Shown: positions 1 to 64,000 of the stretch, piece by piece
Numbering within the stretch: position 1 is the first letter of the stretch
Layout of the letters: every line of letters begins with the position of its first letter
From: an uncultured Spirochaetaceae bacterium
GTDB taxonomy: Bacteria; Spirochaetota; Spirochaetia; Sphaerochaetales; Sphaerochaetaceae
Length of the DNA: 64,000 bases
Assembly (NCBI GenBank): GCA_964589355.1
Contig: CAZPTG010000001.1
Span: 31-64,030 of the forward strand
Reading direction: 5' to 3'
The notes under the pieces: model-generated
What the model saw: the letters and a program-made list of their open reading frames with translations, nothing else
Told to the model about the DNA's origin: nothing
Database searches by the model: none
Position numbers and translations under genes: made by a program

Positions 1-944
1 TCTATATGCCATGCAATTTCTGGTAATATTCTCTCTATCTCTGCTAATCCCTCGTTAAGTTTGTGCTCTGGTATCTTGTAAACTCTACACTCTGGTATGT
101 CCCTTTTCTGTAGAGCTATAATATATGTTTCTTTCTTATAATCACGTATGTCAGGTATTGAGCTATCATTCTTAGCCATGTAATAAACTGCTAGCCAGTA
201 AAAAGCTAGCTGTCTATAGTAACTATAGTCATTAAATGAGTCGCTAAATTTACCTATATTACTAGTTGTTTTCAAGTCGATTAACTTTATTGTTTTATTC
301 TCTTTATCTATAACAAGCCTGTCAACCATTGACTTACAGTCTACATCAATATCAGTTGGGTACTTCCAAAATATAGGAAGCTCACTATAGGCCGAAATTT
401 GGCTTTTAAAGAGCTCATTACTCCCACCCATACCCAACACCTCTGTAGCTATTTTATGCTCAAATACGGCTTCTTTCAAACGGTTAATTAGATTCCATTC
501 AGCTTTAGTCAATATATCTTTGTATTCCTTAGATTTCTCTAAGTAGTTTATATAATCCTTAAGCTTTCTTTGTAGACTTTCAGCCTTTTTCTTCACATCT
601 TCTTCCTTGATAGCTTTAGTATTGTAAGCTTTTCCATAAGCTTTAATCTTACTAGATATTTTAGTAGCTTTAGGTCTATTGCGCCTATCTTTAACATACT
701 CTTCGCAGAATTGTTTTTGTTGTGGGCTTTTAGGCTGTTGATATTCTAAATATATATAGTTTTTTTCAAATTCTTCTGGTTCTAGTATAGCCATATGCAC
801 CTTACGACCGATAGATTGCCATGATTTCTGCTCTTCAGCTATCTCTTCATCTAATCTTTTCCTAAAATAAGCGGGGGAATATAAAAACCAATTTAACGAG
901 GAGTTAGATACCCCCTTTTCTTTATAATATTGCTTCTCGTTCAT
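1..944 (-). CDS. PD-(D/E)XK family exonuclease (RecB/Cas4-like phage exonuclease), C-terminus cut by window edge
   Basis: Own translation of the minus strand from ATG at 944 (MNEKQYYKEKGVSNSSLNWF...) stays open to position 1, so it is absent from the ORF track. It contains VDRLVIDKENKTIKLIDLKTT, a D-x(n)-(D/E)-x-K nuclease core. Confidence 0.55.
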   Translation of the reverse strand, partial: MNEKQYYKEKGVSNSSLNWFLYSPAYFRKRLDEEIAEEQKSWQSIGRKVHMAILEPEEFEKNYIYLEYQQPKSPQQKQFCEEYVKDRRNRPKATKISSKIKAYGKAYNTKAIKEEDVKKKAESLQRKLKDYINYLEKSKEYKDILTKAEWNLINRLKEAVFEHKIATEVLGMGGSNELFKSQISAYSELPIFWKYPTDIDVDCKSMVDRLVIDKENKTIKLIDLKTTSNIGKFSDSFNDYSYYRQLAFYWLAVYYMAKNDSSIPDIRDYKKETYIIALQKRDIPECRVYKIPEHKLNEGLAEIERILPEIAWHI

Positions 945-958
945 ACCAAGGTAACCCC

Positions 959-1480
959 CTATTTCTCCATTTTCTTATCATTCTTAGCCTTTTTCTCAGT
1001 CTTTTTATTTCCTTTTTGTGAGCCTTTATTTTCTCCTTTATCCCTGCTTCTCCTGGCTCCATCATTTTTGCTGTTATGTAAATTAGTTCCATTGTTTTTT
1101 ATTTTTTCAACTGTCTCATCTACCTGTTTCATACTCCTAGGTAAATACAAATCATACTTAGACCTAGTATTATATAGATAATACTTAAATATCTTCCACC
1201 TTAATGGGAAAGCATCATTAGGATTCCCTTTACACTCTATTACAAACTTCTTATTTTTATAAGTACCAACAAAATCTGGAGTATAGGTCATTTTCCTTAC
1301 TTTCTCATTATTATATATAAAAGCTGGTATAATTTCAAACTTTTTACCCTCATATTCAGCCTTTATATTATTTTCTTTAAGTCTATTGTAACAATGAGCT
1401 TCCAACTTAGACTTAAACTTTATACCATCTACTGTTTTAATAGTAGCATTCTTTACCTTCCTATTCTTCTTTCGCTTCAT
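959..1480 (-). CDS. DUF1064-like PD-(D/E)XK nuclease (resolvase-like) with Lys-rich tail
   Basis: 173-aa ORF. TPDFV...FVIECKG is a PD-(D/E)XK-type core, and the N-terminal FKSKLEAHCYNRL pattern resembles DUF1064 phage nucleases. Confidence 0.45.
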   Translation of the reverse strand: MKRKKNRKVKNATIKTVDGIKFKSKLEAHCYNRLKENNIKAEYEGKKFEIIPAFIYNNEKVRKMTYTPDFVGTYKNKKFVIECKGNPNDAFPLRWKIFKYYLYNTRSKYDLYLPRSMKQVDETVEKIKNNGTNLHNSKNDGARRSRDKGENKGSQKGNKKTEKKAKNDKKMEK

Positions 1481-1553
1481 AATAATAAAATTAGGGGCTC
1501 AACATGAACCCACGTTGCATTTCGCATTATACGAAAGCCCCTAATTAAAGTTA

Positions 1554-2801
1554 TTATTCTCCATATCTTTTGTGTCTATAGAAATCAAAAGTATTATCCC
1601 AGACAGCATTATCCCTAATCCATCTGTTGTTTATACCATTATGGTAAAATACGTGTTTTGAATCCTTTATAATTAGTTTCTTCCTTAAATTTAAATCATT
1701 GTTTATAAACTTATTACAGCTTATACAGAAGAACCTATTTTCATCAGGGATAAAATACGTAGTTTCTTCTTTACTACATTCACTACAAGTGTGCCCTTTT
1801 ATAGGAACTTCAATATCTTCGTGGTTTTTCAATATGTAGAAATCTACACCTTTAAGCTTAAGGAAAAGTTTATATTCATTTTTCTTAGTCGAATCAATCT
1901 TGTTTAATGTTTCTTTATACTCTGAAGAATGCTGCTTAGCATATACATCATCAATACCAGTATTTGTGTTATAACCACTAAAGTAGTACTGGTTATTATT
2001 AGTATTTTTTGGGGGAGTATAAGTATGTTTATATTTCTTAATCAAGTTATCAAATAAATCTGTAGTTAAGCTGTAAGCACGTTTTACATCACTAATACTT
2101 ACAACTTCAGTATCAGAGTGGGGCCTAAAATAACCACAAGAAAGATTTACAGCACTTATGCCTATACCACCACTTACTAAAGTATCAATATCTGAAGACA
2201 AACCTGTACTTTCTTTATACCCATTTTTGTCAAGATATATCTTAGCATCTTTTTTAAAACTGTTACTGCAAATATCTATACCACTAGATTTAACTATAAA
2301 ATCCGTGTTATTTTTTCTATCGTTTTGTATAACAAATTTACAGTTGCTATAAAATGTCTTATTATTACTTATTGAGAATTTACTACCCAGTTTACCTATC
2401 TCTTCGTTTCTGTAGAATACAGCTTTTATATTATCCCTATCTTTTAGAGCTTGTAAAGCTATATAAACCCCTACAAGATCATCACCCCCTATACCTGCTT
2501 GTTTAACATTTATAGGGTCAAAGGCATATAGGTAATCCCCATTTCTATTCACTTCTACGTTGTTGTTAATGTTGTGTACTGTATCAACATGAGCTACTAT
2601 ACAATCGTACAGTTCTGTTTTGCCTTTTACAGCATATATGTTGCCGTACCCATCTTCAAAATGTTTAATATTATTAGAAGACAGCACAGACTTTATGTAC
2701 CTCCTTATCTGCAAATCATTGTCTTTACTATCTTTGCTGTAAGTAGATTTAGATTGTATAGACAGCACATTCTTTAACATTCTCAAGCTTATATCTGGCA
2801 T
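1554..2801 (-). CDS. clan MH (M20/M28/M42-like) metallopeptidase homolog with C-terminal zinc ribbon
   Basis: 415-aa ORF. IVAHVDTVH and GGDDLVG resemble the metal-ligand motifs of these peptidases. The C-terminus has CSEC...CISC. Confidence 0.45.
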   Translation of the reverse strand: MPDISLRMLKNVLSIQSKSTYSKDSKDNDLQIRRYIKSVLSSNNIKHFEDGYGNIYAVKGKTELYDCIVAHVDTVHNINNNVEVNRNGDYLYAFDPINVKQAGIGGDDLVGVYIALQALKDRDNIKAVFYRNEEIGKLGSKFSISNNKTFYSNCKFVIQNDRKNNTDFIVKSSGIDICSNSFKKDAKIYLDKNGYKESTGLSSDIDTLVSGGIGISAVNLSCGYFRPHSDTEVVSISDVKRAYSLTTDLFDNLIKKYKHTYTPPKNTNNNQYYFSGYNTNTGIDDVYAKQHSSEYKETLNKIDSTKKNEYKLFLKLKGVDFYILKNHEDIEVPIKGHTCSECSKEETTYFIPDENRFFCISCNKFINNDLNLRKKLIIKDSKHVFYHNGINNRWIRDNAVWDNTFDFYRHKRYGE

Positions 2802-2812
2802 ATTTTGAAAAT

Positions 2813-4861
2813 TTAGGCCGTATGTTTGTAATAATTGGTACTTACTTCTTTTATATTGTTCTTACCAAAAACTTTAAAGATATTATTTTTATGTAATATG
2901 ATACAATAGGGACCTGACTGAGTCACATTTAGATAATTAGGATCTGTCACAATATTCTTTTTTGTTACATAAAAATCTATATCAGGATTTAATAGTAAAT
3001 TCTTTACTAAGTGCTTATCCTTATATATAACATCCTTGCTGCCAATTTCTACAGAGCAAATTGTGTTATTGAATGTTTTTGTATTTACTGCTTCGTCTAC
3101 ATTAATACGGTTAAAAAAGTTTCTGTTTGTTACACTGTTTAAAGTCATGTATTGACTAAATATTCTTTTGATACCCATGTTTTTAGACCGTAGTGGACTC
3201 TTTACCCCATACCTTGTTGACAGTATTTTATTAATATCACTGATAACGCCTTCTAAATTAGGATCAGAGCTTACCTTTTTTGCTTTAATATTAGCATCAG
3301 TGTTAAAACTTACCTCATTATCCAGATCTTCTGTTTTAGAAGTATTTATTATTTTTGTAAGAGTTGCTATTTTATCTTTATCTACATTAAGACTATTCTT
3401 ATTTGAAATATCCGACTCATCAATATACTTAACTTCATCATCTTCTACTTTTCTTTTTACCCATTTATCTTTCTCAGGGGTATTAAATGGACCATAAGAT
3501 AATGTAACTTTGACTTTGTTATCCTTGGTGAGTACAAAACCTCTCCTGTTTAGAGAGTCTAAATAAGGGAGTCTATAGTGCTTAATATTAGGTGCGTACA
3601 AGTCTTCTAATACAAATTTGGCATCATACCCAGTATCAGATATCACAGAGCTGTGATGTATACCTATGAACCCTTTATCCTTAGCATATTTCCTAAGTAT
3701 TCTAGCACATGTCTCTGAAATAGAATATATTCTATCCATATATACCTTACCATCATCTGGTAACCATAGAATACTCCTAGCTAAGATTTTATTAGGTACT
3801 TTACTCTTTAAAACTAGCAACTTAATTCTATCAGGATTATAGGCATAAAAATTCAACTTACTATAATTAGAATAGCCGTTCATACAACTACCTGCTAATG
3901 ATCCGCCTTTTTCTTGAGCATTAATATTGGCACTTTCTACAACTCCTTCTGGCAATTTTTCTAAGAATAGATTATTATGCCTATTGTAATAAAATAATAT
4001 ATCATGACCTTCTACTATACTAACAGCTTTTTCTAGGTTAGTATTAGCAGAATCTGCCAAGTCCTTAACTTCTTGCACTATTTTTTCTACTACTGCACTA
4101 GGTACAGCACTGCCCATTATAGCTGTTATAGCTCTACCAAGCTTAATCTCTTTAAAATAGGGTTGATAATCAAGGTCCTCAGAAGACATTTTTATAACTT
4201 TTGCTATGTAGGTCCATATAGATTGTTGTTCTGAACGACAAATTATCCCATAGTATGTGGATATTGAAATTATCCCATAGTGTGTGGATATTGGGGGCAA
4301 TAGATCCTTATAGTTCTTTGGTATTGTAATCAGATCAGAATTATTTAGCAGAACCTCCACTGCACATCTCATATTAACTGGACCAATATGCCCACTCTCT
4401 TCTAATATCTGTATTATTGATTTCCCCAATAAAGCTCTAGTAAATATAAGAGCTTTCCCTTTATTGTCTATATGCAAACTTAAAGGTATTTCACTAAGTT
4501 TAGTTTCATTTACTGTATGGTCAGTTGTTATTTTATAGCCGTTGGAGAACGGCCTGCCTTTAAGGTATTTACTTACATCTATAGCCTCTGAAGTAATCTT
4601 TATTCTTCTTTCTAACCTATTAATACTATCTAAATCTAAATCAGATTTAACTTCTTTAGCTTTAAATTCTGATAAGTCCTGTTTATCTTTTGTAAGCTTA
4701 TTAGCTAATGAAGATATCACCCTGTTAAAAAGATCTACAGCTGAATTAGAAATATATGTATATGTGTGGCCTTGATCTAGTACAGCTGTTCTGGTTGCTG
4801 TTATAGCATTTAAGTGCTCTAGACTAATTGCTATTTCCTCTTTTTTGATACATTTATCCAT
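2813..4861 (-). CDS. hypothetical protein (682 aa)
   Basis: Long ORF on the leftward coding strand that abuts its neighbours. No motif recognised. It carries the in-frame tandem duplication at 4240-4293. Confidence 0.65.
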   Translation of the reverse strand: MDKCIKKEEIAISLEHLNAITATRTAVLDQGHTYTYISNSAVDLFNRVISSLANKLTKDKQDLSEFKAKEVKSDLDLDSINRLERRIKITSEAIDVSKYLKGRPFSNGYKITTDHTVNETKLSEIPLSLHIDNKGKALIFTRALLGKSIIQILEESGHIGPVNMRCAVEVLLNNSDLITIPKNYKDLLPPISTHYGIISISTYYGIICRSEQQSIWTYIAKVIKMSSEDLDYQPYFKEIKLGRAITAIMGSAVPSAVVEKIVQEVKDLADSANTNLEKAVSIVEGHDILFYYNRHNNLFLEKLPEGVVESANINAQEKGGSLAGSCMNGYSNYSKLNFYAYNPDRIKLLVLKSKVPNKILARSILWLPDDGKVYMDRIYSISETCARILRKYAKDKGFIGIHHSSVISDTGYDAKFVLEDLYAPNIKHYRLPYLDSLNRRGFVLTKDNKVKVTLSYGPFNTPEKDKWVKRKVEDDEVKYIDESDISNKNSLNVDKDKIATLTKIINTSKTEDLDNEVSFNTDANIKAKKVSSDPNLEGVISDINKILSTRYGVKSPLRSKNMGIKRIFSQYMTLNSVTNRNFFNRINVDEAVNTKTFNNTICSVEIGSKDVIYKDKHLVKNLLLNPDIDFYVTKKNIVTDPNYLNVTQSGPYCIILHKNNIFKVFGKNNIKEVSTNYYKHTA
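4240..4293. repeat. 27-bp tandem duplication x2 (one mismatch) inside the 682-aa ORF
   Basis: aaattatcccatagtatgtggatattg is followed directly by aaattatcccatagtgtgtggatattg. In-frame, giving ISTHYGIIS / ISTYYGIIC in the protein. Confidence 0.9.
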
Positions 4862-5927
4862 AAAGTAGCTTGTTTAATATTGTATAAGTTTTGTTAAAAC
4901 CTACTTTTTTTATAAGATCACTTATATCTTTAGCTCTATACCCTAAGGGTATAAAGATACATTTTAAGTTGTATGCCTTCTTCATATCAATCATACCCTT
5001 TACACCAGTGCTATCATTATCATATAACACTACCACCCTATTAAACCTCTTCTTTAGATCTAACATTACATCTTTAGGTATTGGAGTAGATTCACTGTTA
5101 GCAGCTATAGAACTAAAATCCAGTTCGTATAGAACCATAACATCCTTTAAGGATTTGGTTACAATAACTAGTTCCCCAGATTTTTTCAACTGCTGGAACC
5201 CTTGTATATCGTGCTTGTTACAGTTATTTAGGAACTTGTTATCTTTAGAACTATGTGGCCTATATATTTTAAACTTATTATATATCCTATAAGCATACAT
5301 AGGCTCTCTTTTACTATAAAAATACTTGGATACCGCATCATTTATCCATAATTTACTTATAGGGAATATATTAAACTTCCTTAGCGTCTCTCTTGTAATA
5401 CAGAACTGAGACCAATAATCCAAATCAAATTTTGTAAAATTCCTTTTCTTTACAGCTATCTTAGTCCTACTAGGCTTGTACTTGTCCCTTACTAGTAAGC
5501 CTTTTTGTGACCTTTCTAACAAGCCTAAACTTAAATCCTTATTTATTTTATTTAAGGCATCTCTATAAGTAGCTAATTGTTTATATAATTGTACAAACTT
5601 AAAACAGTTACCTACTATACCAGTACCCTGATCTTTAAATAATAGACTCCTGGTCTTTTTGGCCATAAATAAACCAAATGAAGGATCATCATCTTTTCTT
5701 AGGGGACTATTAAATTTAGTATTTATTGGTACTTTTCTTCCTATATAGTAAGAGTAAATATCATACTCAGTAGTTCTCTTTAAAATATTTTCCTCTGTAA
5801 CAGGTGTAAGTTTATCAGTGTCGTATAGCATAGTACTAGCTTTCAAAAATAATGAACTCAGTTCTCTCTTCGCCGAATTTAGGTATATTTCTCGTGTAGT
5901 ATGAAACAGTTCTACTATTAGGTTCAT
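4854..5927 (-). CDS. DNA primase (TOPRIM domain)
   Basis: 357-aa ORF. ELVIVTKSLKDVMVL ... VVVLYDNDSTGVKG fits the TOPRIM E...DxD pattern, in a replication-module context. The start may instead be Met33 at 5831, just after the stop of the upstream 83-aa ORF. Confidence 0.6.
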   Translation of the reverse strand: MNLIVELFHTTREIYLNSAKRELSSLFLKASTMLYDTDKLTPVTEENILKRTTEYDIYSYYIGRKVPINTKFNSPLRKDDDPSFGLFMAKKTRSLLFKDQGTGIVGNCFKFVQLYKQLATYRDALNKINKDLSLGLLERSQKGLLVRDKYKPSRTKIAVKKRNFTKFDLDYWSQFCITRETLRKFNIFPISKLWINDAVSKYFYSKREPMYAYRIYNKFKIYRPHSSKDNKFLNNCNKHDIQGFQQLKKSGELVIVTKSLKDVMVLYELDFSSIAANSESTPIPKDVMLDLKKRFNRVVVLYDNDSTGVKGMIDMKKAYNLKCIFIPLGYRAKDISDLIKKVGFNKTYTILNKLLYG

Positions 5928-6087
5928 TCAATTGAGGTATATCCCCATCTTGAGCTCTTTTAGATACGCTTACATATTCTTTTCTACTACCCTTTTTATA
6001 CTTATGCCATATTAATTTGTTATCTTCTGTGATATCTTCGCCCTTGTCGTTAGTTGCGTATGTTACAAATGTATTATATTTTTTCAT
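5836..6087 (-). CDS. hypothetical protein (83 aa)
   Basis: ORF on the coding strand immediately downstream of the tRNA pair. Overlaps the long version of the primase ORF. Confidence 0.4.
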   Translation of the reverse strand: MKKYNTFVTYATNDKGEDITEDNKLIWHKYKKGSRKEYVSVSKRAQDGDIPQLNEPNSRTVSYYTRNIPKFGEERTEFIIFES

Positions 6088-6101
6088 GCTTATTAATTTA
6101 G

Positions 6102-6172
6102 TGCCGGGGCAAGGACTCGAACCTCGCTTCTCTAGGGTAAAATCCTAGGCTCTACCGTTGAGCTACCCGGCT
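6102..6172 (-). tRNA. tRNA, probable anticodon UUU (Lys), slightly non-canonical
   Basis: The minus strand reads (A)GCCGGGTAGCTCAACGGTAGAGCCTAGGATTTTACCCTAGAGAAGCGAGGTTCGAGTCCTTGCCCCGGCA. It has D stem GCTC/GAGC, anticodon stem CTAGG/CCTAG with loop AUUUUAC, and T arm CGAGG-TTCGAGT-CCTTG. I could not place positions 7/8 and 26 cleanly. Confidence 0.6.
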
Positions 6173-6178
6173 AGTAAC

Positions 6179-6570
6179 AAGCTCGAGCAGGGCTTGAACC
6201 TGCAACACTTACTTACTTTACTTGTTAGTAGTATTAAGTCGAACTTCAATTCAACGTGTCTATTACTGGATATTGCACTATAACTTAGTATTTATCGGGT
6301 CAATAGATTCTTTGAATGGATTCTATTACTACCATTTAGTGCGTCCTGACCGGTAATCAACTATACGTATTTAATATTCTTTGCAGGTATATAATACTTA
6401 GTGCACAGTTGTACCTTTGCTCGTTATTCTACGCCCACGAGCGTTGCTATCTTTATATCTTGTCATTGATATAAAAAGATTCAGTTTCTTAGGATAGCAA
6501 GGCCTCCCCCCAATTTCAAGCCTTAGGGGTCAAGGCTAATCAGTGCGTCTTCTGGTTCCGCTATCGAGCT
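6179..6570 (-). tRNA. 392-nt tRNA-like gene, candidate intron-containing tRNA (group I-like insert)
   Basis: The 5' end AGCTCGA-TA-GCGGAACCAGAAGACGC (Leu-like D arm) pairs with the 3' end GCAGG-TTCAAGC-CCTGC-TCGAGCT-T, giving a 7-bp acceptor and a canonical T arm. The interior carries an R-like CAGGACGCACTA and an S-like AAGTTATAGTGC that pair 6/6 (GCACTA/TAGTGC at 6337-6342 and 6275-6280), plus long hairpins. Splice sites and anticodon were not resolved. Confidence 0.5.
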
Positions 6571-6591
6571 TGTTATTATACTTGAGCTAGC

Positions 6592-6624
6592 AAAAAATAG
6601 GGCCTTGTTGTAAAACAAAGCCCT
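6592..6624 (-). terminator. intrinsic terminator after the SSB gene
   Basis: The minus strand reads AGGGCTTTGTT-TTAC-AACAAGGCCCT followed by ATTTTTTG. A second small UUCG-loop hairpin, CCCTCTTCGGAGGG, lies at 6640-6653. Confidence 0.75.
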
Positions 6625-6668
6625 GGGTATATATATGTACCCTCCGAAGAGGGATATTATATGCTAAT

Positions 6669-7277
6669 TTAGAATGGAACATTTTCATCAGTCTTTGAAC
6701 TCTTACCCTGTTCCTGGGTATTACTATCAAATGGGTTAGATGAAGTCTGAGTAGAATCAGGTTTATCTCTCTCCATTTTATCTATAGGCAAGATCTTAAT
6801 CTTTGATTGATCCGCAGGTATATTCATATTTTCTAGCCAATCAAATTTAGCGTAGCTAGGCAAAGTTGTATAGTTGTTAAAATCATATACTACTTTTACC
6901 CTAAGCTTATGATCTTTCCATTGATCTTGTTTAGATTTTAGTTTCTCAACTACTTGTTTAGCGAAACTCTCAAAATCTTCTGCTTTGAAGACGAACTCAT
7001 CTTCGCTCAAAATACCTGAGTTTACGGCAATATGCTTTATTCTAGCTAGTTGTTTATTAACTTTGCTTTCTTGATTCTCTCCATTGGGTTCCCATTCTGT
7101 TTTAGGTACTTGATTCCCATTCTCATCGGAGAAATAGAAAGCTAGAAATTTGTTACCATTCCTAGATTCGTTATATGATACATCACTTAGCACGATGTTT
7201 TCATGAATACCAGCTTCCAAATAAGCACTACCGTTACCCTCTTTTTGAACATCTTTGGTCATGTCGTATAATGGCAT
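6669..7277 (-). CDS. single-stranded DNA-binding protein (phage SSB-like)
   Basis: 202 aa. Has an acidic, disordered C-terminal tail ending DENVPF, like the bacterial SSB tip DDDIPF. Sits adjacent to the Sak4-like ATPase. Confidence 0.55.
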   Translation of the reverse strand: MPLYDMTKDVQKEGNGSAYLEAGIHENIVLSDVSYNESRNGNKFLAFYFSDENGNQVPKTEWEPNGENQESKVNKQLARIKHIAVNSGILSEDEFVFKAEDFESFAKQVVEKLKSKQDQWKDHKLRVKVVYDFNNYTTLPSYAKFDWLENMNIPADQSKIKILPIDKMERDKPDSTQTSSNPFDSNTQEQGKSSKTDENVPF

Positions 7278-7296
7278 AATATATATCTGTGTTTAA

Positions 7297-7944
7297 TTAA
7301 TTAAATACTCTGTCTAATTCGTCTAATACTTCTTTGACGTCATTGGGGATTGTTTCCTGATCCTCAAACAACATAGGCGGAGTCTTTGCATTAATTATAC
7401 CATCCGTATTTAATCTGAAGAAGTAGTCACGTTTGGAAGAATCTGATATTTTGGCATCGGCGTATAGTACAATTGTATAGTCTTTTTCTATATCGCTTTT
7501 CCATTCCTTTCCTTTTACGAATATGCGTTCTTCTACCACTCCATTGTCAGTTTCAACTTTCTCAGTATGTGCAGTAACTATAATATCTTTAGGATACCTT
7601 TTTATTATATAGTTTAATTCACCTATTTTTTGATTGTAGAAGTTCCATATATCGAAACCTTTCTTAATCTCCCTAGATGCTTTTAGTACACTGTCCATAT
7701 ACTGAGTGAAACTTTCAAGTACAACTGTTTTTACACTGTCATTTTTGGCATATTCTATTAATTTATTATAAGCGTCGTTCCAATCTTTTGGGACGTAATA
7801 AAATTTGAAGTTGTTCTTAAATGGTAGAGGCTTTGCTTCCATATTTATAAAACCAGTTGTTTCAGGATCTAAATTTCGCAGAGAATAACTTTTACCTCTC
7901 CCACTATTACCTGTAACTGCAATATTATAAGCTTCTCTAGCCAT
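7297..7944 (-). CDS. Sak4-like / AAA_24 P-loop ATPase (recombination)
   Basis: 215 aa. Walker A is AVTGNSGRGKSYS. Size and position next to the SSB are typical of Sak4-type annealing ATPases. Confidence 0.55.
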   Translation of the reverse strand: MAREAYNIAVTGNSGRGKSYSLRNLDPETTGFINMEAKPLPFKNNFKFYYVPKDWNDAYNKLIEYAKNDSVKTVVLESFTQYMDSVLKASREIKKGFDIWNFYNQKIGELNYIIKRYPKDIIVTAHTEKVETDNGVVEERIFVKGKEWKSDIEKDYTIVLYADAKISDSSKRDYFFRLNTDGIINAKTPPMLFEDQETIPNDVKEVLDELDRVFN

Positions 7945-7945
7945 A

Positions 7946-8380
7946 TTATTTTATTATTTTAGCTACGGATTTAGCTAATTCCATATCTGTTTTATAGGTC
8001 TTTAACTCTTGTAGAACTTTAAATACTTTATACTCTTCTTCATTGAATTTAGATAATCCTTGTACTTTCATAAACTCAATTTTTTCGTCTATGTTACATA
8101 TTTTATCTTCAATATCTATTTTATCTTCAATAAGTTTATCTTTATCTTTTTTTAGGCCACTTATAGATTCGTCTACTATTGATACTTCACTGAAAAGAAT
8201 AGAGTTTCCCTTCGTTCCGTCTTCTTTTATAGCTCCTGTTATAGTGTTGTTATTAACAGCGGTACTCTTGTTTACATATAAGATAGCTCCTTTTGGGCCA
8301 TAGTTATGCATACCAGTGTTTTTCTCTACTCTGAGCTTTTTACCTATAAGATCTTCTTTAGTAGTTCCTTGTTCAATCAT
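7946..8380 (-). CDS. hypothetical protein (144 aa)
   Basis: ORF on the coding strand, starting 2 nt after the next gene. Coiled-coil-like C-terminus. Confidence 0.6.
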   Translation of the reverse strand: MIEQGTTKEDLIGKKLRVEKNTGMHNYGPKGAILYVNKSTAVNNNTITGAIKEDGTKGNSILFSEVSIVDESISGLKKDKDKLIEDKIDIEDKICNIDEKIEFMKVQGLSKFNEEEYKVFKVLQELKTYKTDMELAKSVAKIIK

Positions 8381-8405
8381 ATTAATATGTTTTATAGTTA
8401 AATAA

Positions 8406-8434
8406 GCTTAGGGGAAGATATACAACCCCTAAGC
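8406..8434 (-). terminator. hairpin terminator after the GC-rich ORF 8457-8942
   Basis: GCTTAGGGG-11 nt-CCCCTAAGC, a 9-bp stem, followed on the minus strand by TTATTTAA. Confidence 0.55.
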
Positions 8435-8456
8435 ATATTATATCTTTAATCACTTA

Positions 8457-8942
8457 CTATCTGTAGAGATATCCCCTACGTACCATATCATCAAGCTTGT
8501 CAATGATCTTATCAAGCTCACGATTGGTTACCAGTTCAGTCCCAATCTTGACAAAACCGTCGTGGAATGAGACGGTAGAACCATATTTGAGATCCATCTG
8601 GTATTTGTCTTTGTAATACTCTACCAGCTTCCTGCTGATTAAGTCCCAGTCCTTAATCAGATTCAATACGGGAGTATATCCTTTTTCGCACACGTAATCC
8701 ATGCGTTCGATCCATTCCATATCGTGGGTGCGGGAGGTACCAACGGTAAGTACATTACCGAATCCTGCCTGGTCAACACCCCGACGTATTTCTGGGCGAT
8801 CTTCACCAGAAATAGTAAGTCCGAGTTTCTTTACGTTACGTACTAAAGCTCGCTTATAATAGTCGAAAGTGCCTTCGTTTTCAGCAAAGTTGTTACTAAC
8901 GGGCTTAGTCATATCGACTACAAATGACAATTTTTTGTTCAT
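8457..8942 (-). CDS. hypothetical protein (161 aa), compositionally atypical (GC-rich)
   Basis: ORF on the coding strand. Stretches such as ggtgcgggaggtaccaacggtaag...cctgcctggtcaacaccccgacg are far more GC-rich than the flanking genes. Confidence 0.65.
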   Translation of the reverse strand: MNKKLSFVVDMTKPVSNNFAENEGTFDYYKRALVRNVKKLGLTISGEDRPEIRRGVDQAGFGNVLTVGTSRTHDMEWIERMDYVCEKGYTPVLNLIKDWDLISRKLVEYYKDKYQMDLKYGSTVSFHDGFVKIGTELVTNRELDKIIDKLDDMVRRGYLYR

Positions 8943-8998
8943 TGTCTCAAATTTAGAAATTCGACTAGTAATACTTCTGTTTTTTGATACAGTCAGTA

Positions 8999-9985
8999 TT
9001 ACGAATCTTTAAGGTTATAATCTTCAATCTTATTGTACTTTAAGTTATTCTTAAAAACTAAAATACTTGGGTTTCCTTCTCGCACTTTTAAAAAGTGCAT
9101 GTAAATGAGATCTTTGGTAGGCCAACCTTCAGGCCCATACGAGGAGATATTAAGCATTTCTGGCCTATGCAGCACTAAAAGATAATCTGATGCTTGAAAT
9201 ACAGAATCACCACCAAATATATCCCTACGCACCGGAAAATGCATAGTATTAACCATAATCCTTTCTTTAGCTTCTATCTCTCTGTTCATTTGAGACAACT
9301 GAATTATAGTATTTTGGTCATACTTCTTAATTTCCATGAACATATACTGTAATTCAGCTAATGTCTCCCTTTCTTTTTCACCTTGTTTACCTCTTGTTAA
9401 CAAGGTGTGATCGAGTAATATTATGAGCCACCTATCTTTAGCGACTCTATTGGAAAAATCAGTGATAGTCTCTCTAATCTGAGAGACCGTTCCAGGGGTA
9501 TCTACATAATATATAGGTAGATCTTTAATTTTTTTAGCTTCTTCAATAGCTTTGTGGTAGTCAAATTCTGATAGTTTGTGGTTGGACAAGCCGCTATAAA
9601 GCTCTTGTGTTGTTTTATCTAATTTGTATGACAGCTTCCTCCCCACTTGCTTTGAAGCTAACATCTCGAAATTGAAGGAAAGTACAACAAAGTTTTCATT
9701 GGGATTCTGGTCGAATAGGTCAGTTTCTAGACTGTTGGCAAATGCTGATTTACCACTTCCTGATATGCCTGCTATAGTGTAGATACTATTTGGCTCAATA
9801 CCTCCCATACACTGATCATTAAACTTTTTCCACTTAGTCTTTAACGAAGTAATATCCCCTTTCCGTCTTTTATCCATATACTGAATAATTTCCCTGGCGG
9901 GTAGGGCAATTTGTTTATAATGCAACACTCTATTTGAGTTGTTGGCCATACTCAGGTTTTTTATTACTTTTTTCCTGCTGTTCAT
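8999..9985 (-). CDS. DnaB-like replicative helicase (RecA-fold domain)
   Basis: 328 aa. Walker A is IAGISGSGKSAFANS and Walker B-like is WLIILLDHTLL, in a replication context. The start may be Met13 at 9949. Confidence 0.7.
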   Translation of the reverse strand: MNSRKKVIKNLSMANNSNRVLHYKQIALPAREIIQYMDKRRKGDITSLKTKWKKFNDQCMGGIEPNSIYTIAGISGSGKSAFANSLETDLFDQNPNENFVVLSFNFEMLASKQVGRKLSYKLDKTTQELYSGLSNHKLSEFDYHKAIEEAKKIKDLPIYYVDTPGTVSQIRETITDFSNRVAKDRWLIILLDHTLLTRGKQGEKERETLAELQYMFMEIKKYDQNTIIQLSQMNREIEAKERIMVNTMHFPVRRDIFGGDSVFQASDYLLVLHRPEMLNISSYGPEGWPTKDLIYMHFLKVREGNPSILVFKNNLKYNKIEDYNLKDS

Positions 9986-10493
9986 CTCTCATCCTCTCTT
10001 CAAATACTTTCCATTCTTCAGATGAGAGCCATTTAGGCAATTTTTTCATGTATTTCCACGAGTTTTCTTTTTCCCTAATTTCTTTTTCAAATCTTAGGGC
10101 TTTCAATATTTTCTCATGTCTTTTTCTAGAGCTATTTACCTTATTATAGTATATCTTTCTACTCCTTTTTACATCTGCTCTAAGATAATCTTTTACACCA
10201 TCAGGTCTTATAACCTTGACAGGGTATTCTTCATATATATCATCAAAATAGTCTCTTTCGTCAAATACAAATAGTAACTTATTTCTCACTGTGATATCAT
10301 CTAAGCTTATGCCTTCTTCTTCAGGAACTTTAATAAATCCCTTTTTCTCTAAGCTACGAAGAATATCATCCATTTGTATTAATTTACTTAATGCCCTAAA
10401 GTCCTTGTAGTTTTTATTCTGCACTGTGTGTGCTACTACGTATTCATTAGGGGTAAGTTTGTAATCTTTAAGTACTTCAATATCAATATTCAT
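9930..10493 (-). CDS. hypothetical protein (187 aa), possible helicase-associated DNA-binding protein
   Basis: ORF on the coding strand directly upstream of the helicase. Basic C-terminal half. No motif recognised. Confidence 0.5.
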   Translation of the reverse strand: MNIDIEVLKDYKLTPNEYVVAHTVQNKNYKDFRALSKLIQMDDILRSLEKKGFIKVPEEEGISLDDITVRNKLLFVFDERDYFDDIYEEYPVKVIRPDGVKDYLRADVKRSRKIYYNKVNSSRKRHEKILKALRFEKEIREKENSWKYMKKLPKWLSSEEWKVFEERMRDEQQEKSNKKPEYGQQLK

Positions 10494-10495
10494 AT

Positions 10496-10882
10496 CTACT
10501 TGTAGTGTTTAACACAAAAGACCTTACCTTCTCTTTCAAAATGTGAAAGCCTTTTATGCTTAGTACCTCTCTTTCTCACATATTCCTCTATAAATCGAGG
10601 AAGTGCATTTCTTTTAACTTTCTCTTGTTTAAGCAAGAGATTGTCATAGGAGCTGTTATAAGGTGTATGAATAGTAAGTAAGATTCTTCGTCTAAACAGT
10701 TCATCACAAGTCTTTAAATGTCTTGTAGAAGATAGTCTTTCAGGTGTTATCTTATCTACAGCATTGTTCAATGACTCATAGTCTTTATTATATTCCTTAG
10801 GTAGATTATCCCTTACTATATCCAATAACAATCTAGTTGCCCCTATTTCTGATACTGGTTCTGTTAGAGTCTGATTGTTCAT
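10496..10882 (-). CDS. hypothetical protein (128 aa)
   Basis: ORF on the coding strand, tightly packed. Confidence 0.55.
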   Translation of the reverse strand: MNNQTLTEPVSEIGATRLLLDIVRDNLPKEYNKDYESLNNAVDKITPERLSSTRHLKTCDELFRRRILLTIHTPYNSSYDNLLLKQEKVKRNALPRFIEEYVRKRGTKHKRLSHFEREGKVFCVKHYK

Positions 10883-11147
10883 TTCCTGCTAATTTTAATA
10901 CTAATTTGATACGTTTTGAATTTATCTTCTTTTTATCTACAAGCCACCTTACTGTAGACAAGCTTAAATCATATACAGGTCCATTGTGGGCATGCCACTC
11001 AAGAAATTCAAATTCACCTCCTTTTTTCTCTATAAGCAATACCTTATTTTTGTAGAACCATGTATACTTTTTATCATATATATCTACATAAGCATCAAAG
11101 TCCTCTTCCTTTATCTGCTTAGGTTTTAGATCGTCCAATTTTTCCAT
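10833..11147 (-). CDS. hypothetical protein (104 aa)
   Basis: ORF on the coding strand. Overlaps its neighbours at both ends. Confidence 0.5.
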   Translation of the reverse strand: MEKLDDLKPKQIKEEDFDAYVDIYDKKYTWFYKNKVLLIEKKGGEFEFLEWHAHNGPVYDLSLSTVRWLVDKKKINSKRIKLVLKLAGNEQSDSNRTSIRNRGN

Positions 11148-11544
11148 GCAATCTGAATTTATAATCTTTATTCTTCCTGAATATCCAGCCTTTGTCTACG
11201 TAGCTATTACACCTACAGATACTACCATCTTCATCAGCCCATTTTTCACCATTAAAGCCGTTATGCTCACATTCTTGACCTATAACCCCATTTACTTGTA
11301 ATGGGTAGTATAACGAATCTACATTCATAATAACACCATGGTGATGTTCACTGAAATTATGGCCACATTCACATATACCTGTATAATGCTTTTTATTAAA
11401 CCAATATAAAATGGGATATTTTATTCCATATTTAAATAGCTTAATTAAATTATTAGGTAAGAATATATACCATTCTTTTGATAAACTATGATAACTGATA
11501 GGCTTTGTAAATGTATTTTTATATCTAATTTTAATTTTATTCAT
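11119..11544 (-). CDS. Cys/His-rich hypothetical protein (141 aa)
   Basis: CECGHNFSEHHHG ... GQECEHNG ... CRCNSY suggests metal binding. Confidence 0.5.
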   Translation of the reverse strand: MNKIKIRYKNTFTKPISYHSLSKEWYIFLPNNLIKLFKYGIKYPILYWFNKKHYTGICECGHNFSEHHHGVIMNVDSLYYPLQVNGVIGQECEHNGFNGEKWADEDGSICRCNSYVDKGWIFRKNKDYKFRLHGKIGRSKT

Positions 11545-11556
11545 AATAAGTTTAAA

Positions 11557-13530
11557 TTAATGAGACCAATGATCTCCTATCTCTTGATCTACAGGAATAT
11601 CTAGATCTTCAGTGAGTAGATTAGCAGCTTTCTCCATAGCTTCCCTTTGTATCTTAGCGTAGAATTCAGCTTTACCTTCTACTACCTCTAAGCTACATTC
11701 ATCGTGTACCACACTAACCAACTTAGCTTCAGCACTAGACAGTGGTTTTACACCGTTCTCTAATAGTTTATCCCTAATATACACTAAAGCTTGTTTAGTC
11801 ATATCCCCTGCAGTACCCTGAACAGGTGTATTTTGTGACTTCCTACCAATAGATCCCTCTAGAGTCTTATACCTCTTATAATAATCTAAAGATCTATCAG
11901 ACTGATTAGCTCTTTCCTTATACACTAAATAATCTTCATATTCTTGAAACCACCTCCTACGCTTAGTGATCGTATTAGTGCGAATATAGCCGTTGTTTAG
12001 GCCGAAACGGGAGTTAGTATCAAAATACTCTTTGAGTTGCTTAAATCCTCTAAAAAAGGCGTTTATGAGCTCCTGAGCTTCCTCCACCGATATCTTCAAA
12101 CTCTTTGATAAAGAAAAGGCAGTACCACCATAAGATATAGAGAAGTTTAATTTCTTACCTTGTTGTCTATACTCCTTATTCTCATTGTACTTAGTTACTA
12201 TGAATTCTTTACCAAATTTAGCTGAAAACATCTTAGTTGCTACAAAACTGTGGGCGTCACCGCCCCCATTCTTAAAGAAATCTACATAAGCTTCATCTTT
12301 GGACTGATCAGCCATAATACGGCCCTCTTGAGTACTATAGTCTGCAGTAATTATCTTCCTACCTTTAGGGGCTTCAAAGCATTCCCTAAATAATTTAGAG
12401 CTAGGAATCTGTTGTAAATTAGGTTTGCTAGAACTAACTCTACCAGTCTCCACAATTTGAGTAAATTTAGTGTGTATCCTACCTTCCTTATCTGTAGAAT
12501 CTCTAGCAAAGTTTTCCCCAAAAGCATTTAAAGCCTTACTTTCTTGCCTATATTGTAATAGTTTATCAGTAATTTCATGGGTACTTGTTAAATATTCTAT
12601 AGCTTTAGTACTAGTAGAAGGTTTACCATGCTTATCTACAAGATATATGTCAAATACATTTGTTAATATTTCATATACCTGTTGGGGACTATCCCAATTA
12701 ACTACTGTGAACCTCTTATCTTCATACTGTTCATCGAATAAATCTTTTTGGTAATACTTTTTCTTATATGATTTATCCTTACTTATCAGTATTCTATCTA
12801 ATTTGTCAGTAGTTTCCTTAACTTTTCTACTATACTCCTTAGCTACTTTTCCCCACTTGTCCCTATTGAGATAAAAACCATTATACTCTATATCAGCTAA
12901 AGCCAAAGTAACTTTATTCTCTAACTTAGCACATTCTACCAAATCAAATTCATTTAGTAAATTTCTTTGAACCTTCATTATCTCTAATGGGTACTTAACA
13001 TCATTAGCTCCGTAGAGTACTTGAGAGTAGCTAAATGGTGTGCTGCCTATTGTTTTAAAAGTATCCCTAGTTTCTTTCTCAATGGCTTTATTAAAGTGAT
13101 GTTTGTACACACCTGCTAATGAGAATCTCTTGTTTTTCTTAATATAATCTTTAGAGTAATAGCCGTTATATATTACAATATCTGACAGCATAGTATCATA
13201 TACCCTACTTAATACTATATTGTGCTTCTTTAAGGAATTATAATCAAACTTTATATTATGGCCTACAAATACTTTACTACTATCCTCTAATATTTCCTTG
13301 AATTTACTTATATCATAATCCCTAGAATCTATAACATATTGGTTACCTTCTCTAGTACCTAACTGGAGCATTAATACTTTGTTAGTCAAGGTATCAAATC
13401 CATTAGTTTCTATATCTAGGGCAATTACTTTCTGTTCCTTTAAATCAGATATAACCTCTGATATTTTAGTACTGTAGTTAATATCACCATCTTTAAACAG
13501 TACTTTCTTCTTTGTTAGCAGATATATCAT
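11557..13530 (-). CDS. family A DNA polymerase with 3'-5' exonuclease domain
   Basis: 657 aa. Exo motifs are ALDIETNG and VGHNIKFD. Pol motif A is ITADYSTQEGRIMA, motif B is RQQGKKLNFSISYG and motif C is VSVVHDE. Confidence 0.95.
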   Translation of the reverse strand: MIYLLTKKKVLFKDGDINYSTKISEVISDLKEQKVIALDIETNGFDTLTNKVLMLQLGTREGNQYVIDSRDYDISKFKEILEDSSKVFVGHNIKFDYNSLKKHNIVLSRVYDTMLSDIVIYNGYYSKDYIKKNKRFSLAGVYKHHFNKAIEKETRDTFKTIGSTPFSYSQVLYGANDVKYPLEIMKVQRNLLNEFDLVECAKLENKVTLALADIEYNGFYLNRDKWGKVAKEYSRKVKETTDKLDRILISKDKSYKKKYYQKDLFDEQYEDKRFTVVNWDSPQQVYEILTNVFDIYLVDKHGKPSTSTKAIEYLTSTHEITDKLLQYRQESKALNAFGENFARDSTDKEGRIHTKFTQIVETGRVSSSKPNLQQIPSSKLFRECFEAPKGRKIITADYSTQEGRIMADQSKDEAYVDFFKNGGGDAHSFVATKMFSAKFGKEFIVTKYNENKEYRQQGKKLNFSISYGGTAFSLSKSLKISVEEAQELINAFFRGFKQLKEYFDTNSRFGLNNGYIRTNTITKRRRWFQEYEDYLVYKERANQSDRSLDYYKRYKTLEGSIGRKSQNTPVQGTAGDMTKQALVYIRDKLLENGVKPLSSAEAKLVSVVHDECSLEVVEGKAEFYAKIQREAMEKAANLLTEDLDIPVDQEIGDHWSH

Positions 13531-13945
13531 CGTACTTACTAGTTTGTAAAGTCATATTCATCCTTATGTTTAGTACAGTGTCATGTATGTAGCTCTTAGG
13601 AGCTCCTTCCAAGAATATAGAATGCACATCAAATGAGCATCTTTCAACAAACAGAGCTCTATCCTTTTCACTTGTTACATTGACTAGTACTATATCTTCT
13701 TCGTTCTTAAAATGTTTAATATAGTCTATGATATTATCTGCTATAGCTTCGTTATAACTTTGCCAAATTTTTTCTACTTCTTTAGCTAAGCCAAAGTTCT
13801 TTGACATCTTTAGCATCGTAGCGACTTCTTCTACCTTATCGATAGAAGCTAAATAGAGTACCCTACCTTCAGTATACTCCTCTTTCAATCTTTCATATAA
13901 ATCTTTACTTCTACTGTGAGTTTTATCAATTACACAAATTACCAT
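13493..13945 (-). CDS. hypothetical protein (150 aa)
   Basis: ORF on the coding strand upstream of the polymerase. Confidence 0.55.
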   Translation of the reverse strand: MVICVIDKTHSRSKDLYERLKEEYTEGRVLYLASIDKVEEVATMLKMSKNFGLAKEVEKIWQSYNEAIADNIIDYIKHFKNEEDIVLVNVTSEKDRALFVERCSFDVHSIFLEGAPKSYIHDTVLNIRMNMTLQTSKYDDISANKEESTV

Positions 13946-14128
13946 TTAGGTATAATCATTAAGATGACTAAGAGGAATCTTTACTTCCTCTTCTCTAGTC
14001 GTTATTCCTTCACCTCTACATGTAGGACAAGTATTTTTATGCCAACTATACCTTTTGTTGGTAATTTTTCCTTCACCCCCACATGTCTTACATTTGTTTG
14101 AAACTTTCCTATATGCTTTTATATACAT
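13946..14128 (-). CDS. DnaJ-type zinc-finger mini-protein (60 aa)
   Basis: Two CxxCxGxG repeats, CKTCGGEG and CPTCRGEG, as in the DnaJ cysteine-rich domain. Confidence 0.6.
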   Translation of the reverse strand: MYIKAYRKVSNKCKTCGGEGKITNKRYSWHKNTCPTCRGEGITTREEEVKIPLSHLNDYT

Positions 14129-15333
14129 TACGTATTTTGTTTCAATAAGTTTTTAGAGAATTGTAAAATACTTTTTGGGATTTTGTTAGATACTTCATTT
14201 AAATAGGACTTTGTATCTAAATAATCCCTAGTTACAGAAGTTAACATTTCATATAAGTCTGAATATGTAGTAATACTCTTACCTGTATCTAACTTAGAAA
14301 ATAACGTTGTTGTATCAGTATAATCTCCCATCAAGGAATTAATTCTCAAATAATTAATAATAAAAAGACTTAAATCAAATGCCTGTTCTTTATCTTCAAT
14401 ACTTTCATATATTGTCCTTAAGTCTTCTTTAAAAGTATCTGTTAAATTAATTGTAAGGTTGTAGTCATCTTTATTATCCTCTGACCCTTCTTCAGATGTT
14501 AATAGTACCTTTGATATGTTCTCTTGTTTATCAATCTTATTTATAGATTTATCAATTTCTTCTATATTTACTTTGTTTGCTTCTATACATTGTTCCCTAA
14601 GGAATTCCTCAGATAATGAGTACAAATCTAATATATGTTTAATATTTTTAGGGTCGTACATATCAGCTCTCTTAGGTACTTTATCACGTGCAATGTTCTT
14701 TAATATATCCTTGAACTTAGATCTGTACTTTTCTCCAACTTTCCCAACTGTTCTTTTTTCTTCAATTTTATTAGTATTATGTAGACAAGCTAAATATACT
14801 TCTATTTTCTTAAAAGTATTTATAATCTTATCAATACTGGATGTATCTAGTGAATCTTCTTTACCTACTAAGTTATGGATAACAACTGCAGGGCTTCTAT
14901 GATCATAGCAAGGAATAAGGATATTGTTGTTTAGCATATAGGGTGTTAATTCTCCTAAAAAATAGCTAAAAAAGGAAGAAGTTAAACTAGTGTCTTTATC
15001 ACCTTTGTCCATAATTATATTAGCTATTTGAGAAGCTTTATTCTCAGCTTCCTTAATTACTGTACCATCTGTACCTTCAAGCATCTTAACTAGTTTGATA
15101 GGATTTCTACTTAAAGTAGAGCCTATATCTACTCCTTCTAATAGAGGTTTTCCTGCAGCTAAATTCAATAATCCATAGTATTCTTTGCCTGCATCTATGA
15201 CACTTAGAGGTCTATTTACAACACTGTTAATCATGGAGATTATAGTATATTCTATCATTCTCCTATCATTAAACTGTATTTCTTTCCCAGTTCTATCGTG
15301 TAGTATTACCAACTTACTATTTTGTATGTTCAT
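14128..15333 (-). CDS. hypothetical protein (401 aa)
   Basis: Long ORF on the coding strand, start/stop-coupled to its neighbours. Confidence 0.65.
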   Translation of the reverse strand: MNIQNSKLVILHDRTGKEIQFNDRRMIEYTIISMINSVVNRPLSVIDAGKEYYGLLNLAAGKPLLEGVDIGSTLSRNPIKLVKMLEGTDGTVIKEAENKASQIANIIMDKGDKDTSLTSSFFSYFLGELTPYMLNNNILIPCYDHRSPAVVIHNLVGKEDSLDTSSIDKIINTFKKIEVYLACLHNTNKIEEKRTVGKVGEKYRSKFKDILKNIARDKVPKRADMYDPKNIKHILDLYSLSEEFLREQCIEANKVNIEEIDKSINKIDKQENISKVLLTSEEGSEDNKDDYNLTINLTDTFKEDLRTIYESIEDKEQAFDLSLFIINYLRINSLMGDYTDTTTLFSKLDTGKSITTYSDLYEMLTSVTRDYLDTKSYLNEVSNKIPKSILQFSKNLLKQNT

Positions 15334-15731
15334 TTTGTATTATTTAAAATATTTACAAGTTTTTTCATTTCTTTATCAATAGCAATGGTAGTAAATGAGT
15401 TAGATACCCTTAATAATCTTTCCAACCTTATAATTTCTTTTTCAATTTCTCTAATTCTATTTACTTTTCTCGTTTTTACTAAAATCTCTTTTAGGGATTT
15501 CAGTTCAGATAACTTATAGATATTCTCTGATATATTTTCTTGAATATTCTTCTCCCTTATTTTAACTTTTATCTTTACAAGAGAGTTAGAAATATATTCA
15601 TATTCATCTAACAGTTTATCTCTTTCCTCTTCATCCTTGGAACAAAGTAATTTTTTCCTTAATTTACCTAGTTCGCTGTTTAATTTTTTTTGAAAGTTGA
15701 TAGCTTCATTTAGATCTAGGGTAATCTCCAT
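15330..15731 (-). CDS. coiled-coil hypothetical protein (133 aa)
   Basis: ORF on the coding strand. K/E/L-rich heptad-like sequence. Confidence 0.55.
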   Translation of the reverse strand: MEITLDLNEAINFQKKLNSELGKLRKKLLCSKDEEERDKLLDEYEYISNSLVKIKVKIREKNIQENISENIYKLSELKSLKEILVKTRKVNRIREIEKEIIRLERLLRVSNSFTTIAIDKEMKKLVNILNNTK

Positions 15732-15749
15732 AATAAAAAGTTTTTAAGT

Positions 15750-15786
15750 AAAATACCCGTCCAACTTTTAAATTGAGCGGGTATTT
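15750..15786 (-). terminator. hairpin terminator after the transglycosylase gene
   Basis: The minus strand reads ATACCCG-18 nt-CGGGTAT followed by TTTTACTT. Confidence 0.55.
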
Positions 15787-15808
15787 TCTTATTAATAAAC
15801 AATATTTG

Positions 15809-16471
15809 TTACAATTTTAGTGCATACTTCTTAAAACTCTTTACTGTAATAGAACCATCCCTTCTTTCGCCAGAGATAGTTGGATTTTGTTTACTTACAA
15901 GACTTTTCTTAGAACTTATCACATAATCAGGGCTCTTGCCCAAAGCTCTGGGCCAGAATATAGCTAAGTATAAGTCTTCATAGGATCTTATAAGATGAGA
16001 CTTTCCTATAGCACTGAGGTATTTATCTACGTAATGAAGCTGCTCATAAATATTCATAGAGAGTAGTTCTTTAGTAGATGTGCCTAGTGCCCTAGCTGTA
16101 CTAGGCATAAATTGAATAATGCCAGTAGCATTTGATATTTCATTCTGCTTAGTAGGATCGGCACCACTTTCTTTAACCATGACATAAACAATCCAAGAAG
16201 GTTTAATACCATGTGTGGATGCTATCCTATTTAACCTGTTTGTAACAGAATCATTGAATAAATGAGTTTTGCCTTTTAACGCTATTTTAAGCGCTTTGAC
16301 CATTTCTGTATCCTTGTTACTTAGGTTTAGTTGCTCTTTAGCTACTAATCTTTCATAAGTAGCCATAGATTTTTCTTTGTCTATCGGTATAGAAGAGCCC
16401 TTGTTTAGCTTTGGACTACATAGCAAAAACATAGTAATCACAGAAGCTATGATTATAAAAAACTTATTCAT
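15809..16471 (-). CDS. lytic transglycosylase (SLT domain) with N-terminal membrane anchor
   Basis: 220 aa. Has an N-terminal hydrophobic segment, and VMVKESGADP...ATGIIQFMPSTA matches the SLT catalytic Glu-Ser and GLMQ-like motifs. Confidence 0.75.
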   Translation of the reverse strand: MNKFFIIIASVITMFLLCSPKLNKGSSIPIDKEKSMATYERLVAKEQLNLSNKDTEMVKALKIALKGKTHLFNDSVTNRLNRIASTHGIKPSWIVYVMVKESGADPTKQNEISNATGIIQFMPSTARALGTSTKELLSMNIYEQLHYVDKYLSAIGKSHLIRSYEDLYLAIFWPRALGKSPDYVISSKKSLVSKQNPTISGERRDGSITVKSFKKYALKL

Positions 16472-16585
16472 AAATAGTAGTTTAGTTAAACATAGGGCAA
16501 GTTAACTTAACTCGCCCTTTACTTATAACTTATGAGGCCTTTTACGTTATAAACTATAAAAGGTTTAGGTAAGGGCTTTAGTATA

Positions 16586-17614
16586 CTATGGCATCATGTT
16601 AAGTATACTTTCAACTTCAAGTTTACTGCTTTCACCCATGTTAACAGCATCTCTAGCCCTTTTACTCATAAGTATCGAACTATTGTTCACTTTTTCTTCT
16701 TCATCAATGATATTTTTTATAGCTGATCTTGCCGTAGCTTGGGGATTGTAATTATTACTAATCCTTATAAACTTATGATATACATAATCAGCTATAGCTG
16801 GCGGGTGCATATTTAAGAGGTACACAATACCAGCCATATAAAGAGGAGCAAAGGATTGGTTCCCATAAGCAAAAGTACTTAGCTTTTTAGGGATTTCGTT
16901 TACTATCAACTCAAATATAGGTACTTTGGTAGCTTCGTTGGGAGCTAATAAGCTAACTAACGAGCTCTTTCTAAATTGAGAGAAAACAAGATTATTACCC
17001 TCAATGTATATGTACTTATAGTCGAATAATACCTTTGCTACCCTTTCAACTTTCTTTTTCTGTTCCTTTGAAAATTCACATTTCTTCATAGTATTTAGTT
17101 GATTGTCAGGTTTATTAGCAGTTTTATTTATAGCTGCTCTGGTAGGTCCTCTTATAGAGTAACCTAAATATTCCGGTACTTGGATTAGTGGTTTGTAGAC
17201 GTTTATAGCGCCTTTGTAACTTTCTGTAAGAGTCTTATAGAAAAATTGAGTCTTGCTATTCCCTGCATATATAACCAGGGTTTCCTTCCTGTAAATGAGC
17301 AGGTTAGAAACGGTTATACTATTATTAGAAGGAATAGATTTTCCTATAAAGCTCTCGACTGATTCCCGTCTGTAGTTAGTATTATCTACCTCTACTTCTT
17401 CTATACACTCTGTACTTTTAGCTAATTCTAAAGCTCTATTGAAATAGATTATTTTTAGAATTTTAGCATCTAATGACTCTTGTCCCTGAATATTTTCAGC
17501 GGATTCAAGTTTATCATTATTATTTTTATAAAAGCTGTATAGAGTGTAAAAAGAGGCACAAGACATAACAATCATTACAAATAGGATAGTCTTAATTACC
17601 TTTGAAATCTTCAT
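16586..17614 (-). CDS. membrane-anchored hypothetical protein (342 aa)
   Basis: The N-terminal TM segment is VIKTILFVMIVMSCASFYTLY. No catalytic motif recognised. Confidence 0.6.
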   Translation of the reverse strand: MKISKVIKTILFVMIVMSCASFYTLYSFYKNNNDKLESAENIQGQESLDAKILKIIYFNRALELAKSTECIEEVEVDNTNYRRESVESFIGKSIPSNNSITVSNLLIYRKETLVIYAGNSKTQFFYKTLTESYKGAINVYKPLIQVPEYLGYSIRGPTRAAINKTANKPDNQLNTMKKCEFSKEQKKKVERVAKVLFDYKYIYIEGNNLVFSQFRKSSLVSLLAPNEATKVPIFELIVNEIPKKLSTFAYGNQSFAPLYMAGIVYLLNMHPPAIADYVYHKFIRISNNYNPQATARSAIKNIIDEEEKVNNSSILMSKRARDAVNMGESSKLEVESILNMMP

Positions 17615-17622
17615 AGTGGTTG

Positions 17623-18009
17623 CTAGAGTTTTAGTTCTTGTTTAACTTTATCTTTAATAGATTTCTCATACTGAACTTTAATTTTAATCTCATCAAGGGT
17701 TTTTAATAAATCATCCAGTTCACTTACTTCTATGCCGTACATATCACACTTATCTATAAACTTCTTCAATCTGTGATGTTCCAACTTCTTTTGGACATAG
17801 AGTTTAAGGTGTTTACAGTATGAACATTGGCACCCTCCTCTTATTAATTGATTGTTGCTCTTACCATCATGAACTACAGGATCAAACTTATACTTTATTT
17901 GCCTGTTGCGCCAGATGTGTACTAGAGACATTACCTCATCATTTCTTGATGAAGCTATCTCATCTATTTCTCTTTGTATGCTGGTTGGAAGCTTTAATTT
18001 GTCTTCCAT
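17623..18009 (-). CDS. hypothetical protein (128 aa)
   Basis: ORF on the coding strand. Contains CQCSYC. Confidence 0.55.
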   Translation of the reverse strand: MEDKLKLPTSIQREIDEIASSRNDEVMSLVHIWRNRQIKYKFDPVVHDGKSNNQLIRGGCQCSYCKHLKLYVQKKLEHHRLKKFIDKCDMYGIEVSELDDLLKTLDEIKIKVQYEKSIKDKVKQELKL

Positions 18010-18017
18010 ACGCCTTA

Positions 18018-18473
18018 TTATTTGTACTGATTAAAATACTTGTCCAGCAATTCATAGTTGCCATCTTTTCTGACAGTCTCAATAGCCTTTTTAAGAGATT
18101 CAAATCTCTCTAGAGTCTTGGTCTTCTTTTTCCAGGCTTCAGCAGAATAACGTTTAGGTTTTACTTCCTTGTCATCCTCGTTGTATTCTGGATCAAGATC
18201 CGGCCCTATTTCTTTGACCATATTAACCACCTTTGGGTACTCCGTATAAAGGGCATTCATTAAAACATCTGCCCTTCTTTGTAACTCTTTTTCAGCCAAT
18301 TTACCTTTGACTGTTTCATAAGGTTCAGTCTTTCTATTACTGATGATACTGCTTACTTCTTTGTTAACATCAGTTTCTAAACCCTTGATTTCCTTACCGC
18401 TCTTAGTTTTGATAGGATCAGTAAGAGAATTACCTTTATTCTGTTGCTGTTTTTCCTGATTATTTTTACCCAT
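18018..18473 (-). CDS. hypothetical protein (151 aa)
   Basis: ORF on the coding strand. Lys/Glu-rich. Confidence 0.55.
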   Translation of the reverse strand: MGKNNQEKQQQNKGNSLTDPIKTKSGKEIKGLETDVNKEVSSIISNRKTEPYETVKGKLAEKELQRRADVLMNALYTEYPKVVNMVKEIGPDLDPEYNEDDKEVKPKRYSAEAWKKKTKTLERFESLKKAIETVRKDGNYELLDKYFNQYK

Positions 18474-18504
18474 TGGTTAGCTTTTTAGTTTTTAGAGTTT
18501 AACA

Positions 18505-18927
18505 CTACTTATTTTCAGATTTGCTTTCCTCTTTGGGTTTATCCTCTTTGGGAGCTTTTTCCTCGAGAACTACTTCAGAAGCAATAGGTTTTTGTTTGCT
18601 ATTGCTCTCCGGGGGATCTACAAGTATAAAGGATACCCTATCACCAGCTTCAAGATTTGGTACCTTACCATCTTTGTAAGCCATAATTTGGGAATGGTGC
18701 ATAAAGATATCATTACCTTCTTCTTGCTTTTCACCATCCATCTGGATAAAACCAAATCCTTTCTTCTTTTTGTCGTTCCATACTACCGTACCAAAGACCG
18801 TATCATCCTCAGCGTTAGCAGTTTGGGTGTTGTCTGAACCAGAAGCTTCTGTAGCTTCATTTTCCACTGTAGTTGCAGTTTCTTGTTCCTGTACTTCATC
18901 TTGTACTTTCTTTTTGCTTTTAGCCAT
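18505..18927 (-). CDS. cold-shock domain protein with acidic N- and C-terminal extensions
   Basis: FGTVVWNDKKKKGFGFIQMDG...DIFMHHSQI...GDRVSF matches the CspA-type RNP1/RNP2 pattern. Confidence 0.8.
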   Translation of the reverse strand: MAKSKKKVQDEVQEQETATTVENEATEASGSDNTQTANAEDDTVFGTVVWNDKKKKGFGFIQMDGEKQEEGNDIFMHHSQIMAYKDGKVPNLEAGDRVSFILVDPPESNSKQKPIASEVVLEEKAPKEDKPKEESKSENK

Positions 18928-18964
18928 TTTTTTAAATTGTTTAGTTGGTTAATAATTCTTAAGG

Positions 18965-19465
18965 TTAAACAGCTTGATCATCAGTGTAGGTTTCCCCATC
19001 ACCTAATTTTTCAAGCCAATCTTCGAGAAATTGAGATACTTTATTTCCAGCATCTATCTGAACTTTGACCATTTTAACTTTTTCTTCAAGGTCAGATAAC
19101 TCCTTTTTCTTTTCAGATACTGCATACCTGTTTTGTTCCAGGGACTTCTCATTGAGATCCCACGCATCTTCTATTGCGGAATCTTTGTCTGTGTAAATCG
19201 ATTCTTTGTTGATATCGAAAGACATTTCAAATATCTTATGGTCTCCTTCTATCTCTCCTTTAGACATAATAGACTCGACGATATCTTTTCGATTTACTAC
19301 AACTTTGTTGCCGTCTAAGACAACAGATACTACTCTTATACCCTTTGGATCATACCAGGTAGTCCTTATCAACTTGTTGTCATTGTCTACAACCTCTTCT
19401 TGTAGAAAATATACTATTTCTCCAAGCGATAAAACACTACTGGGTTTGCTAGCTCCTCTTTTCAT
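18965..19465 (-). CDS. hypothetical protein (166 aa)
   Basis: ORF on the coding strand. Confidence 0.55.
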   Translation of the reverse strand: MKRGASKPSSVLSLGEIVYFLQEEVVDNDNKLIRTTWYDPKGIRVVSVVLDGNKVVVNRKDIVESIMSKGEIEGDHKIFEMSFDINKESIYTDKDSAIEDAWDLNEKSLEQNRYAVSEKKKELSDLEEKVKMVKVQIDAGNKVSQFLEDWLEKLGDGETYTDDQAV

Positions 19466-19776
19466 TTTGCATAATTTTGGTTAGTAATCTTGTTTAAAAA
19501 CTTTAAAAGTTTCTTGTCTTGAATAACGGGCCCTAATCTGATGTTATTATCTTCATCTTTTATGTAGACTATTCTCCATTTAGTCTGCTTATGACCCGCT
19601 GTCTCTTTCCAAGCTGAGATCCCCCTGTCTTTTTGAAAGATCTTTTCTATTGGTATTTTGATCCCTAGTACTTTTTTAGCTTTGTACAGAATATTGCGCT
19701 GTATCAAATGTACTAAGGTACCTTCAGCTTTTATGCTTATTATAGGTATTAGATATTTATACTTTTTTACCTTCAT
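19462..19776 (-). CDS. hypothetical protein (104 aa)
   Basis: ORF on the coding strand, first gene after the terminator at 19790-19830. Confidence 0.55.
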   Translation of the reverse strand: MKVKKYKYLIPIISIKAEGTLVHLIQRNILYKAKKVLGIKIPIEKIFQKDRGISAWKETAGHKQTKWRIVYIKDEDNNIRLGPVIQDKKLLKFLNKITNQNYAK

Positions 19777-19789
19777 TTTTTAATAGTTT

Positions 19790-19830
19790 AAAAGGACTGG
19801 GGAGCTGGGACTTTCTTAAGCCCCAGTCCT
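19790..19830 (-). terminator. intrinsic terminator closing the 1.3-kb ORF-free island
   Basis: AGGACTGGGG-18 nt-CCCCAGTCCT, a 10-bp stem, followed on the minus strand by TTTTAAAC. Confidence 0.6.
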
Positions 19831-21088
19831 ATTTCCTTACTTAATATTAAGCTATGATTCAATGAAGTCATCCACCCAAGCTTTTAAAATGCACTTGGTA
19901 CCTCATGAACCACATCCACTCACAACCTCCTTAGCTTAATACTCTTATAGTCACTATTAGTCAGTCTCTTGCTGTGGTTAGGCAAGAAATACACTGACAT
20001 TTATTTGGGTATATATTATACAACAGCCTAACGGCTCCGTTGTAAACCCTTGTTTACTATTTGAATTTTGTAGAACTGTTAGAGGTCTGTTCTACTCTAG
20101 GGACTTAACTTTGTTCTCCACACTTACGGTTACCTGCTAAGTTTAAAGACCCTCTGTCCTACAGAGTATCGCATCATAAGTAGCTCCAAGCAAATATAAC
20201 TGGAAATGGCTGCATCAGTTATAAAGCGCACTACCATGATACTGGGCGGCATTACCGCCTCATTGATGTATGTATCCTCCACATTACTCGATGGTTGAAA
20301 CTGATAGGGATTGCGACCTATCGCAGGCTATTTATCAAACTTATTCCTAAGCCCCAACTTGACGATTCATGCTTCAGATCTTGGCTAGGGCGTATAACAT
20401 GTAGCTTCTTACCATACAAACGGTGAAGCACACGTATCCATCCCTCCTCCTCTTACCCCAGCCGAAATCACAGACGACAGTTCATATTTCGCTACTGCGG
20501 CTTGAACTACACCACTTTACTGGGGGATAAATTATCTACTCTGTACTCGGTACTCAAGGTCTATACAACGACTCTAAGGAATTTGGACCCCCCGTTACTA
20601 ACTTAATTCAAAGTTAAGTGTTCACTTGGCCTATTTACTAGGTAGCATCATCGTAGTCTTCTGGTGTTTCCAGCCCCACTGTATACAGTATATACAGCCC
20701 CGTATTCAGTTACTTCTTAGTTCAACCTTTTCGTAAAGGGAAGTGCGAGCATGCATAAGCTCTTAAGGGTAATACCCACACACTTAAGAGTACGGATTTG
20801 ACCATGGGTTGCGTTAGACCTATTTACCTTAATGTATCCATCGGGTCTGCCAGTTCCTCAGAGTGCGCTTAAATCAATAATTGGAACCCATCTTCCTAGG
20901 ATACTTCATAAGGAGAGTAGTTTTGTAGATATTGAGTAGCTAATAGGTAGTAGGCATTGTCCTTGGTATTCCCAACATTGCCGAATCCAAAGGCGGTAGG
21001 GTGAAGGTTCTCTCAAGAACTGCTACAAAAATTGAAGCCGAAATAGGCTCGCACCTAAATCGACTCAAACCACAAAAAATATTATGTG
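19831..21088 (-). ncRNA. large ORF-free, GC-enriched segment; candidate structured RNA of unknown class (strand inferred)
   Basis: No ORF of 60 aa or more on either strand across 1.26 kb. One sampled 60-mer is about 43% GC, against roughly one-third in the coding flanks. Many local hairpins, and a terminator on the minus strand at its end. Confidence 0.45.
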
Positions 21089-21613
21089 CTACCTTGGCCA
21101 GGTTTCAGACATTATAGCCAAGGCTTTTATTTTATCGAAGGTGAACCCGGTATAGCTGGGACCTCTTGCCATGATCTGTTTAGCTCTTACATTGTTAGCT
21201 GGTTCTATTTTACCACTATCAAGTAGTAGTAAATGGGGTATAAGTTCACCTTGTTCAGTTACTTCCGTCAGTTCTACATACCCAGTTTCAATATCTTTAT
21301 TGTGTAAGGGCACTAGCTCTGATGGTTTTTCTTGAAATGTTTTATTGGTTAGCTTAATCATTCTTACCATCAAGGATCTACTTCTCCTTGTTAAGCTTTT
21401 TCTTCTAGCATCTATCTCGCTTATGAGTAAACTCATATTGTTGATAGTACTAGAAGCTCTTGTAAACTTGGAGTTTTGACAGGTTGAACGTATTAAATAA
21501 ATGTCGTTAAATAACCGTAACCTTAAGCTCCTGAGCTCGTTGATACGCACGCTTACGAGTATTAACTCTATTGCGTCGTGTGAAGTGTTTCTTTCTTTTT
21601 TACTTTTTGACAT
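21089..21613 (-). CDS. hypothetical protein (174 aa)
   Basis: ORF on the coding strand. Confidence 0.55.
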   Translation of the reverse strand: MSKSKKERNTSHDAIELILVSVRINELRSLRLRLFNDIYLIRSTCQNSKFTRASSTINNMSLLISEIDARRKSLTRRSRSLMVRMIKLTNKTFQEKPSELVPLHNKDIETGYVELTEVTEQGELIPHLLLLDSGKIEPANNVRAKQIMARGPSYTGFTFDKIKALAIMSETWPR

Positions 21614-21628
21614 AATATGTTACTTAGG

Positions 21629-22687
21629 TTAAACTTTATTTCTTTGATATTTGCCTGATACAGGGTTGTTATTGAAATACCACTTCATCTCCCTTTCTTT
21701 GTTGTGAATGATATCGTAGATAGGTCTCCACTTCTCTACATCACTTAAGAAGCATACAAACCTATTGCTATGCCATAGCTCATTAGGCTTATTCTTATGT
21801 CTTTTGGCATAGCCCTCTTCTACATCTACACCATTACAATTATGTACCGTGTATCTAGCATAAACATAGGTATTTACAGGTATCTTTTCTGTGCCCCATT
21901 TATTAGCTTTTTCAACTAAAGGAGCTATTTCCTGATCGCTTAGTTGTATAGCATTGAGTAATTCGGGCTTAGGCAATTTACCATGCTTTTTAGTGTACTT
22001 TTTCCTGAATTCTCTTCTCTTTTTATTAAGCAGCTGAGTTTTTAGTTCAGCTACCCTTCTGGCTGTTTTAGCTTCTTTTAAAGAACTTGAGGGTTCTAAT
22101 ATATTGAATTGCTCTTTAACTAAGTTGATAAACCTGTAAGCTCTTTCTGCAGGATATTCAACATCCCTAAAATGGAACTTAGTTAATAATGTAACCAATT
22201 CGCCCCTTAGACCTTTTTCAAGTAGTTCTATAATTTCAGAACGTAAGCTAGTTACAAATGGAGGTTCACTTTCACGTATTTGCCTTTTTTTGCTAAGTAC
22301 AGCTGCTTCTTCTTCCCGTAATTTCATACCTACTTTTTTGCTAATGAATTCAGCTTCATCATTAACTATTTCAGCATTAGGGATTTCACTTTTACCAGCT
22401 TCTTTAGCTTTACTTACCTCACTTTTAATATTAGCTGGATTAAGAGCTACAAAATTCTTTTTAATCCATTCAGGACCAAATCCTAGGGTATTGCTTAACC
22501 CCTCTTGAATAAGCAATTCAGCGTAGCTTTCAGCTTCAGCAGCTTTCAGTTTGTACATATGCATGGCACTCATATCACTTTGGTTGTTGCCATGATTCCA
22601 ATACCTGTCTTCAAAACGGACAGCCATTTTGTAAAAGTATTCGGCTGCATCAAATAATTCCGATGCAGAAGCATTGTATTTGTTCAT
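21629..22687 (-). CDS. hypothetical protein (352 aa)
   Basis: Long ORF on the coding strand. Confidence 0.65.
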   Translation of the reverse strand: MNKYNASASELFDAAEYFYKMAVRFEDRYWNHGNNQSDMSAMHMYKLKAAEAESYAELLIQEGLSNTLGFGPEWIKKNFVALNPANIKSEVSKAKEAGKSEIPNAEIVNDEAEFISKKVGMKLREEEAAVLSKKRQIRESEPPFVTSLRSEIIELLEKGLRGELVTLLTKFHFRDVEYPAERAYRFINLVKEQFNILEPSSSLKEAKTARRVAELKTQLLNKKRREFRKKYTKKHGKLPKPELLNAIQLSDQEIAPLVEKANKWGTEKIPVNTYVYARYTVHNCNGVDVEEGYAKRHKNKPNELWHSNRFVCFLSDVEKWRPIYDIIHNKEREMKWYFNNNPVSGKYQRNKV

Positions 22688-22708
22688 TTTAATCGGTTTT
22701 TTCAGGGT

Positions 22709-23257
22709 TTATAGAACTTTCTTAATCACCATATCGATTTTATTTCGATCTTCAGGTGAATTTGAAAAGACAAACTTGACAATTCTGTCTCTACCCCTGT
22801 CGTCTTTTCTTGCTTCACTGATTCTTTCCCTGAATTCCTTCATACCAAACTTACTAAGCGTATTAATGATATTATACGCCTCTTCTGGACTTAACTTATC
22901 ATCTTCTTCAAACAAGTGCTTATGAGAAGCTTTCGTTATAGTTGCAACTTCGTTGATACACTTATCTCTGAAAAGTCTACCTTTACGACTATCTTTGGAT
23001 TCAGTCAAAGAAGCAGTTAGTGTATCAAATAAGTATTTCCTTAAGTACTTTTTGTCTCCTTCAAAGCTGGATGATGCTTTCTTCTTTTCCATATTCTCAA
23101 TTTCTCCGATTAAGGCGGAAAGTGTTGAAAGCTGTTCTCGCAGGGAATTTGCTTCCCTTTTGTTGCCTCTTTTTTTAGCCCTAAAGAAGTCTTTCCGTAA
23201 CTCCAAATATTGATCTTTAAGATCTTGGAGTAGTGTCTTCCTAAATAAGTTATCCAT
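22709..23257 (-). CDS. hypothetical protein (182 aa)
   Basis: ORF on the coding strand. Basic and helical. Confidence 0.6.
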   Translation of the reverse strand: MDNLFRKTLLQDLKDQYLELRKDFFRAKKRGNKREANSLREQLSTLSALIGEIENMEKKKASSSFEGDKKYLRKYLFDTLTASLTESKDSRKGRLFRDKCINEVATITKASHKHLFEEDDKLSPEEAYNIINTLSKFGMKEFRERISEARKDDRGRDRIVKFVFSNSPEDRNKIDMVIKKVL

Positions 23258-23282
23258 GTTTGGTTAGTTTTAATGGTTAAAG

Positions 23283-23308
23283 AAAAAGGGGGACTATTAA
23301 TGTCCCCC
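23283..23308 (-). terminator. intrinsic terminator closing the intron-containing ORF-free region
   Basis: The minus strand reads GGGGGAC-ATTAATA-GTCCCCC followed by TTTTTCT. Confidence 0.75.
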
Positions 23309-23782
23309 AAGACTCACCGATTAAGCAGCTGCTCTAAGCAATTGCATCATTTCAGATTCGCCATTTAAAAATTACTTACACCTTTCGTGCTAACTGGGTA
23401 CCATAACGTCAAAACCAATTAGGCCCCATATTTTTAACGTTGAAAACAAAGGGCAGGTTACACCCCAGGGGCTACCTGAGTTACCAACCTCCGTGAAATT
23501 ATAATATTTTCTCCTCACCTGCCCTACTGCTATCATTGGCAACGGGCTATTTTACTAGCCTGTATCCTATTTCCGATAATCGGATGTTTTTAGTATTAGC
23601 TTCTACCTTAAGAACATTTCTTAGATACTTTTGTATCTCCTTCTTACGTCTCTTTTTCTCCTTCCGTGGTAGTTTTAATGCTTTCATAATACAGTGTTTA
23701 GATAAGTGGAGCCTTCGGGACAATAGTTAAAACATCTGGAACAGTAACATTTCAAACCTGCGTCCGTATATTCAATAAAAAT
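23309..23782 (-). ncRNA. ORF-free, GC-enriched structured segment between the LAGLIDADG gene and the terminator
   Basis: No credible ORF. Has a long-range 8-bp pairing, GGGCAGGT...ACCTGCCC, and several hairpins. Could be the distal part of the group I intron, or a 3' exon RNA. Confidence 0.35.
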
Positions 23783-24178
23783 ATGGGTTGGGAATATATT
23801 ACAGGTTTCTTTGATGCTGACGGCACGATAACATTTTTACGTTTACATAAGAATTGCGAAAGATCACCTGTTATTTCTTTTAGTAATAACGAATATGACC
23901 TACTTGTGGAAATAGAAAAATTTATTAAACTTGAAACAGGTCATAATGGATTCATTTGTACTAAAAAATCAGGTGATTTTACTAATTATGAGCTGAGGTA
24001 TACTTATTTACCTAAATGTATAAACGTACTATCTTACATAAATTCCAGACATCCCAAGAAGCGTAGACGTATAGATATGATACTTAACGAATTGAAGAGT
24101 ATAACACCTCGTAATGGTAAATATACAAAAGAAACCTTATCAAAACGTCAAGAATTTACATCTCGCTTCTTCTCCTAA
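23783..24178 (+). CDS. LAGLIDADG homing endonuclease (single-motif type)
   Basis: 131 aa. The N-terminal ITGFFDADGTITF is a LAGLIDADG motif. It is the only plus-strand gene in the leftward module, and its stop lies inside the P9 hairpin of the antisense group I core. Confidence 0.8.
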   Translation: MGWEYITGFFDADGTITFLRLHKNCERSPVISFSNNEYDLLVEIEKFIKLETGHNGFICTKKSGDFTNYELRYTYLPKCINVLSYINSRHPKKRRRIDMILNELKSITPRNGKYTKETLSKRQEFTSRFFS

Positions 24179-24395
24179 TTTCTCAGGAGTATCGGACTAT
24201 CTCTTCACTTTTAAGTGCTGGGCGCTCTAGCCTGTATTCAGGTAGTCTCTGCACCTTCCCTCTTAAGGGCTTGGCTCAGGGTTGCCTTATCATTGTGACT
24301 TAGGTTTCCCTGAATTCACCCAGTTTAACTTCGACCTTTTGATCGAACCCGAGTCCGCTAAAGCCCTAGCTAGCAGCGTAAGTAAATCGTTTGTT
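24172..24395 (-). ncRNA. group I intron catalytic core (IC3-like)
   Basis: The minus strand carries P = AATTCAGGGAAAC, Q = AACCCTGAGC (P4 CAGGG/CCCTG), R = GGTGCAGAGACTAC and S = AAGAGATAGTCC (P7 GACTA/TAGTC). It also has P3 CTGGGTG/CGCCCAG, P8 CACTT-AA-AAGTG, P2 TTCGATC-AAAA-GGTCGAA and P9 CTCCT-GAGAAATT-AGGAG, all in canonical order. Confidence 0.8.
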
Positions 24396-24402
24396 AGTTA
24401 AG

Positions 24403-24846
24403 TTAGGTTATAAGGTTACTATATCCCTTAGTCTTTAACATTTCCCATTCTCTATAACATAGTCCTCTTTTGTGTGGATCCTTTATTTTACTTACCGGCA
24501 TTAAGTATCCCTCATGGACTGGTAGTACTATTTTACGACCGTAAAAGAATAAAGAATCTAAGCTATCTTCTTTATATGCTTCAGATAGCTCTAATACACT
24601 CTTAAGAAAATGTGTCTTGTTATAGAGTATGACTGCTCTTGGTACTTCTATTAAATGGTGTTCTTCACCAAATAAGCTACCAAAAGCATTGCTAACATTA
24701 GAGAAATGTAGCATCTTTTCTTTGTAGCTACACGCTACCTTACTTATTGAAGGTACATATTCTCCAATAAAGTCGGGCATGTCAATAATTACTAAACTGC
24801 CCTTACTTATTTTGTCTTTGCTTTGCTTTGAGTTAGATTTCCACAT
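24403..24846 (-). CDS. hypothetical protein (147 aa); possible 5' exon of the intron-bearing gene
   Basis: ORF on the coding strand whose stop lies a few nt upstream of the intron core. Confidence 0.5.
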   Translation of the reverse strand: MWKSNSKQSKDKISKGSLVIIDMPDFIGEYVPSISKVACSYKEKMLHFSNVSNAFGSLFGEEHHLIEVPRAVILYNKTHFLKSVLELSEAYKEDSLDSLFFYGRKIVLPVHEGYLMPVSKIKDPHKRGLCYREWEMLKTKGYSNLIT

Positions 24847-24849
24847 GTC

Positions 24850-25107
24850 TTAGCTCCTTTTAACGCTTAATAATCTTACTGAGTTAGATTTCCATCGGAT
24901 TTTCTTAAAAAATACTTCAGGCAGTTTCTTTTCGATCTCTTTGAATAGCTCGCTACTTATATTGAGATCCAAAGGCTCTTTCTTATTACTACTGTCGGCG
25001 TCTTTTCCCATGCTATCTTTTGAGGATAAGACCCTAAATGTCTTTTTCTTCCCATTTAACAGTAAGACTAAGATGTCTCCCCTGTTAAGGGCATAACGTT
25101 TTTCCAT
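24850..25107 (-). CDS. hypothetical protein (85 aa)
   Basis: ORF on the coding strand. Confidence 0.5.
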   Translation of the reverse strand: MEKRYALNRGDILVLLLNGKKKTFRVLSSKDSMGKDADSSNKKEPLDLNISSELFKEIEKKLPEVFFKKIRWKSNSVRLLSVKRS

Positions 25108-25110
25108 ACT

Positions 25111-25278
25111 TTAGGATATTATTAAAGTTAATATTAGTATTACTACTGTAGCTAAAATTGCTACAATACCTACTACTTTTCTCGTTGAGGCTTCCTCCTT
25201 AGTCCCGTAAGGTAATAAGGCATAGCCCATTAAACTTAGGAATGCCATTGTTACAAGGAATGCAATTAATGCTGACAT
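25111..25278 (-). CDS. small membrane protein (55 aa)
   Basis: The start was moved to Met15 (25278) because the longer ORF would overlap the tRNA-like gene and the AAACCACAAAA box lies 9 nt upstream. Two hydrophobic segments. Confidence 0.5.
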   Translation of the reverse strand: MSALIAFLVTMAFLSLMGYALLPYGTKEEASTRKVVGIVAILATVVILILTLIIS

Positions 25279-25313
25279 AATATTTAATTTTTGTGGTTTG
25301 TAAATAAAAATAG

Positions 25314-25506
25314 TAGCCATACTGGGACTCGAACCCAGATCTCCCTATAATTTATTAGGGGCTCTTCCGCTACTCGGACTCTGCGTGAGGTGGCCTAGAA
25401 TGGATTGGATTTTAAGTCCAAATAAGTTCCATTCTCCTCTGCATATCCTTGGGGGTTACAGCCGATTCCTAGGAACTTGAGTGTAACACTTTTGAGCTAT
25501 ATGGCT
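25314..25506 (-). tRNA. 193-nt tRNA-like gene with a ~115-nt insertion in the D-loop region
   Basis: The 5' part is AGCCATA-TA-GCTC-A. The 3' part is GTAGCGGAA-GAGC-CCCTA-ATAAATTA-TAGGG-AGAT-CTGGG-TTCGAGT-CCCAG-TATGGCT-A. The acceptor is 7/7 and the T arm is canonical, with an 8-nt anticodon-type loop. The insert contains AGAATGGA...TTGGA-CTTAAAA-TCCAA...TCCATTCT. Confidence 0.45.
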
Positions 25507-25511
25507 AACAG

Positions 25512-25631
25512 CAGTCCGTGGAGGAGTCGAACCTCCGTTTCCGTGGGGCAAACCATGGTTGATACTCTAACATAGCTAGTGCATGTATAAAGTATTAACA
25601 GCTCGGCGTCCTACCACTAGACGAACGGACC
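25512..25631 (-). tRNA. 120-nt tRNA-like gene (Asn-type anticodon loop CUGUUAA) with a ~46-nt insertion after the loop
   Basis: The 5' part is GGTCCGT-TC-GTCT-AGTGGTA-GGAC-G-CCGAG-CTGTTAA. After the insert it continues (C)CACGG-AAAC-GGAGG-TTCGACT-CCTCC-ACGGACT-G. The anticodon stem pairs only 4/5. Confidence 0.45.
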
Positions 25632-25751
25632 ATAAGTTAGGGAGACCTGAAGTACGACTGCTGTATGGGCTGGTTACCACCGTGTCGTCGCCGATAGCCC
25701 TGATTGGGCTCCAAGATCTCTCTATATTTTTAACAATTTCATTTTTGTGGT

Positions 25752-25880
25752 TTATCTACAGAAAATCGCTAGTGCTATTAGTGCTATCCACATAATTGCT
25801 CCTAGTATGCATCCGTAGATATCTTGTCCATCATTAGGATCAAATTCTCTATCTTCGTCTCTTGATTGTTCCCAATCCAT
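25752..25880 (-). CDS. small membrane protein (42 aa)
   Basis: Own translation gives MDWEQSRDEDREFDPNDGQDIYGCILGAIMWIALIALAIFCR. Preceded by the AAACCACAAAA box at 8 nt. Below the ORF-track size cut-off. Confidence 0.45.
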   Translation of the reverse strand: MDWEQSRDEDREFDPNDGQDIYGCILGAIMWIALIALAIFCR

Positions 25881-25898
25881 ATTTTTAATTTTGTGGTT

Positions 25899-26519
25899 TT
25901 ATTTAATAGCTATCAGTACTCTGGCTGATTGCCTATCTTCCTCTTTGTTAGATGTATTAAACTTGTGTTCATCTATTAACTCTTCTATCTCTGTTGAGCC
26001 CCCTAGATGTACAAATACTTGTCCCTTGCGCATCTTCCTGAATAACTCATCAAATGTTTCTCTTGGTTCACCTGTGATATTAAAAGCATAAATAATGTCA
26101 GGATCTAACCTGAGTATTAAGTCTACTCTTTCCTGTACATATCCATTGTATATTTCTAGATGAGGCCTCATTATTGTAGCTATCTTACAAAGATTCCAAT
26201 CAGCTTCTATTCCATAAGTTTTCTTAAATATTATGCTGAATAAGTCTACAAGTAATCCTGTTCCACATCCTAAGTCAATTATGCTTTTACTTAATAAATC
26301 ACTTAAATTCCAACCAACTGTTAGTTGTAACTCTTTGTATATGTCAAATAGATCAAACCACCTTGTAGACATATACCCTGTAACATACCTGGCTCTACTT
26401 ACAAGCGCCATAGGTCCGTCACCTATCGGCTGTCTTAAGCTCATTTCGTACTGACAGTTTTCCTTATATATGAGAAGCTGTCTAAGTATGTCTATTTCTT
26501 TGTTAAAGTTTTTTTTCAT
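25899..26519 (-). CDS. class I SAM-dependent methyltransferase
   Basis: 206 aa. Motif I is IIDLGCGTGLLVDL. Confidence 0.75.
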   Translation of the reverse strand: MKKNFNKEIDILRQLLIYKENCQYEMSLRQPIGDGPMALVSRARYVTGYMSTRWFDLFDIYKELQLTVGWNLSDLLSKSIIDLGCGTGLLVDLFSIIFKKTYGIEADWNLCKIATIMRPHLEIYNGYVQERVDLILRLDPDIIYAFNITGEPRETFDELFRKMRKGQVFVHLGGSTEIEELIDEHKFNTSNKEEDRQSARVLIAIK

Positions 26520-26552
26520 CTTACTTAATTTTTGTGGTTTATTGTATAAGAT

Positions 26553-26610
26553 AAACAGGTAGATCCCACCCTCAATGAGCGCGTATCTGTCAGAATAGAT
26601 CTACCTGTTT
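26553..26610. repeat. 13-bp inverted repeat (aaacaggtagatc / gatctacctgttt) with 32-nt spacer
   Basis: Read directly at 26553-26565 and 26598-26610. Confidence 0.9.
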
Positions 26611-26648
26611 AGTTTTAATAATTTAACTGTTTAGTTTTAATAATTTAA
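26605..26648. repeat. perfect 22-bp tandem direct repeat x2
   Basis: ctgtttagttttaataatttaa occurs twice in tandem, followed by an A/T-only stretch. Confidence 0.9.
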
Positions 26649-26724
26649 TCTCTAAAATAATAATAAATAAATTTTAGTTGTTGTTAATTAAGGTGGCTTA
26701 AGTACTCTCATAATTACGGTATTT

Positions 26725-26741
26725 AAACTATTTGTTATAAT
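26725..26741 (+). promoter_or_regulatory. 17-nt box AAACTATTTGTTATAAT (TGnTATAAT-like), identical to the box before the late operon
   Basis: Exact 17/17 identity with 31156-31172. Contains an extended -10-like TGTTATAAT. Confidence 0.45.
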
Positions 26742-26952
26742 CTGGTGGACAAAAGTCCTCAAAAAAATACCTGTTATTGGAAAACAGTAGGGAAAGAGCT
26801 GTATCAGCTGTACTTCAGCATTCATACCCTTTCTTTGGGGTGACAACTATTTATGGTGTTGTCTGTATAGTTTTATTTAAAGACCTACTGTTTGTGCAGC
26901 AACCATCTGGCTTAATCCTACATGGGTTACTACAGTTCTGTTGTTTGTGGTT

Positions 26953-27135
26953 CTACTGCGTATGTTGCTCTCGTTTTAGCCTGCTAATCCGTTGTTGCAG
27001 TTCAACTATACGCTCTTCATCCCTTGGTACTCGCTTATCAATTACTTTCTTTCCACGAGTTCGCATATTTTTGGACTTAGGCCTATTCAGCTGACCTGAA
27101 AGCCTAGTTTTAGCTCTATCTAACCTGGTTTTCAT
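26953..27135 (-). CDS. basic hypothetical protein (60 aa)
   Basis: ORF on the coding strand. Arg/Lys-rich. Confidence 0.45.
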   Translation of the reverse strand: MKTRLDRAKTRLSGQLNRPKSKNMRTRGKKVIDKRVPRDEERIVELQQRISRLKREQHTQ

Positions 27136-27445
27136 ATTTAGCCTCCCTTTTTTTAGTTTTTACATACTTTCTGTACTTTTTGTCAATAGAACACCAGAAT
27201 AGTTCCCTTTCGATTGATGCTGCCCATGGAAATGCTTGTGATATAGCATTTAGATCCCCGTTTATATTTAATGGGCTGTTAGTACTCGTAAATGGGTCAC
27301 TCTTTGATGCTTTTAACTTAGATGTTTTAGAAGCAAAGAAGTATGTTAGATCAATAAACCTATTTAATAAACTCTCTTTCTTTAAAAACGAGACTAGTAG
27401 CTTATTATCCAAGGTCTTGCCGGATATTTGCCACCTACTTATCAT
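27116..27445 (-). CDS. hypothetical protein (109 aa from Met38)
   Basis: The start was placed at 27445 because it forms an ATGA overlap with the stop of the upstream ORF (27442). Confidence 0.5.
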   Translation of the reverse strand: MISRWQISGKTLDNKLLVSFLKKESLLNRFIDLTYFFASKTSKLKASKSDPFTSTNSPLNINGDLNAISQAFPWAASIERELFWCSIDKKYRKYVKTKKREAKYENQVR

Positions 27446-27846
27446 AATCTCCACCACTTCCTGGTTTGCAATGGGATCATATAACCATCTTCCTTGATAG
27501 CAAATTGGTATTCCCAACCTTTTAGCATCACAAAGAAATCTGTGATCTTGTGCCAATTAGTTGACTTAGGCCATTTTGTACCTGTTTGCTTAACCTTGTA
27601 ATGAGTAGCTTTAAGCAGCCTATAATAATTAGGTTGGCAATAGCCTATTACACCAATAGGAAGACGTTTACCTACTTCTACATAGGCTGTCTTATAATCC
27701 TTTGTAGGTATTAACCCAGTAATTACTACAGCATGTCCTGCTAATTCTTCTGTAGGGTTGTCCTTGAGTACGTCAGGTAGTAATAATACTCGATCCCCAA
27801 TCTGTACTTTGTTGGAATTTAACCATACTAATGCTTTTGATGTCAT
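27442..27846 (-). CDS. hypothetical protein (134 aa)
   Basis: ORF on the coding strand, with the box 9 nt upstream. Confidence 0.6.
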   Translation of the reverse strand: MTSKALVWLNSNKVQIGDRVLLLPDVLKDNPTEELAGHAVVITGLIPTKDYKTAYVEVGKRLPIGVIGYCQPNYYRLLKATHYKVKQTGTKWPKSTNWHKITDFFVMLKGWEYQFAIKEDGYMIPLQTRKWWRL

Positions 27847-27870
27847 ACATCTATATTTTGTGGTTAATAA

Positions 27871-28113
27871 TCAGCTCCCCATACCTAACTGGGGAGCTTC
27901 ACTTTTTGCAATCTCTTCATCAATTTCCACTACTTTCTTGTCAATGTAGCTGATGAGGGAGAATCTGTATTCTTCTGCAAACAATGGGTTGTAGTTTTTG
28001 TTGTTTAACAACCTATTATTCCTAAATACTATTCTACCTGTACTGATTGCTTCCCTATCCCTGAGAAGCTTGGCTTTACGATTATTAAGTCTTTCTAATC
28101 CTTTTTCAATCAC
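27871..28113 (-). CDS. hypothetical protein (80 aa), GTG start
   Basis: ORF on the coding strand with no ATG available. Two boxes lie upstream. Confidence 0.45.
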   Translation of the reverse strand: MIEKGLERLNNRKAKLLRDREAISTGRIVFRNNRLLNNKNYNPLFAEEYRFSLISYIDKKVVEIDEEIAKSEAPQLGMGS

Positions 28114-28168
28114 TTTATTTTGTGGTTTAATTTAACTTATTTATAACTTTGTAGCTTTGTGGTTTAGT

Positions 28169-28690
28169 TTAACAGATGTGTGGTTTTCCACTACTTTGCC
28201 CTACTATGGCAACTCGCCCCTTTTTCTTAGCAAGTCTGTAGAATTCTTTCTCTTCTTCAGTAGCAGGTCTATACTCTGCTTCAAACCAAGCAGGCTTGTT
28301 TAGGTGTCTTAAATTTCTAATTGGATCACCAGTAAAGGCTTCACATAATATTAAATCACTGTACCATTTTGCTTCCAATATTTTAGTAACTGTACCTTCA
28401 ATATTACCACTGTGGTAATGTGTAATTACAACTATTTCCCCCCTTTTAGGTTTATAGTTCCAGGTTAACATTTTATTGTTGACAGACCACAAGGTGGGAT
28501 AAGCATGTGGATTTACATTGTCTATCATAGCAATACCTTGGTTTGCAACTTCTTCATAGAAGTCTTTTGTCACTGGTGTACCGAATAGGTAATCCATCTC
28601 ACCTTCACTGTTAAAACGTGCTTTAGTTCTAAAATTAGAACCAAACTCTTTCATGAGTTCTTCCTTAGTTTTAAATCTGTAAATCTTCAT
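28169..28690 (-). CDS. hypothetical protein (173 aa)
   Basis: ORF on the coding strand, with a variant box upstream. Confidence 0.6.
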   Translation of the reverse strand: MKIYRFKTKEELMKEFGSNFRTKARFNSEGEMDYLFGTPVTKDFYEEVANQGIAMIDNVNPHAYPTLWSVNNKMLTWNYKPKRGEIVVITHYHSGNIEGTVTKILEAKWYSDLILCEAFTGDPIRNLRHLNKPAWFEAEYRPATEEEKEFYRLAKKKGRVAIVGQSSGKPHIC

Positions 28691-28718
28691 AATCTTATAG
28701 TTTTGTAGTTAATAGTAT

Positions 28719-28925
28719 TTAATGATTTAAAAGATAGTTAATACACTTGGGAATCTTCTTATCTTCATAGAATGGGTCAAATTTTGTAGCTGTAATTTCC
28801 ATTGCTTTGTGATAGAAGTATGTACTTAACATTAGGTAGAATGCTTGACCCTTCCTTAAATTAGGATTTTGTTCTAATAAATCCTCACGTTTCTTTATTA
28901 CTAATGTTATTTGCTCTCTAGTCAT
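28719..28925 (-). CDS. hypothetical protein (68 aa)
   Basis: ORF on the coding strand. Confidence 0.5.
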   Translation of the reverse strand: MTREQITLVIKKREDLLEQNPNLRKGQAFYLMLSTYFYHKAMEITATKFDPFYEDKKIPKCINYLLNH

Positions 28926-28938
28926 ACTATTGATTTGA

Positions 28939-29199
28939 TTATATAATAAATTCTTTAATTAATAAGTATATTATATATAATAGTAAACATACTGTTACAA
29001 ATGCTACTATAATGATTACCCCTAAGTACATAGTTTCAAGGACTGAACTGTCGCATGCTAACAAATCTATTTCATCTACATGTGTAAAGTATAGGATTAG
29101 TTTCCCTATACCCCACCCACATACAGCTGTGATTGCTAATTCAGCTGCTATTATTATAGGTACTAACAATACCCTAAATACTATTTTTATTATTTTCAT
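28939..29199 (-). CDS. small membrane protein (86 aa, 3 predicted TM segments)
   Basis: The hydrophobic segments are VLLVPIIIAAELAITAVCGW and LGVIIIVAFVTVCLLLYIIYLLI. The box lies 2 nt upstream. Confidence 0.55.
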   Translation of the reverse strand: MKIIKIVFRVLLVPIIIAAELAITAVCGWGIGKLILYFTHVDEIDLLACDSSVLETMYLGVIIIVAFVTVCLLLYIIYLLIKEFII

Positions 29200-29210
29200 A
29201 GTTTTGTGGT

Positions 29211-29594
29211 TTAAAGTTCAGTGTCAACTAATCTTTCAAATACCATTTCCCTGTTCTCTTCATCCAGCCTATCAAATTCATGTAAAGGTGTGTGGAGTCT
29301 TTTTACACTAAACTCTACCGAATTTAAGACATTAATAACAGTAACTTGTTTTATATCACTAGGATGCTCTATAAGTTGTTCCCTTGCTTGTGTATCAAAC
29401 CAGGTTAGTTCGTTGTAGTTAATATATCCTATCCTAAACTTTATCCCATCTTTAATGACAAATACGCAAAGGTACCTACTGGGATAGACTGAGCTTGTTA
29501 ATTCAGGGTCATTATGGCTGTGAGATTCAATACAATAATTAATATCATCAATGTTAATTATTGTACCTCTTCCAATTAATTCAATTTTATTCAT
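29211..29594 (-). CDS. hypothetical protein (127 aa)
   Basis: ORF on the coding strand, with the box 9 nt upstream. Confidence 0.6.
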   Translation of the reverse strand: MNKIELIGRGTIINIDDINYCIESHSHNDPELTSSVYPSRYLCVFVIKDGIKFRIGYINYNELTWFDTQAREQLIEHPSDIKQVTVINVLNSVEFSVKRLHTPLHEFDRLDEENREMVFERLVDTEL

Positions 29595-30038
29595 AGTTGT
29601 ATATTTTTGTGGTTTATAGCTATTAGTATTATATAGGTTGGGTTATTGATTATGTGAAATTAGGGCTGATTGAGGCGTGAGTTTAGACGACCTATAACAC
29701 TCTCCCTCATTTGCCCATAAATGCCCTTTTTAAGCGATTTAAAGCCTTCATAGGGTAGTTTAGGTACTACAGGTCTATTTAGACTATAAACAGCTTATAT
29801 GGCTTTATTTGGGGATATGCCAACATACTTCAGACAGTCCAAATTTGGACTAAACTTTCAGATCTGATAGTACTCAATTTAGTTATCAGTACTTACTATT
29901 TATCCTTATTGCCTTTTATAATTACTATTATAAGCATGGCAAATAATGTCATAATTATAACAGCTGTTTCTAATTCCATGATTAATTAATTTAGTTATTG
30001 GTACTTATTTTGTAGGAATACCATGATTTAGCTTAGTG

Positions 30039-30067
30039 AAAAAAGGGGCTACACACTGTAACCCCTA
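30039..30067 (-). terminator. strong intrinsic terminator after ORF 30073-30687
   Basis: The minus strand reads GGGGTTACA-GTG-TGTAGCCCC followed by TTTTTTCAC. Confidence 0.8.
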
Positions 30068-30072
30068 GTACT

Positions 30073-30687
30073 TTAGATCTTTTGACCTTGCTGTTGCTGA
30101 TCTTCAGTCTCTGACTCACCAATGGACTCGTCATCAACTGGCTTACCTCTTGCTGTTTCTTCAGCCTGAGCCTTACGCAGTACCAGTTTGGCACTAGCAG
30201 ATGCGTATCGGTTAGGGTCAAGTTCAGTTGTTGGCACTAACTCACGATTACCCATGTTCATGGTCTTGATCTCCTCCAGAGATGACTCGTCACCAGCCCA
30301 AACAAACACGCTGATACGAGTAGAGATCATAGGCTTCCCTTTGTCAGGGTGCCCATCGGGGTACTTCATATAGTTACCTTCCCGATCTTTGACGTAGTAC
30401 GGTGACACACTGAGGGTAGCAAAATAACCTTCGACATCACCTAGCGCTTTAAGCTTAGCTGGATCGTACTTATCGTTGTCATCTTTGCAAGCTTTGACAA
30501 GTTCGATCTTGCGTTTGTCGTTGGCATTGCTACCAAAGATGTTGACAAATGGGTCAGTGTTAGAGCTTTTGAATATGTTACGACCTTTTTCTTGCAGGGC
30601 AAGTGAGACATATTCTATCTCTTCACCACGTACTGTGGTCTTGCTGTGCCGGTTGACACCAGCAATTTCATAGACTTTTTTTTCCAT
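30073..30687 (-). CDS. hypothetical protein (204 aa) with acidic C-terminal tail; monocistronic, GC-rich first leftward gene
   Basis: ORF immediately left of the divergent control region. Followed by a terminator. Its composition is clearly more GC-rich than its neighbours. Confidence 0.65.
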   Translation of the reverse strand: MEKKVYEIAGVNRHSKTTVRGEEIEYVSLALQEKGRNIFKSSNTDPFVNIFGSNANDKRKIELVKACKDDNDKYDPAKLKALGDVEGYFATLSVSPYYVKDREGNYMKYPDGHPDKGKPMISTRISVFVWAGDESSLEEIKTMNMGNRELVPTTELDPNRYASASAKLVLRKAQAEETARGKPVDDESIGESETEDQQQQGQKI

Positions 30688-30719
30688 AACTGTTGATTAT
30701 TTTAAAGGTTTATAACTTA

Positions 30720-30895
30720 CTATCAGTCCTATGAGAATATTGGCAAGGGTACCTTATTTTACTTACTGTCATGAAGGGAGTGTAAGAAAAGCTGAAGATA
30801 AGTACCATTTCTCATAGTAACACTATCAGTGCTATGAGATACTTCAGCAAAAGAACCACTCCCAGACTTTTTTAAAGCCTGATAGTGATTTGAGA
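30720..30895. promoter_or_regulatory. three related 17-nt boxes (CTATCAGTSCTATGAGA) in the divergent control region
   Basis: ctatcagtcctatgaga is at 30720-30736, ctatcagtgctatgaga at 30823-30839 and ctgatagtgatttgaga at 30879-30895. An inverted half-site, tctcatag, is at 30810-30817. Confidence 0.5.
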
Positions 30896-31155
30896 ATCAT
30901 AAAATAAACACGGCGGGTTAAGGAGTTATTCTTTGTTGCCGTTTTACAAAGCCTCCTAAGGTAATATTTAGACTTATTAACTTACCTTGGCTTTGGGGAA
31001 TAAAAGTTAAAGGTGCCCCCCTTTTCCCCTCAAAACTGCATAGGGGAGGTTGATACAAGGTGGAACCCGTACTCAGCTATATATTATGCGGGAGGGGTGT
31101 ATACACAGAGTAGTGATACCTTCACTTGACTATATATAATATAAAAAATTTTTTG

Positions 31156-31172
31156 AAACTATTTGTTATAAT
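31156..31172 (+). promoter_or_regulatory. promoter-like box AAACTATTTGTTATAAT before the first rightward ORFs
   Basis: Extended -10-like TGTTATAAT, 17 nt upstream of the ATG at 31189. Identical to 26725-26741. Confidence 0.5.
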
Positions 31173-31288
31173 TTGAGTATAATAGGGTATGAAAAATAAG
31201 GCAGAAGATACAATATTTGAAGCTTTATTAAAGTTCACAATGATATTAATAACAGTGGTAGTAATCACTAAACTTATAAATAATTATT

Positions 31289-31780
31289 ATGGCGGAAGCA
31301 GTGAAAACATCAACAGAATTGAAAGAACAAGACAAACAAGCGATACAACGTCTAGAGATACCATTTACCCCTTTAGACGACAAGGTGTTAGTAAAGCCGA
31401 TGGAACCTATACATTTGAAACGAGAAGAGATAGTATTTAAGGAGGATGATAGGGTTAGTAAGAAGAAGTCTCTAAAGGAAATTGAGAAGGGCCCTAAGAC
31501 TGAAACTGAAACTATTACGAAAGAAGTTAAAGCTAATGTTAGGCGTGGTGTAGTTCTATCCATATCTAATAGTAATAAGGATAAATTTGACCTTGAAGAA
31601 GGGGATGTAATAGTTTATCATGAGAGGCCTAGTGTATTTCAATTTGACTTATATAGGGACTCAGTTTTGTTAAATATATATGATATATTAGGTATGTGGA
31701 ATATAACTAAAGAGAATGATAATGACATCTACGGGAGAATATATAAGGAGAGCGATAGCAAGGAACAAGCAAGTAAGTAG
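31289..31780 (+). CDS. GroES-like co-chaperonin (Cpn10/gp31-like) with enlarged mobile loop
   Basis: IPFTPLDDKVLVKP, RRGVVLSISNS, EEGDVIVY and LLNIYDILGMW align by eye to GroES IRPLHDRVIVK, RGEVLAVGNG, VGDIVIF and LIMSESDILAIV. Confidence 0.65.
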   Translation: MAEAVKTSTELKEQDKQAIQRLEIPFTPLDDKVLVKPMEPIHLKREEIVFKEDDRVSKKKSLKEIEKGPKTETETITKEVKANVRRGVVLSISNSNKDKFDLEEGDVIVYHERPSVFQFDLYRDSVLLNIYDILGMWNITKENDNDIYGRIYKESDSKEQASK

Positions 31781-31967
31781 TGCTGTTAGGAATATGCCTA
31801 ATGATCAGGAATTAGGCGAACATGTGAGGTCTTTGTATAAATATGATGAAAGTGTACATAACCTTAACCAAGAACAATCTGGGCAAACCAGGTTAAATTT
31901 TGAGGGTGAAAATGAAACCTTTTCAACCCAATATAAGTATAAGTACCGTAATTGGTTAGGCAGGTAG
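31716..31967 (+). CDS. hypothetical protein (83 aa)
   Basis: ORF on the rightward strand. Overlaps the GroES-like 3' end, so the start is uncertain. Confidence 0.4.
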   Translation: MIMTSTGEYIRRAIARNKQVSSAVRNMPNDQELGEHVRSLYKYDESVHNLNQEQSGQTRLNFEGENETFSTQYKYKYRNWLGR

Positions 31968-32252
31968 TCTAACTAATAGGCACCTACCGAGAGGTAGATC
32001 GCCCCCGAGGGCCGAGAGGTAGTTAGGGGGTCAGAAGTTGGGTTAGTAAGTATATTGTCCCCGATAGTGCCAAAAACACCCTAAGTATAAGCTAAGCACC
32101 CTATGACCCAACAGGTCTATATAGAATGGAAAAAATAGGGGTGGGTGTAGCCAACAAGAGGTGACGAACTGGTTTAGCGAAAACTTAGGGCAAATTTTAC
32201 GATTATAGGGGATAGGTATATCTAAAAATTAATAAAATAGCTTATTTAGCTT

Positions 32253-32495
32253 ATGAGTTTAAAAGATGAATTTAGGGATATTCTCCATAATAGGACTGAT
32301 GTAGCTAGGTTTAACTTAGGTACAGAAAATAAGTCAGGAGTTGATGTTATGTTTAGGCGTAACATAAAAGCAGCTGAAATAGTTGATGAAGAGACTGGTA
32401 CTGAAGATGATGAAGTATTTTATAAGTTTAAAGGCAGTATATCAAGCCCTGAAGAATTAATTTATAGGTTAGATAATAAAAGGCCCCCAGAGTAA
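32253..32495 (+). CDS. hypothetical protein (80 aa)
   Basis: ORF on the rightward strand. Confidence 0.5.
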   Translation: MSLKDEFRDILHNRTDVARFNLGTENKSGVDVMFRRNIKAAEIVDEETGTEDDEVFYKFKGSISSPEELIYRLDNKRPPE

Positions 32496-32564
32496 TGCCT
32501 ATGGGCAATCATATAAAACTGGGCGTAAATCAAAGAGTAAAACTAAAAAGGGGAGATAGTAAAT

Positions 32565-32864
32565 ATGTTGATAGAAAAGATTTATAAGCGTGAAGATGAT
32601 AAAGGTAATTTTGTAGTTGATGTTGTACTCCCTGGCGTTGACAAATCAGATATTAAAGTTATTACCGAGTTAGGTTAGTTGCATGTTAAGGCTAGTCATG
32701 AAAGTGAAGCTATGGCACGTAAGGTATTATTTAATGAATGGTATGCTTTACCTAGGAATCTAGACCTTGACAATGTAAGAGCTAAATATGAAAATGGTAT
32801 CCTAAGTATAAGTATATCAAAGATTGAATTGGAAGACCTAGGTAAGCAAGTTAAAGTTGAGTAG
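32565..32864 (+). CDS. small heat-shock protein (Hsp20/alpha-crystallin domain) interrupted by an in-frame TAG at 32676-32678 (readthrough or pseudogene)
   Basis: ATG at 32565 gives MLIEKIYKREDDKGNFVVDVVLPGVDKSDIKVITELG, then TAG. The same frame continues LHVKASHE...AKYENGILSISISK. Together these form a typical ACD, with the PGV..dI.v motif and Y.NGiL.I.i.K. Confidence 0.65.
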
Positions 32865-32918
32865 TTACTAACTTAATCAGTTTGCTTATGTATGGACTAT
32901 GGTTATTAACTCCAGTCT

Positions 32919-32948
32919 AACCCCAGTAAGGCTGGGGTTTTTTTATTA
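32919..32948 (+). terminator. intrinsic terminator after the Hsp20 gene
   Basis: AACCCCAG-TAAGG-CTGGGGTT followed by TTTTTTATT. Confidence 0.8.
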
Positions 32949-33003
32949 TCAGTATTATATAACCTTTTAACTAAATATACGTATCAGTACTAAATTATTA
33001 ATT

Positions 33004-33147
33004 ATGGATGAACAACAGAAAGCAGTTGAACAGTTTAGGCTAGAATGCCTTAGGGAGGCTTTATTCTTTCTTAAAGGCGATAAAGAAGTAACTGACACAG
33101 AGATAGTCAGGACAGCAAAGAAATTTGCTAAATTTGTAACAGAATAA
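33004..33147 (+). CDS. hypothetical protein (47 aa)
   Basis: Own translation gives MDEQQKAVEQFRLECLREALFFLKGDKEVTDTEIVRTAKKFAKFVTE. It fills an otherwise empty gap and is below the track cut-off. Confidence 0.4.
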   Translation: MDEQQKAVEQFRLECLREALFFLKGDKEVTDTEIVRTAKKFAKFVTE

Positions 33148-33161
33148 ATAAAAAGGTAATT

Positions 33162-33521
33162 ATGTTAAATAGGCAAATAAACGTATTAAGGACAGATGGT
33201 ACATGGGGTACTGCAGGTGTGAATGTTGATAATGTAGATTCTAAAGACTACTATACACGTACTCCAGAGTCTAAAGAGGAGAGGGACTATGTTAGAGCTC
33301 TTATAGCTGAAGACTTTAAAGCTAATAAACCCACTAAATCAGTAGGGGATAAACGTAAGCGTAGGTTTAATATTAGCTTCTCAGTTATTAAACCTTTTGA
33401 GCAAAAGGAGCTTATATACAGACATAGGAAGTCTTCAGATCTTAAAGTATACAATGATGGTACTTGGGACTATGATGCTGTAGAATCTGAAGATAAGAAT
33501 GACAAATACTTAGTTGAATAG
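33162..33521 (+). CDS. hypothetical protein (119 aa)
   Basis: ORF on the rightward strand. Confidence 0.55.
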   Translation: MLNRQINVLRTDGTWGTAGVNVDNVDSKDYYTRTPESKEERDYVRALIAEDFKANKPTKSVGDKRKRRFNISFSVIKPFEQKELIYRHRKSSDLKVYNDGTWDYDAVESEDKNDKYLVE

Positions 33522-33536
33522 TTAATAAATATTTAA

Positions 33537-33704
33537 ATGGGTTCAAATGAAGAGAGGGTCAAGGAGAGACTCAGGGAACTCAGCGATCTAAGGAAGAATA
33601 TAAGGAAAGCTGAAAAGGAAGATGCACATCATATAGCAGATGAATTCAAGAATATAAGGCGTAAAAAGATTGAAGAGATAAGGAGATTAATTACTAATAA
33701 ATAG
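33537..33704 (+). CDS. hypothetical coiled-coil protein (55 aa)
   Basis: Own translation gives MGSNEERVKERLRELSDLRKNIRKAEKEDAHHIADEFKNIRRKKIEEIRRLITNK. It fills the gap between neighbouring ORFs. Confidence 0.4.
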   Translation: MGSNEERVKERLRELSDLRKNIRKAEKEDAHHIADEFKNIRRKKIEEIRRLITNK

Positions 33705-33707
33705 GCT

Positions 33708-33941
33708 ATGAAAAGGAGAGGTAAAGAGCCTAAGGCAACAGATAGGCTTAAGATGCATGAAGAACTAGTTAGGGTAATGGAGTCTTTAGATGATCAAATA
33801 GATGAATACTCTAAGAATATAATGGGTTACCCAGAGACTATTTTTATGGATGAATTATATAAAGAATATGTGGCCTTTCTTACAAACCTTAATGAGCGAG
33901 TAAAAACAATACGTGAAATGTTAGTCAATGAAAGCATTTAA
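33708..33941 (+). CDS. hypothetical protein (77 aa)
   Basis: ORF on the rightward strand. Confidence 0.5.
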   Translation: MKRRGKEPKATDRLKMHEELVRVMESLDDQIDEYSKNIMGYPETIFMDELYKEYVAFLTNLNERVKTIREMLVNESI

Positions 33942-34278
33942 AAAGGTTATATCAAAAGACAAGTTGTATAGTGAATACGTTAAGATACTTAACGGCTTGT
34001 TACAGTTAACAGGTAAAGAAGCTGAGGTACTTTCTTTATTACTAGCACTGGAGAACAATCGTAGCAATGATGAAGAGGATATACTCAGTACTGAGAATAG
34101 GCGCTATATAATGAGTGAAATGAACCTTAAGAAATCTAACTTAAGCAAATACCTCTCCAAGCTTAAGTTTAAAGGTGTATTAAGGGAAGATAATAATGGT
34201 TATTATATTAACAGCCTATTTATACCAGATGTATCTGGTAATATAAGCGAGACAGTATTTATTTTAGATATGCAATAA
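33928..34278 (+). CDS. hypothetical protein (116 aa), possible winged-helix DNA-binding protein
   Basis: LTGKEAEVLSLLL...NLSKYLSKLKFKGVLRE resembles an HTH/wHTH segment. Weak evidence. Confidence 0.4.
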   Translation: MKAFKKVISKDKLYSEYVKILNGLLQLTGKEAEVLSLLLALENNRSNDEEDILSTENRRYIMSEMNLKKSNLSKYLSKLKFKGVLREDNNGYYINSLFIPDVSGNISETVFILDMQ

Positions 34279-34307
34279 GGGAATAAAATTAATTAAAATT
34301 TAAGGGA

Positions 34308-34577
34308 ATGTTTAAAAAAATTAAAGCAAGGTTCATATCATGGGTAAGAGATGTATTCGGTATGGACAAATTAGAATTAAAAGATATAGAAGATAGGGGA
34401 TTTGTATTTGTAACAAAGCAAGGTTCCGCTAGGAGGTTCTTAAGGGACGAACACAGCTTAAAGTGGAATACATTTAATGATACTATTACAATTAGGAAAG
34501 GTAAAGCATTAAGGCATTTTAGCGTTATAGAGACCCCCAGAGAATTAGATTGGGCGCTAGGTAAGATATTTACTTAG
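34308..34577 (+). CDS. hypothetical protein (89 aa)
   Basis: ORF on the rightward strand. Confidence 0.5.
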   Translation: MFKKIKARFISWVRDVFGMDKLELKDIEDRGFVFVTKQGSARRFLRDEHSLKWNTFNDTITIRKGKALRHFSVIETPRELDWALGKIFT

Positions 34578-34602
34578 GGGTAGAACTACTAAACTTTTGA
34601 TT

Positions 34603-34875
34603 ATGAAAGCATATATAGGTACAAAAATAGTATTAGCAGAGCCATTGAGTTTCAACCAATTCCAAGAAGCAGAAGGTTTTGAGACAAGGGCTGATACGGA
34701 TATGGAAGGTTATATGGTGGTTTATGGGGATGGATATAGGAGTTGGTCTCCTAAAGAAGTATTTGAACATGCTTATAGGCTTGTAACAGAAAATGAATCT
34801 ACTCATACTGCTGAAAATTTACCAAGTCATTTACATATATTTGACAGTTTGGAACAAAAAGAGTCTTTGGTATGA
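34603..34875 (+). CDS. hypothetical protein (90 aa)
   Basis: ORF on the rightward strand. The ATG at 34603 is preferred over the TTG at 34597. Confidence 0.5.
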   Translation: MKAYIGTKIVLAEPLSFNQFQEAEGFETRADTDMEGYMVVYGDGYRSWSPKEVFEHAYRLVTENESTHTAENLPSHLHIFDSLEQKESLV

Positions 34876-35159
34876 AAAAAGAGTTAATGAATAGTTTTAG
34901 CAAGGCATGGGATAACGATTATAACGGTAAAAAGTGTCCTGTATGTGAATCCCGTAGGGTAGTGCTACTTACTAATAAAGGTTGGTGGAATTATTATTTT
35001 AAATGTAAAGATTGTAACAGTGTAATAGAGTACTCTCATGGAGATAGTATGGGTGGACAGCCAGATGGTATATTTCTTTCAGATGGATATAAGATGAATA
35101 AAGATCTTAATGGTAAATACGGAAAAGAAATGTTATTAGATGAAGGAGAAGAGAGTTAG
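34872..35159 (+). CDS. zinc-ribbon hypothetical protein (95 aa)
   Basis: Has CPVC...CKDC. Forms an ATGA overlap with the upstream ORF. Confidence 0.5.
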   Translation: MKKELMNSFSKAWDNDYNGKKCPVCESRRVVLLTNKGWWNYYFKCKDCNSVIEYSHGDSMGGQPDGIFLSDGYKMNKDLNGKYGKEMLLDEGEES

Positions 35160-35370
35160 GAAGGAATTAGCTAAAAAATACAATAGGGATGTTAGAGTAA
35201 TAGAGGCTGTTACCAAGCATCCCTTTAAGTTTTTGCGTGATGTAATGGAACATCAGACTGACAATTATCCTGTTAGGATCACATACTTAGGGGCTTTTAT
35301 ACAGAAGGAGAAGATGAATAAAAATAAGTATTATTCTAAAACATTAGCTAAAAAAGTATTAAGAAGATAA
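35140..35370 (+). CDS. hypothetical protein (76 aa)
   Basis: ORF on the rightward strand. Confidence 0.5.
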   Translation: MKEKRVRKELAKKYNRDVRVIEAVTKHPFKFLRDVMEHQTDNYPVRITYLGAFIQKEKMNKNKYYSKTLAKKVLRR

Positions 35371-35445
35371 GGGTTATGTAACAAACATAACTGTGTACGT
35401 AACTTGAATGCTTATTAATACGTTTTACAGATAATATAACGTCCT

Positions 35446-36012
35446 ATGGAATTATTTGATATAGAGAATGATAGGTTAGTACTCAATCCCACAAATCTTT
35501 ATATACCACCTTTTAAAAAGATATGGGATAGGGACAAATCTAAAGGTAAGAGTAAAGCATACAATGAGATTGCTTATGTTACATTTCTTTGTAATATGTC
35601 TAGGAAGAATCCATACAATGCTTACTCTGATTTTGATAAAGATAAAAAGATAAGGGAAGATCTATTTGGTAGTCCCGATTGGGAGCCTAATAACTTAGTG
35701 CAAGAGGCTATAGAGAAGTATAATGAGATGCAGAAAACTACTAACTCTAGACTGCTGCAATCTGCTAAAAACGGTGCGCAGAAGCTAGCTAATTATTTTG
35801 ATAGGGTAGATTTTGAAGCTATAGACAATTATGGTAAACCTAAGTATTCAGCTAGGGACTATGCATTTAATCTTAAAGAAGTAGGCAATATAGTTAAGTC
35901 TTTGACACAGTTAGAGAAGCAAGTAGAGAAAGAACAGATGGAATTAAGTGAAGCTAGGGGTGGAAGTGAAATTGGTATATACGAGATACCTGATAAACAA
36001 TCATCAGAATAA
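35446..36012 (+). CDS. possible terminase small subunit (188 aa)
   Basis: Position only: it lies directly upstream of TerL and is stop/start-coupled to it. Confidence 0.35.
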   Translation: MELFDIENDRLVLNPTNLYIPPFKKIWDRDKSKGKSKAYNEIAYVTFLCNMSRKNPYNAYSDFDKDKKIREDLFGSPDWEPNNLVQEAIEKYNEMQKTTNSRLLQSAKNGAQKLANYFDRVDFEAIDNYGKPKYSARDYAFNLKEVGNIVKSLTQLEKQVEKEQMELSEARGGSEIGIYEIPDKQSSE

Positions 36013-39000
36013 TGGAAGATACATACGAAGTAAGGGTTAGAAAATTTAAAAATACTGATAAATTTAGGCCAGCTGCTAAGTATTTTGAAGAAAACAGCAT
36101 GTATACTGCAGCTCCCCCAGGTACTACAGAATATAAGCGTTATTGGGACAGAGAAATGAAACGTAGTACCGATGGCTTTACTGCTGAAGATGGTGATAGT
36201 ATTACAGGCTATCACTATTTTTATTTAAATTATTGCCCCATAATGAAAGTAGTTGAGAAAGAAGTTCCTGATGGTAGTGGTGGTACTAAGGTTATACCTA
36301 CTAGGGACAGGGGATTTCCAAATTTCTGGGACTATGATAAGGAGTATTTTGACGCAGTAGAAGAAGCAGAAAATAGGGGTAGTCATATGGCTGTGCTTAA
36401 AAAGCGTAGGTCAGGTTATTCGTATAAAGTTGCTGCAATGTTGAATAGAAATTTCTTCCTTATACCCGAATCGATATCTTATGCTATAGCCTCAGAAAAG
36501 GAATTTTTAACGAAAGATGGTGTACTGTCCAAGGCTTGGGATATGATGAGTTGGATAGATGATAATACAGCTTGGACTAAGAAGAGACAAGCAATAGACA
36601 CCAATATGCATAGAAGGGCTTCTTTCTATACTACTAAGGGAGGCAGTAAAATAGAGAAGGGATATAAATCTGAAATTATAGGTGTTACTCTAAAGAATGA
36701 TCCTCAAAAAGCTAGAGGTAAAGCAGCTAAACTAATTGTCTGGGAAGAATCAGGTAAATTTCCAAATTTGCTTCAATCGTGGCAGATAGCTCAACCTTCG
36801 GTAGAACAGGATGGTGTGGCTTTTGGTACAATGATTTCTTTTGGTACGGGAGGTTGTTTAACAGCTGGGAACAAAGTATTTAATAATAAAGGTGAATTAA
36901 TAAATATAGAAGATTTAGTTAAAAATGAAGGTATAATTGGTTTTGATGAAATGTCTGGTAATTATAGTAAAGAAGATATAGCTTATCAACAACCATATAC
37001 TGAAAAAGAAACTATTAAATTAACTACTGATTCTGGTAGAACAATAGAGTGCAGTACGGATCATCCTATTTATTCTCCAATATTTAAAGATAAAGGATGG
37101 AATAAATATCACAAAAGGCAGAATAGAAGAATAATAGGACATGACTGGAAAGAAGCTGGTAATATAGCTGAAGGTGATTTAATATCAGTTATAGACAAAT
37201 TACCAATATTTGGCGATAAAGAGGTAGAAGACGCTAGACTATTAGGCATGCTAGTAGGGGATGGTACTTATGGTAATAGTACTCCTAAATTTGCTAATTG
37301 TGACAAAGAGCTTTGGGATTATATAGATGATAATTATTCCAATGCTGTATATTTAGAGAGGGAAAATAAAGATAAGAGAATATATAAAGAAGCTGGTATA
37401 TTAAACTTTAATGATACTCTTAGATATCATGGTATATTTGGACAAACTAAATCTGATAAAAGATTGCCAAAAGATGTACATAAATGGAATAAAAAATCTA
37501 TTTCAGAGTTTGTTGCTGGATTGTATGATGCTGATGGGTATATAAGTTTTAGAGTAAATAATAAAAGAAAAGGTAAATATTTATCTGAAATAAGTTTGAG
37601 CCAAAATAATTTAGAGATATTAAAAGAGTTACAACTAATATTACAAAAATTTGGCATACATGGTAAATTAAGAACCAGGCAACCTAGAGATAATAATCCA
37701 AAAGATGTCAATGCTTGGCATGAATTTAATATCAGTGATTGTAGAAGTTTAACTTTGTTTGTTGAAAATTTTAATTTACTTATAAAAAATAAGCAAGAAA
37801 AATTAAATAATATTTGGGATTATAATAAAGACAAAAAACCCCAAAGAAAATATAATGGACTAAGGCATGAGAAAGTTATATCTATTAAACATACTGGTAT
37901 TAATCCTGTTTATAATTTAACAGCTTCAAATACTAATACTTATTTAGGTAATGGTGTAATTACGCATAATACAGAAGAGGCAGACTATTCTAGCTTAAAA
38001 GAGTTGTTTTATAAACCTAGGGCTTATAATGTTCTACCTATAAGGAATGTATGGGATGATGGTGCTTATGAAACAGCATGTGGCTTTTTTGTACCTAACT
38101 ATATGAATATGCAAGGCTTTATGAATGAGGATGGTAATTCCTCAATAGATGAAGCTATAGAAGAATCTAATAGGCAACGTAAGGAGGTAGAAGAGCATTC
38201 TGGTGATAAGAATTCTGTAGATAGGTATATTGCGGAACACCCAAATACGCCTAGAGAAGCTACCTTACAGTTGACTGGTAATATATTCCCTAAGAAAGAA
38301 CTACAGGCACAGAAAGCTAGGATAATGGGGGATAAGAAGCTGAAAAACTATAAACAGGTGGGTAGTCTTGAGTATGATGGGGCTGGTAGACTAAGGTGGA
38401 ACCAGCTATCTGGAGCTAAAGATATAGAGAAGTTTCCTTTAGATAAAAATGATAGCAAAGAAGGGGCTATAGTTATATGGGAGCATCCTGTTGAAGATCC
38501 TCCGTATGGTCTATATATAGCTGGTATTGACCCTTATGACCATGATGATTCTGGTACTTCTTCTTTAGGGAGCACTATTATATATAAAAGATTTCAGTCA
38601 TTTGAACAGTACTATGATATAATAGTAGCTGAATATACAGGTAGACCAGATACGGCTAATGAGTATTATGAAAATGTCTACAGGCTACTTAAATACTATA
38701 ATGCAAGGGCTTTATACGAGAATGAGCGTAAAGGTATGTACGCTTATTTTGCTAATAAGGGTGTTGATTATATGTTAGCTAATCAGCCTGATATTATACA
38801 TGACATTGTGCAAGTATCTAAGGTACAACGTAAGAAGGGTATTCATATGACTAAAGGTATAAAAGATTGGGCTGAACGAGAAATACGAGATTGGCTTAAT
38901 GAAGAATATTCACCAGGCCATAAGAATTTGGAGAAAATATTCTCATTACCATTGTTAGATGAGTTAATATCTTATAACGATAAGGGCAACTTTGACCGAG

Positions 39001-39152
39001 TAATTTCATTAATGATGGTAATGTTGTATAAAAAAGAATTACATAATGTACATGTTAAGGATAAGAAAAGGAGTGAGAAAACTATTGATAAGTTCTTTCA
39101 AACTAGGTTTTTCACTGAAGATAGAAAATATAATTTTAACCGGTTAAGATAA
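36012..39152 (+). CDS. terL: terminase large subunit, intein-containing precursor (1046 aa; 674-aa extein)
   Basis: P-loop-like KKRRSGYSYK, Walker B-like LIVWEESGKF and nuclease-type IAGIDPYDHDD. Followed by the portal-size gene. Interrupted by a Hint/LAGLIDADG block. Confidence 0.85.
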   Translation: MEDTYEVRVRKFKNTDKFRPAAKYFEENSMYTAAPPGTTEYKRYWDREMKRSTDGFTAEDGDSITGYHYFYLNYCPIMKVVEKEVPDGSGGTKVIPTRDRGFPNFWDYDKEYFDAVEEAENRGSHMAVLKKRRSGYSYKVAAMLNRNFFLIPESISYAIASEKEFLTKDGVLSKAWDMMSWIDDNTAWTKKRQAIDTNMHRRASFYTTKGGSKIEKGYKSEIIGVTLKNDPQKARGKAAKLIVWEESGKFPNLLQSWQIAQPSVEQDGVAFGTMISFGTGGCLTAGNKVFNNKGELINIEDLVKNEGIIGFDEMSGNYSKEDIAYQQPYTEKETIKLTTDSGRTIECSTDHPIYSPIFKDKGWNKYHKRQNRRIIGHDWKEAGNIAEGDLISVIDKLPIFGDKEVEDARLLGMLVGDGTYGNSTPKFANCDKELWDYIDDNYSNAVYLERENKDKRIYKEAGILNFNDTLRYHGIFGQTKSDKRLPKDVHKWNKKSISEFVAGLYDADGYISFRVNNKRKGKYLSEISLSQNNLEILKELQLILQKFGIHGKLRTRQPRDNNPKDVNAWHEFNISDCRSLTLFVENFNLLIKNKQEKLNNIWDYNKDKKPQRKYNGLRHEKVISIKHTGINPVYNLTASNTNTYLGNGVITHNTEEADYSSLKELFYKPRAYNVLPIRNVWDDGAYETACGFFVPNYMNMQGFMNEDGNSSIDEAIEESNRQRKEVEEHSGDKNSVDRYIAEHPNTPREATLQLTGNIFPKKELQAQKARIMGDKKLKNYKQVGSLEYDGAGRLRWNQLSGAKDIEKFPLDKNDSKEGAIVIWEHPVEDPPYGLYIAGIDPYDHDDSGTSSLGSTIIYKRFQSFEQYYDIIVAEYTGRPDTANEYYENVYRLLKYYNARALYENERKGMYAYFANKGVDYMLANQPDIIHDIVQVSKVQRKKGIHMTKGIKDWAEREIRDWLNEEYSPGHKNLEKIFSLPLLDELISYNDKGNFDRVISLMMVMLYKKELHNVHVKDKKRSEKTIDKFFQTRFFTEDRKYNFNRLR
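36855..37970 (+). mobile_element. 372-aa class 1 intein with LAGLIDADG homing endonuclease domain, inserted in TerL
   Basis: The N-extein FGTGG is followed by CLTAGNKVF. The intein ends GNGVITHN and is followed by a +1 Thr (TEEADY). Two dodecapeptide motifs are present, LLGMLVGDGTY and FVAGLYDADGYI. Confidence 0.9.
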
Positions 39153-39156
39153 AAAT

Positions 39157-41505
39157 ATGGCTACACATAACAACAGTGGGTCAGTACTACCTATACAAAA
39201 ATTACCACTTAGTCAAAAGGATAAAGAGTGGAAAGAATCCAATTTAGATTATTGGGTAGGGGTAGCTGCTATAGATGGCTCAGATGATATGGAATTGAAG
39301 ATAAAGTACGATTTGTATAATAGTAAATTCCACGAAAAAGATATAGAATACGTTATCGATCCTTATAAGACTGAGGAAGGATTTCCAGCTTCTCCCCAAA
39401 ATTATAATATAGTTAAGCCTAAAGTTGACTTACTTATAGGTGAAGCTTCTAAGAGACCTGATACATTTAAAGTTATTCAGACTAATAGAGATAGTAGTTC
39501 TGCAGCAGAGGAAGCTGCTAAGGAAATGTTATTTCAATCAGTAATTGGAAAGTTACAGTCTGGTGGAGGGGAAGATTCTGTAGAATCTATAACCCCTGAT
39601 AATATTCAAGATTATATAGAACAAGATTTTAGCGATATAGCTGAAATGACTGCTTATGGTACTCTTCAATATTTAAAGTCCAAATTGAATTTAACTGATG
39701 AAACTTTAAAGGGTCTCAAGGATGGTATTATAGCTGGTATAGAGATTTATTATAACGGTATAATAAACGGGGAGCCTATAGCTGAACGTGTTAATCCTGT
39801 AGGGTTTTATTATGATAAAAGCCCTGATATATATAGAATAGAAGATGGTGATTATGCTATAAGGCATATGTCAATGTCTCCAGCAGCTATATATGATAGG
39901 TTTTATGATTTGCTTAAAGAAAGTGATTATTTAGACAGGCTTATAGAGCTGTCTGGTGGACAACCTGCTACAGGTAAAGCTAGTGATGTTAACTATAATA
40001 AAGTTGTTTATAGAACTAATTTAGCTGATAATCCTAAAGATTTAGGGGACTCTGGTATTAATAATATAGATGTTTATCATGTAGTATGGAAGTCGTTTAA
40101 GAAAATAGGGTTCCTGACTTATATAGATGATGAGACTGGTGAAGAGATTGAAGAGACAGTAGATGAAACCTATAAGGTTAGTGAAGAAGAGAAACAGAAA
40201 GGTGCTGAAATAAAGTGGGAATGGGTTACTGAAGTATGGGAAGGATATAAAATAGGCAATGATATCTATGTTGGTATTGAACCTATACCTAACCAAGAAT
40301 TTTCAATAGATGAACCTAGTTCCAACAAGCTACCTTATATCGGTTCCGTATATAGTGATGATAACTCAGAGTCAACTTCATTAGTTGATATTATGAAGCC
40401 CCTACAGTACATGTATATTATTATTTGGTATAGACTTGAATTAGCTATGGCTCAGAATAAGGGTAGAATACTGAATATGGATATAACTCAAATACCTAAA
40501 AGTCAGGGCTTAGATATACAAAGTTGGCTTCACTACCTTAGTTCTTTTGGTGTAAACTTTATAAATCCCTATGAAGAGGGGTGGGATATACCAGGCAGAG
40601 AAGGCGGCCAAGCTGCTGCTTTTAATCAAATGTCTAGCGTAGATTTAACTATGTCAAAAGTAATAAGCGAGTATATACAGTTACTAGATAAGATTGAACA
40701 GATGGTAAGTGAGTTATCAGGTATATCTAAACAAAGACAGGGTTCTATATCTCAACGAGAGTTAGTAGGCAATGTTGAAAGATCTGTGGTTCAATCTTCA
40801 CATATTACAGAACCTTTGTTCTGGAGACATAACGATATAAAACGAAGGTTATATACTGCTGTACTTAATACTGCTAAGGTAGCTTGGGCTGATAGTGATA
40901 AGAAGAAACTGCAGTTTATTATGGATGATATGAAAAGATCATTTATTAATATTACTGAAGATTTCCAATACGCTGACTTTGATGTATTTGTAAGTAATTC
41001 TACTGAGGAGCATAGGAAAGTACAAGTTATGCACAATCTTGCGGAGTCCGCACTTAGCCAAGGAGCTAGTCTATCTGAAGTTGCAGAGATGCTTAAGTCT
41101 AACAGCATACCAGAGATTAATAATAAATTGAAGGATATAGATTCTGCTAGACAAAAGGCTAGTGAACAAAGTCAGGGGAATGAGCAACAAGCTGAACTTA
41201 GGAAGATTCAGATGGAACTTAAGCAAAAGTATAACGAGGATAGGATTAAAGAAGAAGATTCTATAAGGAAGGCTAGAACCGATATTGAAGTAGCTCTTAT
41301 TGGATCTGAGGATAAACAATCTGATTCTGGTTATAAGTCTGAATTAGATATGCAACAGTCAGAATTGAAAGCTCAAGAAGCTAGGATGAAACAAGAGAAG
41401 CTAGAAGAGGAGAAAAGGCAGAATAGAGTACAAGAAGAACTTAAGGGAAAGGAGCTAGAGCTGAAAGCTAAGCAAATGAAGAATAATCAAAGTAATAATA
41501 GTTAA
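39157..41505 (+). CDS. portal protein (782 aa)
   Basis: Size and position immediately after TerL. Has a C-terminal Glu/Lys-rich coiled coil. Confidence 0.65.
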   Translation: MATHNNSGSVLPIQKLPLSQKDKEWKESNLDYWVGVAAIDGSDDMELKIKYDLYNSKFHEKDIEYVIDPYKTEEGFPASPQNYNIVKPKVDLLIGEASKRPDTFKVIQTNRDSSSAAEEAAKEMLFQSVIGKLQSGGGEDSVESITPDNIQDYIEQDFSDIAEMTAYGTLQYLKSKLNLTDETLKGLKDGIIAGIEIYYNGIINGEPIAERVNPVGFYYDKSPDIYRIEDGDYAIRHMSMSPAAIYDRFYDLLKESDYLDRLIELSGGQPATGKASDVNYNKVVYRTNLADNPKDLGDSGINNIDVYHVVWKSFKKIGFLTYIDDETGEEIEETVDETYKVSEEEKQKGAEIKWEWVTEVWEGYKIGNDIYVGIEPIPNQEFSIDEPSSNKLPYIGSVYSDDNSESTSLVDIMKPLQYMYIIIWYRLELAMAQNKGRILNMDITQIPKSQGLDIQSWLHYLSSFGVNFINPYEEGWDIPGREGGQAAAFNQMSSVDLTMSKVISEYIQLLDKIEQMVSELSGISKQRQGSISQRELVGNVERSVVQSSHITEPLFWRHNDIKRRLYTAVLNTAKVAWADSDKKKLQFIMDDMKRSFINITEDFQYADFDVFVSNSTEEHRKVQVMHNLAESALSQGASLSEVAEMLKSNSIPEINNKLKDIDSARQKASEQSQGNEQQAELRKIQMELKQKYNEDRIKEEDSIRKARTDIEVALIGSEDKQSDSGYKSELDMQQSELKAQEARMKQEKLEEEKRQNRVQEELKGKELELKAKQMKNNQSNNS

Positions 41506-41516
41506 ATATTTTAGAG

Positions 41517-42773
41517 ATGGAAGAGTTACAGGATACAAGTAATTTGAATTATAAGGATTATGGGGATAAAGGCGACTTCCTGGACGGCTTTAAGCAGGTA
41601 TTCGGACTAGGCGATACTGGAAGCTCAATTTCTTCCCCCACTACCACTATAACTGAACCTACAGGCGGGGTGGCTCCGCCTCAACCTGAGGAATATAATG
41701 TAGAAAATGAGGATGAAAATGAAACAGGTGAACCGTCAGAAGAGGAACAGGAAGAAACAACTGAAGAAAGCTCAGAGGCTTCAAGCCAAAAGGGAGAAGA
41801 GGAGGCTGAGGAATCTGAGGAGGAACAGTCCGCAGAAGAAACTTCAGAGGAAGAATCATCTGAAGAATCTGAAGAGGGCGATGGCTCTCCAGAGGATAGT
41901 GAGTCAGATGAAGAAGAAATAGTAGATTCTTTCTTTGACCTATTTGCTCAAGAGCTTGGTTGGGATTATGAAGATAAAGATAAGCCTAAGTCTATATCAG
42001 GTCTTGTAGATTTTATGAATAACCTAGTAGACCAGAGTTCACAGCCTAATTTTGCTAATGAAGATGTACAGAAGATGAATGATTATGTGGCTAACGGTGG
42101 TAAGTTAGAAGACTATTTAGATGCATATAGTAAAGATACTAATCTTAGTGAAGTGGACTTGGAAGGGGATACTGAAACTCAAAAGAAAGTAATACGGGAG
42201 CAATTAAGCAGGTTAGGTTTATCTGAAGATAGTATAAATAATAAGATAGAAAGATACGAAGATACTGGTGTACTTTCTGAGGAGGCTACAGAGTCTCAGG
42301 AGTTATTGAAAAAGTATGACGAGAAGGAAACGGACAAGCTATTAAAAGAGCAGGAAAATCGACGTAAGGAGCAAGAACAGCAGCAACAAAAAGTAATAGA
42401 GGACGTAAAGGGGACTATAGATAGTATGAATACTGTCAAAGGCATTCCTCTAACAAAGAAACAAAAGGAAGATTTGAAATCTTACCTATTTGAGGTGGAC
42501 AAGGAAGGAATGACAGGCTATCAAAGAGATTATTCTAAGTCTTATAACAGTTTGATAGAATCTGCTTTCTTTACAATGCAAGGGGATGATATAGTTAAAT
42601 ATTTGCAAAGAAAAGCAAATACCGATGCTACTAAGAATCTTAAGAATAAGTTAAGCAAAGGTAAGAATAAAAGATCTAAAGGACAATCCTCAGGTAATTC
42701 AGGAGTTTCTGGAGGCAAAAATTCATCCTTAGATACGGTAAGAAGGTTATCTAAAATCTTGTCCGAAGGTTAA
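41517..42773 (+). CDS. scaffolding-like protein (418 aa) with E/S-rich acidic tract
   Basis: Lies between the portal and capsid genes. Has a long acidic low-complexity tract (EESSEASSQKGEEEAEESEEEQSAEETSEEESSEESEEG) and a coiled-coil middle. Confidence 0.5.
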   Translation: MEELQDTSNLNYKDYGDKGDFLDGFKQVFGLGDTGSSISSPTTTITEPTGGVAPPQPEEYNVENEDENETGEPSEEEQEETTEESSEASSQKGEEEAEESEEEQSAEETSEEESSEESEEGDGSPEDSESDEEEIVDSFFDLFAQELGWDYEDKDKPKSISGLVDFMNNLVDQSSQPNFANEDVQKMNDYVANGGKLEDYLDAYSKDTNLSEVDLEGDTETQKKVIREQLSRLGLSEDSINNKIERYEDTGVLSEEATESQELLKKYDEKETDKLLKEQENRRKEQEQQQQKVIEDVKGTIDSMNTVKGIPLTKKQKEDLKSYLFEVDKEGMTGYQRDYSKSYNSLIESAFFTMQGDDIVKYLQRKANTDATKNLKNKLSKGKNKRSKGQSSGNSGVSGGKNSSLDTVRRLSKILSEG

Positions 42774-42805
42774 GAAATAAAGTATAAATTAAATAATAAA
42801 TTGAA

Positions 42806-44266
42806 ATGGACGTTACTGTTTTAAATGATCTACAACTTTACAAGACTAAATTTTTCTCAGGGTTGACAGATGAAAATATGTTGTCAAATGCATTGATGAC
42901 TGAACCTCACCAAGTATCTAACGTCCTGTCTTATATATTTGGAAGGTACGAAACTAATACCATTGACTTTTTAACCAGTGGTATGGGTAAGACTATCACA
43001 ATCCAAAACAGAGAGTACGAATGGCCGGTGGCTATTGAACAAGATAGAGCTATTACTATTAAAGATGCTAAGTATCAAGGTAGTTCTATTAGTTCTTCAG
43101 ATACACCAGGTATTGATGGTACTCCTGTAAAACTCTGGTTAGCCGAGAAGTGGTTTGGACCTGGAGCTATTTTGGCTTTTGATGATAGGCAATTTAAAGC
43201 TCGTGTAATGGGCGAGCCTTACCAAGATGGTACTGACTGGGTATATACTGTACAGGTAGTAGGTCAGTCTAATGACTACATTGACCCAACGATGCTTACT
43301 GCTGGACGTAAAGTTAGTAGAGAAGGATCAGCTTATGAAGAGGGAAGTGACGAGGCTGATATCGTTAATTATCAAACTCCCTTTAAACTGCGCAATCACC
43401 TTAATACTCTTAGGCTCCGTTACGATATTACCGGAAGTGCCTATAGTTCTGTTATGGTAATTGCAATGAAAGATCCACAGTCTAATAAGACTTCTTATCT
43501 GTGGTCAGATTATCAGGAGTGGGTAGCTCTTCGTCAGTGGTATGAAACTATTGACCGTTGGATGGTCTATTCTGAATCTAATCAAGATAAAAATGGTACT
43601 ACTTCGTTGAAAGGTACCAGTGGTCGTCCTGTATTTACAGGCGCAGGGCTATTGCAACAAATTTCTCCCGCAAATAGAAGGTATTATACTACACTTACAG
43701 CAGATTTACTAGAAGATTTCTTGTTTGATCTGTCGTATAATATACTAGGTACAAACGAGCGTAGGTTTGTAGCCTTGACTGGTGAAATGGGTATGAAAGA
43801 GTTTGATAGGGTGCTCAAAGAGAAAGCATCTAGCTATACTCTGGTAGATACCAAATTTGTAACTGGTTCGGGTCAGAATCTTACACTTGGTGGGCAATTT
43901 ACCACTTATAAGATGCTTAATGGTATTGTGCTCACACTTAAGCATATGCCTTTATATGATAATACAACTTATAATCGTAAACTTCATCCTGTCTCAGGTA
44001 AGCCTCTTGAGTCTTATAGGATGACATTCCTCGATATTGGTTCTAGGGATGGCGAACCTAATCTCGTTAAGGTAGTAAGGAAAGATAGAGAGATGGTTAT
44101 GTGGCACGTATCTGGTGCAGTTGCACCTGGTTCTGGCCATGCCAAATCTATTAGTACTTTTAGAGCTAATGGCAAAGATGGTTATACGGTTAACTTTTTA
44201 GCAGAACAAGGTCTTATGTTGAAAGATCCTACAAGCTCTGGTGAGTTAATACTTGATGCAGAATAA
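42806..44266 (+). CDS. major capsid protein (486 aa)
   Basis: Canonical position after the scaffold-like gene. Followed by a hairpin terminator. Confidence 0.6.
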   Translation: MDVTVLNDLQLYKTKFFSGLTDENMLSNALMTEPHQVSNVLSYIFGRYETNTIDFLTSGMGKTITIQNREYEWPVAIEQDRAITIKDAKYQGSSISSSDTPGIDGTPVKLWLAEKWFGPGAILAFDDRQFKARVMGEPYQDGTDWVYTVQVVGQSNDYIDPTMLTAGRKVSREGSAYEEGSDEADIVNYQTPFKLRNHLNTLRLRYDITGSAYSSVMVIAMKDPQSNKTSYLWSDYQEWVALRQWYETIDRWMVYSESNQDKNGTTSLKGTSGRPVFTGAGLLQQISPANRRYYTTLTADLLEDFLFDLSYNILGTNERRFVALTGEMGMKEFDRVLKEKASSYTLVDTKFVTGSGQNLTLGGQFTTYKMLNGIVLTLKHMPLYDNTTYNRKLHPVSGKPLESYRMTFLDIGSRDGEPNLVKVVRKDREMVMWHVSGAVAPGSGHAKSISTFRANGKDGYTVNFLAEQGLMLKDPTSSGELILDAE

Positions 44267-44283
44267 TAAAATCTAATAGGCTT

Positions 44284-44315
44284 AGGGTAGGGTTTAGCTC
44301 TACCCTTTAAGTCTT
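44284..44315 (+). terminator. hairpin terminator after the capsid gene
   Basis: AGGGTAG-GGTTTAGCT-CTACCCT followed by TTAAGTCTTTT. Confidence 0.6.
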
Positions 44316-44338
44316 TTAATACAAAAAAATTAATACAG

Positions 44339-45091
44339 ATGGAAAGAACTATTACACTAGAACCGCTACAAGCAAAGCCTTGGGCTAATATTATAAGGTA
44401 CAAAAACTGCCATGAAGATCTTGCTCCGTACTTGAAAAGGGATGGTTCAAGATATACTGGTCTGAGTAAAGAAGCTGAAAAAAGACTAAGTAAAGAAGTA
44501 AGGAAAGACTTACATCCAGACTCTGAGTTTTGGGATACATTTTTTATAAGGGTAGGGGCTGATCCTATCATATTGAACTTAAATAGTCCTATGGATGAAC
44601 TGAAATATTTATTTCTTAAGAATCATAGGAGAGTTAAAGATGGTCTTTCTCAGAGTAAAGCTACAGCAGATTATGTACTTATAGATAGAGATGAAGAGGC
44701 TAAAAAGGAAAATACTACAGCAAGACTTAAACGTAGAGCTTTTAAAGAATTTGATAAGATGTCTTCTACTGAAATTAGGAAAGCATTAAGGCTTTACGGT
44801 ATAAAAGCTGATAGTACAAGCAGCGAACAAGCTGAAAATAAATTATTTGAATTTGTTGAAAATGATCCACAGAAGTTCTTAGATACTTGGGTCAACAACA
44901 AGAATAAAGAAACTCAATTCCTAATTGAGGAAGCTATAGCTAAGAATGTTATAAGGAAGAATAGAAATAACTACATGTATGGTACTGAAACTATAGGTAG
45001 GGATTTAGAAGATGCAATAGCTTTCTTAGACGACAAGCAAAATCAAGAAATTAAACAAATTATAGTCAACGAAATTGACAGTAAAGAATAA
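44339..45091 (+). CDS. hypothetical structural-module protein (250 aa)
   Basis: ORF on the rightward strand in the head module. Confidence 0.6.
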   Translation: MERTITLEPLQAKPWANIIRYKNCHEDLAPYLKRDGSRYTGLSKEAEKRLSKEVRKDLHPDSEFWDTFFIRVGADPIILNLNSPMDELKYLFLKNHRRVKDGLSQSKATADYVLIDRDEEAKKENTTARLKRRAFKEFDKMSSTEIRKALRLYGIKADSTSSEQAENKLFEFVENDPQKFLDTWVNNKNKETQFLIEEAIAKNVIRKNRNNYMYGTETIGRDLEDAIAFLDDKQNQEIKQIIVNEIDSKE

Positions 45092-46113
45092 TGTTAGGAA
45101 ATAGGAAATATACAGTTTTGGACTTGCACATGGGTGTCAAGTTTGAGATTGATAAAACTGATTCTTTAGATTCTGTTGGGTTTAAACCTGAGGAATATGA
45201 CTATTGGATTAACTCTGCTATAAGAGAAAAGGTAAAAAGAAAGTTTAGTGGTTCGGGTGTTAAGGGGGAAGCTTTTGAGCAGAGCCAAAAACGTATAGAT
45301 GATCTTAGATCTCTAGTAAGGGCTACCCAAATAACTGTAGAAAGAAGTTCGGATAGCTACGATAGAAACTCTGTATATAAAGCTTCTCTTCCATCTTCCT
45401 ACTGGATCGGTATTAGCGAAGAAGTAGATATAGTTTATTTAATAGATTCTCCTACAGATGTAGGTAATACTAGTTTGGTAACTGGTACTTGGTATAAAGT
45501 AGTACAAGTCAGTGGTAGTGGAGATACTGTAACACATGATGGTACCGCTTATTCTAATGGTGATTATTTTGAAGCTGCTTCTACTAGTTACAGTGAAAGT
45601 ACTGCAGCTAATACTGAAGTTTATGAGTGTGTTAGGAAGCGCCAAGGTATAACTGAAGCTACTGCTGCTACATACGCTTTTCAGGCAGAGAATCCCTATA
45701 GTGAACATAATTTCTACAGGAAGCGTGCACACCCCTTGAGATTATTTGAGGAGAGTGATGTAATGCTTACAACAGATGGCAATTATGGGGTGGCCTATTA
45801 CTATATAAAGTATTTAAAAATACCCCAGTATATTTCTATAGATACAGTTGACAGCGGCGATATTGAAGAAGGTATATACTACGATGTAAGTGTTAATGAT
45901 ATAACTTACGATGGTACTACATATAATCCTGGAGATGTATTTCTCGGCACTACTGAGACTACTTTTTCAGGCAGTGGTGAAGTAAGGAAGACAGCTGATT
46001 TAGCTGATGTAGTACTTGATGAAATAATAAAAGAAGCCGCTAATATGATGTTAGAGAATGCTCAAGACCCAAGATATCAAACTCATACTATAGAAACAAG
46101 ACAAAGTGAATAA
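45091..46113 (+). CDS. hypothetical structural-module protein (340 aa)
   Basis: ORF on the rightward strand, with a TAATG overlap with the upstream gene. Confidence 0.6.
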   Translation: MLGNRKYTVLDLHMGVKFEIDKTDSLDSVGFKPEEYDYWINSAIREKVKRKFSGSGVKGEAFEQSQKRIDDLRSLVRATQITVERSSDSYDRNSVYKASLPSSYWIGISEEVDIVYLIDSPTDVGNTSLVTGTWYKVVQVSGSGDTVTHDGTAYSNGDYFEAASTSYSESTAANTEVYECVRKRQGITEATAATYAFQAENPYSEHNFYRKRAHPLRLFEESDVMLTTDGNYGVAYYYIKYLKIPQYISIDTVDSGDIEEGIYYDVSVNDITYDGTTYNPGDVFLGTTETTFSGSGEVRKTADLADVVLDEIIKEAANMMLENAQDPRYQTHTIETRQSE

Positions 46114-46133
46114 CATTAAAATATTAATTTAAT

Positions 46134-47156
46134 ATGAAAAGAGTTAACAACGTACTAGTTGGTACGGATATTGCTCGTACAACCGATCTCGTTATAGATC
46201 CTACTGCTAGTCGGAATCTTGAGGAAGGTGAAGTATTTGTAGCTGATAAGAATAAACAGTTACTTGCTTCAGGTTCTACAATATCTGATTCAGGTGTGAT
46301 TTATATCGGTATGGGATCTAGCGAGACGTATGATTATACAGATCCTAGTGGTAGCGCAGTAACTGGCATACGTAAGATAATTTGGTCTAATCCTATTGAA
46401 GGTAAAGGCGTTAAGAATTACAAAGGATTGGATGCAGATAGTTCTGCTACAGAGAAGCAAGTAACTATAGATATTAATGATGCATCTGGTTTTACTGTTA
46501 CCGATGGTGAAGAGTATGTAATCCGTCTCGTATTTAGTAGTGTATCTGAACATCCTGGACAATTTGTACAGGACTACAGGGTAACTGCTGATGGTACTGG
46601 AACTGGGGATCTTACTGATGCATTTGTAAAAGTAATCAATAATTATAAGCCTTCGTTAGTTACTGCTAGTAATAGTGGTGATGATCTGGTTATTGTAGCT
46701 AAAGATGTATCTGCTGACGGTGCTGATGCTATTGATGAGTATAGGCAGGTGCAGTTCTATGCATTCCTTAGTTCAGATAATTTTGACGATGTAGAGGTTA
46801 CTGTTAATAGCAATCCACATCCAGGAGTAGGTAATCCTAAATTAGTACGAGATAAAGAGAAATACGCTCAAGGTTATGAAGGTATTACTAACCAGTGGAA
46901 ATTCCCTGTTAATAAACCTGATTTGAATGTAAATATGGATAAGTGGTATGACGCTATTGTAATTGAACATGATAATTCTTATGTTTCTACTGCAATGGAC
47001 TTTAAAGAAGAAATGTCACTTACTACTGAGATTTACATTCCTGACGGTGCAGGACAAACTGATACAGCTCCTTCATCTGGGCATGATGCAGTGTTGAATG
47101 TGTTGAATCCTTGGATGGCATCGCTACCTAGGGCTTTTGATAACGTTAGTGTTTAA
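46134..47156 (+). CDS. hypothetical structural protein (340 aa)
   Basis: ORF on the rightward strand. Its composition is typical of virion proteins (G/S/T/D/V-rich). Confidence 0.6.
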   Translation: MKRVNNVLVGTDIARTTDLVIDPTASRNLEEGEVFVADKNKQLLASGSTISDSGVIYIGMGSSETYDYTDPSGSAVTGIRKIIWSNPIEGKGVKNYKGLDADSSATEKQVTIDINDASGFTVTDGEEYVIRLVFSSVSEHPGQFVQDYRVTADGTGTGDLTDAFVKVINNYKPSLVTASNSGDDLVIVAKDVSADGADAIDEYRQVQFYAFLSSDNFDDVEVTVNSNPHPGVGNPKLVRDKEKYAQGYEGITNQWKFPVNKPDLNVNMDKWYDAIVIEHDNSYVSTAMDFKEEMSLTTEIYIPDGAGQTDTAPSSGHDAVLNVLNPWMASLPRAFDNVSV

Positions 47157-47177
47157 TAATAAAAAGAGATAATAATT

Positions 47178-47606
47178 ATGGCTAATCCATTTAATATAAG
47201 ACGAGTAGCCTTTGGAAATTGGGTTTTTCCAGATAATACTAGTGATAATACTGCTTCTACACTTAGTGCAAGTGCAGGTGTAAGTATTCCAAAGGGAGCT
47301 ATTGTATCTGGTATAAGACTCTATCCAGCAGGCGCATTGACTAACATGTCTAATATGAAGAACGGTACTGTCAATGCTAAAGTTGGGGGGCAAGCTTTAG
47401 GCACTAGTAACGTTATAATGTCTAACGTCGTAGCAGAGACAGCCGTAGGCCAAATAGGTCTGGCTGATACAGACGGCGTATTTGTTGTTTCAGGCGGTGA
47501 TCTAGAGATTCATATTGCTTCCAGCGATAGTGCTAGAACAGGCATAGAGGCAGATTCTGATGTATATGTAGATTATATCTACTGTGCTGAAAGAGATACT
47601 GCGTAA
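47178..47606 (+). CDS. hypothetical structural protein (142 aa)
   Basis: ORF on the rightward strand, followed by a terminator. Confidence 0.6.
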   Translation: MANPFNIRRVAFGNWVFPDNTSDNTASTLSASAGVSIPKGAIVSGIRLYPAGALTNMSNMKNGTVNAKVGGQALGTSNVIMSNVVAETAVGQIGLADTDGVFVVSGGDLEIHIASSDSARTGIEADSDVYVDYIYCAERDTA

Positions 47607-47628
47607 TAGTTTTTTAAAATTTTAGGGT

Positions 47629-47660
47629 GGGGTACTGTAAAAGGTGCCCCTACTCTTTAT
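47629..47660 (+). terminator. hairpin terminator preceding the GT/EndoVII/MT block
   Basis: GGGGTAC-TGTAAAAG-GTGCCCC followed by TACTCTTT. A TATAAT hexamer follows at 47658-47663. Confidence 0.6.
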
Positions 47661-47676
47661 AATCAAATATTAATGT

Positions 47677-48399
47677 ATGGAACACGAACCACGTATAGTA
47701 ATAGGCGACAGTGTAGGTAAGAATAATGAAGATTTAGATAAAGCAGTAAAGCGAGTTGAAAAGTCTAAAATGTATAAAGATAATTCAACTATTATAATCT
47801 GTCCTACTAGGGGAACTTTTCCTACTAGGGTAGTCCAATCTTGGATGAAATTAATGAAACCTACCAATCAAACAGTAGCTGGTCCTATTTTTGCAGAGTC
47901 TATGAGAGTGGATGAAGCTTATGAAACTTTAATAGGCTATATATTAGATAATGAGTATCTAAGTAAGTTTAAGTATGTTTTAACTATAGAAGAGGATAAT
48001 TTACCACCTTCTGATGGTTTAATTAAGTTATATGAATCTATGGATGATTATGATGTTGTCAGTGGTTTGTACTGGGCTAAAGGTGACAAGGGATTTCCTA
48101 TGATCTTTGGGGATACTAAAAACCCAAAAGACTTTAAGCCTGCTAAACCAGAGCCAGGAACAGTACAGCAAGTTAACGGTCTTGGTATGGGATTCAACTT
48201 ATTTAAACTAGATATGTTCAGACATATACCTAAACCTTGGTTTAAAACTTTGCAGGGTAAAGATGAAGAAGGTAGAGATATATCTAATACACAAGATCTC
48301 TACTTTTATAAGAAGGCTGCAAAAGAAGGGTATAAGTTTGCCTGTGACACTTCTATATTAGTAGGTCATTATGATCAAAGGAACGATGAGGTTTACTAG
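47677..48399 (+). CDS. glycosyltransferase family 2-like protein (240 aa)
   Basis: The N-terminal STIIICPTRG strand and TIEEDNLPP (DxD-like) fit a GT-A fold by eye. Confidence 0.45.
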   Translation: MEHEPRIVIGDSVGKNNEDLDKAVKRVEKSKMYKDNSTIIICPTRGTFPTRVVQSWMKLMKPTNQTVAGPIFAESMRVDEAYETLIGYILDNEYLSKFKYVLTIEEDNLPPSDGLIKLYESMDDYDVVSGLYWAKGDKGFPMIFGDTKNPKDFKPAKPEPGTVQQVNGLGMGFNLFKLDMFRHIPKPWFKTLQGKDEEGRDISNTQDLYFYKKAAKEGYKFACDTSILVGHYDQRNDEVY

Positions 48400-48868
48400 A
48401 GTGGAAAAAAGGGATGAAAATGGCTTAACAAAATATGATAGATATAGACTTAAAGATGTGGAGGCTTATAGAAAAAGAAAAAGAGAATGGGCTAAAACTG
48501 AAAGTCAAAGAAAGAAGCGTAGAGAATATATGAGGGAATGGGTTAAAAATAATCCTGAAAAAGTTAAGGCAAATGCTAAGAAGTCTTATGAGAATAAAAA
48601 AGATAGCAAAGAATATAAAGAAAAACAGAGAACTTATGCATTAAAAGTAAATTATGGGTTGTCTATAGATGCTTTTGAGGAAATGAAAAATGTTCAAAAT
48701 AATAAATGTTTAATTTGTAATAAAGATTTTAACGAATTGAAAAAACAACCACATGTAGATCATGACCATAACACAGGAGAAGTGCGAGGACTTTTATGTG
48801 GGTCTTGCAATACTAAATTGGGTTGGTATGAAGCATTTATAGAAAGTATAACTGAGTATTTACAATAA
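48371..48868 (+). CDS. endonuclease VII family (T4 gp49-like / HNH-like) nuclease
   Basis: HVDHDHNTGEVRGLLCGSCNTKLG is the endonuclease VII signature. The N-terminal half is basic. The start may be at 48386. Confidence 0.8.
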   Translation: MIKGTMRFTRVEKRDENGLTKYDRYRLKDVEAYRKRKREWAKTESQRKKRREYMREWVKNNPEKVKANAKKSYENKKDSKEYKEKQRTYALKVNYGLSIDAFEEMKNVQNNKCLICNKDFNELKKQPHVDHDHNTGEVRGLLCGSCNTKLGWYEAFIESITEYLQ

Positions 48869-48890
48869 GAGTATATTAAAAAATTATAGG

Positions 48891-49526
48891 ATGGAGAAAT
48901 TAATAAACGAACCAAAATTAGATCTTGCGTGTGGTAATAATAAAAAGGAAGGGTTTGTAGGTATAGATATAAGTAATACAGATTCTGCTGATTATGTAGT
49001 AAATTTGCAAAAGTTTCCTTGGCCGATAGAATCGGATAGTGCTGAAGAGATATATTGTGGACACTACATAGAACATATACCGCATACTAATGTAGCAACA
49101 GATTTGCAAAAGATAGTTAATGAGTCTAATAGTTTTGAAGAATTTAAGGAGAAGGTAAATAAGGAAGAGTTTTTGTATCCAATGGATGGTCTTATAAAAT
49201 TTTTCAATGAAGTATATAGGATATTAAAACCGGATGGAAAAATTAAGATAGTTTCTCCATATTATTCTTCTATAAGAGCATACGGTGATCCAACTCATAC
49301 TAGGAGTATATGTGATTGGACATTTTTATATGTAGATAAAGAGTGGAGGGAGAATAATAATTTAGAGCACATGGGTTTTGAATGTGACTTTGATGCGAAA
49401 ATTTCTTATCTTATCTCAAATGAACTAACTTTAAAATCTGAAGAGGTTAGACAACAAGCATTTAAACACGATATAAACTCTATAGAAGATATTATTATGG
49501 ATTTAACTAAGAAACCTAAAAAATAA
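48891..49526 (+). CDS. class I SAM-dependent methyltransferase (211 aa)
   Basis: Motif I-like LDLACGNNKKEGFVGIDI and the post-motif ILKPDGKIKIVSP. Confidence 0.65.
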   Translation: MEKLINEPKLDLACGNNKKEGFVGIDISNTDSADYVVNLQKFPWPIESDSAEEIYCGHYIEHIPHTNVATDLQKIVNESNSFEEFKEKVNKEEFLYPMDGLIKFFNEVYRILKPDGKIKIVSPYYSSIRAYGDPTHTRSICDWTFLYVDKEWRENNNLEHMGFECDFDAKISYLISNELTLKSEEVRQQAFKHDINSIEDIIMDLTKKPKK

Positions 49527-50062
49527 TGGCGTTAAAATTAACATTTGAACAAATAGATAACGGGGAGACCTTTAGAATTACAGAAGCTTCTGATGCTGAT
49601 ACTAATTTAACTGGGGCTAGTCTGTCAGTAACTTGGGATGATACTGCTTACAGTTTGGATCTTTCAGCAGATAGTACCGACGTAGATAGCAGTGGAGATT
49701 GGAGTATAGGTGATTATATAGATGTTAAACCTAGTGATGTAGGGCAGTCTGGTGATAAATTTATGGACGGTGTATACAAAGTAGAATACAATGCGACTAA
49801 TGAAGATAAAGTAACATATAATACACTGTTAGACTATAATGTGAGGTTGTGTACTTATAATATACTGAGGTTAGTACCTGATGTTCATAACTGTAATGTA
49901 TGCAGTAATAGCTACGTACAACGTGCTATATTTATGTTCACTTACCTTAAGTCTATGGAGTATTCAGCAGCTGCAGGACAAATAACTGAAATCAAACGCA
50001 TATTACTGTCATTACAGAATTTATGCAAAAATCCTTATATAAATGAGTGTTATAGTAGTTAG
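49526..50062 (+). CDS. hypothetical protein (178 aa)
   Basis: ORF on the rightward strand, start-coupled to the methyltransferase stop. Confidence 0.55.
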   Translation: MALKLTFEQIDNGETFRITEASDADTNLTGASLSVTWDDTAYSLDLSADSTDVDSSGDWSIGDYIDVKPSDVGQSGDKFMDGVYKVEYNATNEDKVTYNTLLDYNVRLCTYNILRLVPDVHNCNVCSNSYVQRAIFMFTYLKSMEYSAAAGQITEIKRILLSLQNLCKNPYINECYSS

Positions 50063-51560
50063 TACTACAGAGCCTAATTATAATTATGGCGTTCCTACGA
50101 GTAACATAGATATAGATGATATAAATCAAGCTGTACAGTATGAATCTAATTATGTCTCCTCTTATGAGTGGGACATTGTTTATTATTCCCCTACTGGTAC
50201 TACTTCTGGTCCCATAGGTCCTGAAGGACCACAAGGGCCTGAAGGTGACAGGGGTGACAAAGGCGACACTGGTCTTAAAGGCGACACAGGAGCTCAGGGT
50301 GTAAGTATAACAGATGTTAGCAAGACATCTGGCGATGGTAGTGCAGGTACTACTGATACATATACTATTACTTATTCTGATAGTTCTACAGATACCTTTC
50401 CTGTATACAATGGTGCTGATGGTACTGACGGTACTGATGGTGCTACTATAACCACAGGTTCTGGGGCTCCTACAGGGGGTAATGATGGGGATCTATATAT
50501 AGATACTGATACATACGATTTATATAAAAAATCTTCCGGGTCTTGGTCCACTATAGGTAATATCAAAGGAGCTACAGGTGATACTGGAGATACAGGGCCT
50601 CAAGGTATATCACTTAATTGGCTTGCAGATGCATCTAGTCATCCTTTAAGTCCTTCAGAGAATGATGCTTATTACAACACTACAGATAATAAATCATATG
50701 TATATGATGGGGCTGCTTGGCAGACTGTAGTTGAAGATGGAGCTGCAGGAGCTGATGGTAGTGATGGCATAGACGGGGATCAATGGACTTATGGGTCTGG
50801 GGCTCCTACAAATACTACTAGCCAAACATATGATACTTACTATATAAATACTGATGATAATAGTGTACATTATAAGGCTTCTGGTACTACTACTTGGTCT
50901 CAAATAAGTACACTAACCGGGGCATTATATACTACAACAAGTACAGATACTATAGATCTATCAGCTAAATCAGTTGGTAGTACGTTTACTATGAACATTG
51001 CTGATAGTGGTATGAGTTATACAGTAGGTCAGGTACTAACAGTAGCCAATTCTAATACAGCTAAATTTTATGCTGAAGTAGCAAGTTATGCTGGTAATAC
51101 TACTATAGATCTCACTATAACCCATATAACAGGTTCTACAAGTCATTCTAGTTGGGACTTAAATCTATCAGGTGTACCATATACACAAGATGAGACAGCT
51201 GCTGGTCAAGTATTTGAAATAGAATTAGATGCAGCTACTACTGTCTCTGGTAGGCTTTCTTTAACTCCAGTTAAACCAGATGGTTGGACTTTAACTGATG
51301 GTTCTAGCGGGGGAGTAACACAAAATGATCCAGATGATTTAATTATAAACCATAATGTTACTGACTCTAATGGGAATTATAGGCCTGTATTCGATGCTAG
51401 GATTATGTATAAAGCTGGTAGTAGTCCTGATACATATGTAAGTTTTGTTGGTGACGCAGCATATACTAAACTAGCTAATGACACTACCAATGGTAAAGTA
51501 GAATTAGCATCATTAACTACAGAAAATTACTTAATAAAGATACATTTAACATTCGCTTAA
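50043..51560 (+). CDS. collagen-like repeat tail fibre protein (505 aa)
   Basis: Has G-X-Y runs GPIGPEGPQGPEGDRGDKGDTGLKGDTGAQG and GATGDTGDTGPQG. Confidence 0.8.
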   Translation: MSVIVVSTTEPNYNYGVPTSNIDIDDINQAVQYESNYVSSYEWDIVYYSPTGTTSGPIGPEGPQGPEGDRGDKGDTGLKGDTGAQGVSITDVSKTSGDGSAGTTDTYTITYSDSSTDTFPVYNGADGTDGTDGATITTGSGAPTGGNDGDLYIDTDTYDLYKKSSGSWSTIGNIKGATGDTGDTGPQGISLNWLADASSHPLSPSENDAYYNTTDNKSYVYDGAAWQTVVEDGAAGADGSDGIDGDQWTYGSGAPTNTTSQTYDTYYINTDDNSVHYKASGTTTWSQISTLTGALYTTTSTDTIDLSAKSVGSTFTMNIADSGMSYTVGQVLTVANSNTAKFYAEVASYAGNTTIDLTITHITGSTSHSSWDLNLSGVPYTQDETAAGQVFEIELDAATTVSGRLSLTPVKPDGWTLTDGSSGGVTQNDPDDLIINHNVTDSNGNYRPVFDARIMYKAGSSPDTYVSFVGDAAYTKLANDTTNGKVELASLTTENYLIKIHLTFA

Positions 51561-51561
51561 T

Positions 51562-54500
51562 ATGTCATACGTACCTAACGTAAGTTGGGAAACTAGGGTA
51601 GGACAAGTTAATTTATCATCCACAGGTGATCACTACTACGAGTGTAATCTCCCAGTAAAAAACCTAAATGACAAGGGTGCAGGCACGCTTAATACGGACT
51701 TGTACTTGATTGATTATTTAGGTTATTTTTATGAAATTGTTACAATCATTGATTCAGCTACTAATAGGGTAGAGGTGTACGACATTAATGAAGGGCAACA
51801 ATATCCTCAGGCTTCATTCAAGGCGCCATATCAAGATATGATAGGCTTTGTATGCCAACTTACTGGAGCTGGTATAGGTCTCTCTGTATTTCAACTTCGT
51901 AGGTTACATGGATCAGCTAGGGATGCTATTAATTATCAGGATAATCTGATTATATGGCAACGTATAAATTGGTTAGATAATATTAGCATGGCAGGCAGGC
52001 TATGGGGTGGTGAAATCACTAATAATGGTGATGGAACAGTTACTGTAGCAGAAGGCGGTGGTGTTGTAAAAAATGATGATACTGCCTTAGAATCTGTACC
52101 TACATCTTTGAATGAAGGACAAGGTAGTAAGCTTAGTCATGTTACATGGTCATCGACAACACTAACGCCTACTGATAATGCGTATAATTATATTTTTTAC
52201 GATGGTAGTGCAGGTATAATAACTCACACTACTTCTTTTTATTCAATATCTTTCACTCGTGATTTTACAGTCGGTAGGGTATATAAATATGGTGGTGAGG
52301 TTGCAATACGTCTTTGTGGTACAAACAACTGGAATTTTAACAGGCGTGTTCAACTTTTTGGGGAAGAGCGATTTCCTGTGGAGCGTGCTACAGGGTTAAT
52401 GATAGGCAATCCTTCTGGGCTTTATATATCAACGACAGAGGGTGTGTTATGGGCTGAACTTGTTAATCGTTTCAGTGTAGATTCTTTTGATAGTTCTGGT
52501 ACAGATACTTTTAATTATTGGTATAGGGATGGTGCTGGTGGTCATACAAGAGTGTTAAGTAACTCAGAAATTGATAATACAAATTATGATGATGGGTCAG
52601 GTACTTTAGCTGCATTAACTACAAATAGGTATGGGGTGCATTGGGTTTATGCAGTACATGATTCCTCTATACACACTGTGTATGGTAGGGGTAATTATCA
52701 ACTGAAAGATGCTCAAACCGCAACACCTCCACCTGATATTCCAGGACTTCTTTCTGCTTATAGTACTTTGATAGGGAAAATTATAGTACAGAAAAGCTCT
52801 ACTACATTATATAGTGTAGAAAGTCCCTTTGTAGATAGATTTACTTCATCAGGTGTCACTGATCACGGTAATTTAGCAGGATTAGGGGATGATGATCATT
52901 CTCAGTATCTTCTTTTAGCTGGTAGATCTGGACAATATATAGATGATAGTATTACTATTTCTGGGGATTTGACAGTTAATGGTACTGAATTTATTACCAA
53001 TACGGAGACTGTAGAGATAGAAGATAATCTGGCAATTATTAATTCAGGTGAAACAGGTTCAGGTATTACAGCGGGTTTTGCAGGCTGGGAGGCTGACAGG
53101 GGAACATTGACGAACTATCGCTGGGGTTTTGATGAAACTACCGATCTTTGGAGATTAGGTGAAGTTGGCAGTTTACAAGCTGTAGCTACAAGACCAGACA
53201 GTCCTTCTGATAACTATATAGGTATATGGGACACAACTAACAGTTGGATTGATTTTGTCAATACACTTCCTTATCATTCAACTCTATTAAGTAATTATGA
53301 TACAGGGGATTTGTCAGAAGGGACTAATCTTTATTATACAAACGAAAGGGTGGATGACAGGGTAAACAACTTATTAGCCTCATCTGATGCAATTACTCTT
53401 TCTTATGATGACATAGGCAACACCTTAACAATTGGGGAGAGCCATTCTGCTTTAACGAATAATCCACACTCAGTTACAGCAACCCAGGTAAGTGCCTTGG
53501 TTAGTATTGATGGGGTTTCAAATGCTGGTGGAAATGTAGATTTAGTTAATGGTGGAAATGTTACTATAACTCCTGATAATACCAACAACAAAATAACATT
53601 GTCTGTTCCAAACGATTTGACTGTTATTTCAAATTATAAAGAAACTGTACAGGATTATGCCTGGGATGTGCTAACTGGTACACAAACCTTAATTACTGTT
53701 ACCTATGATGATACAAACAATGAGGTGGATTTTGAGGTTGAACCTAATCTTTCAAACTATACAAATGATGTAGGCTGGACAACCTATGATTCATCAGATT
53801 TTGATACAGATTTTTCTGGTAAAACAACTGACGATTTAAGCGAGGGAGCTAGTAATCAGTACTTCACTGGCGAAAGAGCCCAAGATGCAGTAGGAACTAT
53901 ATTAACTGACACTACTTCAATTGATCTTACATATGATGATGCTGGTAATAGTATAACAGCAAGCGTATTAGAAGCTGGTGTGGACCATAACTCTCTTAGC
54001 AATTATGTTTCAAATGAACATATAGATCATACAAGCGTAACCCTAACAGCAGGCACAGGATTAACTGGGGGAGGCGATATATCTGCCAACAGGACATTCG
54101 ATGTAGATGTGGGTATAGCCGATAATAAGATAGTTCAAATAGATGACGCGGATGCAGCAGATAACGACTATGCTAAGTTTACTGCAAATGGGTTGGAAGG
54201 CAGGAGCTATTCAGAAGTATTATCAGATTTGAGCTTGAGCAGTAACCTTCAAAATCTTACGGATGCAGAGGTTACTCAGTTAGAGAATATTAATACAGAG
54301 ACTATTTCAAATACACAATGGGGCTATCTGGGAGCTATGTCAGGCCAGCCTTTGGAATCTGTTCCTACCCTGCAAAATGTGACTGATCAGGGGAATAGTA
54401 CGGATAAATACATTAGAACTACAGGGACAGATGAATATACAGAATTAAGATCGGCTGGTATTTACATCAACAGGGGTTCAGGATACCTTGCCCCACTTTC

Positions 54501-56394
54501 AAATCAGGACAAAAACCTTAACATAGGGAGTTATGATGATGGGGTTGCTGACTGGAAAACAATTAATTACAGGGCATTGACGCATAATTTTTCACAAGGC
54601 AACGTCAACATCACAGACGGGGTTTTACAAGTTGATGGCACAGGGTATTCCTACTTTTCTGACAGACTTTCAATAGGCAAAACTACAGCGGCGGACGAAT
54701 TTTTAGATATCATGGGATCTATTAAGATGATAGGTTCTCCACGAGGATTGAAGTTTTCAAGAGGGTCTGATAATCCTACATTCTCTGATTTTGATTTCCC
54801 TGATTTATCTGCGTCTTCAGCAACAATGAGATTCTTCAGGTTAACTAATACTACAGGAACCAAAGCAGTAGAATTCTATAAAGGAGATGGAACCAGCACT
54901 AGAGATGTACGAATAGGAGTTGATGGAGAAAATAGTTATTTTGCAGGCAATCTCTCAGTAGGCAAAACCACAGCGGCGGCGGAGGCGTTGGATGTGGATG
55001 GGAGTATTGCATTACAAGGAAGATTATATTTTAATCTTGATGGTGATAATCGCATCCAATTTGATAGAAGTAAAAGCAATCATTCTTTCTATATACAAAG
55101 AGAAGGAACTATAGCTGAAACAGCATTAACAATAGTTAGATCAGGAAGCAATTTTTATACAGGAGTTAATCAAAACATCTACCCCTCAGAAGCCTTAGAT
55201 GTATCAGGAAATATAGCTGCATCAGGTACAGTTATAGGATCTAATCTTAATATATCTAATTGGGATACTGCCTATGGAGATAAGATAAATTTGATGTCTT
55301 TTGATACATCGACAGGTATATTAACTCTGACTAGACAGGATAGTGGTACAATTACTCAGGATTTGGATGGTAGGTATGTAACATCTAGTGGTTTAGATTT
55401 ACAAGATGTTACAGATAATGGCAATATTACAACTAATGCTATATATATAAATAGTACTAATGTTGGTATAAATCAAATGTCTGTACCTTCAAATGTTAGT
55501 TTATCTCCTAATTATAATACTTCGTCAGGTAGTACGTATGATTCTTATTATCGTGTTAAAATAGTTGCCAAATCAAAATTAGGTGAAACAGTAGCTTCAT
55601 CCGCTTCACCTACTCTTGATATACCTTCTTTAGAAGAAACTTTTGGTGAATTAGAATCATCGTGGACAGATGTAACTGGTGCGGTATCTTATAAAGTATA
55701 TTTAGATGAATCTAATGATGGTTCAAGTTGGAAAGGGTACGGATATGTAAAAACTGTCACTACTGCATTTGCTAGTATAACTAAAAGTTATTATAATTTA
55801 GATGCAGATGATTCGCCTTCTACCAATACAGCCTATGTAAACGAATTTACATCTTCAGGTCTTAAACTTGGAAATTTAACGGATCCTTCAGGAGGTAATA
55901 GGTGCTTATATGTAGATGGAGACGGCATAGTTAGAGCTAAATCAGAAGATTGTGGTACTGCTACTGGAGATGGTGATAATCTCGGAAATCATATTGCTAC
56001 GCAGAATATAGACCTTAATGGTAATTATTTATCTGGAGATGGAGATTCTGAAGGCATATCTATAGATACATTGGGTAATGTTTCTATGACAGGTGCTTTG
56101 ACTGTATCTAGTAATATTACAGCAAATAATTTTATACTATCTTCAGATATGAGGTTAAAAGAAAATGTTTGTTATGCTATCCAGGATAGTATTGATGACA
56201 TTAATATATTTTCATTTAATTTTAAAGACAGTGATAATCTAAGATATGGTGTATCAGCTCAACAGGTTGAAAAGATCAATCCTGAGTTTGTTAGTGAGAA
56301 TAAAGAAGGGTATAAACAGGTTGCTTATATAGACTTATTATTAGCTAAAGTAGTTAGATTAGAACAACAAATCAAAGAATTAAAGGAAATTTAA
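51562..56394 (+). CDS. giant tail fibre/spike protein (1610 aa) with C-terminal intramolecular chaperone (peptidase S74-like) domain
   Basis: The C-terminal ILSSDMRLKENV...YGVSAQQVEKINPEFV...LEQQIKELKE matches the auto-cleaving chaperone module of endosialidase-type fibres. Confidence 0.8.
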   Translation: MSYVPNVSWETRVGQVNLSSTGDHYYECNLPVKNLNDKGAGTLNTDLYLIDYLGYFYEIVTIIDSATNRVEVYDINEGQQYPQASFKAPYQDMIGFVCQLTGAGIGLSVFQLRRLHGSARDAINYQDNLIIWQRINWLDNISMAGRLWGGEITNNGDGTVTVAEGGGVVKNDDTALESVPTSLNEGQGSKLSHVTWSSTTLTPTDNAYNYIFYDGSAGIITHTTSFYSISFTRDFTVGRVYKYGGEVAIRLCGTNNWNFNRRVQLFGEERFPVERATGLMIGNPSGLYISTTEGVLWAELVNRFSVDSFDSSGTDTFNYWYRDGAGGHTRVLSNSEIDNTNYDDGSGTLAALTTNRYGVHWVYAVHDSSIHTVYGRGNYQLKDAQTATPPPDIPGLLSAYSTLIGKIIVQKSSTTLYSVESPFVDRFTSSGVTDHGNLAGLGDDDHSQYLLLAGRSGQYIDDSITISGDLTVNGTEFITNTETVEIEDNLAIINSGETGSGITAGFAGWEADRGTLTNYRWGFDETTDLWRLGEVGSLQAVATRPDSPSDNYIGIWDTTNSWIDFVNTLPYHSTLLSNYDTGDLSEGTNLYYTNERVDDRVNNLLASSDAITLSYDDIGNTLTIGESHSALTNNPHSVTATQVSALVSIDGVSNAGGNVDLVNGGNVTITPDNTNNKITLSVPNDLTVISNYKETVQDYAWDVLTGTQTLITVTYDDTNNEVDFEVEPNLSNYTNDVGWTTYDSSDFDTDFSGKTTDDLSEGASNQYFTGERAQDAVGTILTDTTSIDLTYDDAGNSITASVLEAGVDHNSLSNYVSNEHIDHTSVTLTAGTGLTGGGDISANRTFDVDVGIADNKIVQIDDADAADNDYAKFTANGLEGRSYSEVLSDLSLSSNLQNLTDAEVTQLENINTETISNTQWGYLGAMSGQPLESVPTLQNVTDQGNSTDKYIRTTGTDEYTELRSAGIYINRGSGYLAPLSNQDKNLNIGSYDDGVADWKTINYRALTHNFSQGNVNITDGVLQVDGTGYSYFSDRLSIGKTTAADEFLDIMGSIKMIGSPRGLKFSRGSDNPTFSDFDFPDLSASSATMRFFRLTNTTGTKAVEFYKGDGTSTRDVRIGVDGENSYFAGNLSVGKTTAAAEALDVDGSIALQGRLYFNLDGDNRIQFDRSKSNHSFYIQREGTIAETALTIVRSGSNFYTGVNQNIYPSEALDVSGNIAASGTVIGSNLNISNWDTAYGDKINLMSFDTSTGILTLTRQDSGTITQDLDGRYVTSSGLDLQDVTDNGNITTNAIYINSTNVGINQMSVPSNVSLSPNYNTSSGSTYDSYYRVKIVAKSKLGETVASSASPTLDIPSLEETFGELESSWTDVTGAVSYKVYLDESNDGSSWKGYGYVKTVTTAFASITKSYYNLDADDSPSTNTAYVNEFTSSGLKLGNLTDPSGGNRCLYVDGDGIVRAKSEDCGTATGDGDNLGNHIATQNIDLNGNYLSGDGDSEGISIDTLGNVSMTGALTVSSNITANNFILSSDMRLKENVCYAIQDSIDDINIFSFNFKDSDNLRYGVSAQQVEKINPEFVSENKEGYKQVAYIDLLLAKVVRLEQQIKELKEI

Positions 56395-56395
56395 T

Positions 56396-57916
56396 ATGGC
56401 AGTACCAAATACAGATAGTTTTACATTATTAAATATAGTAGATGAAGTAAATCCTAGTACAGATAATCTTTATCAATCTTTTGAGGAGTCTATTGCAGAT
56501 AATTTTGATACTTCATACATTCCTTCCGGTTTTGATCCTCATAAAGATGATAAAAGCGGATATGAACAACTGTATTTTAGAAATTATGGAGATGATCAAG
56601 CTTCATCTATAACAGCTATTTATAGCTATTTTGTATGTATGTATACTGCTGGACCTTATCTGGTAGCTGTGACAGATACAGATTATATTTTTATTTTTAA
56701 AATATGGGATACTGGCGATATTGCATTAATAAGTTCTTTTAATAGTTACTACAATCCCAATACTAGTACCACAGAAACATATAGTAATCTTAGAGACATA
56801 GACTTATACTATAACTCTAACACTTCTAGCGCTTATTTGTTTATACCTTTTATATACACATTAGATGATGTTGAGGGAAAAGTATGGTGGCATGAGCTTA
56901 AAATAGAGGATAGAGATGGTGTTGACGCTAATATTACTTTTTTTGACTACGGTACAGGTGATTATTATTATACCATGAATTCAAAAGTAAAGAGTATAAT
57001 GGTATCAGATTATGATTCTACCGGCTCTCCCAGGACTGTTGTCCTTATGAGTGATTTACAAGAAGGTCCTGGTGATGATATAGAGGTGTGGTCATTTTTC
57101 TATCATTTAGATGGTTCTAAGAATGATGGATCTATAAAAGATGAAGTTCAGTATCATTCTGAAGCATCCAACAAAGATTGGGAAGAAATACATCATAAGT
57201 TGATAGATAGAGAAGGATTTACAAACACTTCTTATTTTGCAGCTATAGTACTTGACGGGAGTGGAGACCCTGTAAAACTTAGGATTAGGGAACTTGATAC
57301 AACTCCTGGAACTAATTGGGGACAGGAATGGGAGACATCTAATTTAGATCCTGGGAATAATTTTAGGGAAGAAATGGCTACACCGTTTTATGCAAGACCT
57401 TATCCTTCTTGGAACGAGATATTTGCTGTACGTAATACAATTAATGCTTATTATTCAGATGGTTATAATGAAAATCAAGAAGTTGTAGGATATAAGTTTG
57501 ATTATAACAATCCTGGTATAAATACGTTTGGATCTGTTAGATATAGCGATGAAATTACAGGCGAAAAAGGTTGGATGGGGCATACTATGTGTGCTAGTGA
57601 AGATAATTTATATGTTATTAGATACGAAGATAATAATGATTTATTTGTAATACATAGATTCTCTTATACCTCTACAAGTCTTACATATAAAAGTAGTCAT
57701 ACTGTAAATACTAAAGCTGGGCTCAATTCAAATTTTATCATAGAAAGCGTAACTTCTAGTGAAACAGATACTGATAGTAGTAAAGATATTATATATTTAA
57801 TGGCTGCTGCTGACGATACTTACAGGTATGGTATATACATAATAAAGGTTGTATGGGATAATGCTACTCCCTCTAATGATAGCTATGAAGATATAAGTTT
57901 ACCTCCGATACCATAA
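56396..57916 (+). CDS. hypothetical tail-associated protein (506 aa)
   Basis: ORF on the rightward strand, start-coupled to the fibre gene. Confidence 0.55.
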   Translation: MAVPNTDSFTLLNIVDEVNPSTDNLYQSFEESIADNFDTSYIPSGFDPHKDDKSGYEQLYFRNYGDDQASSITAIYSYFVCMYTAGPYLVAVTDTDYIFIFKIWDTGDIALISSFNSYYNPNTSTTETYSNLRDIDLYYNSNTSSAYLFIPFIYTLDDVEGKVWWHELKIEDRDGVDANITFFDYGTGDYYYTMNSKVKSIMVSDYDSTGSPRTVVLMSDLQEGPGDDIEVWSFFYHLDGSKNDGSIKDEVQYHSEASNKDWEEIHHKLIDREGFTNTSYFAAIVLDGSGDPVKLRIRELDTTPGTNWGQEWETSNLDPGNNFREEMATPFYARPYPSWNEIFAVRNTINAYYSDGYNENQEVVGYKFDYNNPGINTFGSVRYSDEITGEKGWMGHTMCASEDNLYVIRYEDNNDLFVIHRFSYTSTSLTYKSSHTVNTKAGLNSNFIIESVTSSETDTDSSKDIIYLMAAADDTYRYGIYIIKVVWDNATPSNDSYEDISLPPIP

Positions 57917-57993
57917 TTTTGTTAAATAAATAATAGGGTAACAATTTTTACAGTTATACGTAGACTATAAGAATATACTAAAATCAAATAAAT

Positions 57994-58320
57994 ATGAAAA
58001 TAGATTTAACACAGAACCTCTATAACGCCAATGGTGAAAAGCTAACTATCAGTAATGATGCTGGTAAACAAGAAGCTCCTCAATTAGGCGTACTTCTAAA
58101 GAATATAGCTTTAACAGAGCTAGAGAAGGAAGAGACTAATAAAGCTAAAGACTTTGATATATTCATGAAGTTGAATGAAGCTAAAAAAGAAATAGATCTT
58201 ACAAATGAGGAATTAGTCAGGCTTCAAAATAAACTACCTAAGATATACGGTATACTTATCTATGGTCAGATTAATTCTATCTTAGAGGGAAAGAATAACC
58301 CATTAAAACCTAAAGAGTAA
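57994..58320 (+). CDS. hypothetical protein (108 aa)
   Basis: ORF on the rightward strand. Confidence 0.55.
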   Translation: MKIDLTQNLYNANGEKLTISNDAGKQEAPQLGVLLKNIALTELEKEETNKAKDFDIFMKLNEAKKEIDLTNEELVRLQNKLPKIYGILIYGQINSILEGKNNPLKPKE

Positions 58321-58622
58321 TGACTCAATCAGAATTTAATAACTATAAATTACAAATCTATTGGTACTCATCCCAGCAGGCTGAAAGGTTAGCCAAAGAT
58401 AAAGCGTTAGGTAAAGATTCCACTAAAGATATGGTTAACCTAATGTTACTTAATGCCTATATAGATATAGTTAATGAATATGTACTACAGGACTATGATG
58501 AGGCTGATGAAGAAGATGAGAATATAAACTTTTTTACCAGGGATGAGATGGAAGATATAATTACACATATAAATGATATATGTGGTACTCAATACAATCT
58601 TAATCTAAAGCTAGAAGTTTAA
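58320..58622 (+). CDS. hypothetical protein (100 aa)
   Basis: ORF on the rightward strand, with a TAATG overlap. Confidence 0.55.
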   Translation: MTQSEFNNYKLQIYWYSSQQAERLAKDKALGKDSTKDMVNLMLLNAYIDIVNEYVLQDYDEADEEDENINFFTRDEMEDIITHINDICGTQYNLNLKLEV

Positions 58623-58642
58623 TAAGTCTATAAATATAAACT

Positions 58643-58933
58643 ATGCAAGAAAATACTAAAAGAGTAGAATACAAGATACCAAATGGAGAGTTTAAAGCTT
58701 TGAAAGAAGATGTAAATTGGCTTAAGGAAAGAGTTAATGATATGGCTACAGCTTTGCTTGGCAGTGAGTATCATGAAAAAGGTTGGATAGAAAGAGTAAG
58801 GGACCTTGAAGAGAAAAAGACTAAAGAACTTGAAAAAAGAGTAGAGAAATTAGAAAGATTTAGATGGACTGTATATGGTGCTGCATCAGTAGTATCTATT
58901 GCAGTAGGTGTACTACTGTGGATATCAGCTTAA
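58643..58933 (+). CDS. C-terminally membrane-anchored coiled-coil protein (96 aa), lysis-cassette candidate
   Basis: The C-terminal TM segment is WTVYGAASVVSIAVGVLLWISA. Lies immediately upstream of the endolysin. Confidence 0.45.
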   Translation: MQENTKRVEYKIPNGEFKALKEDVNWLKERVNDMATALLGSEYHEKGWIERVRDLEEKKTKELEKRVEKLERFRWTVYGAASVVSIAVGVLLWISA

Positions 58934-58945
58934 TAAAATTGTACT

Positions 58946-59419
58946 ATGGATAGAATCAGTGAACATATAAGTTATAAAGAAGCTACTAAATCCTACACAG
59001 CTGTTAAATATGGGATAGATAATAACGTGTATTGTTATTGTATAGAGGATAACATGAAGAGAGTGGCTCAGCGTATTTTTGAGCCTCTAAGGAGCTATTA
59101 TGGTAGGCCTATAGGTATAGCTAGTTTCTACAGATCTAAGAAGCTAAATAAGCGTATAGGTGGCTCTAAAAATAGTCAGCACCTATTCGGGGAAGCTGTA
59201 GATCTAGATGCAGATATGTACGGCTTTATAAATAACAGTCAAATATTTAATTATATCTATAGAAACTTAGACTATGACCAGTTAGTTTGGGAGCATGGTA
59301 ATGAGGAAGAACCTGACTGGGTTCATGTAAGTTATGTATCTACTGAAGATAATAGGAATGAAGCTTTAGTTGCATATAAGAAAGGTAACAAGACTAAATA
59401 CAGATACTATGAAGGGTAA
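58946..59419 (+). CDS. peptidase M15 family endolysin (L-Ala-D-Glu / D-Ala-D-Ala peptidase type)
   Basis: SFYRSKKLNKRIGGSKNSQHLFGEAVDLD ... WVHVSY matches the M15 H-x-x-x-x-x-x-D ... H zinc-ligand pattern. Confidence 0.8.
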   Translation: MDRISEHISYKEATKSYTAVKYGIDNNVYCYCIEDNMKRVAQRIFEPLRSYYGRPIGIASFYRSKKLNKRIGGSKNSQHLFGEAVDLDADMYGFINNSQIFNYIYRNLDYDQLVWEHGNEEEPDWVHVSYVSTEDNRNEALVAYKKGNKTKYRYYEG

Positions 59420-59615
59420 ACAATTTTTAACAGCTCCTAGGATAGCTGGATACATTGTCATACTTTTATCAGCAGTTTTAAGTTTTTATACTGAGGATAG
59501 TACTTATTGGTCTGTAGGCATACCTTCTGGTATGAGTGCGATAATAACAGAAGAAGCTGGTAGAAAGTTTGGTAAGAATAATAACAATAAAAACAATAGT
59601 CATGAAAATTCTTAA
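59409..59615 (+). CDS. holin-like small membrane protein (68 aa)
   Basis: The ATG at 59409 overlaps the endolysin stop. Hydrophobic segments are IAGYIVILLSAVLSFY and WSVGIPSGMSAII. The C-terminus is polar. Confidence 0.5.
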   Translation: MKGKQFLTAPRIAGYIVILLSAVLSFYTEDSTYWSVGIPSGMSAIITEEAGRKFGKNNNNKNNSHENS

Positions 59616-60318
59616 TATAGTAGGTGCAGCTGCACTTATATTTGTCGCTATTATGTGGCATGGGGACAGGCAAGATAAACAAGCTCTTCAGGAAAAGAAT
59701 ATAAATTTGAAGGATAGTATAGAATTTCAACAGGATAGTATTAATATGCTTGAGGAAGCTTATACTAAAGAATCTGATAGGAGCGATAGCTTATCCGAAG
59801 AAGTAGAGAGGTACAAAAAATTATGGTGGTTAGAGAAAGAAGCTAAAGAAGAGATAGCAGCTAAATACGATAGTTTAAAAGCTGAAGTAGATAGCATGCC
59901 TATAGATTCTATAGCTCAATACATTGTAGATCATTATGCTGGCGATAATTACGAGCTTTTAGATGTAGGGTTTGTTGGAGGTGATAGCTCTATTTATATA
60001 GCTTTTCAAGATATTACAGCTAAAGATATAGTAGATACTCATATAGATTATAGGGAAAGAGGCGAGATTATAGACAATCAGCAAAATCAGATACAGCATC
60101 TAAAAAGTATAAATAGGCTGAGAGAAGATGAGATAGCTACTTTAACTAGAAGGAATGATAATCTTGAGTTACAAGTTGAGAAAATAAGTGAAGTAAAAAA
60201 TATGTATAGAGATTTAGCCTCAGAGTATGAAGAAGAAATTACTAAACAAAAGAATAGGAAACTTGTAGGTTATGGTGTAGCTATAGCTGAAGGTATAGCA
60301 ATACTTATACTATTATAG
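59602..60318 (+). CDS. coiled-coil protein with N- and C-terminal TM segments (238 aa), spanin-like candidate
   Basis: N-terminal segment ILNIVGAAALIFVAIMW, a long coiled coil, and C-terminal segment LVGYGVAIAEGIAILILL. The start overlaps the holin-like ORF. Confidence 0.4.
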   Translation: MKILNIVGAAALIFVAIMWHGDRQDKQALQEKNINLKDSIEFQQDSINMLEEAYTKESDRSDSLSEEVERYKKLWWLEKEAKEEIAAKYDSLKAEVDSMPIDSIAQYIVDHYAGDNYELLDVGFVGGDSSIYIAFQDITAKDIVDTHIDYRERGEIIDNQQNQIQHLKSINRLREDEIATLTRRNDNLELQVEKISEVKNMYRDLASEYEEEITKQKNRKLVGYGVAIAEGIAILILL

Positions 60319-60334
60319 AGACAACCAGTTAATT

Positions 60335-60544
60335 ATGGCAGAAAGCAACATAGGAACATTTGAGCGGATAGACGATAACACCATCAAACACGAGTATACT
60401 CGGTGGCGTACCGTGAAAGTAGATGAAATGTGGGGCAGGGCAAAGCAGATTATTGACAGTCTTGAAGCTATGCCCGAAACCAAGACCTTAAATGATAAAG
60501 AAGCGGAGGCGGTATATAATGAATGGGTCGAGCAGCAGAGATAG
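60335..60544 (+). CDS. hypothetical protein (69 aa), GC-rich
   Basis: ORF on the rightward strand. Its composition is visibly more GC-rich than its neighbours. Confidence 0.5.
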   Translation: MAESNIGTFERIDDNTIKHEYTRWRTVKVDEMWGRAKQIIDSLEAMPETKTLNDKEAEAVYNEWVEQQR

Positions 60545-60798
60545 TATGTACCGTGTCAGGTCTTTCATCCCTAAGCGGCTATACTCCATCCCTGACTGTA
60601 AAGGATGATTATGGTGGCAGTACAACATTTGAAATAACTGGTAGCGTAGATGGGCTGAATGTTACTTTTAAAGTAGATCCTGATGATAATGATATATCAG
60701 CTGGAACGTATATATACGAAATAAATATTACTGATGGTACTGATATTTATACAATAGTCCAAAGTAAATATATAGTACTGGATTCTGTAAAATATTAA
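60523..60798 (+). CDS. hypothetical protein (91 aa)
   Basis: ORF on the rightward strand. Has a 22-nt overlap with the previous ORF. Confidence 0.5.
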   Translation: MGRAAEIVCTVSGLSSLSGYTPSLTVKDDYGGSTTFEITGSVDGLNVTFKVDPDDNDISAGTYIYEINITDGTDIYTIVQSKYIVLDSVKY

Positions 60799-60808
60799 TT
60801 AATATAAA

Positions 60809-61495
60809 ATGGGTATAGATCTAGAAAAACTTACTAAAGATTTACTTACTATAATCAGGGGATCTATAGTTAATCAAAGTGAGCCAGTTTCTATCAGACA
60901 GATAGAAGATTGGGTACATCAATACAGGGCTTTACTAATTCGTAGGGACTTAACTAAGGGTTATAGTCTTAATCCAGATTACTTACAGGAATTAGATAAT
61001 GAAGAGCTTGAGTTTGTTGATGAAGCTGAAGATAATAGTATAGACTCTGATTATTATATACTTAGGACTAAAAACCAATTGCCTAAAACATTGGATTTAC
61101 CACTAGGTAGTGGTATTAAGTATGTTGGTACTGTTCTTGGTAAACAAATACAAGTAGTACCTTACAGTAGATTACATTGGCAGAAGTATAGGAAATACAC
61201 TGGTAAGGATGAGACAGCTGCACTACGCAATCAGCGTATATACATCAAAGGTTCTGAAGAATTAGAGTATATCAATATACGTGGTATATTTGAGAATCCA
61301 TTAGAAGTTGAAGATAGTAACGATACAAATTGGTACGCTAACTATCCTTTACCGCAAGATAAAGTACCTATATTAAAACAGATGATATTAAGCAAGGAGC
61401 TGGGTATTATCTCTAGAGCACCTAGTGATACCTCTAATGATGCCCAGTTTAATTTAAGTCCTAATGTTGAAAAACAGCCGGTTAGTAATGAGTAA
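60809..61495 (+). CDS. hypothetical structural-module protein (228 aa)
   Basis: ORF on the rightward strand. Confidence 0.55.
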   Translation: MGIDLEKLTKDLLTIIRGSIVNQSEPVSIRQIEDWVHQYRALLIRRDLTKGYSLNPDYLQELDNEELEFVDEAEDNSIDSDYYILRTKNQLPKTLDLPLGSGIKYVGTVLGKQIQVVPYSRLHWQKYRKYTGKDETAALRNQRIYIKGSEELEYINIRGIFENPLEVEDSNDTNWYANYPLPQDKVPILKQMILSKELGIISRAPSDTSNDAQFNLSPNVEKQPVSNE

Positions 61496-61952
61496 AAGAG
61501 GCGAAAATATAGTTAAAGATTCGTACACTTTTATTAACATGTATGAAGATTATATAGCTGATAAGTTTAATAATTCCCCCTATGCTATATCTAAAGAAGA
61601 ATATGCAGATATAAACAAGGACTTTGTACTTAGTATGGTAGACTATATGCTATATGAAGCTGGTACTTTTAAGATGCCTTATAGGTTAGGTAGCCTTAGA
61701 ATAATTAAACTAAAGTCTAGCATGGGTAGGAAGAAAAGGCTATCGGTAGATTTTAATTTAACAAAGAAGTATGGCAAAACTATATACCATTTTAACGAAC
61801 ATAGTGATGGATATAAGTATATGTTCAAATGGGATAAAAGGAAGGCTGTAGTTAAACATAAGAGTTTTTACAGATTTATACCCTCAAGGGGTAATAAGCG
61901 TAGGTTAGCTCACATTATAAAAAATAAACTGGCTGACTACTTTGAAAACTAA
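61464..61952 (+). CDS. hypothetical protein (162 aa)
   Basis: ORF on the rightward strand. Basic. Confidence 0.55.
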   Translation: MLKNSRLVMSKRGENIVKDSYTFINMYEDYIADKFNNSPYAISKEEYADINKDFVLSMVDYMLYEAGTFKMPYRLGSLRIIKLKSSMGRKKRLSVDFNLTKKYGKTIYHFNEHSDGYKYMFKWDKRKAVVKHKSFYRFIPSRGNKRRLAHIIKNKLADYFEN

Positions 61953-61957
61953 TTTAT

Positions 61958-62893
61958 ATGAATAATTTAATATCATTGAAGAGTATCATATCTAAAGTAT
62001 ATGCAGATTTAGGCTTAGGTGAATCTGATGTACCTATAAACGATATGGTTGAATGGGCTGCAGAAGCTTTAGAGAAGATAGAAGCCCCAAATTCTTATGT
62101 ACAAAAGGTTACAGGTAAAGCTGGTGTACCACTAAAGAAAATAACAGATTACCAAGCTCCTTTACCGTATGACTGTAAACAGGTAATTCAAGTTGCATAT
62201 GCTCTAGAAGAGAGTTCTGATAACTTCTATCCAATGAAGTATGCTTCGGGCAGTTTCTCAGGTAATTATGGTCTAACTAAAGATATAGACCATGAGCATT
62301 TAGATGGGGCTGTAGACTTAAGTAATGTAGCCACATCAGACCTTATAGATCTTACTATGAGGTTATTTGATTTAACCTATGAAGAAGCAGTGACAAAGCT
62401 TAATACTGACGAAGAAACTGAATCTATATTAAGGACTTTACTAGATGAGGGGGTAATACAAATGTCTAGTGATGGGGGTACAGTTAATACAGATTTGTTG
62501 GAGTATAAGATAGTACCAGGGTATATTAAAACTAATGTTAAGACTGGGTACTTGATGATTTCATACCTAGCCATCCCCTTAGACTACTATGGTTATCCAA
62601 TGGTATCAGATAATCAAAGCTTTATAGATGCTATCTTTTGGTATATAGCTACTAAGATATTCTATTTGCAATGGATACGAGGTGAGCTAAAGGATAAAGA
62701 AATATATGTACACGCTGCCAGTAAATGGCGCTTCTATGTCAAACAGGCGTATGGTAAATCTGTAGGTCCTAAATCTATAGATGAACTAGAGTCACTTAAG
62801 AACAGTTGGATAAGACTTATCCCTAAGATAAATGAAGGGGAGAAGTTTATGCAGAATCTTAATCAACAACAACAACTGAGGAATTTTAGCTAA
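61958..62893 (+). CDS. hypothetical structural-module protein (311 aa)
   Basis: ORF on the rightward strand. Confidence 0.55.
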   Translation: MNNLISLKSIISKVYADLGLGESDVPINDMVEWAAEALEKIEAPNSYVQKVTGKAGVPLKKITDYQAPLPYDCKQVIQVAYALEESSDNFYPMKYASGSFSGNYGLTKDIDHEHLDGAVDLSNVATSDLIDLTMRLFDLTYEEAVTKLNTDEETESILRTLLDEGVIQMSSDGGTVNTDLLEYKIVPGYIKTNVKTGYLMISYLAIPLDYYGYPMVSDNQSFIDAIFWYIATKIFYLQWIRGELKDKEIYVHAASKWRFYVKQAYGKSVGPKSIDELESLKNSWIRLIPKINEGEKFMQNLNQQQQLRNFS

Positions 62894-62895
62894 TT

Positions 62896-64000
62896 ATGCC
62901 TAAACAACAACAACAACAGCACGCCAGTACTTTTTCAGGCGGCATGAATAAAGATTTGGACTATAGCGTCATGAAGCCTAATATGTATCTCCATGCTGAG
63001 AATCTAAGGCTCATTGCTGATGAATATAACTCTACTGGCGCACTAGAGAATATAAAAGGTAATACGCTGTCTTTAGCTAATACAGATATTAGGCTTAATA
63101 GTGTTGAAAGCTCCTATTACTACGATCTTATAGGCTATACTGTTAATGGTAGCAGAGTAATACTATTTCTAGTTGCAGATGGTTCTGACCACTCTTCAAT
63201 ATATGAAGTAGTATTTGATGGTAGCACTGTAAGTTCTCATAAAGAGCTGTATAGTGATTATGACGCTATATATAGCTATTCTGGTTATGAGGGTTTTGGC
63301 TGGGATACCAGTACTAATATATCTGCTATACTGAGGGCTGAAACTGATAATGTTGAAAACCTATATTGGCTTGACGGTACTTCTGGTATAAGGCGTTTTA
63401 ATGTATTAGATGCTCCTGAAGGTGTTAAAGATGATTCAGGATACTATGTATCACCAAGTAGTCTATCTTCTTCACCTTCATTTCCTTTTACGGACTCTAG
63501 TATAGAATTGTCTTCTATAGGTAATGGGTCTTTATTAGCGGGTACTGTTCAATACGCTTATAGATTTGTATCAAATAGCGGTAGTCAATCTCCTATATCT
63601 AACTTAACTGGACTATATCACATATCTAAATCGAATGAATTTGCATCTAATACTAGGACATATACAGGCTCAGACGTAGATGAAAACTGTGGTAAGGCAT
63701 TCATTATGGAAGTTACAGTTACTGATTCTATAGTTAAATTATATGATAAAATTATACCTTACTCTGTACACTACGATTCTATTACTGGTACTCCCTTAAT
63801 AAACAGGATTAGTCAGGTAAGTATGTCTTCAGGGACTACTAGTTACAAGTTTACAGATACAGGTTCTAGCTACGAAGGTACTATAACTTTAGAGGAATTA
63901 CTAGTAGAATCTAGTACTACTACTAGTGCTTCCAGCATAATAAGCAAAGCTAGGTTATTAGAGAGTAAAGATAATAGGCTATTTTTAGCTGATGTAGAGA
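62896..64000 (+). CDS. large hypothetical virion protein, 3' end beyond window
   Basis: Own translation from the ATG at 62896 (MPKQQQQQHASTFSGGMNKDLDYSVMKPNMYLHAENLRLIADEYN...) stays open to the window end. It is absent from the track because there is no stop. Confidence 0.6.
   Translation, partial: MPKQQQQQHASTFSGGMNKDLDYSVMKPNMYLHAENLRLIADEYNSTGALENIKGNTLSLANTDIRLNSVESSYYYDLIGYTVNGSRVILFLVADGSDHSSIYEVVFDGSTVSSHKELYSDYDAIYSYSGYEGFGWDTSTNISAILRAETDNVENLYWLDGTSGIRRFNVLDAPEGVKDDSGYYVSPSSLSSSPSFPFTDSSIELSSIGNGSLLAGTVQYAYRFVSNSGSQSPISNLTGLYHISKSNEFASNTRTYTGSDVDENCGKAFIMEVTVTDSIVKLYDKIIPYSVHYDSITGTPLINRISQVSMSSGTTSYKFTDTGSSYEGTITLEELLVESSTTTSASSIISKARLLESKDNRLFLADVE

Follow-up and report, generated by a model that had tools for sequence, protein, structure and literature searches.

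What are two tRNA-like genes that carry long inserts at unusual positions, and what becomes of these inserts? Introns are not expected in the tRNA genes of bacteria and phages, save for self-splicing ones of group I and, rarely, group II. We analysed a stretch of 64,000 nucleotides (the window), in which two such genes, A and B, lie in tandem on the minus strand with 5 nt between them.

The phage and its tRNA-shaped genes

The window comes from a gut or environmental phage of the crAss-like group (Suoliviridae-like) with Bacteroidota-type hosts. Its MCP and that of cr118_1 are 63% identical; cr118_1 contained no tRNAs and no homologues of the early genes of the window phage. The sequence was identical in at least eight contigs from several samples, and identical-protein look-ups for microdiversity returned solely DNA that was 100% identical. 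Source samples include ENA ERZ27257087, JGI 3300026157, 3300026165 and 3300007723, and SRR5209944. Codon usage in the window is compatible with a demand for decoders of AAU, AAA, GAA and UUA. A scan for sigma-70 promoters and terminators gave no informative signal.

By default, ARAGORN called one tRNA in the window, against four tRNA-shaped genes present. One of the four is a normal tRNA-Lys(UUU) at 6171..6101, and the others are genes A, B and C (Table 1). An earlier note on this DNA had described two tandem tRNA-derived genes with insertions. This description held, with inserts at 37/38 in gene A and in the D-loop in gene B, and every helix listed was found at its coordinates on the minus strand, but the third insert-bearing gene had been missed. 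A and B have the features of an L-shaped tRNA (7-bp acceptor, TΨC-type T loop, U8, A14, R15-Y48 and G18G19), and the nucleotides of the tertiary contacts, T54-A58 included, are all kept in both. Rfam tRNA alignments (RF00005, gathering score 29 bits) skip 51 nt in gene A and 126 nt in gene B. When we scanned for a T arm and a 7-bp acceptor within 450 nt, about 0.4 matches were obtained per shuffled window. Many 'long tRNA' matches of this scanner in tRNA arrays were artefacts of adjoining normal tRNAs.

Table 1. Positions of the insert-bearing tRNA-like genes, their parts and their surroundings in the window
Feature	Position	Strand	Basis or remark
AAACCACAAAA box before the RNA cluster	25743..25753	-	exact-copy count
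Leader, box to gene A	25632..25742	-	6-codon mini-ORF; possible 7-bp stem GAGATCT/AGGTCTC
Gene A, 120 nt, tRNA-derived, Glu-type body	25512..25631	-	Rfam; ARAGORN intron mode; L112 homologue
Gene A, 5' part	25631..25596	-	
Gene A, insert (49 nt, at 37/38)	25595..25547	-	hairpin of anticodon GUU+A with AGUAUCAAC, 8/9 pairs; then 11-nt 3' tail
Gene A, 3' part	25546..25512	-	
Gene B, 193 nt, tRNA-derived	25314..25506	-	Rfam; centroid fold
Gene B, 5' part	25506..25490	-	
Gene B, D-loop insert (121 nt)	25489..25369	-	
Gene B insert, first hairpin GUUACA...UGUAAC	25455..25489	-	fold
Gene B insert, long rod (~24 bp, five helices)	25376..25448	-	fold
Rod tip TTGGA-CTTAAAA-TCCAA, copy of tRNA-Leu(UAA) anticodon arm	25405..25421	-	13-mer search
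Gene B, 3' part	25368..25314	-	
AAACCACAAAA box 14 nt downstream of gene B	25289..25299	-	precedes 55-aa membrane-protein gene starting 25278
Gene C, third tRNA-like gene, 391 nt	6180..6570	-	fold z -4.16

Gene A: a Glu-type body interrupted next to the anticodon

Gene A has an acceptor GGTCCGT/ACGGACT of 7 pairs (1-72 being G.U), the D arm GTCT-AGTGGTA-GGAC and the T arm GGAGG-TTCGACT-CCTCC (5/5), and scored 44.6 bits with the Rfam tRNA model, above gathering. ARAGORN, which had been suggested as a check, missed it in the default run and called it solely with introns allowed, as tRNA-Asn(GUU) with a 49-nt insert at 37/38. The arms, the anticodon stem with 4/5 pairs (CCGAG/CACGG, with an A.A mismatch) and the folding of the insert back onto the anticodon (GTTAATACT/AGTATCAAC, 8/9 paired, one A.C) were all recovered as described before, while the distance from the loop to CACGG is 49 nt and not about 46. 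In the predicted fold, the insert opens the anticodon stem. With its arm interrupted after A37 by 49 nt and a 4/5 stem, gene A does not have the form of a functional decoder, and its anticodon loop would be of decoder type solely after exact excision. Exact removal of the 49 nt yields the canonical 7-nt loop CUGUUAC with anticodon GUU; the predicted exon junction of the excised gene is GCCGAGCTGTTA joined to CCACGGAAACGG.

Anticodon and body disagree: GUU (Asn) is placed on a Glu-type body, and UUC occurs nowhere in the gene. Among phage tRNAs with the D arm of gene A, 109 of 118 are Glu, the single match of its body in GTDB genomes is a tRNA-Glu, and the orthologue on the related contig L112 has UUC. 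Gene A has thus not descended from a tRNA-Asn, and its body is of the tRNA-Glu type. The likeness to tRNA-Asn that had been proposed rests solely on CUGUUA after the stem. The discriminator G73 is compatible with both Glu and Asn, and CCA is not encoded. No spliced version of gene A, and no uninterrupted one such as the earlier note had advised looking for, turned up in the contigs of JGI metagenomes or the genomes of GTDB, where this lineage is very thinly sampled.

Gene B: a D-loop insert with a Leu(UAA)-like tip

In gene B, a 7/7 acceptor is followed by UA-GCTC, and the T arm is canonical (5/5). These elements agree with the earlier description, as does the hairpin CCCTA-ATAAATTA-TAGGG with its 8-nt loop; the insert, estimated there at about 115 nt, comprises 121 nt between A17 and G18G19 of the D-loop, with GAGC after it. 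The Rfam tRNA score (30.4 bits) is barely over gathering and was obtained in the sensitive search only. Nucleotide 26 is missing, and the 8-nt loop AUAAAUUA allows no reading with both U33 and R37, as a functional decoder would have. In the predicted centroid fold, the cloverleaf is kept and the insert forms two hairpins of its own; modelled cloverleaf pair probabilities are 0.87, compared with 0.67 for shuffled inserts. The exon junction predicted for an excised gene B is TAGCTCAAAA joined to GGAAGAGCC.

The 8-bp helix inside the insert (AGAATGGA/TCCATTCT, 25428-25435 / 25397-25404) and the TTGGA-CTTAAAA-TCCAA hairpin that it encloses are present exactly where they had been reported. Elsewhere in about 2 Mb of loci, the 13-mer GGACTTAAAATCC from this hairpin occurred 11 times, each time inside a genuine tRNA-Leu(UAA) gene, and the mimicry of a tRNA-Leu(UAA) anticodon arm can thus be upheld. 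Its proposed connection with the group I intron 1 kb away found no support. This intron (24172-24466; Rfam Intron_gpI, RF00028, 97.3 bits; with a LAGLIDADG ORF) does lie about 1 kb from genes A and B, but its context is protein-coding. A tRNA-Leu buried in the insert could be ruled out, the flanks of the 13-mer not being Leu-like. A tmRNA reading was also rejected: ARAGORN finds none except by a forced call at low threshold, no tmRNA family matched at E<=10, and gene B has C3-G70 and not G3.U70.

Gene C, the leader and the upstream box

Gene C, located 8 nt upstream of tRNA-Lys(UUU), has a 7/7 acceptor (AGCTCGA/TCGAGCT), a 5/5 T arm (GCAGG-TTCAAGC-CCTGC) and a Leu-like D arm that lacks G18G19. 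About 315 nt of extra structured RNA are present and no anticodon arm is recognisable. No Rfam family, group I introns included, matched at E<=10 (6000-6750), and blastn gave no match in phages. Deletion of segments followed by a rerun of ARAGORN proved too permissive to fix exon borders, or the identity of B and C.

Upstream of gene A, a copy of the AAACCACAAAA box and, behind it, a structured RNA of about 95 nt had been described. The box is real, with 8 exact copies in the window versus 0.09 expected. It is also found ahead of protein genes of the operon, at variable distance to the start codon, and in the relatives L008 and L112/L127. The structured RNA found no support: the predicted fold of segment 25632-25740 does not surpass that of shuffled sequences (z -1.29), and Rfam gave no match. 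The leader is not an established RNA element. A 20-nt stretch of it is identical in 17/20 positions to the 3' part of gene B.

Insert-bearing tRNA genes in other phages

The contig L112 derives from a phage related to the window phage (PolA 70% identical, other proteins 30-50%) and carries a homologue of gene A (L112:22-182) with exons about 80% identical. The L112/L127 phage is represented by JGI Ga0209948/Ga0209936. Several differences are paired changes (gene A/homologue): 3-70 C-G/U-A, 49-65 A-U/G-C, 51-63 G.U/A-U, 29-41 A-U/G-C and 15-48 A-U/G-C. The homologue has an intact Glu(UUC) anticodon arm. Its insert of about 88 nt is placed in the D-loop, at another site than that of gene A and with unrelated sequence; the modelled cloverleaf pair probabilities are 0.93, as opposed to 0.68 with the insert shuffled. 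By these models, the D-loop inserts of gene B and of the L112 homologue spare the cloverleaf better than shuffled inserts would. Since the exons have remained about 80% identical with compensatory pairs, while the insert differs in sequence and site, the comparison suggests that selection acts on the tRNA body and not on the insert. The compensatory changes could nevertheless be older than the insertions.

Similar arrangements were detected further afield. L267 has two tandem genes, one of them with a perfect cloverleaf, an Rfam score of 49 bits and a 54-56-nt insert at 36/37-37/38; in L230, a near-identical insert of about 60 nt occurs in two neighbouring tRNA genes and represents one insert family. 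In L009, another phage contig, a bare tRNA minihelix precedes the same AAACCACAAAA box. In the window phage itself, the inserts of A, B and C show no significant similarity to one another, with weak sharing of 6-mers only, and a single mobile insert family in this phage is thus not supported at the level of sequence. A weak 'permuted tmRNA' match in L112 (2029-2504) was not reproduced in the syntenic region of the window.

Contigs of relatives break at the A/B locus. The 352-aa ORF has its homologue in P0003 on L008, and this contig ends exactly at the box after gene B. No homologue was found for the 206-aa methyltransferase-like ORF. Scans of IMG/VR gave no match for the exact T arm of gene A or for its D arm together with CTGTTA, and none for the neighbouring proteins or L112-specific sequence.

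Comparison with Lak megaphage tRNA genes

To our knowledge, structured inserts other than group I introns are rare in phage tRNAs and have so far been reported only for Lak megaphages. The 'enigmatic introns' of these phages are tRNA inserts of 79-114 nt at 37/38, for which insert-free alleles exist; they form one family, built from a 5' hairpin and an A-rich linker together with an internal tRNA-like minihelix whose T-loop reads GGTTCGA (Devoto et al. 2019, Nat Microbiol, PMC6784885). As in Lak, the present inserts occur in a phage of Bacteroidota-type hosts, affect several tRNAs per genome, and have neither an Rfam family nor a known splicing route. Gene A in particular shares the position (37/38, within one nucleotide) and the absence of an Rfam family, and is likewise missed by bacterial tRNA finders; gene B does not share this position. 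The internal architecture and length range of the Lak inserts are found in neither gene. The insert of A has 49 nt and no T-loop, B and the L112 homologue carry theirs in the D-loop, and both hairpins of the B insert lack a T-loop. Moreover, in contrast to the Lak family, the inserts of A, B and C are unrelated to one another and to those of Lak, and searches of JGI metagenome contigs and GTDB genomes yielded no insert-free allele, which is weak evidence given how thinly the lineage is sampled there.

Possible explanations

We consider it an even chance that A, B and C are phage tRNA genes, with a framework under selection, that were invaded by short, non-autocatalytic intervening sequences of fast turnover, i.e. 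the same phenomenon as the Lak 'enigmatic introns'. The cluster would be transcribed with the operon, from or through the unit of the AAACCACAAAA box. Judging from the acceptor, D and T helices and tertiary nucleotides read in the sequence, each RNA would adopt the L-shape of a tRNA. Following general tRNA biology, 5' ends would be made by RNase P and 3' ends by a trimming nuclease, and CCA would be added, as none is encoded. For decoding, gene A would require exact excision of its 49 nt at 37/38. Cutting and rejoining would then fall to host or phage proteins, as the gene lacks a group I core as well as a bulge-helix-bulge motif. The inserts of gene B and the L112 tRNA-Glu are placed at the outer corner of the D-loop, where they would fold on themselves, leave the cloverleaf undisturbed and may simply be tolerated. 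Gene B is probably not a normal decoder, because its own anticodon loop is abnormal (8 nt). We know of no splicing machinery for such inserts in bacteria; none was detected among the 40 window proteins scanned, nor is any on record in the 10 kb past the left edge.

It is also possible, albeit with clearly lower probability, that the RNAs are never spliced and act as tRNA-like non-coding RNAs, in which the top half (acceptor, T arm, elbow) is a processing or stabilising scaffold and the inserted domain the working part. The rod of B would then be, for example, a Leu(UAA)-arm decoy for a host anticodon nuclease or tRNA-modifying enzyme, and the hairpin of A would hide GUU. The engineered 'tRNA scaffold' RNAs, reportedly of Ponchon and Dardel, are comparable, as are tRNA-linked non-coding RNAs of viruses such as the T4 species 1/2 RNAs and the tRNA-miRNA RNAs of MHV68. 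There too, foreign structured RNA is flanked by an intact tRNA top half, and the tRNA part would confer stability and allow RNase P and 3' trimming nucleases to process the RNA, although these RNAs are artificial or come from other virus groups. The top half is indeed kept in A, B and C while anticodon arms are abnormal (B, C) or interrupted (A), the rod tip of B reproduces exactly the 13-nt core that anticodon arms of real tRNA-Leu(UAA) genes have, whole-gene folds show the inserts to be structured (z -2.2 to -4.2), a bare minihelix is found before the same box in L009, and neither JGI metagenome contigs nor GTDB genomes yielded a spliced form. However, a cargo should be conserved, whereas between gene A and L112 the body is kept and the insert differs in sequence and position, which argues against the insert as selected cargo. 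The perfect Glu(UUC) anticodon arm of the L112 homologue and the canonical 7-nt loop of gene A minus its insert also speak against it, and no target or partner was identified, nor any long complementary stretch elsewhere in the window. That the genes are pseudogenes, disrupted by insertion or rearrangement and drifting while the phage uses host tRNAs, appears unlikely to us. It would fit the Glu-type body without UUC and the A.A mismatch in A, the 8-nt loop and missing nucleotide 26 in B, the absence of G18G19 and of an anticodon arm in C, the breaks in contigs of relatives, and the 17/20 copy in the leader, which hints at an old duplication and decay. On the other hand, all three genes have an intact T arm (5/5) and an intact acceptor, with 7/7 pairs in B and C and with 7 pairs in A if G1.U72 is counted. 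A and B have also retained the nucleotides of the tertiary contacts, G18G19 being absent from C, and D-loop inserts are compatible with the cloverleaf. At 30-50% protein identity, neutral DNA would be scrambled, yet exons of A and L112 are about 80% identical with compensatory pairs, and some 480 nt of junk over three genes would be unexpected in compact phage genomes.

Known classes of introns fare worse. Reduced group I introns, self-splicing or helped in trans by the intron at 24172-24466, are very improbable, despite the proximity of that LAGLIDADG-bearing intron and the P1-like pairing of the gene A insert with the end of the 5' exon. Interrupted tRNA genes in a bacterial setting and such pairing do recall group I introns of cyanobacterial tRNA-Leu(UAA) and Azoarcus tRNA-Ile, but these insert within or next to the anticodon and measure at least about 200 nt, the size of the smallest known cores. 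Here, inserts have 49-121 nt at 37/38 and in the D-loop, which is not a group I site in tRNAs, and neither a catalytic core nor the guanosine-binding P7 is recognisable. In addition, no Intron_gpI match was obtained at E<=10 (25200-25900; 6000-6750), nor any sequence similarity to the resident intron. The earlier note was thus right to judge the inserts too small for self-splicing of the group I kind. Least credible of all are introns of archaeal or eukaryal type, cut at a bulge-helix-bulge by a splicing endonuclease. Archaeal introns (BHB, EndA) are likewise short, and are protein-dependent; they occupy several positions including the canonical 37/38 and non-canonical D-loop sites, turn over rapidly between related genomes, and may pair with the anticodon as in gene A. 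The window, though, is a crAss-like phage of Bacteroidota-type hosts, thus of Bacteria, where no such endonuclease is known, and no EndA/Sen-type domain was found in the 40 window proteins or in precomputed Pfam of flanking genes. Hand threading of gene A revealed no 3-nt/4-bp/3-nt motif: nucleotides 32-35 (CUGU) against intron 44-47 (UUUG) form 2/4 pairs, and the 3' junction is in a single strand of 11-12 nt. In gene B, the junctions are not joined by any helix. The original alternative still stands, namely that processing follows another mechanism or that these are not conventional decoding tRNAs.

Going beyond the invasion of tRNA genes, we can speculate, with considerable doubt, that Bacteroidota phages or their hosts have a protein-dependent excision pathway, neither group I nor BHB, acting at 37/38 and in the D-loop, with the inserts as small mobile elements spreading among phage tRNA genes; Bacteria would then have their own equivalent of the multi-position tRNA introns known from Archaea. 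In a second, likewise doubtful twist, a host anticodon nuclease or tRNA-modifying enzyme would be decoyed by the rod of B with its perfect tRNA-Leu(UAA) anticodon arm at the tip.

Implications

Standard bacterial tRNA finders miss genes of this kind. If the inserts are removed, infected Bacteroidota would contain a new RNA cut-and-join activity; if they stay, phages would make tRNA-shaped RNAs with added domains that may serve as decoy, scaffold or regulator. The locus and its relatives in L112, L267 and L230 provide concrete sequences for tests. Either way, tRNA inventories of phages are underestimated, including those used in the hunt for "missing" suppressor tRNAs in crAss-like phages.

tRNA-derived genes with inserts

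Gene A and gene B are both tRNA-derived. The Rfam tRNA model (gathering score 29 bits) matched gene A over its full length with 44.6 bits, skipping 51 nt in the anticodon loop, and matched gene B at 30.4 bits, skipping 126 nt in the D-loop; the latter match appeared solely in a sensitive search. U8, A14, the 15-48 pair, G18G19 and a canonical T loop are retained in both genes. Default ARAGORN called neither of them. When introns were allowed, gene A was reported as tRNA-Asn(GUU), interrupted at 37/38 by an intron of 49 nt, and gene B as Leu(CAA) with a 125-nt intron, which we regard as a forced fit. Our own scanner, requiring a T arm and a 7-bp acceptor within 450 nt, returned ~0.4 matches per shuffled window, and the tRNA-like genes are therefore not due to chance.

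All helices named in the earlier note were recovered in place on the minus strand. The insert it described in gene A is present, with 49 nt and not ~46 nt between loop and stem, and so is the pairing of this insert with the anticodon, at 8/9 pairs. By contrast, the upstream segment 25632-25740, previously taken as RNA-like, folded no better than shuffles (z -1.29) and matched nothing in Rfam, and we do not regard it as an RNA gene. Within it, a stretch of 20 nt matches part of gene B (17/20 identical).

Main features of the window, with strands
Feature	Position	Strand	Remark
AAACCACAAAA box	25753..25743	-	first element, 5' to 3'
Leader, 110 nt	between box and gene A	-	in sequence order
Gene A	25631..25512	-	followed by 5-nt spacer
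Gene B	25506..25314	-	next box starts 14 nt after
Next box	25299..25289	-	followed by 55-aa membrane-protein gene
Gene C	6180-6570	-	391 nt; found by own scanner (T arm + acceptor)
tRNA-Lys(UUU)	6101-6171	-	the window's one normal tRNA
Group I intron	24172-24466	-	Rfam 97.3 bits
LAGLIDADG endonuclease ORF	23783-24178	+	strand opposite to the intron, abuts its 3' end
Large terminase gene	36012-39152	+	1046 aa, with intein

The tip of the ~24-bp rod of gene B bears GGACTTAAAATCC. Elsewhere in ~2 Mb of loci, this sequence is the anticodon arm of a genuine class II tRNA-Leu(UAA) in 11/11 occurrences. The flanks in gene B are not Leu-like, so gene B is no buried tRNA-Leu. The phage encodes Leu mainly by TTA, with AAA, AAT and GAA likewise among the most used codons. 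The group I intron 1 kb away lies in a protein-coding setting that does not resemble a tRNA-Leu.

Gene C lies 8 nt upstream of the tRNA-Lys gene. It combines a 7/7 acceptor, a Leu-like D arm lacking G18G19 and a good T arm with ~315 nt of extra RNA, and its fold is far better than those of shuffles (z -4.16). No Rfam family, group I included, matched it at E<=10, nor did any GenBank phage in blastn. An 8-nt direct repeat, GACGCACT, occurs in gene C at 6542-6549 and 6338-6345.

Ancestry of gene A

The lineage is rare: one protein encoded next to the locus has no homologue, and for another just one is found, on a contig whose end coincides with the box after gene B. A metagenome scan for a T loop followed by the box recovered two contigs, L112 and L127, of a related phage whose polymerase is 70% identical to that of the window and whose other proteins are 30-50% identical. 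L112:22-182, in the genome position occupied by gene B in the window, is a homologue of the gene A body. Its exons are ~80% identical to those of gene A, with paired changes at 3-70, 49-65, 51-63, 29-41 and the tertiary pair 15-48. Since its anticodon arm is intact (CCAGG-AUUUCAA-CCUGG), the homologue reads as tRNA-Glu(UUC). Its insert of ~88 nt is located in the D-loop after G18G19U20 and is unrelated to that of gene A.

The D arm confirms the presumed descent of gene A from tRNA-Glu: its 21-mer occurs in a single GTDB genome, in tRNA-Glu(UUC), and 109/118 IMG/VR phage tRNAs with this D arm are tRNA-Glu, all being of normal length. UUC is absent throughout the gene A insert, so a tRNA-Glu cannot come from gene A; exact deletion of the 49 nt would leave the loop CUGUUAC (GUU). 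Searches of JGI metagenome contigs and of 185,579 GTDB genomes returned neither an uninterrupted nor a spliced copy of gene A.

Genomic surroundings of the locus

The window (GC ~35%) belongs to a crAss-like phage. Its major capsid protein shares 63% identity with that of cr118_1 (Suoliviridae), and a portal protein, a large terminase and a family A polymerase could be identified. An intein-bearing terminase is typical for delta-group crAss-like phages; here, precomputed Pfam hits are Intein_splicing and LAGLIDADG_3, and the middle 250 terminase residues match unrelated PHROGs. The group I intron lies at the end of, or just past, a 147-aa ORF, and is lacking at the corresponding place of a relative, L008. 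The same DNA, at 100% identity, recurs in at least 8 contigs, which come from several samples. Window 1-1525 is matched at 100% identity by one JGI contig (L257, 3300007712); past the left edge, the neighbour genes in this contig differ in length from those of the ENA contig L256, indicating that a second strain exists.

Exact AAACCACAAAA copies number 8 in the window, against 0.09 expected. Seven precede start codons by a variable 2-12 nt within one operon (25289-29615, minus strand), and the eighth, at 21067 (+), lies within a 1.3-kb stretch without called genes (~19776-21089), where the window reaches its highest GC content. The box recurs in two distant relatives (L008:1; L112:189 and 496, L127:33). 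Boxes may delimit gene cassettes, because an extra ORF between two boxes in L112 is missing in L127. The starts of L112, L127 and L008, three independent contigs of related phages, break at or beside the tRNA-like locus, which suggests strain-level heterogeneity there. In another contig (L009:~888-940, IMGVR_UViG_3300025924_000004), a bare tRNA minihelix consisting of a 7-bp acceptor (GACTGTA/TACAGTC) and a T arm, without D or anticodon arm, separates the stop codon of a gene from an AAACCACAAAA box of the gene that follows, a hint that tRNA-like elements might punctuate transcripts.

Non-coding DNA upstream of a 182-aa ORF (~23284-23485, minus strand) is 69% identical over 211 nt to L008:1443-1650, in phages whose proteins are just 35-46% identical; a conserved element, RNA or regulatory, may lie here. 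At the syntenic place, L112 gave a weak, sub-threshold 'permuted tmRNA' match and the window none.

Inserts in tRNA genes of other phages

An AT-rich phage contig (L267, IMGVR_UViG_3300003691_000013, 33% GC) carries two tandem genes (911-1039 and 1059-1182) separated by 19 nt, both missed by default ARAGORN. Gene 1 is a perfect cloverleaf (Rfam 49 bits) with a 54-56-nt insert at 36/37-37/38, the canonical site; gene 2 has a Glu-type body whose D arm is that of gene A, with ~55 nt in place of the anticodon loop. Three neighbouring tRNA-like genes of 123-144 nt occur in a 239-kb jumbo phage contig (L230:2800-3552, IMGVR_UViG_3300015263_000944). Two of them share a near-identical ~60-nt insert (z 42), to which that of the third is related; this gives the impression of a small mobile element that spreads from one tRNA gene to another. 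In total, ~15-20 such candidates stood against 909 normal tRNAs in ~2 Mb of fetched loci, a biased sample.

The one report of such phage tRNA inserts found in the literature concerns Lak megaphages, in which 79-114-nt 'enigmatic introns' without Rfam match interrupt tRNA Tyr, Phe, Thr and Gly at 37/38, and insert-free alleles exist (PMC6784885). Lak inserts share an internal tRNA-like minihelix, whereas those of the window have none.

Nature of the inserts

The tRNA body is conserved from one related phage to another, with compensatory changes, but the insert varies in sequence as well as in position. This speaks for selection on the tRNA framework, and the inserts have the look of passengers that turn over quickly, not of a conserved cargo. 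That inserts recur at 37/38 in phages independent of one another, and that one is shared within L230, points to intron-like mobile elements. We see about an even chance that these are selected tRNA genes with possibly excised intervening sequences of the enigmatic Lak-like kind. Several observations count against a decoding role, namely the mismatch between body and anticodon in gene A, the 8-nt loop of gene B and the missing anticodon arm of gene C; moreover, no excision route for such inserts is known in bacteria. Neither RNA ligase nor splicing endonuclease domains were detected among 40 window proteins scanned or within 10 kb past the left edge. In folding tests, mean pair probability of the four cloverleaf helices was 0.87 with the native D-loop insert and 0.67 with shuffled ones in gene B (0.93 and 0.68 in the L112 gene). 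For gene A and L267 gene 1, the prediction is that the anticodon-loop insert pairs with the anticodon region and opens the stem.

Should the RNAs stay unspliced, the insert might be their working part, a possibility we hold to be rather unlikely, as related phages keep the body while the insert changes in sequence and site. Pseudogenes are a still less probable explanation: compensatory changes in a conserved body argue against simple decay, though they could predate the insertions. It is very improbable that the inserts derive from group I introns, given their short length, the lack of a model match and of likeness to the resident intron, and about as improbable that they are archaeal-type introns, as no bulge-helix-bulge motif could be threaded in gene A and the setting is bacterial. 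A tmRNA or Y-RNA-like reading was without support, and no copies of the inserts or long complementarity to them, as expected of repeats or antisense, occur elsewhere in the window.

For phage tRNA genes, inserts of a non-group-I kind have been described before, in Lak phages. What the present locus adds is a crAss-like phage genome as carrier, the D-loop as insert position, orthologous tRNAs of sister phages with different insert sites, one genome with three differently built inserts, and the mimic of a Leu(UAA) anticodon arm.
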